From Lachnospiraceae bacterium (GTDB taxonomy: Bacteria > Bacillota > Clostridia > Lachnospirales > Lachnospiraceae), in NCBI GenBank assembly GCA_902363555.1, contig CABJAM010000006.1:370432-402431 (forward strand): 32,000 nucleotides of DNA, given 5' to 3'. A model generated the notes under the pieces. That model saw only the letters and a program-made list of their open reading frames with translations. It searched no databases and was not told the origin of the DNA. The stretch's first letter is position 1, and each line of letters starts with the position of its first letter. This document shows, in pieces, positions 1 to 32,000 of this stretch. The position numbers were made by a program, and so were the translations under genes.

Positions 1-534
1 GCACAAGCTCACAAGGCTTGTTTCCATGACAAGTAAGAGCAGTTCGGGGATTTCCATAGCGTCAAGCCCGCTTTGCATGGAAGCAAGGGCGGCGGCAACA
101 TCAATCTCTGTGCTGCCGCCGATTACCCCCGCCGCGCCGGAAACAACGTGCTGCGCCATATCGAACACCGCCATAGTGATGTCAAAGGTGTGCGTCACAA
201 GGTAGACTGCCACAAACGCCTTGAACACCCACTTGAAGAACATGGAAGTGTCAACGTCGTGCATATTGTTCTTTTCCGTTACCATGCTGATAAGCTCATA
301 GCATAGGACGTAGGTAATGACAAGCCCCGCAATGGGTACGATTACATTCTCACTAAGCGTCTGTATCATGGAGAATATATTTGCGTTCCACCCTTGCGGG
401 GTCTGCCCTACCTCTGCGGCGATAGTGCCGACTTTCTCGTTTACGTCCCCGAACATAGTTGACAGATTACCGTTTATGGCTCCTATGAGGATTTCCTTTA
501 TCCATTCGTTAATCGCGTCAAGTATGCTCTGCAT
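1..534 (-). CDS. TrbL/VirB6-like conjugal-transfer membrane protein, N-terminal 178 codons (gene runs off the left edge)
   Basis: Absent from the ORF track because no stop lies in the window. My translation of the minus strand from the ATG at 534-532 gives MQSILDAINEWIKEILIGAINGNLSTMFGDVNEKVGTIAAEVGQTPQGWNANIFSMIQTLSENVIVPIAGLVITYVL..., open to position 1. It has the same position after Maff2 and the same hydrophobic architecture as 17435-18271. Confidence 0.7.
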   Translation of the reverse strand, partial: MQSILDAINEWIKEILIGAINGNLSTMFGDVNEKVGTIAAEVGQTPQGWNANIFSMIQTLSENVIVPIAGLVITYVLCYELISMVTEKNNMHDVDTSMFFKWVFKAFVAVYLVTHTFDITMAVFDMAQHVVSGAAGVIGGSTEIDVAAALASMQSGLDAMEIPELLLLVMETSLVSLC

Positions 535-553
535 AAGCCTTTACCCGCGCTTC

Positions 554-769
554 TTAACCGAACAAGCCGGAAAGCAGCGGTACAAGGGTCATGCCGATAA
601 GGGCAACGCCGCCGCCCGCCATAAGCTGCTTCATGCCCTGGCTTTTCGCGCCCGGATTGTCGTTGCCGTAGCCCTCCATGAGGTTAATCACGCCCCAGAT
701 ACCAAGCCCGGCTCCAAGTGCTACAACAAGGGTCTGCAAAACGTCTACTGCGCTATTGAAAAATGCCAT
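554..769 (-). CDS. Maff2-family small membrane protein (71 aa)
   Basis: ORF 554-808 trimmed to MAFFNSAVDVLQTLVVALGAGLGIWGVINLMEGYGNDNPGAKSQGMKQLMAGGG... An AAAGGA RBS lies about 8 nt upstream. It parallels the Maff2-like gene at 16965-17327 (GxxxLxxSHDPSQ/GNDNPGAK loop between two TM helices). Confidence 0.75.
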   Translation of the reverse strand: MAFFNSAVDVLQTLVVALGAGLGIWGVINLMEGYGNDNPGAKSQGMKQLMAGGGVALIGMTLVPLLSGLFG

Positions 770-842
770 AAATATATCCTTTCTGCCGCGTCTGCGGCTG
801 TCCGGCAAGCGGACAAAAGGCGGTCAGCATATGCCGCCGCAC

Positions 843-869
843 AAAAAAACCGCCCTCTGGTAAAGGCGG
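843..869 (-). terminator. Putative intrinsic terminator inside the TraG-Maff2 spacer of element A
   Basis: The minus strand reads CCGCC-loop-GGCGG followed by TTTTTTT (plus-strand A7 at 843-849, arms at 850-854 and 865-869). The stem is short. Confidence 0.35.
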
Positions 870-1176
870 CTGTCCCCGCGCTGCGTAAGTCCTGCGGCGC
901 GGCGGTATTCAGTTGTAAGGGGTGCGGCTCCTGCCGCTGTGTACCGCGCCGGAAAGTGGGGGCGCGTATCATGTAGCCGGTATGGATAGATGTGATTGCT
1001 TCAATCGCTCCTTTCTGTGTCCCGCTGTGCTGCCGGACGTTTTTTTCAGACTTGCGGGAAGTGAATAGCTTGCGTAGCAAGGTGTTCGCTTCCCGCAAGT
1101 TCACAAAGGGGTAGCTGCCGCCAGGCAGCGTAGGGGAAGTGTAGCTTCCCCTGTCCCCCGGCGGTCTGCCATGCTG

Positions 1177-1347
1177 TCACTGTTGCGGGATAAGCCCCCG
1201 GCGCGTGACATACTCCGTTGCAAAACGGCGGTGTTCCGCTTCCTTTTCCCGCCAATACTCCCATAATGCAGCGTCGGCGGCTTCCGCAACATTCATTAAA
1301 AACCGTTCAAGCTGCTTTTGTTTTTCCTCTGCGCTACGTTTCCTCAT
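1177..1347 (-). CDS. Small conserved hypothetical protein (56 aa) overlapping the TraG stop
   Basis: ORF 1177-1452 trimmed to MRKRSAEEKQKQLERFLMNVAEAADAALWEYWREKEAEHRRF... AGGAGG lies 8 nt upstream of the ATG at 1347. It overlaps the end of TraG by 14 nt, typical operon packing. Confidence 0.5.
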   Translation of the reverse strand: MRKRSAEEKQKQLERFLMNVAEAADAALWEYWREKEAEHRRFATEYVTRRGLIPQQ

Positions 1348-3142
1348 GGTCTGCGTCCTCCTGTAAGTCTGCCGCGTCAATCTCGTAATAGTCAAAAACC
1401 TCGTCGGGCTTGACAATGGCGGGGCGGCGTTTAAGGTGCTTTTCCATGTCAAAGGCGTTCTTCGGGTCTGCGTCGGACAGGTACTTGTATTTCGGGTGCT
1501 TCGTTATGTCGAATTTATCCGAAAAGAACGGGCGCACCCCGCGTAGCTGCAAGATACATTTCCCTCCGTCCATGACTGCGATTTCATCTTCCGTCATAAG
1601 CTGCTTTCCCAATTTCTGATAGTTCAGCCCATGCGAAAGCTCCCGCCCCCTTGTTTCGGAAGTGTTGAAGCTGTCTATCGTTTCCTTGCCTAAAATCTCC
1701 GATATTTCTTTGAGCGTCGTTTTTTCCTTGCCGCCCAAGAAAAGCGTGGTGTCGCAGTTGCCGACTATGGTATCGGCGTTGTCCTTGTAGATTGCCTTTA
1801 GCTGTGACTGGCTCTGCAAGATGATTGACGCGGAGATTTCCCGGCTCCGTATGGTGGCTATGAGCTTTTCAAACTTCGGTATCTGCCCGATATTCGCAAA
1901 TTCATCAAGCAAGCACCTTACATGGACGGGAAGCCGCCCGCCGTATTCATCATCTGCTTTGTCGCACAAGAGGTTGAATAGCTGTGTGTAGAGAATACTC
2001 ACGACAAAGTTAAAGGTGTCGTCGGTGTCGCTGATAATCACGAAAAGGGCGGTCTTTCTGTCGCCTATGGTGTCAAGCTCCATTTCGTCGGTTTCCATAA
2101 GCTCCCGCAGCTCCTTAATGTCGAATGGGGCTAACCTCGCGCCGCATGAGATAAGTATGCTTTTTGCGGTCTTGCCCGCCGCAAGTTTGTATTTTTTGTA
2201 CTGCTTGACTGCAAAATGCTCCGGGTCTTTTTCTTCCAGACGTTCAAACATGAGGTCAACCGGGTTCTGGAAATCCTCGTCGTCCTCGCGGGCTTCCGAC
2301 GCATTTATCATTTCAAGCAGCGTCGTGAAGTTCTTCTCGTCCTCCGGGGCTTCATACCAGATATAGCCGATTAGCGCGGTGTAGTAGAGCTTTTCCGCTT
2401 TCACCCAGAAATCCTCGCCGGATTTTTCCCCGTCGCCTTTGGTGTTGGCGATAATGGTATTGACTAACTTCAAAATGTCCTTTTCGCTCCGCAGATAGGC
2501 AAAGGGATTGTATTTCATGGATTTTTTGAAGTTAATCGTATTTAGCACTTTGATACGGTATTTGTACCGCTGTAACATTTTCCCGGTTTCCAAAATCAGT
2601 GTTCCTTTCGGGTCAGTGACGATATACGACGTTGGAAAATCCTTTGACGTACATTGCATGAGCGACGGTTTCACAAAGAACCGGGTCTTGCCGCTGCCGG
2701 AACCGCCGATTACAAGGATATTTTTGTTTCTTGCGTATTTCGGCTGCTTCGGGCGGCTGTTCATGGTGAGCCGTTCCGTCTGTGTTAAGGGAATATTGTT
2801 CTCAAATACCGGGTCGGTGTACGGCTTTATGTCGTCAGCCCCGCCCCAACGCGCCGAACCGTATTCTGTCCCGCGGCGGTATTTCTTCGCGTTCTTGCCT
2901 TTGGTGTAGATAATCAGCCGGACAATGACCGCCCCCGCAATGCCTAAAGCTAAGTCTGCCGGGTGGAAGCTCGGCGCGATACTGGAAAAGGCGGCGGTAA
3001 AACCGTCCCCAAGATGTAGCAGCTTTGCGCTTGCGTCCGCGCCGGGGGAGAGCCGGACAGCCGCGCCCACTTTATCAAAGAGCCAGACAAAGAGCAGATA
3101 CGGGAGATTTAGGATAAGCAGCTTCTTGATTTCCGGCTTCAT
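1334..3142 (-). CDS. traG: Type IV coupling protein, TraG/VirD4 family (602 aa)
   Basis: N-terminal TM helices, Walker A GGSGSGKT, and the DEFANIG / ILQSQSQL motifs typical of TraG/VirD4. It is a paralog of 15161-16951. Confidence 0.9.
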   Translation of the reverse strand: MKPEIKKLLILNLPYLLFVWLFDKVGAAVRLSPGADASAKLLHLGDGFTAAFSSIAPSFHPADLALGIAGAVIVRLIIYTKGKNAKKYRRGTEYGSARWGGADDIKPYTDPVFENNIPLTQTERLTMNSRPKQPKYARNKNILVIGGSGSGKTRFFVKPSLMQCTSKDFPTSYIVTDPKGTLILETGKMLQRYKYRIKVLNTINFKKSMKYNPFAYLRSEKDILKLVNTIIANTKGDGEKSGEDFWVKAEKLYYTALIGYIWYEAPEDEKNFTTLLEMINASEAREDDEDFQNPVDLMFERLEEKDPEHFAVKQYKKYKLAAGKTAKSILISCGARLAPFDIKELRELMETDEMELDTIGDRKTALFVIISDTDDTFNFVVSILYTQLFNLLCDKADDEYGGRLPVHVRCLLDEFANIGQIPKFEKLIATIRSREISASIILQSQSQLKAIYKDNADTIVGNCDTTLFLGGKEKTTLKEISEILGKETIDSFNTSETRGRELSHGLNYQKLGKQLMTEDEIAVMDGGKCILQLRGVRPFFSDKFDITKHPKYKYLSDADPKNAFDMEKHLKRRPAIVKPDEVFDYYEIDAADLQEDADHEET

Positions 3143-3615
3143 AGCGATACCTCCCTGTCCTTGTTCTTGACCTTTGCCCGTTCCGCGTTTCTGCCCTGTG
3201 CAGCTTCTTTGAGGGTAGAGAGCAGCTTTCGGATTGAGGGCTTTTTCTCCTGTGTCAGCTTTTTTGCGGAAAATTCCTTAAAGGCTGCGGTCAGTACGTC
3301 CGCGTCCCGCCCCTTGAAGAAAACCAGATAGCGGGGCGGGCTTTCCGTCGCGTCCTTTTTCAGCGCAAAGTCGATACCGTACTTTTTCGCCGTACTCTCA
3401 AAGGCTTTGATATTGCCCTCGGTAATCTCAATGTTGGAAACGCCCGCGTTCTGCTTCATAAGCTGCTTTAAGCTCTGCTTGCCCTGTGGCGGTTTGGAAA
3501 GCTGTTTTTTTCCCTTTGACAGTATGGCTTTCATTGCCTTTTGGAGCGTCTGGGCGGTCAGCTTCCCGGTCTTGATGTAAAGGGCTATGGTCTTTTCGTT
3601 TACTTCGTCCTGCAA
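3139..3615 (-). CDS. PcfB-like / DUF3801-like conjugation protein (158 aa)
   Basis: TTG start with AGGAGG 9 nt upstream. Lys-rich protein with the FESTAKKYGIDFAL..RYLVFFKGRDADVL core, resembling 13285-14097. Its stop overlaps the TraG start. Confidence 0.7.
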   Translation of the reverse strand: MQDEVNEKTIALYIKTGKLTAQTLQKAMKAILSKGKKQLSKPPQGKQSLKQLMKQNAGVSNIEITEGNIKAFESTAKKYGIDFALKKDATESPPRYLVFFKGRDADVLTAAFKEFSAKKLTQEKKPSIRKLLSTLKEAAQGRNAERAKVKNKDREVSL

Positions 3616-3656
3616 TTTGTCGCGTCCTCCTTTCGCGTTTCTTTATGGGGCGGCGG

Positions 3657-3878
3657 TCAGATACGCACCCGCAGCCCGTTCAAGTCCTCGGCTCTGATAC
3701 CCACAAGATACCAGTTGTCGCCGTACTCAATCCGGGTCGGCTTCCACTTGCCCCGCACGAATACGTCAAAACATTCTCCACAATGCAGCCCGCCATAGTA
3801 GCTGTTTAAGTCAAAGCGGATGTCGTAACGGTCGGTGCGCTCGTCAAATACCAATGCTCCTGTCATTTTCTGTGCCAT
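3657..3878 (-). CDS. Small conserved hypothetical protein (73 aa; DUF5348-like by recall)
   Basis: ORF 3657-3926 trimmed to MAQKMTGALVFDERTDRYDIRFDLNSYYGGLHCGECFDVFVRGKWKPTRIEY..., with a GGAGG RBS upstream of the ATG at 3878. Confidence 0.6.
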   Translation of the reverse strand: MAQKMTGALVFDERTDRYDIRFDLNSYYGGLHCGECFDVFVRGKWKPTRIEYGDNWYLVGIRAEDLNGLRVRI

Positions 3879-3901
3879 AATAAAATCCTCCTTTTGTTGT
3901 T

Positions 3902-4885
3902 TTACAGGCTTTCGCCCGGTTTGCATGAATAATAGTCCGGGTCGCCGTACTGCGGCTTTTTCGGTGACAGTGCGCCGCTTGCCATGTCATGGGCGACAAG
4001 GGAAGTGTAATAATTGCCGATAGTGGACGGGGCGTTGAAAAGGGCTGCTTTCAGATATTGCTTGATGTTGCGGATTTTCGTTGTGTTCTCCCGCATACAG
4101 TCAAGCACAAAGCGGATATGCTCGCCGTCCAGTTTCATAAACTTAGATTTCACAAGCTCTGCCGGGTAGTCGTCCCCTGCAATCCGTACCCGCTTCCTTG
4201 CGGTGCATACGGTTTCAAGCATGAGGTCTACAATCTCGTCAAGCCTGTCACTGTCAAACTTCATGTCCTGTTTGAGAATGTGGTAGTCGATATTGTCCTT
4301 GATGATTTCCCGGTATATATCAACTGCGCTCTGTGCTGCCGCTTCCGTTCCTTTCCGTTCCGGCGGCGTAGCCGCTTCTCTGCAAGGAGAGGGGTTAGGG
4401 GAAAGGATAGGAATGGAATGGGTACTTTGTTCATCAGTAATTATTTTTTCTTTTTTTGGTAAGTAAGTTCTTTGTATATCTTTATTTAATTGCGTTGGAT
4501 TTTCCAACGTAGGTTTTTCCAATGTTGGTTTTTCCTGCGTTGGATTATCCAATGTTGGATTTTCCAATGTAGGTAAATCCGGCGTAGGCGGCTGCGGCTG
4601 CTCGAATATCACATAGTCCGCGCCCCGCAAGCGTCCTTTCTCGTCGCGCTCCCTTGAACGGACGATATACCCGGCGCGTTCAAGCTCCTTAATGGCTTCG
4701 CGGATAGCGTCTATCTTCTCCCGGTTGATAAGGGATAAGCCTTTCAAGGTGTAGTCCCAATCTTCGGGGAGTGACAGCATTTGCGATAACAGCCCCTTTG
4801 CCTTTAGGGAAAGCTCCTTGTTGCGTAGGTGGTGGTTGCTCATTACGGTGTAGCCCTTGTTCCGTTCCACTCTGAAAACTGCCAT
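3902..4885 (-). CDS. Replication-initiator-like protein: N-terminal winged-HTH, PT-rich pentapeptide linker, DnaD/replisome-organizer-like C-terminus (327 aa)
   Basis: The N-terminus reads FRVERNKGYTVMSNHHLRNKELSLKAKGLLSQMLSLPEDWDY, a typical ICE/plasmid rep HTH. A central repeat PTLENPTLDNPTQEKPTLEKPTLENPTQ follows. It is the first gene of the minus-strand module. Confidence 0.7.
   Translation of the reverse strand: MAVFRVERNKGYTVMSNHHLRNKELSLKAKGLLSQMLSLPEDWDYTLKGLSLINREKIDAIREAIKELERAGYIVRSRERDEKGRLRGADYVIFEQPQPPTPDLPTLENPTLDNPTQEKPTLEKPTLENPTQLNKDIQRTYLPKKEKIITDEQSTHSIPILSPNPSPCREAATPPERKGTEAAAQSAVDIYREIIKDNIDYHILKQDMKFDSDRLDEIVDLMLETVCTARKRVRIAGDDYPAELVKSKFMKLDGEHIRFVLDCMRENTTKIRNIKQYLKAALFNAPSTIGNYYTSLVAHDMASGALSPKKPQYGDPDYYSCKPGESL
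4491..4595. repeat. Six to seven tandem 15-bp repeats inside the rep-like gene
   Basis: Units begin at 4491, 4506, 4521, 4536, 4551 and 4566, with a degenerate copy at 4581. Examples: tgcgttggattttcc, aacgtaggtttttcc, aatgttggtttttcc. Confidence 0.85.
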
Positions 4886-4910
4886 AGTTCATAGCTCCTT
4901 TGCTTTGGAT

Positions 4911-5026
4911 TTGTTACGCAGTAGAAGCGCGGTTTCGGGGGATAAGGTATAAATCCCTTTCCGCGCCAGATACGCGCCCGGAAAACCGCTTGTAGCAAGG
5001 CTTTTTCTGCCCCTACTGCGTAACAA
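4911..5026. promoter_or_regulatory. Perfect 14-bp inverted repeat pair flanking an 88-bp spacer upstream of the rep-like gene
   Basis: TTGTTACGCAGTAG at 4911-4924 and CTACTGCGTAACAA at 5013-5026. The interval lies between the rep start (4885) and the terminator at 5034-5083. Confidence 0.6.
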
Positions 5027-5033
5027 AGGGCAT

Positions 5034-5083
5034 GAAAAAAGCGGCGTTCCTGCTCTCCCATGTAGAGAGTAAGAAACGCCGCT
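5034..5083 (-). terminator. Intrinsic terminator (minus strand) insulating the rep operon from upstream transcription
   Basis: Arms AGCGGCGTT (5040-5048) and AACGCCGCT (5075-5083). On the minus strand the stem is followed by TTTTTT (plus-strand A-run 5035-5040). Confidence 0.5.
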
Positions 5084-5119
5084 TCTGCGTCGTATTCAGT
5101 TTTTAGTACAATACCCTGC

Positions 5120-6928
5120 TTGTCCGTCGCTCGAAAAACCTTGATTTTCCAGTGTTTTCAAAAGTATCGTTATCTAACGTCAGCTTTCCAAAGACCAAGT
5201 TTCCAGAATATGATAAAAGACATTGAAAGCGGTCTGATAAACTGCGTGATTACGAAAGATTTATCCCGTCTGGGGAGAAACTATCTTGATTGTGGGTTAT
5301 ATCTGGAAGTTTTCTTCCCAGAGCATAACGTGAGGTATATAGCGGTCAATGACGGCGTAGATACCTTGAATAAATCTGCTATGGACATCACGCCTTTCCG
5401 CAACATTTTAAACGAAATGTATGCCGCTGACATATCTGTTAAGATAAAATCGGCATATCGGGCGAGGTTTCAACAGGGGAAATTCATGGGAACTACCGCC
5501 CCTTATGGCTATATCAAAGACCCTGCCGACCACAACCATCTGCTGATAGATGATAAAGTGGCACATGTTGTAAAAGAGATATTCGACCTTGCATTAAAAG
5601 GGAATGGAGTTGCCAAAATTTGCAGACATCTTAATAAACAGCATATCCTACGCCCTGCCGCTTATGCGGCGGAGCGTGGCGAAACAGGCTTTGAACGTCA
5701 TTTTGAGGGGAACGAGGACAAACGCTATATTTGGAGTGGGAACAGCGTGAGGAGCATTTTAAGAAGCCCGATATATGCGGGAAATCTTGTAGGCTACAAA
5801 CGGATTGCCGCCAATATGAAAAGCAAGAAACGCCCCTCTAAGCTGCCCGAAGAATGGGAAGTGATACCCAATACCCATGAGGGAATAGTCACGCAGGAGG
5901 AATTTGATATTGTCCAACAGCTTATTACAAGTCGTAGGCTTCCACAGAACAAGGGAGGATTTGTAAATATTTTTGCAGGCGTTATCAAGTGTGTGGACTG
6001 CGGATGTGCTCTGCGGGCAATGAACGTACACAGGAGGAAACGCCCAGAGATTATCGACTGTGTACAGTATTCATGTAATAATTATGCAAGAAACGGAAGA
6101 AGCGAGTGTAGTGCCCACAATATAGAAGCAAGGGATTTATTCAATGCCGTTCTTGCCGACATCAACTGTTTTGCGGATATGGCAGTGAATGATGAAAAGG
6201 CGGTCAGGGCCATAGAAAAGCGGCTCACGGAAACAGACCAGAGCAGGGCGAAAGCATTAGAGAAAGAACGTAAGAAGCTGAACAAACGCCTTGCGGAACT
6301 GGACAGGCTGTTTTCCTCTCTCTACGAGGATAAGGTCATGGAGCGTATTACCGAGCGGAATTTTGAGATGATGTCGGGGAAATACCAGAAAGAGCAGCTT
6401 GAAATTGAAGCAAGGCTGAAAGAGGTGACGGAAACTCTCAGCGACAGCTATGAGAAGACGCAGGGTGTCCGTGATTTCCTCTCCCTAATCCGCAACTATC
6501 AAGGCATTAAGGAACTGGACGCAACCATCATAAACGCACTTATAGACAAGATACTTGTTTCGGAACGTGAGAAACTTACAGACGGAATGGTGCGGCAGGA
6601 AATCAAGATTTATTATAAATTCATCGGCTTTGTCGGTGAATTACATATCACACCGACAAAGCGGTGGACTGCGTTAAAGCCTAAGAATTGTACGGTGTGC
6701 GGTGTTGAATATGTTCCCCGCTCTGGCATATCGAAGTATTGTCCTGCTTGTGCCAAGAAGATACAGAGGGAGAAATCAAACGAGAGCAAACGCAGGAGCA
6801 GGGAGCGAAACAGACAGGCATGTATTGAACTGTCCGCAAAAAATGACCGACTGATTTGGAACAGCGGCAAGGCAGGATTGAAAGACAGGGTAATATGTTC
6901 CCAGAAGTGGAGGTTTACCGCTATGTGA
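5120..6928 (+). pseudogene. Large serine recombinase, 5'-truncated (catalytic N-terminal ~55-60 residues missing)
   Basis: Recognisable homology starts near 5180 (SAFQRPSFQNMIKDIESGLINCVITKDLSRLGRNY). The recombinase domain, the zinc ribbon CVDCGCAL...YSCNNYARNGRSECSAHNI and the coiled coil are present. No YxRVS-type catalytic-serine motif occurs in any upstream frame. The TTG at 5120 is only the start of the open frame. Confidence 0.7.
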
Positions 6929-7794
6929 CCGAGCAGACCTTTGACGCCTACCTCTATCAGCTTGTGGAATCGAAACAGAAATTTATCTCCCAGATAATGA
7001 CGAGCAAAAGCCCCGTGCGTTCCGCCGAGGATGTGGACGAGGTGGCTCTTTCCTTTGCAGAGGTGAAAATGCTTGCCACGGGCGATGAGCGTTTCAAGGA
7101 AAAGATGGACTTGGATATGCAGGTGGCGAAGCTGAAAGTATTGAAGCAGAGCTACCTTTCCGAGCATTATGACCTTGAGGACAGGATACTGAAACACTTT
7201 CCGAGGGAGATAAAGGAGCTTGAGGAACGCATTGTCAGCTATGAAAGCGATACCGCCCTTGCCGAACAGCACAAGCCGCAGGGCGAGGATAAGTTCTGCC
7301 CCATGACCTTAAAGGGCGTGACCTATACCGAGAAAGCGGACGCAGGCGAAATGCTCCTTGCTGTCTGCAAGGAAAATCCGCTGTCAAATCCCGTGGAAAT
7401 CGGCAGCTACCGAGGTTTCAAGATGGAGGTTTATTACGACAGCTTCAACACCCATTACTGCCTTAACCTCTGCGGAAAGGCAAAGCACAAGGTGGATTTA
7501 GGCTCTGATGCTCTGGGAAATCTCACCCGTATTGAAAACGAGATTGGAAAAATCCCTGCCAGACTGGAAGCTGCCAAGACCCGAAAGGCGGAAACTCTGG
7601 AGCAGCTTGCCAATGCAAAGACCGAGGTGTTAAAGCCCTTTGCCTTTGAAGATGAGCTGAAAGAAAAGAACGACAGGCTGAACGCCCTCAATATTGAGCT
7701 GAATCTGGACGAGAAAGACGCTCCTGTTATGGATACCGAGCCAGAGCAGGAAAACGAACAGCCCGAAAAGAGAACACAGGACAGGGAGCGTTAA
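6847..7794 (+). pseudogene. 3' remnant of a large SNF2-family helicase (ICE helicase/methylase type), from helicase motif VI onward
   Basis: The frame opens at 6847 (PTD)LEQRQGRIERQGNMFPEVEVYRYVTEQTFDAYLYQLVESKQKFISQIM, which includes SNF2 motif VI QRxGRxxRxG. There is no N-terminal helicase or ATPase part and no plausible start or RBS. Confidence 0.65.
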
Positions 7795-7809
7795 ATCCCA
7801 TTTGCACAT

Positions 7810-7838
7810 TTGTATTGCTGAAATCTGGGCAGTATAAT
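7810..7838 (+). promoter_or_regulatory. Sigma-70-type promoter: TTGTAT, 17 nt, TATAAT
   Basis: -35 box at 7810-7815 and a perfect -10 box at 7833-7838, about 33 nt upstream of the ATG at 7871. Confidence 0.45.
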
Positions 7839-7870
7839 AGGTGACGATAAGAAAAACGGAGGTGAGGAAA

Positions 7871-8200
7871 ATGTCTGATGCGTTCAGATTTGAAACTTTT
7901 GTAGATGTTCACGGCAATATCTTCAACGAATATCTAAGCTCTGTCGTTGCCAGACTGTCGAAAGAGGACGAGGAATACAAAGCCCTGCAAGAAAAGATTG
8001 AAGCCATTTATGAGGAATATCCCAAGGTTTTAGCTGTGTTTGACAGCGAAACGGAAAGCGAGCTGACCGAGAAAGAATGTGCGGCTCTCATTGAGGTAAT
8101 GGAGCTGAAGAATAAGCTCACGGACATGGAGATGCAGGCGGTGTACTTCCGTGGCTGCTATGACAGCGTAGGCTATCTGAAAAAAGCAGGGATTTTATGA
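7871..8200 (+). CDS. Conserved hypothetical ICE protein (109 aa)
   Basis: ORF 7841-8200 trimmed to MSDAFRFETFVDVHGNIF..., with a GGAGGTGAGG RBS. A terminator follows it. Confidence 0.6.
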   Translation: MSDAFRFETFVDVHGNIFNEYLSSVVARLSKEDEEYKALQEKIEAIYEEYPKVLAVFDSETESELTEKECAALIEVMELKNKLTDMEMQAVYFRGCYDSVGYLKKAGIL

Positions 8201-8220
8201 CGGACTGACCGAGAAAAAGG

Positions 8221-8251
8221 ACGGCGTTGGCGTGAAGCTGATGCCGTTTTT
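8221..8251 (+). terminator. Putative terminator of the 7871-8200 gene
   Basis: Arms ACGGC (8221-8225) and GCCGT (8243-8247), then TTTTT. The stem is weak and the loop is long. Confidence 0.35.
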
Positions 8252-8262
8252 ACATAGCTGAG
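8251..8262 (+). repeat. Core repeat copy 1: TACATAGCTGAG
   Basis: Exact 12-mer, identical to 9415-9426 and 11/12 identical to 9921-9932. Confidence 0.9.
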
Positions 8263-8426
8263 ACAGACAAGAACCCCCATAACCCGATTTTTTTCATTGA
8301 TAATCGTAAAAAAGTATTGACAAGCCTCTGCAAAAGGTTTAGTCTGGATAAAAATACCAGAGAACACACATTCTAAAAACACTAAAGATAAAGCACAAAA
8401 AATATGTGCATTTATTTATTGATAGG

Positions 8427-8435
8427 TGTTAGAAT
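8427..8435 (+). promoter_or_regulatory. Extended -10 promoter element TGtTAGAAT for cassette 1, overlapped by an 11-bp inverted repeat
   Basis: TGTTAGAAT at 8427-8435. The inverted-repeat arms are ACACATTCTAA (8366-8376) and TTAGAATGTGT (8429-8439). A second candidate promoter is TTGACA (8317-8322), 17 nt, TAGTCT (8340-8345). Confidence 0.4.
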
Positions 8436-8472
8436 GTGTTTTTTTATTGATTGTTTTAGAGGAGGAAATCTT

Positions 8473-8676
8473 ATGCAAGAGTATTCAATTCTGGAAATTA
8501 ACTTTGAAAAGGGCATCTTAAAAACAATGGAGGGCAGGAATTTTAAGATTGATGTGTTTGATATACCAACGATGGTAGGATGGTGTCCCTGCGAAAATAT
8601 TACATACACAGAGATAAATGGAAGAAAAGTATTAAAGCATTACTCTGGTGTAACTGTAAGATTAAGAGAACAGTAA
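8473..8676 (+). CDS. Hypothetical small soluble protein (67 aa), cassette 1 gene 1
   Basis: ORF 8404-8676 trimmed to the ATG at 8473, preceded by AGAGGAGGA. Sequence: MQEYSILEINFEKGILKTMEGRNFKIDVFDIPTMVGWCPCENITYTEINGRKVLKHYSGVTVRLREQ. I recognise no family. Confidence 0.6.
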   Translation: MQEYSILEINFEKGILKTMEGRNFKIDVFDIPTMVGWCPCENITYTEINGRKVLKHYSGVTVRLREQ

Positions 8677-8691
8677 GGGAGGTGGTTTAGA

Positions 8692-9399
8692 ATGGCATCA
8701 AAGAAGAAAAACAATTTTATAAGGCAAAATAAAATTCCGCTTATTATTTTTACTATCGCAGTAGTTGGTGGGTATGTTGGTATCTATTTGGCGTTCAGAG
8801 GTGACGGCTTTCTTTCAGCAGGAAAGGATTTAACAAAAAGTGACTGGCTTTCTTTTTTGGGGGCATATCTTTCTTTTGTCGGCACAGTTGCAGTCAGTTT
8901 AATTGCACTTTTCCAGAGTAGCTATTATACAAAAGTGGAAAATGAGAGAAGATTGCAAGAACACAGAAAGAAAATTCAACCTATTTTCTTCGTAAATATT
9001 GCATCAATGAATAAGCAGATTGAGGGAACAGGAGAATTCTTCAATCCCTCAGACCCATCAACATACCCAAAGCATAATAATATCAAAATATCTATTGAAA
9101 ACGTGAATAGCTACCCAATAACTCATGTAATTGTCTTTGATAGGTATATTTGTCCTTTGCTAAAATGCAATGAATCTAAAAGCATTGTATGTGCCTATTA
9201 TGATACGGACGATGCAAAAAAATGGGCAAAAAAGCTTATAGTTCTGACAGATGATTTTGAAAGGAATGAACAAGGGATACCGAAGTGGTTTAATATCTGC
9301 TATGAGGATATAGACGGACAAGCTATGTTCCAGACTTTTGAATTAAAGAATTTTGATGGTACACCATACTATTCTCTTGAGGGAATACATGAAACATAA
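8692..9399 (+). CDS. Hypothetical membrane protein (235 aa): two N-terminal TM helices plus a ~155-aa C-terminal domain, cassette 1 gene 2
   Basis: GGGAGGTGG RBS. TM1 is IPLIIFTIAVVGGYVGIYLAF and TM2 is WLSFLGAYLSFVGTVAVSLIALF. The start lies 15 nt after the stop of gene 1. I recognise no family. Confidence 0.7.
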   Translation: MASKKKNNFIRQNKIPLIIFTIAVVGGYVGIYLAFRGDGFLSAGKDLTKSDWLSFLGAYLSFVGTVAVSLIALFQSSYYTKVENERRLQEHRKKIQPIFFVNIASMNKQIEGTGEFFNPSDPSTYPKHNNIKISIENVNSYPITHVIVFDRYICPLLKCNESKSIVCAYYDTDDAKKWAKKLIVLTDDFERNEQGIPKWFNICYEDIDGQAMFQTFELKNFDGTPYYSLEGIHET

Positions 9400-9414
9400 G
9401 CGGAGATTGCAATC

Positions 9415-9426
9415 TACATAGCTGAG
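9415..9426 (+). repeat. Core repeat copy 2: TACATAGCTGAG
   Basis: Exact 12-mer lying between the two cassettes. Confidence 0.9.
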
Positions 9427-9449
9427 TGGTAGAAAAATTCATGGATATG

Positions 9450-9458
9450 TGATACAAT
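9450..9458 (+). promoter_or_regulatory. Extended -10 element TGaTACAAT for cassette 2
   Basis: TGATACAAT at 9450-9458, about 37 nt upstream of the ATG at 9495. Confidence 0.35.
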
Positions 9459-9494
9459 TCCAAGTAGAAATAATAAGTGTTTGGAGGTAAGATT

Positions 9495-9890
9495 ATGCAA
9501 AAGCTAAAACTAAATAAGGATTTTGGTCAGCTTGTAAAGGCTCATGGCTATGAACTTGACCCTACCAAGGAATATATCATCAACATTGAAGATGAACTGC
9601 AAGAACAATCTGGAATCATGGCTGCGGTACAAACAATGGGATTACCTGCATTAAAGGATTACCATAAATGGCTTGCTGATAACAACTTTGATGTCAATAT
9701 GCCTAACCCAACAAATGATTTTGTATCTAAGTTTTATGGAGTAAAGCCTTTATGGACGACTGAATTATCACAAGGAATTGTGGTAAAAGCAGAAAACGAA
9801 GATGATTATTTCATTGTTATGGAATGTAGCAGATTAAATGAGGGATTCAAATATACTCAAATAATCGTTACATTAGGCGGATGCTTATAA
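9495..9890 (+). CDS. Hypothetical soluble protein (131 aa), cassette 2
   Basis: ORF 9477-9890 trimmed to MQKLKLNKDFGQLVKAHGYELDPTKEY..., with a GGAGGT RBS. I recognise no family. Confidence 0.6.
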   Translation: MQKLKLNKDFGQLVKAHGYELDPTKEYIINIEDELQEQSGIMAAVQTMGLPALKDYHKWLADNNFDVNMPNPTNDFVSKFYGVKPLWTTELSQGIVVKAENEDDYFIVMECSRLNEGFKYTQIIVTLGGCL

Positions 9891-9920
9891 GCCGTACTTC
9901 TACATTAAAATATATACCAT

Positions 9921-9960
9921 TACATAGCCGAGAGGTTTTCTTTACCGAAAGCCCCTCGGC
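9921..9960 (+). repeat. Core repeat copy 3 (TACATAGCCGAG) fused to an imperfect 9-bp hairpin
   Basis: 12-mer at 9921-9932. Arms GCCGAGAGG (9927-9935) and CCCCTCGGC (9952-9960) pair at 8 of 9 positions. The structure lies 31 nt upstream of the Toprim gene start. Confidence 0.8.
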
Positions 9961-9991
9961 TAAATTCATTTCTGGAGGTGATTTTATTTGA

Positions 9992-10972
9992 ATGGGAAGT
10001 AACGGCTATGTTCAGTTCGACCCCGCCGTGATTGAACAGGCACGGCAAATCGACCTGCTCTCCTACCTGCAACGGTACGAGCCGAGCAACCTAAAGCGTG
10101 TGGCAGGCAATGTCTACTGCACAAGGGAACACGACAGCTTGAAGATTTCCAACGGCAAATGGTACTGGTGGTCACGGGGCTTCGGCGGCTATTCTGCCCT
10201 TGATTATCTGATGAAAGTCAGAGAGCTTGGCTTCGTGGAAGCCGTGCAGACCCTCACGGGGGACATGGGCGACTGGAAACCGCCGCCCCCTGCCGTGAAA
10301 AAGGACGAACCGAAAGTGTTGCTCCTGCCAGAGAAAAATGTAGACTGCGATAAGGTGACAGAGTATCTTTTCGGGCGTGGCATTGATTATCAGCTCATAC
10401 AGGACTGCATCGCAGAGGGCATTATCTTTGAGAGCAAACCGTACCATAACGCCGTCTTTGTGGGTAAGGACGAAAGCGGAAAGCCAAAATATGCGGCTCT
10501 CAGGAGTACGCTTGGCAGCTCTTTCAGACAGGACGCATCGGGCAGCGACAAGCGGTATTCCTTCCGACTTCTGGCAAGAGAGCCGACAGACAAGGTGCAT
10601 TTATTTGAAGCCGCCATTGATTTACTGTCCTATGCCACCTACCTCAAATGCGAGGGAAAGGACTATAAGGCGGCAAACCTGCTCTCTTTATCGGGCGTGT
10701 ATCAGCCCAAAAAGGAACTCTCTGAGAGCAAAATCCCCATTGCCCTGTCCACTTACCTGCAAAAAAATCCGCAAATCAAGACCGTTATCCTGCACTTGGA
10801 TAACGACAGGACAGGCAGGTTATGTACCGCCGCCCTAAAAGAATTATTGCAGAAAGACTACAAAATCGTTGACGCCCCGCCGCCAGTCGGCAAGGATGTC
10901 AACGATTTTTTAATGTCCTATCTGGGGCTTGCAAGGCAGAAGCCGAGCCGTGAAAGGAGGGATGCCCGTTGA
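9992..10972 (+). CDS. DUF3991/Toprim-domain protein (primase-like ICE protein, 326 aa)
   Basis: N-terminus IDLLSYLQRYEPSNLKRVAGNVYCTREHDSLKISNGKWYWWSRGFGGYSALDYLM. Toprim-like E (HLFEAAIDLLSY) and DxD (LHLDNDRTG) motifs are present. Confidence 0.8.
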   Translation: MGSNGYVQFDPAVIEQARQIDLLSYLQRYEPSNLKRVAGNVYCTREHDSLKISNGKWYWWSRGFGGYSALDYLMKVRELGFVEAVQTLTGDMGDWKPPPPAVKKDEPKVLLLPEKNVDCDKVTEYLFGRGIDYQLIQDCIAEGIIFESKPYHNAVFVGKDESGKPKYAALRSTLGSSFRQDASGSDKRYSFRLLAREPTDKVHLFEAAIDLLSYATYLKCEGKDYKAANLLSLSGVYQPKKELSESKIPIALSTYLQKNPQIKTVILHLDNDRTGRLCTAALKELLQKDYKIVDAPPPVGKDVNDFLMSYLGLARQKPSRERRDAR

Positions 10973-11047
10973 TTGTGCAGTAGATTTTTAGCAGGAAAGA
11001 CCGCCAGACCACACCAAATTTAAGAATGAAAGCGAGGATTTTAACTA

Positions 11048-11350
11048 TTGAAACAGTATGATGTAACGCTCACAGGACACTATGAAAAGACCGTTTCCGT
11101 CTATGCCGACAGCCCAGAACAGGCGGCGGAGAAGCTCAAAATCATCCTCTTTGACACCGACCTTATCGACTTTTCCGATGAGGATTTTGTCTGCGGCGAA
11201 GCTGATATTGCGGAAGCAGACGGGGACGGAGAAAAGGAAAATGACACGCCCGATGATGAGCAGGACGAATGTCTGAAGCACGAGGATTGTTCGGAATGTC
11301 CGTACTTCTGCCCGATGTGCGGAGAATGCCGTCTGGAGGACGAGGACTAA
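11048..11350 (+). CDS. Small protein with a DpnD/PcfM-like N-terminus and a very acidic, Cys-rich C-terminal tail (100 aa)
   Basis: TTG start with GAGGA about 10 nt upstream. The N-terminal pattern is KQYDVTLTGHYEKTVSVYADSPEQAAEKL...DEDFV. The tail reads EADGDGEKENDTPDDEQDECLKHEDCSECPYFCPMCGECRLEDED. Confidence 0.5.
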   Translation: MKQYDVTLTGHYEKTVSVYADSPEQAAEKLKIILFDTDLIDFSDEDFVCGEADIAEADGDGEKENDTPDDEQDECLKHEDCSECPYFCPMCGECRLEDED

Positions 11351-11486
11351 GCAATGTCTTACCAAGCACTGAATTTGGTTATCCATCTCCCGATGGACGC
11401 CCAAATTCGCTTGTTAGGGGATGCCCCTAATACCCCATAAAAAGGATGCCGCCAAGGAAGCGGTCAGAAGAAAGGAGCTTTTAAGA

Positions 11487-11639
11487 ATGAGTGAGTTTTT
11501 ATTCTTTGTCATCGGCACGATGCTCGGCAGCATTATCGGCGTTGTGCTGATGTGCCTAATGCAGATTAACAGGCTCTCCGAAAGGAAGGAGGATGCCGAT
11601 GCGAAAAAGAAATGTGCAGATACTTTTCCGTCTGAATGA
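11487..11639 (+). CDS. Small single-TM protein (50 aa)
   Basis: ORF 11421-11639 trimmed to MSEFLFFVIGTMLGSIIGVVLMCLMQINRL..., with an AAAGGAG RBS. Its 3' end overlaps the MobC start. Confidence 0.45.
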   Translation: MSEFLFFVIGTMLGSIIGVVLMCLMQINRLSERKEDADAKKKCADTFPSE

Positions 11640-11931
11640 CGAGGAAGCCGCCTACCTTTATGAGCTTGTGGAGAGGTCGGGGCATTCCAAGGAGGCGTTG
11701 CTTCGTTCCATGCTGATGGGATACCGCCTCTGCGAGAAGCCAGACCCAGAGTTTTATAAAATCATGCGGGAGCTGTCGGCTATCGGCAACCGCATCAACC
11801 AGCTTGCGGCGAAAGCCAACGCCCTTGACTTCGTGGACGCCCCGATGCTCCGTGAGGAAGCCAAGCGGTGGCGGGAGTTCCGTCTGGAGGTCAGCAAAAG
11901 CTACCTGCTCCCCAGAAAGCAGACGGGCTGA
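11593..11931 (+). CDS. mobC: MobC-family relaxosome accessory protein
   Basis: RNVQILFRLNDEEAAYLYELVERSGHSKEALLRSMLMG....LSAIGNRINQLAAKAN matches the MobC pattern. The start may instead be the ATG at 11599. Its stop overlaps the relaxase ATG (TGATG). Confidence 0.8.
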   Translation: MPMRKRNVQILFRLNDEEAAYLYELVERSGHSKEALLRSMLMGYRLCEKPDPEFYKIMRELSAIGNRINQLAAKANALDFVDAPMLREEAKRWREFRLEVSKSYLLPRKQTG

Positions 11932-13343
11932 TGGCGGTCTGCGAGATATGGGATGTGAAAGGCAGGCTCGACCACCCCATCGACTATGCCAAAAACCCAG
12001 AAAAGACCGCCAACCCCAAATACAGCGAAAGCGATTTGCAGGCGATGGTGGATGTCATGGAATATGCTACTAACAAGGACAAGACCGAGCAGAGGTTTTT
12101 TGTCAGCGGCGTGAACTGCGACCCTGCCACCGCAAGGGACGAGATGATGATAGCCAAACACCAGTGGAACGACACGAGCGAGATTGTCTGCTACCACGGT
12201 TTCCAGAGTTTTAAGGCAGGCGAGGTCACGCCAGAGGTTGCCCATGAGGTAGGCGTGAAGTTAGCCGAGAAGATGTGGGGCGGCAGGTTTCAAGTGATTG
12301 TCGCCACCCACTTAAATACCGAGTGCCTGCACAACCACTTTGTCGTCAACTCCGTTTCCTTTACGGACGGCAAGCATTACCACGATAACAAGAAGAACCT
12401 GCGGTTATTGCGTAAGCGTTCTGATGAGCTGTGCAGGGAGTATGCGTTATCGGTTATCGAACACCCAAGCGGGAAGAAAAAGCCCTACGCCCTCTACCAA
12501 GCAGAAAAGCAGGGGCGACCTACGAGGGATACTGTGGCACGGCAGGCGGTGGACGAAGCCATCTCCAAATCCTATACGCTCAAAGACTTTGACCGCCAGT
12601 TGTCGGAAATGGGATACCGAGTGAGCTTTGACCCCAACCGCAAATACTGGACGATTATCGGAAAAGGATGGCAAAGACCGAAGCGGCTCTATAAGCTCGG
12701 GGAGGACTATACCAACGAGAGGATTGTGGAACGCATTAAGGAAAATTCCTATGCGGTGAAATTTTCCCGTTTTGCCGAGCAGACAAAGCCCGTCAAGGTC
12801 ATAAGGGTAAAAGGCTCATTAAAGGATGCCAAGAAAATCGGCGGCTTGCGTGGGCTGTATCTCCACTACTGCTATAAGCTCGGCATCCTGCCGAAGAACA
12901 GAAAACAGAATTACGCACGGCTTCACTATCTCCTAAAGGACGACCTTATGAAGATGGAAGCCATCACACAGGAAACAAGGCTGCTCTGCCGTTGTCACAT
13001 CGACACCCCAGAGCAGCTTTGTTCATATAAAGGCTCTCTGGAATCCGAAATCCATGAGCTGACCGAACAGCGTAAGGGGCTTTATTCCCAGAGCCGCAAG
13101 GTAAGCGGCGAAGAAAAAGAAGCGGTCAAGGCTCGGCTTTCGGAAATCACGGAGCGTATGAAATTTTTACGGAAGGAGGTCAGACTGTGCGGGGGCATCG
13201 AAGCCCGCAGCGATACCCTCAGAGAAAAGTTACAGGTCATACGGGCAGACGAAAACGAACAGCAAAGAAAGGAGCTGATGAAGGATGAACACAGGCGGCG
13301 AAGCGGCGGAGCAAATCGTGAGAATGAGCTTGGAGGGATTTGA
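11931..13343 (+). CDS. Relaxase / mobilization nuclease (MobA/VirD2-type relaxase domain, 470 aa)
   Basis: ORF 11868-13343 trimmed to MAVCEIWDVKGRLDHPIDYAKNPEKT. A His-rich metal motif VATHLNTECLHNHFVVNSVSF is present. It directly follows mobC. Confidence 0.85.
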   Translation: MAVCEIWDVKGRLDHPIDYAKNPEKTANPKYSESDLQAMVDVMEYATNKDKTEQRFFVSGVNCDPATARDEMMIAKHQWNDTSEIVCYHGFQSFKAGEVTPEVAHEVGVKLAEKMWGGRFQVIVATHLNTECLHNHFVVNSVSFTDGKHYHDNKKNLRLLRKRSDELCREYALSVIEHPSGKKKPYALYQAEKQGRPTRDTVARQAVDEAISKSYTLKDFDRQLSEMGYRVSFDPNRKYWTIIGKGWQRPKRLYKLGEDYTNERIVERIKENSYAVKFSRFAEQTKPVKVIRVKGSLKDAKKIGGLRGLYLHYCYKLGILPKNRKQNYARLHYLLKDDLMKMEAITQETRLLCRCHIDTPEQLCSYKGSLESEIHELTEQRKGLYSQSRKVSGEEKEAVKARLSEITERMKFLRKEVRLCGGIEARSDTLREKLQVIRADENEQQRKELMKDEHRRRSGGANRENELGGI

Positions 13344-14097
13344 GGTCGCTGCCAAAATCACAGGGGCAGGTGCGAAGAATATCGCCATCCTCTTGTATTC
13401 CATTCTCAAAGAGGAAAAGAAAACCAAAGGCAAGGCGAGACTGACGAATATGCTGCGTTCTGGAAAGGAGCTGAAAGTCTTTACCGTCAAGCGTGGCGAT
13501 TTGCAGAAATTCACGCAGGAAGCAAAGAAATACGGCGTACTCTACTGCGTCCTTGCAGACCGCAAGAACAAAGACCCAAATGCGGAGGTCGATGTGATTG
13601 CCAGAGCCGAGGACGCATCGAAAATCAGCCGTATCGTGGAACGCTTCAGCCTTGCTTCGGTGGATACCGCATCCATCGTTACCACGGCGGAAAAAAGCAG
13701 GGATGCAAAGGACGGTCAGCCAGAGCCAGAAATCACAACGCCCGAAAAGGCGGAGAAAGACAGGCTCATGGACGCCCTTATGGGTAAGCCCGTGCAGAAA
13801 GAGGAAAACGCCTCAAACCCCTCGGTGGCAAAGACGGAAAAATCCCCTCTGTCCGAGCCTACCTCAGAGCAGCCAAAGAAATCCGCAGAGGGGGCTACTA
13901 TGACTAAGGCGGAGAAACCGTCCGTCAGAGAAGAACTGCGGAAAATCAAGGAGAGCCGAAAGGAGCAGGAAGCCGATGCCCCTGCCGTCGGCAAAGACAA
14001 ATCTTCCGACAAGGCGAAGAAACTGCCCGCAGGAAAGACGGAGCATAAGCAGCCGCCGAAGCGGAAGAAACCGAGCAAATCGAAAGGAGCAAGATAA
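13285..14097 (+). CDS. PcfB-like / DUF3801-like protein with a long Lys/Glu/Pro-rich tail (270 aa)
   Basis: AAGGAG RBS. Core sequence LKVFTVKRGDLQKFTQEAKKYGVLYCVLADRKNKDPNAEVDVIARAEDA. It overlaps the relaxase 3' end by 59 nt. Confidence 0.7.
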   Translation: MNTGGEAAEQIVRMSLEGFEVAAKITGAGAKNIAILLYSILKEEKKTKGKARLTNMLRSGKELKVFTVKRGDLQKFTQEAKKYGVLYCVLADRKNKDPNAEVDVIARAEDASKISRIVERFSLASVDTASIVTTAEKSRDAKDGQPEPEITTPEKAEKDRLMDALMGKPVQKEENASNPSVAKTEKSPLSEPTSEQPKKSAEGATMTKAEKPSVREELRKIKESRKEQEADAPAVGKDKSSDKAKKLPAGKTEHKQPPKRKKPSKSKGAR

Positions 14098-14961
14098 ATG
14101 AGTATCTATGATGTTTTTAACGGCGGCAGCCGCCCCTTTAACAAAGAGGAATGGGCTGCACAGAAGCAGGCTCAGCGGCAGGAAGCCTATGAGATGATTG
14201 ACAATACCTGTGCCGAGATGATGGAAAGCGGTGACAGCTTCCGTCAGTACCTTGATGTGCAGGGGCGTTTTGACCGCTACTCCGTCAACAATGCCATTCT
14301 GGTATCAGCACAGATGCCCGAAGCGACGCAGCTTAAAGAACGGGCGGCTTGGAAACAGAGCCGTGTCTATGTGAACAAGGATGCACAGAAAGTCGTTATC
14401 CTTGAGCCTGGCAAGGAATACACCCGTGAGGACGGCACAAAGGCTGTCGGGTATAACGCCAAGGAGGTTTTCGATGTTTCTGAAACCTCTGCGAAAGACA
14501 GGCAGCAGCCGCAGGAAGCCAAGACCATGCGTGAGCTTGTATCGGCAATGATTGACGCAAGCCCTGTCGGCTTTCAGCCCGTCGAGGAGCTTGAAGTGCC
14601 TGCGTTCTATGACAGCTCCCAGCAGACCATTTTTATCAGGACGGGGCTTTCCGAGGAACAGCTCTTTGTGAGCATGGCAAAGGAAGTGTCGGCGGCGGTC
14701 TTTGACTTCAAGCATAACGAGAGCCGTGACGCTTCCGATTTCAAATCCTTCTGCGTTGCCTATATGGTAAGCTCCCGTTACGGCGTGGATACCAGAGGAT
14801 TTAATTTCGGCAGGCTTCCCAAAGAGTATGAGGGGATGGATACGCAGGCGTTTAAGGGCGAGCTTGGCTCGATGCGTGATGTGCTTGGGGAAATCCAGAG
14901 CGATATGTATAAGAGCATGGAGAAGAACAAGCCGCCCAAATCCAAAGAGCAGGAACGCTAA
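14098..14961 (+). CDS. ArdC-like (N-terminal ssDNA-binding/antirestriction-type domain) protein, 287 aa
   Basis: FRQYLDVQGRFDRYSVNNAILVSAQMPEATQLKERAAWKQSRVYVNKDAQKVVILEP matches my recollection of the ArdC/DUF1738 N-domain pattern (YSxxNxxLI...ATxV...W...GRxVxKGxKxIxIL.P). No HExxH motif is present. Confidence 0.5.
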   Translation: MSIYDVFNGGSRPFNKEEWAAQKQAQRQEAYEMIDNTCAEMMESGDSFRQYLDVQGRFDRYSVNNAILVSAQMPEATQLKERAAWKQSRVYVNKDAQKVVILEPGKEYTREDGTKAVGYNAKEVFDVSETSAKDRQQPQEAKTMRELVSAMIDASPVGFQPVEELEVPAFYDSSQQTIFIRTGLSEEQLFVSMAKEVSAAVFDFKHNESRDASDFKSFCVAYMVSSRYGVDTRGFNFGRLPKEYEGMDTQAFKGELGSMRDVLGEIQSDMYKSMEKNKPPKSKEQER

Positions 14962-14976
14962 CAGGAGGTGCAGCCC

Positions 14977-15174
14977 ATGAAAGAAGAACGCTACCATCTG
15001 GCTATGGATAAGTATGATAAGAACATTATGCTCAACGCACTGAACACGCTGCGTACCGAGCAGGTACGGGAGGAACGCCCCACCGACCCCGTTGACGAGT
15101 TGATTATCAGAGTATCCAAAGCCCCGACCAGAAAAGTAAAAGTCGCCCCGTGCAGGTGCAATGAGGAACGATGA
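14977..15174 (+). CDS. Small hypothetical protein (65 aa) preceding TraG
   Basis: AGGAGG lies 9 nt upstream of the ATG at 14977. Sequence begins MKEERYHLAMDKYDKNIMLNALNTLRTEQV... It overlaps the TraG start. Confidence 0.5.
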   Translation: MKEERYHLAMDKYDKNIMLNALNTLRTEQVREERPTDPVDELIIRVSKAPTRKVKVAPCRCNEER

Positions 15175-16951
15175 GAACAGGACGAGCCTAATCCTTGCCG
15201 TATGCGGCATCGTGCCTGTCGTGTGGCTTGCCCTGCTGACAGCACCTTATGTCAGCGGCGGCATCGTGGAGATAATCGGCGGTCTATCCGCAGCAATCAA
15301 TCAGCCGTTTTCCATAACGGTGTGTGAGGACAGTTTAAGGACTGTCCTTATTTTTTTGCTTGCCTACGCTATGGGCATCGGCATTTATCTCTCCACACGC
15401 AGGAACTACCGCAGGCGGGAGGAACACGGCTCTGCCAAATGGGGCAACGCAGATACGCTCAATAAAAAGTACCGAGAGAAAGACCCGACCCAGAATAAGC
15501 TCTTGACCCAGAATGTCCGTATCGGGCTGGACGGCAGGAAGCACCGCCGAAACCTAAACATCTTGGTATGCGGCGGCAGCGGGGCGGGAAAAACACGCTT
15601 CTTCTGTAAGCCCAACGCCATGCAGTGCAACACCTCAATGGTAATCTTAGACCCAAAGGGAGAAATCGTCCGTGATGTGGGCGGTCTTTTGGAGAAGAAG
15701 GGCTATGAAGTGCGTGTGCTTGACCTTATCAATATGCACAAGAGCCATTGCTACAATCCTTTTGTCTATCTTCGGAACGATAATGATGTGCAGCGGCTTG
15801 TAACCAATCTATTCAAAGCCACCACGCCGAAAGGAAGCCAGTCCCAAGACCCGTTCTGGGACACGGCGGCGAGTATGCTGCTCCTGTCCTTGGTGTTCTA
15901 TCTGAAATACGAAGCACCGCCAGACGAGCAGAATTTCCCGATGGTGATGGAGCTGCTCCGTGCAGGCGAGGTACGGGAGGACGACGACAGCTATGTAAGC
16001 CCGTTAGACGAACTGTTTGACCGTCTGGAGATGGTAAACCCAGAGCATATCGCCCTCAAGTATTACCGTGATTACCACTCTGGCTCTGCCAAGACCCTAA
16101 AGAGCATCCAGATAACCCTTGCCGCACGGCTTGAAAAATTCAATCTGGAGAGCCTTGCGTCCTTGACCGCAACGGACGAGCTTGATTTACCCTCTCTGGG
16201 GGAAAAGAAAGTCGCCCTGTTTGCCTTGATACCAGACAACGACACGAGCTTTAATTTCCTTGTCAGCATCCTTTATACGCAGCTATTCCAACAGCTTTTC
16301 TACCTTGCCGACCACAAGTACGGCGGGAGCCTGCCCGTCCATTGCCATTTCATTATGGACGAATTTGCGAATGTTTCGCTGCCCGATGACTTTGACAAGA
16401 TTTTGAGTGTCATGCGTTCCAGAGGTGTATCCGTTTCGATTATCCTGCAAAATCTGGCACAGCTCAAAGCCCTCTTTGAAAAGCAATGGGAAAGCATCGT
16501 CGGCAACTGCGATGAATTCCTCTATCTGGGCGGCAACGAGCAGAGTACCCACAAGTATGTGTCGGAGCTTTTGGGCAAGGAAACCATTGACACGAACACC
16601 TATGGGAAAAGCTCTGGACGCAGCGGGAACTATTCCACCAACTACCAGATTTCGGGGCGTGAGCTTTTAACGCCCGATGAAGTGCGTATGCTCGACAACC
16701 GCTACGCACTTCTTTTTGTGCGTGGGGAACGCCCCGTCATGGACTTTAAGTATGACATCTTGAAGCACCCCAATGTAAAACTGACAGCAGACGGAGGACA
16801 GCCGCCTTATATCCACGGCGAGCCGACGCAGGCTGTCGCAACCCTTGTGTTTGACAGCGACATCCCAGAGAACGCCGTGAGCGTGAACGCTGTCAGCACT
16901 TCCTATGAGCTTCTGTCCGAGGAGGACTTGGAAGAACTATTCAATTTATAA
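15161..16951 (+). CDS. traG: Type IV coupling protein, TraG/VirD4 family (596 aa)
   Basis: Two N-terminal TM helices, Walker A GGSGAGKT, and the DEFANV and ILQNLAQL motifs. Confidence 0.9.
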   Translation: MRNDENRTSLILAVCGIVPVVWLALLTAPYVSGGIVEIIGGLSAAINQPFSITVCEDSLRTVLIFLLAYAMGIGIYLSTRRNYRRREEHGSAKWGNADTLNKKYREKDPTQNKLLTQNVRIGLDGRKHRRNLNILVCGGSGAGKTRFFCKPNAMQCNTSMVILDPKGEIVRDVGGLLEKKGYEVRVLDLINMHKSHCYNPFVYLRNDNDVQRLVTNLFKATTPKGSQSQDPFWDTAASMLLLSLVFYLKYEAPPDEQNFPMVMELLRAGEVREDDDSYVSPLDELFDRLEMVNPEHIALKYYRDYHSGSAKTLKSIQITLAARLEKFNLESLASLTATDELDLPSLGEKKVALFALIPDNDTSFNFLVSILYTQLFQQLFYLADHKYGGSLPVHCHFIMDEFANVSLPDDFDKILSVMRSRGVSVSIILQNLAQLKALFEKQWESIVGNCDEFLYLGGNEQSTHKYVSELLGKETIDTNTYGKSSGRSGNYSTNYQISGRELLTPDEVRMLDNRYALLFVRGERPVMDFKYDILKHPNVKLTADGGQPPYIHGEPTQAVATLVFDSDIPENAVSVNAVSTSYELLSEEDLEELFNL

Positions 16952-16964
16952 GGAGGATTTATCT

Positions 16965-17327
16965 ATGCGAATTTTCAACAAAAAGGACACCCAGAAGAAA
17001 GCAACCACGAAGCTGCCCATGACGGGCAAGGTCAGAACGGGCTTCCGCCGCTACTGCGTGGCGGTGCTTGCCCTCACGATGGTGCTTGGCACTTCCATGA
17101 CCGCCTTTGCCGCCAATGACCCCATTCAGGTAGTAAACAACCTGTCGGATTTCATTTTCGGTCTGGTGAGGGCTGTCGGCATGATTATGCTCGGCTTCGG
17201 CATCGTGCAGATTGGCTTGTCGCTGAAATCCCACGACCCTTCCCAGAGGGCGAACGGCTTTCTGACCCTTGCAGGCGGCGTTGTCATTACCTTTGCAAAG
17301 GAGATTCTGACGCTTATCACAGGCTGA
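16965..17327 (+). CDS. Maff2-family membrane protein with signal peptide (120 aa)
   Basis: ORF 16905-17327 trimmed to MRIFNKKD..., with a TAAGGAGG RBS. The signal peptide ends in a TAFAAND cleavage-like site. Two TM helices flank SLKSHDPSQRANG. Confidence 0.75.
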   Translation: MRIFNKKDTQKKATTKLPMTGKVRTGFRRYCVAVLALTMVLGTSMTAFAANDPIQVVNNLSDFIFGLVRAVGMIMLGFGIVQIGLSLKSHDPSQRANGFLTLAGGVVITFAKEILTLITG

Positions 17328-17368
17328 TTAGGAAGCGGCAGACAAAATAACCCAAAGACACAAGGCAG

Positions 17369-17418
17369 GGCTTACGGGGCAGATCCGCTTTGCGGATTGC
17401 CCCATAAGCCGATTTTTA
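17369..17418 (+). terminator. Strong hairpin plus T-run immediately after Maff2 (terminator/attenuator)
   Basis: GGCTTACGGGGCAGATCCGC-ttt-GCGGATTGCCCCATAAGCC forms about 19 bp with internal mismatches, followed by GATTTTT. Confidence 0.6.
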
Positions 17419-17434
17419 ACAAGGAGGTGGTCGA

Positions 17435-18271
17435 ATGTCTGATAACTGGGTAGTACAGAATTTAGAGAACGCCCTAAATACTTGGAATGAGAAGTTAGCC
17501 GAGATATGGCAGCTCATTACCCAATCCCCAGAGAATTTCAAGGGCGGGGCGATATGGAATGTCATCGTGGATATACACGGTGCGGTGCAGGCTATCGGGC
17601 TTGCCCTGCTCGTCCTGTTCTTTGTGGTAGGCGTGATGCGTACCTGCGGCAATTTTGCAGAGGTGAAACGTCCAGAGCAGGCGTTGAAGCTGTTTATCCG
17701 CTTTGCCCTTGCCAAAGGTGCAGTGACCTATGGCTTGGAGCTGATGATGGCTCTGTTTAAGATTGTGCAGGGTATCATATCCACGATTATGAACGCCGCA
17801 GGCTTCGGTGCGGCACAGCAGACGGTACTGCCGCGGGAAATCGTCACGGCGGTTGAGGACTGCGGTTTTTTTGAGAGTATCCCCCTATGGGCAGTCACGC
17901 TCATCGGCGGTCTGTTCATTACGGTACTCTCATTCATTATGATTATGTCGGTGTACGGCAGATTTTTCAAGCTCTACCTTTATACCGCAATCGCCCCTGT
18001 TCCTCTCTCTGCCTTTGCGGGAGAGCCGAGCCAGAGCGTCGGCAAGAGCTTTATCAAAAGCTATTCTGCCGTATGCCTTGAGGGGGCTGTCATCGTGCTT
18101 GCCTGTATTATCTTCTCCCTGTTTGCTTCTTCCCCGCCTGTCGTTAATCCCGATGCGGCGGCGGTCACAATGGTATGGAGCTATATCGGGGAGCTTGTAT
18201 TCAATATGCTCGTCTTAGTCGGTGCAGTCAAGATGGCAGACCGTGTTGTCAGAGAAATGATGGGCTTGTAA
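17435..18271 (+). CDS. TrbL/VirB6-like polytopic conjugal-transfer membrane protein (278 aa)
   Basis: Multiple TM helices, its position after Maff2, and the AAGGAGGTGG RBS. Confidence 0.75.
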   Translation: MSDNWVVQNLENALNTWNEKLAEIWQLITQSPENFKGGAIWNVIVDIHGAVQAIGLALLVLFFVVGVMRTCGNFAEVKRPEQALKLFIRFALAKGAVTYGLELMMALFKIVQGIISTIMNAAGFGAAQQTVLPREIVTAVEDCGFFESIPLWAVTLIGGLFITVLSFIMIMSVYGRFFKLYLYTAIAPVPLSAFAGEPSQSVGKSFIKSYSAVCLEGAVIVLACIIFSLFASSPPVVNPDAAAVTMVWSYIGELVFNMLVLVGAVKMADRVVREMMGL

Positions 18272-18281
18272 AGGAGGAACA

Positions 18282-18491
18282 ATGGAACGGTTTTATATTT
18301 TCAAGGACGGGATGCAGCAAGGCAGCACCGCCACCAAGGAAAGTGCGGTTGACCTTATCCGCCAGTACCAGAAACAGGAAATGCACCCGTTTCTGCGGGC
18401 AGAGTTCAGCATTATCAAGGGGGAGGAAGAATTTATCCCCTACCCGTCCCAGAAGAAAGCACCTAAGAGAAAGAATGAAATGCAACGGTAA
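18282..18491 (+). CDS. Small conserved hypothetical ICE protein (69 aa)
   Basis: AAGGAGG RBS and tight packing between the TrbL-like and PrgI-like genes. Confidence 0.55.
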   Translation: MERFYIFKDGMQQGSTATKESAVDLIRQYQKQEMHPFLRAEFSIIKGEEEFIPYPSQKKAPKRKNEMQR

Positions 18492-18505
18492 GGAGGTGAG
18501 AACGA

Positions 18506-18958
18506 TTGGAAGTCAAGATAAATAAGGAAATCCGCAACTACACGGAGAGTATGTTTTTCGGGCTGTCAATGCGGCAGTTCATTTTTTCTGTCCTTGCCTG
18601 CGGCGTGGCGGTGGGCTTGTATTTCCTGCTCCGCCCGCAGTTCGGCACGGAAACCCTAAGCTGGATGTGTATTCTGGGGGCTTCCCCCTTTGCCATGATG
18701 GGCTTTATCAAGTACAACGGCATGACGGCGGAGCAGTTCGTCTGGGCGTGGATAAAATCAGAGTTCTTAATGCCAAAGAAGATTTTGTTTTCCCCAGACA
18801 ATCTCTACTATGAAGCGTTGAAACCCAACATCGAAGCGAGGGAAAAAGGCTTGCCCGCCCCGACCAAAAAGCAGAAGCGGCAGGCAGGAAAGCCAGAGAA
18901 AAAGAAAGCAAAGAAATCAAAAAAGCGTAAGGAGGTAAGCCATGATAAAGACGCTTAG
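18506..18958 (+). CDS. PrgI-like (VirB3-like) membrane protein (150 aa)
   Basis: TTG start with AGGAGG 9 nt upstream. EIRNYTESMFFGLSMRQFIFSVLACGVAVGLYFLL is followed by a second TM helix. Its 3' end overlaps the VirB4 start. Confidence 0.7.
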   Translation: MEVKINKEIRNYTESMFFGLSMRQFIFSVLACGVAVGLYFLLRPQFGTETLSWMCILGASPFAMMGFIKYNGMTAEQFVWAWIKSEFLMPKKILFSPDNLYYEALKPNIEAREKGLPAPTKKQKRQAGKPEKKKAKKSKKRKEVSHDKDA

Positions 18959-21275
18959 AAACCTGTTCAAGCAGGACAAGGAAAAATTTATCGTGCCGAA
19001 ATCGGTGCAGGCGGTCATCCCGCTGAAAACCATGTGGGAGGACGGTATTTTTCTTGTCGGGAAGAACAAATATGCAAAGACCTTTCAGTTTGAGGACATC
19101 AACTATGCCGTGGCGAGCCGTGAGGACAAGGAAGCCATGTTCCTTGAATACTCGGAGCTTCTTAATGCCCTCGACAGCGGGGCGACCACGAAAATCACCA
19201 TCAACAACCGCCGCTTGAACAAGGCGGATTTTGAGCAGACCATCCTTATTCCTATGGCTGAGGACGGTCTGGATAAGTACCGCAAGGAATACAACAGGAT
19301 GCTGCTTGATAAGGCGACGGGGGCTAACTCCATCGTGCAGGATAAGTATGTGACAATCTCCGTCTGCAAGAAGAACATCGAGGAAGCGAGGAATTATTTT
19401 GCCCGTGTGGGTGCTGACCTTATCGGGCATTTCAACCGTCTTGGCTCAAAGTGTACGGAGCTTGATGCTAATGACAAGCTGCGTATCTTCCATGACTTCT
19501 ACCGCACAGGCGAGGAAACGGCGTTTTCCTTCGACCTCTCCCAGACCATGCGGAAAGGTCACGACTTCAAGGACTATATCTGCCCCGACTCCTTTGAGTT
19601 TGAAAAAGATTATTTCAAGATGGGCAATCGGTACGGGCGTGTGATTTTCCTGCGTGAATATGCCGCCTATATCAAGGACAGCATGGTGGCGGAGCTTTGC
19701 GAATTAAACCGTAACATGATGCTCTCCGTGGATGTCGTACCCGTTCCCACGGACGAAGCCGTGCGGGAGGTGGAAAACCGTCTTTTGGGTGTGGAAACCA
19801 ATATCACCAACTGGCAGAGGAAACAGAACCAGAACAACAACTTTTCCGCCGTTATCCCTTATGACTTAGAGCAGCAGCGAAAGGAAAGCAAGGAGTTCCT
19901 CGACGATTTGACGACCCGTGACCAGAGGATGATGTTTGCCATCCTCACGATGGTGCATACGGCTGATACCAAAGAGCAGCTCGACAACGACACGGAAGCC
20001 CTGCTCACAACAGCAAGAAAGCATCTCTGCCAGTTTGCCGTGCTGAAATATCAGCAGATGGACGGTCTGAATACCGCCCTGCCGTTCGGCGTGAGGAAGA
20101 TTGATGCCCTGCGTACCCTCACCACGGAGAGCCTTGCGGTGTTTATCCCGTTCCGTGTGCAGGAAATCTACCATAAGGACGGTGTGTATTACGGACAGAA
20201 TGTTATCAGCAAAAATATGATTGTCGCCAACCGCCGCCACCTTTTGAACGGCAATTCCTTTATCCTCGGCGTGTCTGGTGCGGGCAAGTCCTTTACGGCG
20301 AAAGAGGAAATGACGAGCATCGTCCTCACCGACCCTAACGCCGATGTGATTATTATAGACCCAGAGCGAGAGTATTCGCCTTTGGTAAAGGCAATGCAGG
20401 GCGAGGTCATTCACATTTCTGCAACAAGCGAAAACCACATCAACGCTATGGATATGAACTCTGATTACGGCGACGGTGCAAACCCCGTCATCTTAAAATC
20501 AGAGTTCATTTTGTCTTTGTGCGAGCAGCTCATCGGCGGGGCAAGCCTTGGGGCAAAGCAGAAATCCATCATAGACCGCTGTACGGCGAGCGTGTACCGC
20601 TACTATCAGCAGGGCAACTATATGGGGACACCGCCGACCTTGCAGGACTTCCGTGAGGAACTTCTGAAACAGAATGAGCCAGAAGCACAGGAAATCGCTC
20701 TTGCCATTGAGCTTTTCACGGACGGCTCTCTCAACACCTTTGCCAAGCACACAAATGTGGATACCAAGAGCCGCCTTATCTGCTATGACATTCTGGATTT
20801 GGGCAAGCAGTTACAGCCTATCGGTATGCTTGTGGTGCTTGACAGCATCCTAAACCGCATTACCCAGAACAGGGCAAAAGGCAGGAACACCTTTATTTTC
20901 ATTGACGAGATTTACCTGCTCTTTCAGCATGAATACTCGGCAAACTTCCTCTTTACCCTCTGGAAGCGTGTGCGTAAGTACGGGGCGTACTGTACTGGCA
21001 TTACCCAGAATGTGGACGACCTGTTACAGAGCCATACGGCAAGGACAATGCTTGCAAACTCCGAGTTTATCATCATGTTAAACCAAGCGTCCACAGACAG
21101 GATTGAACTTGCCAAGCTCCTTAACATCTCCGACTTGCAGATGAGCTATATCACCAATGTGGGTGCAGGTCAGGGGTTACTCAAAGTGGGCAGCTCCCTC
21201 GTGCCGTTCGTTAATAAGTTCCCACGCAATACGGAGCTTTACAAGCTGATGACGACCAAATTTGGGGAGTGTTAA
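18942..21275 (+). CDS. virB4: VirB4-family conjugal-transfer ATPase (777 aa)
   Basis: Walker A GVSGAGKSF and Walker B-like FIFIDEIYLLF. Size and position are typical of Gram-positive T4SS VirB4/TraE proteins. Confidence 0.9.
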   Translation: MIKTLRNLFKQDKEKFIVPKSVQAVIPLKTMWEDGIFLVGKNKYAKTFQFEDINYAVASREDKEAMFLEYSELLNALDSGATTKITINNRRLNKADFEQTILIPMAEDGLDKYRKEYNRMLLDKATGANSIVQDKYVTISVCKKNIEEARNYFARVGADLIGHFNRLGSKCTELDANDKLRIFHDFYRTGEETAFSFDLSQTMRKGHDFKDYICPDSFEFEKDYFKMGNRYGRVIFLREYAAYIKDSMVAELCELNRNMMLSVDVVPVPTDEAVREVENRLLGVETNITNWQRKQNQNNNFSAVIPYDLEQQRKESKEFLDDLTTRDQRMMFAILTMVHTADTKEQLDNDTEALLTTARKHLCQFAVLKYQQMDGLNTALPFGVRKIDALRTLTTESLAVFIPFRVQEIYHKDGVYYGQNVISKNMIVANRRHLLNGNSFILGVSGAGKSFTAKEEMTSIVLTDPNADVIIIDPEREYSPLVKAMQGEVIHISATSENHINAMDMNSDYGDGANPVILKSEFILSLCEQLIGGASLGAKQKSIIDRCTASVYRYYQQGNYMGTPPTLQDFREELLKQNEPEAQEIALAIELFTDGSLNTFAKHTNVDTKSRLICYDILDLGKQLQPIGMLVVLDSILNRITQNRAKGRNTFIFIDEIYLLFQHEYSANFLFTLWKRVRKYGAYCTGITQNVDDLLQSHTARTMLANSEFIIMLNQASTDRIELAKLLNISDLQMSYITNVGAGQGLLKVGSSLVPFVNKFPRNTELYKLMTTKFGEC

Positions 21276-21291
21276 GAATGGAGGGATTTTT

Positions 21292-21696
21292 ATGTCAGAG
21301 ATAAGGTTTCGTAATAAAGCCCACCGTGATTTCTTTCTGGAAAATATGATGAAATGCAGGGTAAACGACTGCTACCACAGGGCGTTTTTCTATGTGATGG
21401 GGATTGCGGAGGAAACAAGGAACAACATCAATGCCATGTTTGATTTTAAGACGGACTGCATTGAGCCAGAGGGGATGCACGGCGGATGGCAGACAAGCGG
21501 CACGGTCAAGGTCTGCCACCTTGCTTTTAACCTCTGGAACGGTTACGCAGAGGACGGGCGTGAGAGGTATTTCACCCCAGAGGAATTGTTCTGCTGCGAA
21601 TTTGCCCCCTACTTTATGGAGGGCATCAAGGTGAGGTATCCCGAATATTGCAGGGATTTACCCACACCCAAGCAGCACACCGATAATGTAAGGTAA
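21292..21696 (+). CDS. Conserved hypothetical ICE protein (134 aa)
   Basis: ORF 21262-21696 trimmed to MSEIRFRNKAHRDFFLENMMKC..., with GGAGGG upstream. Confidence 0.55.
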   Translation: MSEIRFRNKAHRDFFLENMMKCRVNDCYHRAFFYVMGIAEETRNNINAMFDFKTDCIEPEGMHGGWQTSGTVKVCHLAFNLWNGYAEDGRERYFTPEELFCCEFAPYFMEGIKVRYPEYCRDLPTPKQHTDNVR

Positions 21697-21720
21697 ACCA
21701 AGAAAGGAAAAGAAAAGCCT

Positions 21721-22506
21721 ATGAAAGAATATCTGAAAAAATATCAGTCTGTTATCTGCATCGTTGCCGCCGTCTGCCTTTTAGGTGCGGCGGCTTTTTG
21801 CGGCTGGCATATCTGCCGCCATTATGCACAGGTGGATGAGCAGACCGAAGCCTTTGCGGAGATTGCCGAGGTCGTGGAGAACGCCCCTGCGGAGGAAGAA
21901 ACGCCAGAGGATACGCCCGTCAGCGAGGGCGAGGACATTCTGGCAAAATATAAGGAACTGTATTTGCAGAATGAGGATATGGCAGGTTGGATTTCCATTG
22001 ACGGAACGACCATCAATTACCCTGTCATGCAGACGAAGAACAACCCGAATTTCTATCTGAAGCACAACTTTGAAAAGGAATACAGCGATTTGGGAGTGCC
22101 GTATATCCAAGAGGACTGCGACCTTGCCACAAGCGACAATCTGATTATTTACGGACACCACATCAAAGGTCAAAAGATGTTTGGGGCGTTGGAGGATTAC
22201 AAATCCGAGAGCTTTTATGAAAAGCACAAGACCATCCAGTTTGACACTCTCACGGAGCAGGCGGAATATGAAATCATCGCCGTGTTTAAGACCGTGGCGT
22301 ATAGTGCGGAGGGCTACCGCTATTATGATTTTGTGGATGCGGAGAATGAGGAAGAATTTAACGCCTATGTCGGGAAGTGTAAGGAACTTGCATTGTATGA
22401 TACGGGCGTGACCGCCGAGTACGGCGACAGGCTCATTACCCTCTCCACCTGCGAATACTCCGCACAGAACGGCAGGCTTGTCGTGGTGGCGAAAAAGGTA
22501 AATTGA
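21721..22506 (+). CDS. srtB: Class B sortase (261 aa)
   Basis: N-terminal TM anchor, catalytic His context LIIYGHH, the TLSTC active-site motif, and the sortase B-like segment INYPVMQTKNNPNFYLKHNF. Confidence 0.8.
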   Translation: MKEYLKKYQSVICIVAAVCLLGAAAFCGWHICRHYAQVDEQTEAFAEIAEVVENAPAEEETPEDTPVSEGEDILAKYKELYLQNEDMAGWISIDGTTINYPVMQTKNNPNFYLKHNFEKEYSDLGVPYIQEDCDLATSDNLIIYGHHIKGQKMFGALEDYKSESFYEKHKTIQFDTLTEQAEYEIIAVFKTVAYSAEGYRYYDFVDAENEEEFNAYVGKCKELALYDTGVTAEYGDRLITLSTCEYSAQNGRLVVVAKKVN

Positions 22507-22541
22507 AATGACCGCAAATCCTCTGGGAAAGGAGGTTTTGC

Positions 22542-24326
22542 ATGGCTGATATAAAGACCAGAGATGCGGTCAAGGGTACAATAAAGACCATAGACAAAGC
22601 CGCCATAGCCAGTGAGCGTATGAAATCCGCTTATGCCAAAACAAAGGACAAGGCGGAACAGGGATATTATGCGGAGGAAAACTCTGCCACCGAGTATGCG
22701 GCAGATAAAATCTCCCATACCGCAGACCGTGTAAAGGACGAGGGCATCCACCAATTCAATAAGCAGGGGCAGAAATCCGTCCAGACCACGAAAGAAAATA
22801 TCATCAAGGCAAAGGATAAAGTTGCCGAGTTTAAGACCAAACGGGCGGTGAAAGCCGCTGAGCAGAAAAAAGCACAGGCTGCTGCAGAACGGAACGGCTC
22901 ACAGATCCGCCACGGAACTGTGAGCCGTTCTCCTGCCCCCGATGCTCCCGCAAATGGGAAAAGCCAGTTGATAAAGACCCGTCAGCAGGGGAAAAAGACC
23001 ATCAAGACCACCGCCAAAAATGCGGAAAAGACCGTGAAATCTACGGCAAAAGGCACGGTCAAGGCAGCGGAAAAAGGCGTAAAGACCGCACAGGCAACCT
23101 CTAAGACGGCGATTAAGACCACCGAGCAGACCGTCAAGGCGGCACAGAAAACGGCGAAAGCGTCTGCCAAAGCCGCCCAGAAAGCGGCACAGGCAGCGAA
23201 AGCCACCGCAAAGGCGACAGTCGAAGCGACAAAAGCGACAGTCAAGGCTACCATTGCCGCAGTCAAGGCGATTATCGCAGGCACAAAGGCATTGGTTTCC
23301 GCCCTAATCGCAGGTGGCTGGATTGCCGTCGTGATTATCTTGATTGTTGTCCTGCTCGGATGTGCCGTGTCTTTGTTTGGGGGTGGAAGCGAAAGCACTT
23401 CCTATACCCCCGTCAGTGCGGAGGTGGAAGCCTACACGCCGTTGATACAGAAGTATGCGAAGCAGTACGGCATCCCCGAATATGTGGAGCTTATCAAGGC
23501 GGTGATGATGCAGGAAAGCGGCGGGCGTGGGCTTGACCCCATGCAGGCGGCGGAGGGCAGCTTTAACACAAGGTATCCCCATGAGCCGAACGGGATACAA
23601 GACCCAGAGTATTCCATCCAATGCGGCGTGCAGGAGCTGAAAGCCGCCCTTATCTCTGCCGGGGTGGAAAACCCGATTGACATGGAGCGTATCAAGCTTG
23701 CCTTGCAGGGCTATAACTTCGGCAACGGGTATATCTCATGGGCGAAAACCAACTACGGCGGTTATTCCTACGCCAATGCGGTAGAATTTTCCACCATGCA
23801 GGCACAGCGGTTAGGGTGGGAAAAGTACGGCGACACACAGTACCCCGCCCATGTGTTACGCTATTATCCGTATGGACGGGCGTTCACAAGCGGCGGCAAC
23901 CAAGCCATTGTAGAAGTCGCTTTGACGCAGCTCGGCAATGAGGGCGGTCAGCCTTATTGGAGTTGGTACGGCTTTGATGGGCGTGTGGAATGGTGTGCCT
24001 GCTTCGTGTCGTGGTGTGCCGACCAGTGCGGCTATCTGGAAAGCGGCATTGTGCCGAAATTCTCCCTCTGTTCGGACGGTGTGGATTGGTTTAATGGAAA
24101 CGGGCAATGGCAGGGAAAGGATTATGAGCCGAAAGCAGGCGACATTATCTTTTTCGACTGGAGCAACGACGGGCAGGACGGAGACGCTGACCATGTGGGT
24201 ATCGTGGAGAAATGTGAAAACGGCGTTGTTTATACCGTGGAGGGCAACTCTGGTGATGCCTGCCGACAGAACAGTTATCCCATAGGGTATTATGAAATCC
24301 TCGGCTATGGCTGTCCGAGCTATTAG
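22542..24326 (+). CDS. Cell-wall hydrolase with a lysozyme-like/transglycosylase domain plus a C-terminal CHAP (NlpC/P60-like) domain (VirB1 analogue, 594 aa)
   Basis: Ala/Lys-rich low-complexity N-terminal part, one TM helix, the VMMQESGGRGLDPMQAAE lytic-transglycosylase-like motif, and a CHAP-like Cys (WCACFVSWC) with His (DHVGIVE). Confidence 0.85.
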   Translation: MADIKTRDAVKGTIKTIDKAAIASERMKSAYAKTKDKAEQGYYAEENSATEYAADKISHTADRVKDEGIHQFNKQGQKSVQTTKENIIKAKDKVAEFKTKRAVKAAEQKKAQAAAERNGSQIRHGTVSRSPAPDAPANGKSQLIKTRQQGKKTIKTTAKNAEKTVKSTAKGTVKAAEKGVKTAQATSKTAIKTTEQTVKAAQKTAKASAKAAQKAAQAAKATAKATVEATKATVKATIAAVKAIIAGTKALVSALIAGGWIAVVIILIVVLLGCAVSLFGGGSESTSYTPVSAEVEAYTPLIQKYAKQYGIPEYVELIKAVMMQESGGRGLDPMQAAEGSFNTRYPHEPNGIQDPEYSIQCGVQELKAALISAGVENPIDMERIKLALQGYNFGNGYISWAKTNYGGYSYANAVEFSTMQAQRLGWEKYGDTQYPAHVLRYYPYGRAFTSGGNQAIVEVALTQLGNEGGQPYWSWYGFDGRVEWCACFVSWCADQCGYLESGIVPKFSLCSDGVDWFNGNGQWQGKDYEPKAGDIIFFDWSNDGQDGDADHVGIVEKCENGVVYTVEGNSGDACRQNSYPIGYYEILGYGCPSY

Positions 24327-24343
24327 AAAAAGGGCGAAAGAAA

Positions 24344-24371
24344 ACCAGAGGTTTATTCCTCTGGCTCTTTT
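24344..24371 (+). terminator. Terminator after the hydrolase gene. It overlaps the 3' end of the convergent XRE gene.
   Basis: CCAGAGG-tttatt-CCTCTGG followed by CTCTTTTG. Confidence 0.5.
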
Positions 24372-24712
24372 GCCTTACATAGTCCGTTTACGGTTGCTTC
24401 TATGACGGAAAGCTCTTTATCGTCCAATCTGTTGAGCTGTGCGTCTAAGCGTCTGCGGACAGAACTTTTTTCGACTTCCTTATTTGGGAATATGTACTCG
24501 TCAACAGACACATCAAACATTGTCACAAGCTGAATGAATAACTCCAGACTTGGATATTGCCCCTCATTTTCGATTGCCTGCAAATGTCATGGGTCATAGT
24601 CAACAATACGGGCAAGCTGCTCTCTGGTCATACCTTGAGATGTTCTCGCTTTCTTAATTGCCTGTCCTATTGGCGTAAAATCGAAGTCAAAATGATTGTT
24701 CCTTTCGTCCAT
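24353..24712 (-). pseudogene. XRE-family HTH regulator interrupted by an in-frame TGA at codon 42
   Basis: My translation from the ATG at 24712 gives MDERNNHFDFDFTPIGQAIKKARTSQGMTREQLARIVDYDP*HLQAIENEGQYPSLELFIQLVTMF... The stop is at 24589-24587, and the same frame continues into ORF 24353-24583. Confidence 0.75.
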
Positions 24713-24844
24713 AAGCTCACCACCTATTCTCTGAAAATCTTACTCTTATATTTTACAGAGATGTGGGTTCTGATTAAACGCTGCGAAATCTCTTGATATA
24801 GGAGATTTAATATCTGCTTATGAGCGATAAAAATTCATATATAA

Positions 24845-24874
24845 AGCCGATGCACCTACAAAAGTACATCGGCT
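24845..24874 (-). terminator. Terminator of the RR-HK operon, possibly bidirectional
   Basis: Arms AGCCGATG (24845-24852) and CATCGGCT (24867-24874), with T-rich sequence after the stem on both strands. It lies 7 nt past the HK stop. Confidence 0.5.
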
Positions 24875-24880
24875 CTGTTT

Positions 24881-26278
24881 TTATGCCAGTATTGGTAATG
24901 TGAGTTTCACTGAGAAGCCACCATAGGAGCTGTGTTCAATATCGGTTCTTCCACCATGTGCGGATACAATCTGCTTTACGATAAGCAACCCTAAACCATG
25001 TCGTTGCTCGGTTGTGTTCTCGTCGCAAAGCATATAATGAGGTGTTTTGTTGAGCTTTTCTATTAACTCATCTGTTGCTCCAACACCATCATCAGAAACT
25101 ATTATAGTACAACAATCATCATCAACCGTAACGCCAATATAGATTTTGCAGCCTTGTTCATTATGATTGATACTGTTTTGAATGAGATTACTGACCGCCC
25201 GTTTTAATAAATCCTTATCAGCGTTTACAGGACATACAGTTAGGACTTCATCTGTTTGCCATTCAATTGGATATTTATCCTCAATATCCATATTGATAAA
25301 ATCAACAACGACTTGGCGAACAATAGCAATCAGATTTTGCTTTGCAGGATTTATCGGCTGCATATTGTACTCTAACTTAGAAGCGAGATTAAGGTCATTG
25401 ATTAAATTCTGCATACGCTTACTTTGTTTTACAATAACTTCCGCCTTATGGCGTTCTTCGTCAGTCAAATTTGTATCATCTTTTAGTTGACCTGCATAGC
25501 CCATAACCATAGACAGAGGAGTTCTAATGTCGTGCGAAACTCCTGCAATCCAGTTTGCTCTGGCAGTTTCCTTTTTCCTTAACTGTTGCCGCTGTTCCTG
25601 CAATATATTAGAAGTCCGATTGATATTGGCAGAAATATCAGAAAGCAGACCTTTTTCTGGAATATGAACAGGCTCTCCGATGGATAAATCTTGTATGCCT
25701 TTTGTAATCGGTTTTACAGGTTTTAAGAATTTCATATTTGCTATCACATAAATCAGCAGGATAACCGCAATATTGACAGCTAAAACAATAAAAACGATTT
25801 GTGGTAAGTGGGCAAAAAAGTTATAGTTCCAACTCGCCCTTGTATGTTTCCAAAAGCTGTCTTTAGGATAGCCAAGAACAACAATGCCATTTTCTGTTTC
25901 GCCTGTGTAAGTAGGATACCCATCGAGATACCCGACAGATAAATCAGCTATATCAGACAATGAGTAATTGGCAGGTATTGTATCAGGAACATTTTCTGTT
26001 TTCCACACGATTTGCAGGGTATCGTTATCAACAACAAATGCCCATATATTTTGTTTTTTTAATTGCGTGGAAATATCTTCCTGCAATGTATATCCGCTTT
26101 CGGATATTTGAAACGCCTTGCCTGTCTGTATTGCCACATTATATGGCGAGTCAGTAACAGATGGCGATTGCCAAGCCATAAGGAACGCTAATATAGCAAA
26201 ATTAGCAAATACCAACAGCACGAAGCTCAACAAAAGAATACCCGTAAAACGCCGTATGAGTTTAGGTAAATTGTTCAT
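24881..26278 (-). CDS. Sensor histidine kinase (two TM helices, HisKA and HATPase_c domains; 465 aa)
   Basis: ORF trimmed to MNNLPKLIRR. H-box ANWIAGVSHDIRTPLSMV, N-box LIQNSINHN, and G-boxes DDGVG and GLGLLIVKQIV. The ATG lies 1 nt after the RR stop. Confidence 0.85.
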   Translation of the reverse strand: MNNLPKLIRRFTGILLLSFVLLVFANFAILAFLMAWQSPSVTDSPYNVAIQTGKAFQISESGYTLQEDISTQLKKQNIWAFVVDNDTLQIVWKTENVPDTIPANYSLSDIADLSVGYLDGYPTYTGETENGIVVLGYPKDSFWKHTRASWNYNFFAHLPQIVFIVLAVNIAVILLIYVIANMKFLKPVKPITKGIQDLSIGEPVHIPEKGLLSDISANINRTSNILQEQRQQLRKKETARANWIAGVSHDIRTPLSMVMGYAGQLKDDTNLTDEERHKAEVIVKQSKRMQNLINDLNLASKLEYNMQPINPAKQNLIAIVRQVVVDFINMDIEDKYPIEWQTDEVLTVCPVNADKDLLKRAVSNLIQNSINHNEQGCKIYIGVTVDDDCCTIIVSDDGVGATDELIEKLNKTPHYMLCDENTTEQRHGLGLLIVKQIVSAHGGRTDIEHSSYGGFSVKLTLPILA

Positions 26279-26279
26279 G

Positions 26280-26978
26280 TTATCTGCCCTCCACAATCAG
26301 TTTGTATCCCAATCCTTTTATTGTTACCAATGAAACAGGTTGTGAGGGATTTAACTCTATTTTCTCTCTGATACGGCGGATATGTGCCATTAAAGAATTT
26401 TCATATCCGAATGGATTATCCCCCCATGCAGCTTCGCATAAGGTATCAATCGTTACAATTCGTCCTGCATTGCGGTATAAGGCAGATAACAAATCATGCT
26501 CTTTTGCGGTCAATGGAATATGCTCTCCGTTTTTTATTACTTCGGCTCGTGAAAAGTCAATTTGGCTTCCATGAAGTTTAACAAGCGGATTTTCATCTTT
26601 GTAACTTCTTCTTAAAATTGCTCTAATGCGGAATAGCAGTTCCTTTGGTAAAAATGGTTTTACAACATAATCGTCTGCCCCAAGACCGAACCCCTTGAAC
26701 TTATCATCATCTTCGCCGCAGGCAGTTAAAAATAGTACTGGATATTCACCTTTTAATTTTTCCATTAAAGAGAAGCCATCGCCGTCTGGAAGCATTACGT
26801 CAAGAATAGCAAGCTCTGGTTGAAAACTATCTGCCAAATCAAGAGCCTCTTTTACTGTTTTGGCAGTTGCTATTTGGCAAAAGCCTGCTTCTCCTAAAAT
26901 TGATACAACCATATCTAAAAGCTCCTGTTCATCATCGACAAGCAGTATGCGTTTACTCAACAAATAATCGTTGTTCAT
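26280..26978 (-). CDS. OmpR/PhoB-family response regulator (232 aa)
   Basis: ORF 26280-27203 trimmed to MNNDYLLSKRILLVDDEQELL with an AAAGGAGG RBS. Receiver motifs are DD, LAILDVMLPDGDG and K in VVKPF. The winged-helix C-terminus reads LTAKEHDLL...IRRIREKIE...IKGLGYKL. Confidence 0.9.
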   Translation of the reverse strand: MNNDYLLSKRILLVDDEQELLDMVVSILGEAGFCQIATAKTVKEALDLADSFQPELAILDVMLPDGDGFSLMEKLKGEYPVLFLTACGEDDDKFKGFGLGADDYVVKPFLPKELLFRIRAILRRSYKDENPLVKLHGSQIDFSRAEVIKNGEHIPLTAKEHDLLSALYRNAGRIVTIDTLCEAAWGDNPFGYENSLMAHIRRIREKIELNPSQPVSLVTIKGLGYKLIVEGR

Positions 26979-27045
26979 AAGACAACCTCCTTTGCAATTT
27001 ACATTATACCATAAAGCTATGAACTTTTTTAGCCCAGCAGAAAAA

Positions 27046-27064
27046 GTAAGGTAAATGTAAGGTA
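27046..27064 (+). promoter_or_regulatory. Direct repeat GTAAGGTA-n3-GTAAGGTA (11-bp spacing): candidate response-regulator box upstream of the ABC operon
   Basis: Copies at 27046-27053 and 27057-27064 sit in the divergent RR/ABC intergenic region. A weak promoter, TTGCCA (27074-27079), 17 nt, CATAAG (27097-27102), lies just downstream. Confidence 0.4.
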
Positions 27065-27122
27065 GAGAGAAGGTTGCCACAAGGTCGGTGCTGTACCATA
27101 AGGACAGAAAGGAGATGTTGCT

Positions 27123-27890
27123 ATGAACAACTATATTATCAAAACAGAGCAGCTGACAAAAAAGTACAAATCTTTTGTTGCTGTCAATGATGTTTCGCTG
27201 CATATTCGGAAAGGGAGTATTTATGGCTTCTTAGGTCCGAACGGTGCAGGAAAATCCACTACAATGAAAATGCTTTTAGGGCTTACTGCCCCGACAAAAG
27301 GCAGCTTTGAAATTGACGGTAAACAGTTCCCGAATGACCGTCTTTCTATCTTGAAAGAAGTTGGTTCTTTCATTGAGTCGCCGTCCTTTTACGCAAACTT
27401 AACAGGCAGAGAAAACTTGGATATTATAAGGCGTATTTTGGGATTGCCCCAAAGTGCTGTTGAGGACGCATTAGAATTGGTAGGTCTTTCAGAGTTTGGA
27501 AACCGCCTTGCAAAAAAATACTCATTGGGTATGAAGCAGAGATTAGGACTGGCAGGTGCGTTGCTTGGCAGACCTCCTATTTTGATTTTGGATGAGCCGA
27601 CAAATGGACTTGACCCGTCTGGCATACATGAAATCCGAAATCTGATTAAATCGTTGCCTAATCTCTATGATTGTACCGTTCTTATTTCCTCTCATATGCT
27701 GTCTGAAATTGAGCTGATGGCAGACGATATAGGAATACTCAATCATGGGCGTTTGCTTTTTGAAGGCAGTCTGGATAGCTTGCGTCAAAATGCAATACAG
27801 TCTGGATTTGCTGCTGATAATCTGGAAGATATGTTCCTAACTATGGTTGATAAGGATAATGCAGGCAGGAAGCAGAGGGCGATATTATGA
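27123..27890 (+). CDS. ABC transporter ATP-binding protein, lantibiotic/antimicrobial-peptide protection (LanF-like) type (255 aa)
   Basis: Walker A GPNGAGKST, signature YSLGMKQRL and Walker B ILILDEP. Two ABC-2-type permease genes follow. Confidence 0.9.
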   Translation: MNNYIIKTEQLTKKYKSFVAVNDVSLHIRKGSIYGFLGPNGAGKSTTMKMLLGLTAPTKGSFEIDGKQFPNDRLSILKEVGSFIESPSFYANLTGRENLDIIRRILGLPQSAVEDALELVGLSEFGNRLAKKYSLGMKQRLGLAGALLGRPPILILDEPTNGLDPSGIHEIRNLIKSLPNLYDCTVLISSHMLSEIELMADDIGILNHGRLLFEGSLDSLRQNAIQSGFAADNLEDMFLTMVDKDNAGRKQRAIL

Positions 27891-28612
27891 GGGCGTTATC
27901 TATTGAGTTGCGGAAAGAAAAAAGAACAGGCGTTATCCCGTTAATGCTTGCGGTTGGAGTTTTGGGTGCGGCATACGCACTTGTAAACTTTATTGTACGG
28001 AAAGATACGCTGCTTAATTTGCCGTTAGCTCCTATGGATGTTCTTCTTACGCAGGTTTATGGCATGATTATGGTATTAAATATGTTTGGCATTATCGTTG
28101 CTTCCTGTATCATTTATAACATGGAATTTAAGGGAAGTGCCGTGAAAAAGATGTATATGCTGCCAATGAGTGTTCCCGCTATGTATTTTTGTAAGTTTTT
28201 AATTTTGACAGTCATGCTTTTACTTGCCATAGGCTTGCAGCACTTAGCTCTTGCTAAAATTGGAATGACAGATTTGCCAGAGGGAACATTTGAACTTGGA
28301 ACGCTGCTGTCTTTTGCAGGATATTCTTTTACTACATCAATGCCCGTATTAGCTTTTATGCTTTTCGTATCCTCTCGATTTGAAAATATGTGGATACCTC
28401 TTGGCATTGGAGTGGCAGGCTTTTTAAGTGGAATGGCGTTAGCGACATCAAATATAAAATGGTTATGCGTCCATCCGTTTGTAGTTATGCTGAAGCCTGC
28501 CGTTGCGACGAACGCACAGCCAGATATGACTATTGTAATAATTGCATTGATTGAAACAGCCGTCTTGCTTTTTGCAGGATTATGGACAGCAAAAAATCTG
28601 CGTTATGAATAG
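27887..28612 (+). CDS. ABC-2-type permease, LanE/MutE-like (241 aa)
   Basis: The ATGA start overlaps the ATPase stop. About six TM helices and no soluble domain. Confidence 0.7.
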   Translation: MRALSIELRKEKRTGVIPLMLAVGVLGAAYALVNFIVRKDTLLNLPLAPMDVLLTQVYGMIMVLNMFGIIVASCIIYNMEFKGSAVKKMYMLPMSVPAMYFCKFLILTVMLLLAIGLQHLALAKIGMTDLPEGTFELGTLLSFAGYSFTTSMPVLAFMLFVSSRFENMWIPLGIGVAGFLSGMALATSNIKWLCVHPFVVMLKPAVATNAQPDMTIVIIALIETAVLLFAGLWTAKNLRYE

Positions 28613-28623
28613 GAGGTGCCGAT

Positions 28624-29388
28624 ATGAGTTTTTTGGAATTACTCAAAATTGAATTTATGAAAGTTAAGAGAGGTAAAATTGTTCCTTTGATTTTCATTGC
28701 CCCGATATTGGTAGTAGCTTCTGGTATTGCAAATCTGCAAAGCTATTTTACGCCCGAATACACCAATGCTTGGGCAGCAATGTTTATTCAAAGTGCATTA
28801 GTATACGCCTATTATTTGCTCCCATTTAGTATGATTGTTGTTTGCGTAATGCTTGCAGGACGTGAAACGGGAAACAACGGAATATTAAAAATGTTGGCGT
28901 TACCTGTTAGCCGATATGCACTTTCCGCTGCAAAATTTTGTGTGTTGCTATTCTATTTGTTCATGGAAATGGTTGTGTTTCTTGGTGTATTTGTTATTGC
29001 AGGATTGATTGCAACGAAAAGTGCAGGAATTACGGAAACATTACCCATCATGTATTTACTGAAATGGAGCGTCGGTCTGTTTCTTACCATGCTTCCGAGT
29101 GTAGCAATCATGTGGGCAATTACAGTATTGTTTAGCAAACCGCTGCTTTCTGTCGGATTGAACCTGTTGCTTGTCATTCCCAGTGTCTTAGTAGCAAACA
29201 CACCACTTTGGATTGCTTATCCCTATTGTTATAGCGGCTATTTAGTTTCGTGTTCTTTACATGATTTTAGCGTAGGAAGTGATAGTACAGCTTTTCAGCT
29301 ATTTCCGTTTTTGCCATGTGCGATTTTAATTTTTATTTTGGTACTTGTAGTGGCGGTGACACGCTTTGGAAAAAAAGAAATGAGGTAA
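28624..29388 (+). CDS. ABC-2-type permease, LanG/MutG-like (254 aa)
   Basis: GGAGGTG RBS. About six TM helices. It is the second permease of the FEG-type arrangement. Confidence 0.7.
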   Translation: MSFLELLKIEFMKVKRGKIVPLIFIAPILVVASGIANLQSYFTPEYTNAWAAMFIQSALVYAYYLLPFSMIVVCVMLAGRETGNNGILKMLALPVSRYALSAAKFCVLLFYLFMEMVVFLGVFVIAGLIATKSAGITETLPIMYLLKWSVGLFLTMLPSVAIMWAITVLFSKPLLSVGLNLLLVIPSVLVANTPLWIAYPYCYSGYLVSCSLHDFSVGSDSTAFQLFPFLPCAILIFILVLVVAVTRFGKKEMR

Positions 29389-29395
29389 TACGATT

Positions 29396-29692
29396 ATGGA
29401 AAATAAAAAATTCAAAAAACTGAGTATAGCGGCAGTTCTCATTAGTGTATTGCCGTTGGCGACTTTTATCCCATCCTTTCTGAGTATTACATTATCTGAT
29501 GGAGTGCGTTCGGTCTGGGCAGGTGTAAATATATTGTCTGTATTGATTGGGTTTGTTCTATCCGTTATTTGCGTTAAAAATCACGATAGCAGAAATGCTG
29601 TAAATATTATTGGGACGGTTATCAGTAGCCTATGGCTATTACTTATATGTGGTATTCTCGCACTTGCAGTATTCCTTAATTTTATTCAGTAG
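29396..29692 (+). CDS. Small three-TM membrane protein (98 aa)
   Basis: Starts 8 nt after the permease stop. Three hydrophobic helices. I recognise no family. Confidence 0.55.
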   Translation: MENKKFKKLSIAAVLISVLPLATFIPSFLSITLSDGVRSVWAGVNILSVLIGFVLSVICVKNHDSRNAVNIIGTVISSLWLLLICGILALAVFLNFIQ

Positions 29693-29707
29693 AGAGGTAT
29701 TCTAAAT

Positions 29708-30202
29708 ATGAGAAAAATATTTGGCTCTATAGTACTTGTATTGTGTTTGGCATTTTGCGTTGCAGGGTGCAGTTCCAATCATAATAAAGGAAATCTCAAA
29801 GATAATTTGATTGATGGGTGGGATAGCTGGATGCAATCATACAGTAAACACGCATTAACTAAAGAAAAGGATTTACAAGGTAAAAAGGAAGATGGTGTAG
29901 ATACCTATACAGGTACTTATACGGCTACCTATGATGGATTTAACGGAAAAGAATTTATTTTTGGCGGAACGTCTTTAGAGCGAGATAATGGAAATTGTCT
30001 GCAAGTAACCTATAAATTAAGCATAATTGAAGGAACGGCTGAACTGAATTGGATTACAGGCAACGACGAATATACGATTGTCAACGATTCTTCAGAAAAC
30101 ACAAAGGAATACACTATTTCGCCAGGAGATAATTATATCGTCTTGAAAGGAGAAAATTTTAGTGGCAGCCTTGAATTAACAGTTGAAGATGCTGAGGATT
30201 AG
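29708..30202 (+). CDS. Lipoprotein (164 aa)
   Basis: Signal peptide with lipobox: MRKIFGSIVLVLCLAFCVAGC|SSNHNKG. GAGAGG RBS. Confidence 0.7.
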   Translation: MRKIFGSIVLVLCLAFCVAGCSSNHNKGNLKDNLIDGWDSWMQSYSKHALTKEKDLQGKKEDGVDTYTGTYTATYDGFNGKEFIFGGTSLERDNGNCLQVTYKLSIIEGTAELNWITGNDEYTIVNDSSENTKEYTISPGDNYIVLKGENFSGSLELTVEDAED

Positions 30203-30390
30203 GAAATTTATTGTGTATGCAACTGCGGGTGTTGGCGGTGTTTTAATATGGATACTGCTGATACCCATAGGCATACTCACAATTCTAATTCAGTTTGTTT
30301 GAAAATTTACAGACCACATTATCTGTTAGGACGACAGATGAAAAAAGTATGCTGACAGATAATGAGCTGAAATAAGGAGGTGGCGAATTT

Positions 30391-30726
30391 ATGAAGAAGC
30401 TATTGCTTGTAGATGATAACAGGGATTTCTTGCAAATTCTATCGATTGCCTTAGAAAAAGATTTTGAAGTATATAAAGCAGATGGGCTAAGTCAGGCACT
30501 AAAGGTATTAGATACTGTCCCGATAAATGCAATCTGTTCTGACTTTTATATGCGGGATGGCACAGGTTTAGATTTGATAAAAGAGATACGATGCAAGAAT
30601 ATAACACTTCCATTTTTGCTTATGTCGGGGAACGATGATACCCGATTTATTGATATAGCCCGAAGTTATGATGCTTTGTTTTGCTGCAAAACGGATGACT
30701 TGCTAAGCAAAATAAAGGCATTGTAA
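30391..30726 (+). CDS. Stand-alone receiver (CheY-like REC) domain protein (111 aa)
   Basis: AAGGAGGTGG RBS. KKLLLVDDN acidic pocket, candidate phospho-acceptor Asp in ICSDFYMRDGTG, then LLMSG and a conserved Lys (CCK). No output domain is present. Confidence 0.7.
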   Translation: MKKLLLVDDNRDFLQILSIALEKDFEVYKADGLSQALKVLDTVPINAICSDFYMRDGTGLDLIKEIRCKNITLPFLLMSGNDDTRFIDIARSYDALFCCKTDDLLSKIKAL

Positions 30727-30840
30727 TTACAATGCCATAAAAGCGATTGGCTCATTTTTTCTGAAATCAATGTGCCCACCAAATAAAAAAAACAGCGTTT
30801 TGGTGGGTTGTATCTTCACGCCCAAATGAAAATAGCACTA

Positions 30841-30877
30841 CCCTCCAAGCCTGTTTGAGTTTGGAGGGATTTTTATT
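30841..30877 (+). terminator. Intrinsic terminator closing the cargo region
   Basis: CCCTCCAA (30841-30848) and TTGGAGGG (30861-30868), followed by ATTTTTATT. Confidence 0.55.
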
Positions 30878-31164
30878 GCCTGCAAGCAATAGCTTCTACT
30901 TACATATACCATATCGAAGATGGGCGGATAACCTGTTAAAAAAATCTTCGCCACCGCAAGGGGACTTTGCACTTCAAAAGTAGAAGACAAATCTCTACAT
31001 AATAGAAATAAACTCTCCCTAAACCGTAAAGGTATGACAGCCTTTGCGGTTTTTCTTTTGTCGTTTTTTGCAGGAATATGGCACAAGCCTGTTTCTGGCG
31101 TGAGATGCCGTTCTCCGCCTGCCAATCTGGATTTTTCAAAAAATTCAGATTGGAGGAAACAGGA

Positions 31165-31593
31165 ATGTCATTCAACTATGGCAGAGAAGAAAAGAAATGG
31201 CGGCTCTGGAAAGAAGCCGAGGAAAAGCAGCTACGGAGCTTGGGTGTCAGTGAGGATACCATTGAAAAGCTCCATACCCACGATTGGGCAGTCTTTAATT
31301 CTGACAGGCGGTATTACCGCAGATTGCAGGACGCAGGTACATACCTTGAGGAATTTGCCGAGGAAACAGCACAGCCCGAAGTGAAAACTGTTGAGGATTT
31401 TTTAGACAGCATTGAAAATCAGCGGCTCTATCAAATCCTTATCATGGTGGACAGGCTTACCCTGCAAATTGTTGTGATGAAGATACAAGGTTATTCTACC
31501 CATGAAATTGCATTACGGCTCAACACTACCGAAAAGGCTGTTTACAGAAGAATGGACAGGCTTAAAGAAAAATTGAAAAAGTTTTTTGAGTAG
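31165..31593 (+). CDS. ICE regulatory protein with a sigma-70 region-4-like HTH C-terminus (142 aa)
   Basis: ORF 31078-31593 trimmed to MSFNYGREEKKWRLWKEAEEKQL with a GGAGGAAACAGG RBS. The C-terminus LTLQIVVMKIQGYSTHEIALRLNTTEKAVYRRMDRLKEKL resembles sigma region 4. Confidence 0.65.
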   Translation: MSFNYGREEKKWRLWKEAEEKQLRSLGVSEDTIEKLHTHDWAVFNSDRRYYRRLQDAGTYLEEFAEETAQPEVKTVEDFLDSIENQRLYQILIMVDRLTLQIVVMKIQGYSTHEIALRLNTTEKAVYRRMDRLKEKLKKFFE

Positions 31594-31747
31594 AGGGGAA
31601 AATCGAGGTTTCCCAAGGACTATGGGGTGTAAGGCAAAAAAGCCTTCGCCCCATTTTCCTTTGTGTGGCGAAAACGGGGACAGCTCCTTGACAACCGAAT
31701 AATCATTCGCCAAATACTTCCTCTTTGTGATTGTGATGAGCATAAGC

Positions 31748-32000
31748 GTGTGCAGCGGTACGCCATGACCTGCCGATAAGCAGAATAGCGATGAAAGGTG
31801 GTGAGCGGTCAAATACCGACTCAAAATATCGGGCAGCTCCCGATTTCGCCATGACCCACAAAGAGAACAATGGTACTCCCGTCCAGTCACAGCCCGAACG
31901 GTATCCAACCCGTCGCAGGCAATGAGGGCGGCTCTGTCAGAACGACAGTTGGGGTGGAACTCCCGTGGCGTCAGTTCGCTGCTGACCGTTTGGCGACTTC
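31748..32000 (+). ncRNA. Candidate structured RNA, possibly the 5' end (domain I) of a group II intron starting GUGUG. It continues past the right edge.
   Basis: GC-rich with no credible ORF on either strand. It contains many short hairpins, such as CTGC-cgataa-GCAG and CTGTC-agaac-GACAG. A possible long-range helix pairs 31752-31765 with 31966-31982. The identity is not established. Confidence 0.3.

Follow-up and report, generated by a model that had tools for sequence, protein, structure and literature searches.

A nucleotide-precise slot for exchangeable, promoter-bearing low-GC units ahead of the Toprim gene of a Tn1549-type integrative conjugative element

In this study, we analysed a 32,000-nucleotide stretch of Lachnospiraceae DNA (the window), in which positions 8251-9932 correspond to a cargo slot, filled and with edges defined to the nucleotide, that belongs to the backbone of an integrative conjugative element (ICE) of the Tn1549 type. 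The slot is a hypervariable, family-wide hotspot for swapped low-GC units, mostly phage-defence-like, and the 12-mer repeated at its edges makes up the 5' foot, together with the ascending arm, of a hairpin in the leader of the Toprim gene. Our findings point, with modest confidence, to a model where promoter-bearing units are exchanged and stacked in this backbone slot among related ICEs, by way of homology in the flanks and in the short repeats. The features concerned are the following.

7871-8200, + strand: DUF6664 gene, conserved left anchor of the slot (Pfam PF20369, E = 2.6e-59) and anchor for 80 genome loci
8217-8255, + strand: intrinsic terminator of the DUF6664 gene, stem-loop and T-tract (terminator scan; fold -21 kcal/mol, z = -3.75)
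8251-8262, + strand: core copy 1 (TACATAGCTGAG), left slot edge; in empty relatives copies 1 and 3 are one single sequence
8263-8472, + strand: type-B leader of unit 1, with a TTGACA promoter (8317-8322) and a strongly structured 5'UTR (fold z = -4.36)
8473-8676, + strand: cargo ORF of 67 aa, without a match in Pfam, NCBIfam, PADLOC or PHROGs
8692-9399, + strand: cargo ORF of 235 aa (>130 homologues; AF2 pLDDT 83)
9415-9426, + strand: core copy 2 (TACATAGCTGAG), junction of two stacked units (motif search; comparison with the relative L131)
9427-9494, + strand: type-A leader of unit 2, promoter and RBS (promoter scan)
9495-9890, + strand: cargo ORF of 131 aa, from a widespread mobile-element protein family (>600 homologues, 64-98% identity)
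9921-9932, + strand: core copy 3 (TACATAGCCGAG), invariant right slot edge; TACATAGCC is invariant in 32/32 diverse relatives
9925-9962, + strand: conserved leader hairpin, 14-bp stem with one mismatch (covariation test)
9963-9991, + strand: conserved tail (GGCT)AAATTCATTTCT, then the RBS GGAGG at 9974-9978 (sequence; alignment of relatives)
9992-10972, + strand: DUF3991/Toprim gene, conserved right anchor of the slot (Pfam PF13154 and PF13155; downstream of the slot in ~60 loci)

An initial annotation had described three copies of one core around a low-GC island, the first of them at the terminator of the upstream backbone gene, and each of these observations holds. Searching the window returned exact matches to TACATAGCTGAG at 8251-8262 and 9415-9426 and to TACATAGCCGAG at 9921-9932; with one mismatch allowed, these three matches compare with 0.12 expected by chance, and none of 100 shuffles gave at least three, which together with the family-wide conservation of the motif excludes a chance repeat. 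In register, the repeat extends over 14 nt (TTACATAGCTGAGA, CTACATAGCTGAGT and TTACATAGCCGAGA). GC content is 0.31-0.36 over 8250-9900 against 0.50-0.56 immediately outside, and the T-tract of the DUF6664 terminator, which is kept in nearly all loci compared, leads directly into copy 1.

The nature of the site emerges from its relatives. DUF6664 served to anchor 80 genome loci, and the position of the slot between the DUF6664 and Toprim genes is constant in ~60 loci, which come from different species; 64 distinct versions of this interval were compared. Six of the 64 versions are empty and 58 are filled. Empty sites consist exactly of the left flank, one core and the right flank, with the terminator T-tract abutting a single TACATAGCCGAG and its hairpin; fillings measure ~0.8-3.4 kb, are low in GC and lie nearly all on the + strand, the distance between the anchor genes ranging from 125 to >3400 bp. 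Slot GC is 0.45-0.48 when empty and 0.29-0.40 when filled, against about 0.50 for the backbone. Some 40 different contents, with 90 ORF families, occur across the 64 distinct slots, and closely related backbones (<8% divergence) hold 5-7 different slot states, empty among them. Recognisable cargo in relatives comprises PARIS AriA/AriB, TIR-SIR2, HEPN, HD, AbiTii and an nSTAND NTPase, with TIR-SIR2 and HEPN together in one filling. The initial annotation had called the region a cargo-acquisition hotspot of an ICE backbone, to be recognised by empty relatives with one core and a hairpin and by other contents between core copies, and the relatives display just this: a fixed position, differing content, empty sites, and defence-type cargo of foreign composition. 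Its suggestion of defence, anti-defence or exclusion genes is upheld for defence, to which all recognisable cargo belongs, while no recognisable case of anti-defence was seen among the relatives.

The core is also confined to the slot, as a true boundary motif was anticipated to be. In 0.95 Mb of related loci, 78 copies lie inside it and the 4 formally outside are right-junction copies, so that a motif scattered through these genomes is excluded; in viral contigs, the 16-mer with its hairpin occurs in this ICE family only, the other matches being chance ones inside coding sequence. Only contigs with identical flank proteins and the relative L016 carry the same three genes as the window, which rules out a content common to all relatives, and the threefold core is found in the window lineage only. 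TACATAG occurs once more at 24376, after the terminator of a CHAP gene and within the 3' end of an HTH gene that runs convergently, where its context is invariant; we treat it as chance rather than as a further site.

The element carrying the slot is a Tn1549-type ICE. It encodes a PF03432 relaxase, a VirD4 with PF02534 and PF12696 and, as a weak match, a VirB4 with PF12846, that is, the families by which Tn1549-family ICEs were recognised (PMC12084326). Such elements are common in gut Lachnospiraceae and Oscillospiraceae. A candidate oriT immediately precedes the DUF3789/NikA/relaxase genes, at 11355-11440, and consists of two inverted repeats conserved at >90% (GAATTTGG..CCAAATTC and TTAGGGG..CCCCTAATACCCC). 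We take it to lie at the position where the Tn1549 oriT is reported to have been mapped (Tsvetkova et al. 2010). The slot is ~1.4 kb from this likeliest oriT, in agreement with the proximity first proposed, and therefore a position in the leading region is plausible; the slot genes are co-oriented with the transfer genes. A PLSDB search for plasmid relatives with an annotated oriT gave two weak partial matches only. No recombinase is linked to the slot, and no Phage_integrase domain was found in the flanking ORFs scanned (5120-7794 and 9992-13343), whose sole recombinase is a large serine recombinase at 5120-6928, missing from most relatives.

The window's cargo comprises two genes in unit 1 and one in unit 2, as originally read, with ORF starts corrected to 8473, 8692 and 9495. 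Each unit owns a promoter, again as proposed: that of unit 2 (9430-9458) was called by the promoter scan and consists of TAGAAA (9430-9435), a 17-nt spacer and a TG-extended TACAAT (9453-9458), and that of unit 1, under the scan threshold, was read by eye as TTGACA at 8317-8322, 17 nt and TAGTCT. The 5'UTR of the type-B leader holds a terminator-like stem followed by a T run. Across Pfam, NCBIfam, PADLOC and PHROGs, and with AF2 models searched by Foldseek against PDB, the three ORFs gave no significant family or fold match; "orphan", the term first applied to them, is nonetheless inappropriate given the homologues of the 131-aa and 235-aa proteins. The 235-aa protein is modelled by AF2 with two N-terminal membrane helices, a long helix and an Ig-like beta-sandwich, its best hit among family searches is a weak PycTM match (E = 5e-4), and a 79%-identical homologue occupies the same slot in another ICE; it is possibly a membrane defence effector. 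The 131-aa protein (AF2 pLDDT 77, no fold match) is encoded also by a Clostridium butyricum prophage and by TnpV/Tn554-like elements, with KilA-N and Thoeris genes as neighbours and without the core. In keeping with the initial annotation, none of the three ORFs has a transposase or integrase domain and the units have no terminal inverted repeats. No Rfam match was obtained across 7700-11700 at E up to 1, and we discarded a known RNA family for the leaders and the hairpin. The 3' end of unit 1 (9400-9414) is without a hairpin; of the window's core copies, only the last has one.

That hairpin, ahead of Toprim, had been noticed with a smaller extent; its arms span 9925-9940 and 9947-9962 (-23.6 kcal/mol, z = -5.5), copy 3 supplying the 5' flank and the left arm as described. 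Covariation supports the stem: over 14 pairs, 99.3% of cells are paired and 3 pairs have compensatory changes, a result equalled in 0 of 500 shuffles, and slid controls reach 36-61%. About ten G-U wobbles at otherwise conserved stem pairs fit the + strand only, the two central pairs and a constant A.C mismatch carrying no information on strand. In most lineages a T-rich tail follows (GGCTTTTTCTATTT); the window lineage has GGCTAAATTCATTT, a weak T-tail, and the terminator scan made no call there. The hairpin likely acts at the RNA level, where it would terminate or attenuate transcription, or stabilise a 5' end, ahead of the Toprim operon. A paralogous leader precedes parA in the relative L003, between a terminator with an extended -10 and the parA RBS; its stem differs and its TACATAGCC...GGCTAAATCTAT...GGAGG arrangement is identical. 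The right-side leader element of the slot can be written TACATAGCC-stem/loop-GGCTAAAT(C/T)YAT-RBS, and it heads the Toprim, relaxase and T4SS genes. A covariance model of the hairpin returned one match per slot, plus weak matches to the left copies of type-C units, and IS3 insertions in the loop are tolerated. Hexamers resembling a -10 are mildly enriched in the last 13 nt of units, with no positional peak, and we make no claim that Toprim is driven from a promoter in the 3' ends of units.

The two slot edges behave differently. Variable DNA stops at (T)TT/TACATAG (the slash marking the break) in 46/47 distinct unit right ends, the one exception being an internal junction of the stacked array L088 which also carries a terminator copy. 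Left breakpoints fall at no single position, from 0 to 16 nt into the motif (0, 6-8, 10-11 or 15); TACATAG is retained in ~90% of left junctions, whereas a left copy is absent altogether from ~10% of filled slots. Most units start with a partial copy of the boundary sequence fused to the unit promoter, and are thus bracketed by direct repeats of 7-19 nt; the overall repeat length is 0-19 nt, with perfect repeats of 16-19 nt in several lineages. The leaders themselves are modular. The type-B leader is ~88% identical, a backbone-level value, in the window, L019 and L072, each with unrelated cargo, the type-A block, core plus GGTRGAAAAWTTCAT, recurs before many unrelated cargos, and a type-C leader block recurs likewise. 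Given that leaders including the left core are common to unrelated cargos, cargo swaps also happen downstream of the promoter. Units common to relatives diverge as much as the backbones do. As to stacking, L131 has a homologous flank 3' of the 235-aa gene (GATTGCAAT) that leads straight into a single core and hairpin, so that the window's unit 2 is a discrete added module. In L088, the internal junction also duplicates the DUF6664 3' end and terminator, which indicates unequal exchange rather than a fixed site.

Overall, we suggest, as a reading that is probable if by no means assured, that units and cargo ORFs move between related ICEs by recombination in conserved flanks and leaders. Stacking would follow from unequal exchange, the right edge of one slot pairing with the left edge of another, and the sole sequence that right and left edges have in common is TTTTACATAGCYGAG(AGGT). 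Filled elements hold one or more self-promoted low-GC units on the + strand, often anti-phage systems, each presumably insulated by the DUF6664 terminator on its upstream side and by the leader hairpin on its downstream side; the window holds two such units in a stack, one with a type-B leader and the 67-aa and 235-aa genes, the other with a type-A leader and the 131-aa gene. A dedicated cassette recombinase would not be required. Against this model, 12-19 bp offer little homology for exchange that depends on RecA. Moreover, simple selection would predict a less uniform right boundary than the one seen, and the lack of any variation in the unpaired TACATA suggests that some factor recognises this sequence specifically; the TACATAG kept at left junctions and the long direct repeats are also what a recombinase with a 7-bp overlap would produce. 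Flank identity profiles are flat, with no imported tracts beside the slot, the closest informative pair being ~97% identical and too diverged to inform; no near-identical ICE pair separated by one event only was found, and the two most similar elements with different cargo are again ~97% identical.

A first alternative is a site-specific cassette system, functionally integron-like without attC or IntI, in which TTT/TACATAG(CCGAG) would serve as an att-like crossover core and units would excise as circles, and integrate at the backbone site, through a trans-acting host or ICE recombinase. We consider this unlikely, even though much of the geometry fits: units lie between direct repeats and empty sites hold exactly one copy, the right junction does not shift by a single nucleotide among the 46/47 unit ends, sequence often switches abruptly beyond the TACATAG of left junctions, as in a hybrid site, unit 2 of the window is a precise core-to-core addition relative to L131, and turnover among closely related backbones is high. 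However, the slot has no linked recombinase, the serine recombinase at 5120-6928 being missing from most relatives, arrays are short, and a further set of observations opposes both this system and the original proposal, which finds no support here, that the 12-mer itself is the recombination site of a relaxase or dedicated recombinase: left breakpoints are at several positions, leaders with the left core are kept before different cargos, placing many swaps downstream of the supposed site, unit divergence equals backbone divergence, the 131-aa gene resides in other elements without the core, the terminator is duplicated as well in L088, and, as concerns the original proposal, the core has no likeness to the candidate oriT. 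A metagenome scan for precise core-to-core deletions of the window lineage found none, its 5 matches being 2 empty sites and 3 type-A units of other lineages. An undescribed form of capture at TTT/TACATAG(CCGAG) without an integron-type integrase, by which a host or ICE recombinase or a relaxase would load and stack promoter-bearing defence units at the hairpin foot, at a site that would be in the ICE DNA first entering the recipient, is to our judgement improbable to the same degree.

Slightly more doubtful is a regulatory role of the repeat, with TACATAGCYGAG as the operator or recognition sequence of an ICE regulator or RNA-binding factor that co-regulates cargo and backbone operons; repeats before each unit promoter and in the Toprim and parA leaders would be kept for function and not be recombination scars, a notion compatible with the exchange model. 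The invariance of unpaired TACATA, the TACATAGCC...GGCTAAATCTAT frame at two operon starts (Toprim and parA), the core immediately upstream of the -35 in type-A units and the covarying hairpin retained in type-C left copies are all in its favour. Yet beyond TACATAG the left copies decay about neutrally in several common units (L019 versus L040), the left copy is absent from those ~10% of filled slots, and no candidate regulator was identified. Capture by a relaxase is very unlikely. Here core and hairpin would form a nic site, as a secondary or the true oriT, with an inverted repeat followed by TGTA/AAA on the bottom strand, at which a MobA/VirD2-type relaxase joins DNA, as in oriT-oriT recombination or at T-DNA borders. 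On that strand, the slot boundary does fall 4-6 nt past the hairpin with the relaxase genes on the hairpin side, the usual oriT geometry, and one precise and one variable junction are as for nick-initiated events; but 11355-11440 is a much better oriT candidate and shares no motif with the core, most sporadic hairpin wobbles fit the + strand and not the strand to be transferred, and the paralogous copy before parA and the tolerated IS3 insertions in the loop are equally at odds with it. As the initial annotation had held, neither IS insertion nor an integron accounts for the slot: transposition with target-site duplication is dismissed by the lack of a transposase and of terminal inverted repeats, by a repeat length varying over 0-19 nt and by genuine IS3 insertions elsewhere in the slot, which look different, and an integron by the lack of an IntI in the flanking ORFs scanned, of an attI and of an attC palindrome at unit 3' ends, with own promoters instead of a common Pc. 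A dif/Xer-like site was rejected too, 8/11 positions matching a XerD arm by eye with no XerC arm.

In the gut of humans and animals, few conjugative elements are more abundant than ICEs of the Tn1549 type. Defining the slot to the nucleotide (terminator, then TTTTACATAGCCGAG and hairpin, then Toprim gene) gives a handle to mine its low-GC units by the hundred, insulated and self-promoted as they are and mostly without annotation, for candidate genes of defence or counter-defence, lets unit gain and loss be tracked in metagenomic time series, and points to a natural "safe harbour" for cargo expression on such elements. Should the boundary motif turn out to be recognised by an enzyme, it would add to the known mechanisms of cassette capture; otherwise, the slot shows cleanly how short boundary repeats and common promoter leaders enable related ICEs to shuffle and stack cargo.

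Several known systems resemble this one in part. With Tn1549-family ICEs of gut Firmicutes the element has in common the PF03432 MOBP relaxase, VirD4 (PF02534, PF12696), VirB4 (PF12846 (AAA_10), weak) and DUF3801, as well as a conjugation module among whose genes variable ones, defence systems included, are interspersed; non-conserved genes are recorded there, and the slot, its empty and filled states and the repeated boundary motif are not described (PMC12084326). Like the leading-region anti-defence islands of conjugative plasmids (Samuel and Burstein 2024, PMC11541004), the slot is an accessory cluster near a probable oriT, with all genes co-oriented with the transfer genes, and a giant methylase-helicase "dyad" protein and a ParB-like gene are encoded nearby. 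Unlike in those islands, the recognisable cargo is defence (PARIS, TIR-SIR2, Abi), the oriT is a candidate only, and the promoters are of the ordinary double-stranded sigma-A type, not Frpo-like hairpins. Integron arrays offer a short conserved core per unit boundary, small tandem units in one orientation without a recombinase of their own, and defence cargo; the slot differs in having no IntI, attI or attC, own promoters, at most 2-3 units, variable left junctions, and a cargo gene found elsewhere without the core. Finally, the SXT/R391 hotspots HS1-HS5, including the defence hotspot HS5, likewise occupy fixed intergenic sites among backbone genes; their boundaries are sharp, and their cargo, in which anti-phage systems are frequent, is interchangeable and presumably exchanged by recombination among related elements. 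In contrast to these hotspots, the slot belongs to a Tn1549-type ICE of Clostridia and lies between two hairpins, immediately before the Toprim/relaxase genes, and its units own conserved promoter leaders, carry 7-19-nt direct repeats of the right boundary, and can be stacked.

Our findings support a model where a repeated 12-mer, the core, marks the boundary of a cargo slot in a Tn1549-type ICE, between a DUF6664 gene and a DUF3991/Toprim gene. The window holds three copies, as the initial annotation had placed them (TACATAGCTGAG at 8251-8262 and 9415-9426; TACATAGCCGAG at 9921-9932), and these are exactly the matches found when one mismatch is allowed, against 0.12 expected and with no shuffle reaching three; in register, the repeat is 14 nt long. 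Island GC is 0.31-0.36 (8250-9900) versus 0.50-0.56 past 10050. Copy 1 directly follows the terminator of the 7871-8200 gene, and a strong hairpin (9925-9940/9947-9962; -23.6 kcal/mol, z = -5.5) takes its left arm and 5' flank from copy 3. In unit 1 (67-aa and 235-aa genes), TTGACA at 8317-8322 precedes a long, structured 5'UTR; unit 2 (131-aa gene) has a TG-extended promoter, TAGAAA-17-TACAAT, at 9430-9458. The neighbouring genes are:

1334-3142, - strand: VirD4 of another conjugative element
3139-3615, - strand: DUF3801 of another conjugative element
3902-4885, - strand: DUF6017/HTH of another conjugative element
5120-6928, + strand: large serine recombinase, upstream of the giant-gene remnant
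7871-8200: DUF6664
9992-10972: DUF3991/Toprim
11048-11350: DpnD/PcfM-like gene
11593-11931: NikA-like RHH gene
11868-13343: MobA/VirD2-type relaxase
Downstream of the relaxase: DUF3801, VirD4, VirB4 and a lysozyme/CHAP gene

From DUF6664 onwards, the domains fit the definition of the Tn1549 family given in PMC12084326. In most relatives the gene 5' of DUF6664 encodes a giant SNF2/methylase/helicase protein (2754-2766 aa), of which the window keeps just a C-terminal remnant (6856-7794); the layout of 1334-7794 looks like that of a nested element inserted into the giant gene. The recombinase-plus-299-aa arrangement recurs in L131-L136. Directly 5' of the DUF3789/NikA-like/relaxase genes, 11355-11440 (GTCTTACCAAGCACTGAATTTGG..CCAAATTCGCTTGTTAGGGG..CCCCTAATACCCC) contains two inverted repeats, is >90% conserved in 42 distinct relatives and is the best candidate, and probably the actual site, for oriT; the slot plausibly lies within the leading region. 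The core itself shares nothing with this segment and so fails the test of resemblance for an oriT repeat. The sequence TTACATAG at 24340-24392, after the lysozyme/CHAP-gene terminator, borders a two-component/ABC-transporter cargo region; it falls inside a convergent HTH gene, at the 3' end, its context is invariant among relatives, and it is probably a chance occurrence.

A search with a profile of DUF6664 proteins returned 80 loci from different species which, with additions from protein-identity look-ups and one metagenome scan, gave 64 distinct slots. Where both genes are present, the DUF6664-Toprim distance ranges from 125 bp to >3.4 kb. Six slots are empty (GC 0.40-0.48) and 58 filled (GC 0.29-0.40). 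One empty site, L023, runs from the DUF6664 stop through a terminator and GCCGTCTTT|TACATAGCCGAGAGGTTTTC-loop-GAAAGCCCCTCGGCTAAATCTATTTCTGGAGG to the Toprim gene; it equals exactly the left flank of the window, one core and the right flank. The filled slots contain 90 ORF families, which are combined in about 40 ways and lie almost entirely on the + strand; identifiable cargo in relatives includes PARIS (AriA and AriB), TIR-SIR2 with a HEPN protein, an HD-domain protein, AbiTii and an nSTAND NTPase. Even backbones <8% diverged show 5-7 different slot states, empty among them. On these counts, the earlier proposal of a cargo-acquisition hotspot in an ICE backbone is borne out: empty sites hold one core, fillings differ enormously instead of repeating the same three genes, and the 12-mer is not scattered, with 78 exact copies in slots. 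Four copies formally outside are right-junction copies at loci without a detected Toprim gene. Among viral contigs, the 16-mer with hairpin is confined to this ICE family. One phage-like viral contig (L097, 11019-11760) carries a slot fragment, made of an F70-like 211-aa cargo gene, core, hairpin and RBS, adjacent to an amidase gene and the remnant of an integrase; a Toprim gene is missing, and the sole DUF6664-like match is weak and partial (46% identity, 61 residues).

Stem covariation, an invariant foot and a parA paralogue identify the 12-mer as the 5' foot of a leader element that is conserved and stands where operons begin; the slot is the gap from the preceding terminator to this element. 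The sequence TACATAGCC is invariant in 32 diverse relatives, and the 14-bp stem that follows covaries (TTTTC/GAAAA to TTTATC/GATAA; GCCGAG/CTCGGC to GCCAAG/CTTGGC), with 99.3% of cells paired and three pairs showing double changes; no shuffle or slid register of the alignment came near this pairing. Some 10 G-U wobbles, scattered over stem pairs that are otherwise conserved, are compatible with the + strand only, which suggests an RNA-level structure; the two central pairs and a constant A.C mismatch are neutral as to strand. A T-rich tail lies 3' of the stem in most lineages, with the Toprim RBS about 25 nt further. In one sub-lineage (Toprim cluster 3-5, e.g. L029, L031, L034 and L038), a further small gene, F1 (called at about 48-87 aa), is conserved between hairpin and Toprim gene, and the core-to-Toprim spacing is about 430 nt versus about 70 nt elsewhere. 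Where the left end of the ICE is intact (L003 3890-3975; also L004, L011), the parA 5' region is a paralogous leader, ordered as terminator, extended -10 (TGGTATAGT), TACATAGCC-GCCTTGACAAAGC-GGCTAAATCTAT with a short hairpin, RBS and parA; its stem differs from that of the Toprim leader, both flanks are identical, and it scores 22.6 bits with a covariance model of the Toprim leaders. Since the parA -10 would put the transcript start at the hairpin foot, a 5'-terminal stabilising stem-loop is suggested. The hairpin is dispensable, at least in the short term, given that an IS3-family element (OrfA/OrfB, minus strand) occupies its loop in L060 (8310-10030), splitting core and left arm from the right arm, and that the hairpin is truncated in L048 (about 11120), where the break point and the sequence beyond it are those of L060; L022 (about 7710), cut off past the left arm by a different sequence, is probably a further case.

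At right ends, variable DNA halts at (T)TT|TACATAG in 46 of the 47 distinct unit ends, the exception being an internal junction in L088, and positions -3 to -1 are T in 74-83% of cases. At left ends, identity with the empty site runs 0, 6-8, 10-11 or 15 nt into ACATAGCCGAGAGGT, and the units sort into a few homologous leader groups:

Type A: after the core, GGTRGAAAAWTTCAT...TGnTATAAT; window unit 2 and many others
Type B: after the core, ACAGACAAGAA...TTGACA and a structured UTR; window unit 1, L019, L072, L116
Type C: after the core, its own covarying hairpin, a spacer and TTGAAAATTTCAT; L056, L059, L067, L088, L090

Among the window, L019 and L072, identity stands at 88% from DUF6664 onwards, across the core and the entire type-B leader, and ends at the first cargo ATG, past which they are unrelated; thus, many cargo replacements took place 3' of the promoter and not at the core itself. 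Units in distant backbones are as diverged as the backbones themselves (L018 and L083 are 76% identical throughout), which makes them old residents and not recent arrivals. The type-B leader of unit 1 (8330-8472) adopts a long fold (z = -4.36) in which T7 comes after a terminator-like stem, AACACACATTCTAA/TTAGAATGTGTT. This leader has no Rfam match, is kept before unrelated cargo in L019, L072 and L116, and may be an attenuator or riboswitch-like control element.

Units can also be stacked. In the slot of another ICE, L131, a 79%-identical homologue of the 235-aa gene has a 3' flank (TAAGTGAAGATTGCAATT) that leads directly into TACATAGCCGAGAGG, with the hairpin and then the Toprim gene next. 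The equivalent flank in the window (TAAGCGGAGATTGCAATC) leads into TACATAGCTGAG, after which come a type-A leader, the 131-aa gene and another core. Unit 2 is therefore a separate module that has been added where the right edge of unit 1 would meet the leader hairpin. Three 12-mer copies occur in the window lineage only, with two copies in 23 filled slots and one in 31.

The cargo had been labelled orphan, wrongly so: the 131-aa protein (9495-9890) has >600 homologues (64-98% identity) and the 235-aa protein >130. The former, among them those of L105-L115, occur in a Clostridium butyricum prophage, TnpV/Tn554-like elements and ICEs, often adjoining KilA-N and Thoeris genes, and no core was found near the gene in the prophage and TnpV/Tn554-like loci. 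The 131-aa AlphaFold model (pLDDT 77) is an alpha/beta fold without a PDB match, and the protein has no domain match; its family is highly conserved and may serve mobile elements in an accessory or counter-defence role. The 235-aa model (pLDDT 83), also without a PDB match, combines two membrane helices with a long helix and an Ig-like sandwich. Analogy to sister units, for instance AbiTii behind the same leader type, suggests that unit 1 could plausibly be an abortive-infection-type membrane system.

The core is the sole sequence common to the right edge of one slot and the left edge of another, which suffices to explain why it is found where units are stacked and on either side of a unit. 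We lean, with some reserve, toward exchange among related ICEs, in which homology in flanks, leaders and the short repeat would drive recombination and illegitimate events would add occasionally. Variable left breakpoints, shared leaders, co-divergence of unit and backbone, the lack of a linked recombinase and the lack of a core around the same gene elsewhere are in keeping with this reading. The L088 junction (degenerate DUF6664 3' end, terminator, core) is what unequal exchange between two ICE copies, and not fixed-site integration, would leave. A metagenome scan aimed at products of precise deletion in the window lineage turned up none, and the nearest backbone pair with different cargo is only about 97% identical. 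A recombinase with a short overlap acting at the motif seems doubtful, no such gene being linked to the slot; yet it would fit the unpaired TACATA, which never varies, the right junction, which is constant, and the repeats of several lineages, perfect over 16-19 nt, and an enzyme-recognised capture site would make this a considerably more interesting system. The same three features would also fit a regulatory factor binding the motif, an unlikely reading in our judgement, although compatible with homology-based exchange. Capture by the relaxase at the core, which the initial annotation had entertained, is the least likely reading and a very improbable one: the best oriT candidate lies upstream of the relaxosome genes and is unrelated to the core, and IS3 insertions are tolerated in the hairpin loop.

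As for known systems, the slot fails the defining tests of both IS insertion and integron, in agreement with their early exclusion. Functionally, it is of the same kind as the cargo/defence hotspots known from the SXT/R391 ICE backbones but, unlike these, belongs to the Tn1549-type family of gut Clostridia. It is unusual in sitting between two hairpins immediately 5' of DNA-processing genes, and in holding units with conserved promoter leaders, bracketed by partial duplicates of the right-hand boundary.

Follow-up and report, generated by a model that had tools for sequence, protein, structure and literature searches.

In the window, the stretch of 32,000 nucleotides of Lachnospiraceae DNA analysed here, a cargo cassette of a Clostridia ICE carries a gene for a 235-aa membrane protein that, to judge from its sequence, is plausibly a candidate for a new anti-phage or anti-plasmid suicide-defence gene. 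The protein would act as a stand-alone, membrane-embedded sensor-effector and would represent swappable cargo of the ICE. Its role in defence is argued from guilt by association and domain logic, because no PADLOC, Pfam, NCBIfam or PHROG model matches it.

A cargo slot between DUF6664 and DUF3991-Toprim

The cassette (cassette 1) lies in a low-GC cargo hotspot of the ICE, between the DUF6664 and DUF3991-Toprim genes and upstream of the primase-like, NikA and relaxase block. The borders within this slot are as follows.

8228-8246, + strand: terminator-like hairpin and T-run at the end of the backbone DUF6664 gene (7841-8200), from a terminator scan
8250-8262, + strand: boundary repeat copy A (TTACATAGCTGAG), marking the left-hand border of cassette 1
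9414-9426, + strand: boundary repeat copy B (CTACATAGCTGAG), forming the border between cassettes 1 and 2
9427-9919, + strand: cassette 2, with a slot promoter (GGTAGAAAAATTCAT..TGTGATACAAT, about 9430-9458, from a promoter scan) and a 131-aa orphan gene (9495-9890)
9920-9961, + strand: boundary repeat copy C (9920-9932), which is the 5′ arm of the slot-end hairpin (9926-9961)

An earlier note on this DNA had described a self-contained accessory cassette, and this description holds. The GC content of cassette 1 is 0.35, against about 0.5, direct repeats of about 13 nt (TTACATAGCYGAG; 8250-8262 and 9414-9426) form its borders, and it is missing from, or substituted in, sister ICEs. Its extent has been redrawn: the repeats, together with the end of ICE backbone homology to the related locus L007 at 8263, place the true borders at 8263-9426 instead of 8317-9399. 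The terminator-like hairpin is kept in all sister ICEs, immediately 5′ of the boundary repeat.

Cassettes in the slot have as their borders a repeat of 11-14 nt that corresponds to one half of the slot-end hairpin, and most of those in sister ICEs are headed by a standard slot promoter (ACATAGCCGAGAGG-TAGAAAAATTCAT-N7-TGGTATAAT). Two-cassette arrays occur; cassette 2 is missing in L007 and L120, and in some sister ICEs the slot is empty (125 nt). The slot-end hairpin precedes the DUF3991-Toprim gene (9992-10972). Across 26 ICE relatives, it has 90% paired cells and 14 compensatory cells, compared with 5.2 in shuffles (matched in 0 of 500 shuffles). No dedicated recombinase or cassette-associated integrase was identified for the slot; a serine recombinase (5120-6928) lies beside the backbone. 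Literature searches on DUF6664, and on ICE hotspots and defence in Lachnospiraceae, found no papers.

Elsewhere, cargo of the slot includes a DUF4062-TraG-like ATPase, a ThsB-like TIR protein that matches ThsB over its full length (E = 6e-107) and a match to PDC-S49, a KAP NTPase candidate (E = 5e-57). Two further cargo proteins with TM and beta segments, of 151 aa (L085) and 233 aa (L074), gave no significant hhalign result. Metabolic cargo is present as well, namely PhzF, isochorismatase, a PRTase and an FAD oxidoreductase. This metabolic cargo was counted against a defence reading, as was the absence of a sequence homologue of the 235-aa protein from INPHARED phages and PLSDB plasmids (tblastn) and from an IMG/VR scan.

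Modular structure of the 235-aa protein

The ORFs of cassette 1, their ribosome-binding sites (RBSs) and the 15-nt gap between them were all recovered at the coordinates first reported. The larger ORF is divided as follows.

8692-9399, + strand: 235-aa 2TM and beta-sandwich protein, with RBS GGGAGGTG at 8677-8684, 15 nt after the 67-aa ORF
8731-8976, + strand: N-terminal membrane module, comprising TM1 (aa 14-35), TM2 (aa 49-72) and a cytoplasmic stalk helix (aa 73-95)
8977-9396, + strand: C-terminal cytoplasmic beta-sandwich (aa 96-235), AF2 domain model with pLDDT 92.7 and pTM 0.84

The two N-terminal TM helices and C-terminal domain originally proposed are borne out by hydrophobic peaks near aa 25 and aa 64 and by the AF2 model of the whole protein (pLDDT 85; helices 14-35 and 49-95, beta domain 99-234). 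By the positive-inside rule, the hairpin is predicted to adopt an N-in/C-in topology with a cytoplasmic C-terminal domain. TM2 is rich in small residues, and the outer loop between TM1 and TM2 is unusually conserved (GxGFxxxGxDLxKxDW); invariant residues of the membrane module are Y32, F35, G44, D51, W52, L53 and F55.

Neither protein of the cassette had been recognised at first, and HMM and structure searches yielded no family or PDB assignment for either. A PDB sequence-profile search gave no match for the 235-aa protein, and the beta-sandwich has no PDB fold neighbour at E < 1e-3 in Foldseek, where full and domain models retrieved only generic Ig-like and Kir-channel-like topologies (E >= 3e-3). 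A K+-channel reading was dropped, as the inter-TM loop measures about 15 aa and lacks a pore helix ahead of a filter motif. The C-terminal domain is an Ig-like sandwich without an OB-fold or nucleic-acid-binding signature in PDB Foldseek, and has no recognisable ligand pocket and no solved relative. The overall fold is common to three phage-encoded proteins (BFVD, E = 1e-7 to 5e-6).

Profile comparisons show that the membrane module and the beta-sandwich recombine independently in nature. According to the family profile, the 2TM module recurs with other C-termini in proteins P0245-P0274 (hhalign to P0254: 99.1%, E = 2e-18), and it is found ahead of other beta-rich domains. Conversely, the beta-sandwich alone matches the TIR_2 proteins P0177, P0196, P0233, P0255 and P0257, and is homologous to the C-terminus of P0196 (hhalign: 99.6%, E = 2e-24). 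It is also found behind DUF4062-like heads, and the TIR and linker head itself carries many other C-termini.

Family distribution and genomic neighbourhoods

Gut Firmicutes contain a large, unannotated family to which the 235-aa protein belongs. There are 138 full-length homologues at E < 1e-50, none of them Pfam-annotated, and the family profile matches 542 representative clusters; the exact protein is recorded in public data, mostly from the human gut, in about 1,500 assembly blocks. Family scans of all three cassette proteins against Pfam, NCBIfam, PADLOC and PHROGs produced nothing beyond weak TM-composition matches. These matches, to Anoctamin, PycTM, SLATT_4, RexB and DUF2207_C, were inconsistent across 49 members and were therefore rejected.

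The neighbourhoods of homologues, which the earlier note had proposed to survey, contain genes of the defence type but no constant small partner. Islands that carry homologues also contain AbiH, RM, Fic and kinase genes. Homologues follow Eco57I/ResIII, HNH_2, Fic, Ser/Thr kinase, APH, DUF4379 and HTH_3 genes, and they also occur at IME edges and close to Vsr/methylase and KptA/HD genes; genes for TIR-beta-sandwich proteins adjoin AbiH and a DEAD helicase, or Nmad3. A conserved pairing of small protein and 2TM protein was not borne out, since at least ten unrelated genes stand upstream of the 2TM gene across homologue loci. Among relatives at <=79% identity, the place upstream is taken by other genes or by enzymes of 170-1560 aa.

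The spacing of these loci bears on a different account of the protein. In most of them, whichever gene is upstream, the gap to this co-directional gene is 10-30 nt, and the 2TM gene often occupies a promoter-less 3′ position. Given this tight spacing, the 2TM gene might serve the enzyme-like upstream genes rather than act alone, its product being an accessory subunit, a generic tether or adaptor at the membrane by which diverse enzymes (Fic, kinase, HNH, RM) are positioned or gated, without a killing activity of its own. We regard such a role as improbable: the upstream genes have no common domain for an adaptor to bind, gaps of 180-235 nt are found in some loci, the partner in L018-L021 is only an HTH regulator, and the swap with TIR argues that the TM part is the equivalent of an effector.

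Small membrane proteins often mediate exclusion. The position of the gene between ICE backbone genes, upstream of the block containing the relaxase, would agree with a membrane function in conjugation (entry or surface exclusion) or with another cargo role, for example anti-defence expressed early in the recipient. Entry exclusion had indeed been raised at the outset, but functions of this kind now appear very unlikely. In sister ICEs, the slot has no cargo or carries cargo of an unrelated kind, and the gene therefore does not provide a backbone function. Homologues occur in IMEs without a T4SS, in chromosomal islands and outside conjugative elements, the large domain is predicted to be cytoplasmic, and TIR fusion is typical of defence, not of exclusion.

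The 67-aa gene and its leader

The 5′ part of cassette 1 contains the following features.

8296-8302, 8316-8322, 8418-8424 and 8446-8452, + strand: four ATTGA[TC][AT] boxes, 4 observed against 0.2 expected
8317-8345, + strand: conserved promoter P1, with -35 TTGACA (8317-8322), a 17-nt spacer and -10 TAGTCT (8340-8345)
8363-8442, + strand: inverted repeat with arms 8363-8376 and 8429-8442, enclosing a small hairpin (8393-8409)
8427-8435, + strand: extended -10 (P2; TGTTAGAAT), overlapping the right arm of the inverted repeat
8473-8676, + strand: 67-aa soluble orphan protein, with RBS GGAGG (8461-8465) 7 nt 5′ of the ATG

The 67-aa ORF has dN/dS values of 0.05-0.19 in frame against 0.5-2.7 out of frame, and is thus a real gene under purifying selection. 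An alternative start at 8404, which would give 90 aa, was dropped, the ATG at 8473 having the RBS in front of it. The protein has no hydrophobic segment (maximum KD19 0.62) and no match in Pfam, NCBIfam, PADLOC, PHROG or PDB. Close relatives are rare, with 8 among 5.8 billion proteins. The gene accompanies only those 2TM copies that are at >=91% identity (window, L120 and L023), and in L118 it stands, with its promoter and leader, before a DUF4062 gene instead. By this distribution, the 67-aa protein is not a universal partner of the putative 2TM effector.

The extended -10 described previously is present, but the promoter conserved across four relatives is P1. The TTGACA of P1 is invariant in the window, L118, L119 and L120; its -10 reads TATAAT in L119 and TATTCT in L118, and P1 was missed by a pattern scan because the -10 in the window matches at only 3/6 positions. 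P2 reads TGTTATAAT in L023, and its TG is retained only in the window and L023, being lost in L118, L119 and L120. The four boxes, also reported before, exceed chance (shuffle mean 0.2; 4 reached in 0/1000 shuffles), but only box 8316, which is the -35 of P1, is fully conserved among relatives; boxes 8418 and 8446 are conserved in part and box 8296 is not.

The inverted repeat overlapping the extended -10 was confirmed. Its core (ACACATTCTAA, 8366-8376; TTAGAATGTGT, 8429-8439) is exact over 11 bp, extending to 14 nt at 93%, and a repeat of 11 bp was reached in 14/1000 dinucleotide shuffles of the 210-nt upstream region. It may be either an operator pair or a 5′-leader RNA stem. Variation in its arms appears to fit RNA pairing better than a palindromic operator: right-arm changes in relatives are A to G, and G-U pairs are thereby kept. 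For the leader RNA (8352-8475), the folding energy is -27.4 kcal/mol (z = -3.97); an Rfam scan of 8150-10050 gave no match.

An addiction module resembling toxin-antitoxin (TA) systems would account for several of these features. The 2TM protein would then be a holin-like membrane toxin and the 67-aa protein an antitoxin and autorepressor at the inverted repeat, stabilising the ICE rather than sensing an invader. A small gene 15 nt 5′ of a membrane-protein gene, a non-random repeat over a -10 element, the joint travel of both genes in the window, L120 and L023, and the effector-like nature of the gene that follows the 67-aa gene in L118 all speak for this arrangement. It is nevertheless unlikely, for the pairing is not kept among relatives at <=79% identity, no DNA-binding or antitoxin family matches the 67-aa protein, L023 retains an intact 2TM gene behind a 67-aa gene whose start has changed from ATG to ATT, and the arm changes suit RNA pairing.

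A candidate abortive-infection protein

The explanation we favour, at a little below an even chance, is that the 235-aa protein is a single-protein abortive-infection sensor-effector like AbiC/AbiP, PdpSau and Cap15, and that the 67-aa protein acts as a regulator or inhibitor specific to the cassette. The beta-sandwich would be the sensing or oligomerising part, and the signal that it recognises would be a small ligand or a product of a phage or plasmid; the 2TM hairpin would be the killing part, interchangeable with an NADase-type TIR. Once activated, the hairpin would oligomerise and then depolarise or permeabilise the membrane, sacrificing the cell to stop the invader and thereby protecting the host lineage of the ICE. 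The 67-aa protein, promoter and inverted-repeat leader would form a lineage-specific front-end of cassette 1, most likely restraining the effector through transcriptional control or as an inhibitor. The hairpin could also be a mere anchor, which would count against this explanation. Of the conflict module initially suggested, the role is indicated by relatives and slot-mates (the TIR fusion, the AbiH/RM/Fic/kinase islands, the ThsB-like and KAP proteins), but the conserved pair is not.

A broader proposal, possible though doubtful, is that the 2TM- and TIR-beta-sandwich proteins constitute an undescribed family of single-protein immune sensors in gut Firmicutes and that the slot is a new cassette-exchange site shuffling defence genes. 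One sensing domain would in this family drive either membrane rupture or NAD+ destruction. Each cassette in the slot would have its own promoter and be bounded by half-copies of the slot-end hairpin, in ICEs that are very common in the human gut.

If it does act in defence, the 235-aa gene would count among the unannotated defence genes with a wider circulation in the gut mobilome, and it would influence how phages and plasmids move among Lachnospiraceae and related bacteria. For the study of effector swapping, the family amounts to a clean natural experiment, one putative sensor domain being joined either to TIR or to a TM hairpin. The slot itself is a compact list of defence-gene candidates for anaerobic Firmicutes, a group that discovery screens centred on E. 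coli and Bacillus cover poorly.

Comparison with known systems

Lactococcal AbiC and AbiP and the S. aureus prophage protein PdpSau are likewise Gram-positive, borne on mobile genetic elements and encoded by single genes (PMC13064643, PMC10127798). AbiC has two TM helices, and AbiP has one TM helix and a nucleic-acid-binding domain (PMC13064643); PdpSau combines a TM segment with a cytoplasmic OB-like domain and depolarises the membrane on infection (PMC10127798). All resemble the 235-aa protein in size (about 230-340 aa) and in the order of N-terminal TM helices followed by an extra-membrane beta-rich domain. The likeness is drawn from published descriptions; among PADLOC Abi models, none gave a match at E <= 1. 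The C-terminal domain of the 235-aa protein is Ig-like, with no nucleic-acid-binding signature and no OB-fold neighbour in PDB Foldseek, in which it appears to differ from these proteins, and conservation of the TM hairpin and outer loop goes far beyond what a simple anchor would show.

The CBASS and Pycsar effectors Cap15 and PycTM also have a 2TM hairpin and a small beta domain, and TIR counterparts of the sensor domain exist. The analogy to CBASS-type effectors drawn in the earlier note appears to extend to design only. No nucleotide cyclase (CD-NTase or PycC) was found either in the window or at about 20 loci with homologues, PADLOC PycTM matches 2/49 members weakly (E = 4.9e-4 at best, TM region only), and neither Cap15 nor SLATT gave a match in Pfam or PADLOC for any of the 49 members; for the NCBIfam SLATT_4 model, whose cutoff is 55 bits, the E-value was no better than 0.16. 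The fold neighbours of the beta-sandwich include no cNMP-binding domain and no Cap15 barrel. Across the family, there is no conserved co-occurrence of the small upstream gene with the 2TM gene, such as would be expected of a type II-like TA system, and no strict linkage to one conjugation apparatus, such as would be expected of ICE entry-exclusion proteins.

Set beside integron-like cassettes, those of the slot do have boundary repeats. Integron cassettes are promoter-less ORFs between recombination sites, beside a dedicated integrase, whereas slot cassettes have their own promoters, and no cassette-associated integrase was found for them. Variable hotspots for defence and other cargo are carried by ICEs such as the SXT/R391 elements. 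The slot is likewise a fixed intergenic site in the backbone that accepts alternative low-GC cargo, much of it defence-like, and is empty in some members; it differs from SXT/R391-type hotspots in that its cassettes are bounded by half of the slot-end hairpin, have, for the most part, the same promoter and can form two-cassette arrays.

Cassette 1 and its two genes

The 235-aa protein encoded in cassette 1 belongs to an uncharacterised and very widespread family, in which two transmembrane helices (2TM) are joined to a beta-sandwich. This family, and not a two-gene system, is the object of interest. It has TIR-fused cousins, and it rides a repeat-delimited cargo slot of integrative conjugative elements (ICEs) from gut bacteria. 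The following features of the cassette were located in the window:

8317 and 8340: promoter conserved in four relatives, TTGACA (8317), 17 nt, TAGTCT (8340)
8366-8376 and 8429-8439: arms of an inverted repeat, exact over 11 bp
8427-8435, + strand: extended -10 element, TGTTAGAAT
8473-8676, + strand: 67-aa ORF, with GGAGG 7 nt upstream
8692-9399, + strand: 235-aa ORF (2TM gene), 15 nt after the 67-aa ORF and preceded by GGGAGGTG

The two ORFs, their spacing and Shine-Dalgarno sequences were all found as described in the earlier note, as were the extended -10, the 11-bp inverted repeat and four upstream boxes. Its observations stand, and its interpretation holds in part: for the self-contained cassette, but not for the proposed two-gene system.

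The 67-aa ORF is a real gene, since its dN/dS in four diverged copies is 0.05-0.19 in frame versus 0.5-2.7 in a shifted frame. Only eight close relatives of the protein exist among 5.8 billion sequences. The gene sits beside the 2TM gene in no copies but the nearest (L120 and L023), and in L023 its ATG is replaced by ATT. In L118 (859-1732), where the ICE backbone is a different one, a DUF4062-type protein is instead preceded by a 75%-identical copy of the small gene, together with this promoter and leader. From this we infer that gene and leader form a portable unit that can stand in front of different effector-like genes. Because its own promoter and leader travel along and it can front a different effector-like gene, the 67-aa protein is tentatively viewed as a cassette-specific regulator or inhibitor.

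Regulatory region

When the 210-nt upstream region was dinucleotide-shuffled 1000 times, only 14 shuffles produced an inverted repeat of 11 bp. Four ATTGA[TC][AT] boxes are present versus 0.2 expected, a count reached in none of 1000 shuffles. The window has the extended -10, and L023 a stronger form of it (TGTTATAAT), but it is not conserved elsewhere. In transcripts from the conserved TTGACA/TAGTCT promoter, the inverted repeat would form a stem in the leader (leader fold -27.4 kcal/mol, z = -3.97). Where the relatives differ, the 3′ arm has G in place of A, which retains G-U pairing; in one pair the changes are compensatory. The repeat could be either an RNA stem or a protein operator, two readings that are indistinguishable in the four sequences compared.

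A cargo slot in gut ICEs

The window belongs to an ICE, with genes for a serine recombinase and DUF6664 upstream of the cassettes, and for DUF3991-Toprim, a NikA-like protein, relaxase, DUF3801 and a T4 coupling protein downstream. GC content is 35% at 8200-10000 versus ~50% in the backbone. Backbone homology to the sister ICE L007 stops at 8263 and restarts at 9920, and the single stretch shared in between is 8810-9430, which covers most of the 2TM gene. These break points coincide with copies of the repeat TTACATAGC(T/C)GAG, which delimits the cassettes as follows:

8250-8262, 9414-9426 and 9920-9932: three repeat copies
8263-9426: cassette 1
9427-9919: cassette 2, encoding a 131-aa acidic orphan (gene 9495-9890) under the standard slot promoter
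9926-9961: slot-end hairpin, its 5′ arm being the boundary repeat

The cassette 2 protein has no match in Pfam, NCBIfam, PADLOC or PHROG, and the cassette is missing from L007 and L120, though both share the 2TM gene.

Eighty metagenomic sister ICEs (slots L038-L117) were surveyed. The slot is empty in four, with ~125 nt and a single repeat copy; the others carry 0.5-3.6 kb of cargo at 29-38% GC. Filled slots hold one or two low-GC cassettes, and in many loci repeat copies number one more than cassettes. Cargo genes lie nearly all on the + strand, with three short minus-strand ORFs (57-96 aa) among those listed. One promoter, ACATAGCCGAGAGG-TAGAAAAATTCAT-N7-TGGTATAAT (also written GGTAGAAAAATTCAT-N7-TGGTATAAT), heads most cassettes. 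Integron-type cassettes are excluded, as every cassette here brings a promoter of its own and the analysis found no integrase. The ACATAGCCGAG repeats bounding the cassettes form the 5′ arm of the conserved, covarying slot-end hairpin, with which the last repeat copy spans 9920-9961. Across 26 ICEs, 90% of its cells are paired, with 14 compensatory cells versus 5.2 in shuffles (0 of 500 reach 14); it is terminator-like in that a U-rich tract trails many copies.

Elsewhere the slot carries a ThsB-type TIR protein of full length (PADLOC E = 6e-107), PDC-S49, a KAP NTPase candidate (E = 5e-57), a DUF4062-TraG-like ATPase and a trypsin-like protease. Many of the other proteins are unknown, and metabolic genes occur as well. 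The DUF6664/DUF3991 intergenic site is thus a cargo hotspot rich in defence-type genes, though not limited to them, and the earlier description of a self-contained cassette is borne out.

Two cargoes merit mention in their own right. In L085 (2163-3574), the ThsB-type TIR protein (ThsB1 E = 6e-107) follows a 151-aa protein whose N-terminus has a TM helix, and there is no canonical ThsA; the two may form a Thoeris-like pair in which the small membrane protein is a novel effector. In L069 (6508-8616; also L059 and L067), a ~700-aa protein fuses DUF4062 to a TraG/VirD4-type coupling-protein ATPase, an architecture suggestive of a defence protein that arose from conjugation machinery.

Further features of the window lie outside the slot:

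1334-4885, minus strand: second T4 coupling protein (602 aa) and a DUF6017/HTH_36 protein, left of and on the opposite strand to the serine recombinase (5120-6928), which points to a second mobile element, adjacent or nested
6856-7794: 312-aa ORF upstream of DUF6664
24881-30726: second low-GC (37-40%) cargo block with a histidine kinase and response regulator (minus strand), an ABC ATPase, two ABC-2 permeases, two unknown proteins and a lone receiver domain, resembling a peptide-antibiotic sensing and export module

In sister ICEs (L001, 1-5103), the counterpart of the 312-aa ORF is the C-terminal part of a SNF2/methyltransferase/LPD25 giant protein of 2766 aa. As it is free-standing in the window, the backbone occurs with and without the giant gene.

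Distribution of the 235-aa family

At E < 1e-50 there are 138 full-length homologues of the 235-aa protein, and Pfam recognises a domain in none of them; in an exhaustive library, 542 representative clusters match the family profile. Hosts are gut Clostridia (Lachnospiraceae, Ruminococcus, Faecalibacterium, Acutalibacteraceae). The exact protein is indexed in ~1,500 assembly blocks, and every locus read with it has an identical three-gene arrangement. INPHARED, PLSDB and IMG/VR yielded no sequence homologue. The gene upstream of the 2TM gene depends on lineage, often with a gap of just 10-30 nt:

Genes upstream of the 2TM gene in relative loci
L007 (2TM protein 79% identical): 173-aa protein with a C-terminal TM helix
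L014, L015: metallophosphoesterase adjoining KptA and HD_4
L018-L021: HTH_3 regulator, at the edge of an integrative mobilisable element (IME)
L024, L025, L027: Fic/DOC
L028: 1562-aa Eco57I/ResIII enzyme
L030: HNH_2
L031: APH-type kinase
L033, L034: DUF4379 zinc-finger proteins adjoining Vsr/methylase
L035: Ser/Thr kinase

With such varied neighbours, the small protein and 2TM effector proposed earlier are not the conserved unit. That co-occurrence of the two genes is not conserved speaks against a toxin-antitoxin pair, and an addiction module is improbable. That the 2TM protein is a generic adaptor serving these upstream genes also seems unlikely.

Domain structure and modularity

An AF2 model built on a 49-sequence alignment (pLDDT 85) comprises:

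aa 14-35: TM1
between TM1 and the long helix: short loop helix
aa 49-95: TM2 and stalk as one long helix
aa 99-234: beta-sandwich (modelled separately, pLDDT 92.7, pTM 0.84)

Counts of K+R (N-tail 5.2, loop 2.5, after TM2 6.1) predict that both termini, and hence the sandwich, are cytoplasmic. The outer loop and TM2 are the most conserved parts (GxGFxxxGxDLxKxDWLSFLGAYLSFxGT; invariant Y32, F35, G44, D51, W52, L53 and F55), and their conservation exceeds the needs of a passive anchor. Among solved structures Foldseek returned no relative, the best match being generic Ig-like at E = 3e-3, and a PDB sequence-profile search returned nothing. The whole architecture recurs in three phage-encoded proteins of 251-291 aa (BFVD E = 1e-7 to 5e-6).

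The family profile also matches two further protein classes. Sandwich-only proteins carry TIR_2 heads (P0177, P0196, P0233, P0255, P0257), YobI-type NTPase fragments or, in P0262, a DUF4062-like head judged from sequence with no Pfam match. The hhalign match to P0196 covers aa 96-230 (99.6%, E = 2e-24), and the TIR and linker head of P0196 occurs with many alternative C-termini. TIR-sandwich genes adjoin AbiH and a DEAD helicase, or Nmad3. Proteins of the 2TM-only class (P0245-P0274) have other beta-rich, unannotated C-termini; with hhalign, P0254 matches over aa 15-91 (99.1%, E = 2e-18). A shared sensor-like domain joined to either a TM hairpin or a TIR domain is the effector design of Pycsar and CBASS.

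Proposed function and known systems

Architecture, predicted topology, modular exchange with TIR, and mobile-element or defence-island context are the grounds on which the 235-aa protein is tentatively proposed to be an abortive-infection sensor-effector. The cytoplasmic sandwich would detect an invader-derived protein or ligand; on activation the TM hairpins would oligomerise and membrane integrity would be lost, an abortive infection that would shield the host population of the ICE. A role in conjugation or anti-defence is very unlikely, and the lack of backbone linkage and the predicted topology speak against entry exclusion.

Membership of CBASS, Pycsar or SLATT was rejected, as the profile match fails and there is no adjacent cyclase. 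Among proteins studied by experiment, the closest analogues are lactococcal AbiC, with two TM helices, and AbiP, with one TM helix and nucleic-acid binding (PMC13064643), and staphylococcal PdpSau, which joins a TM segment to a cytoplasmic OB-like domain and in which infection leads to membrane depolarisation (PMC10127798). The 235-aa family is a good candidate single-protein abortive-infection system, and would be a new variant of that kind of defence.
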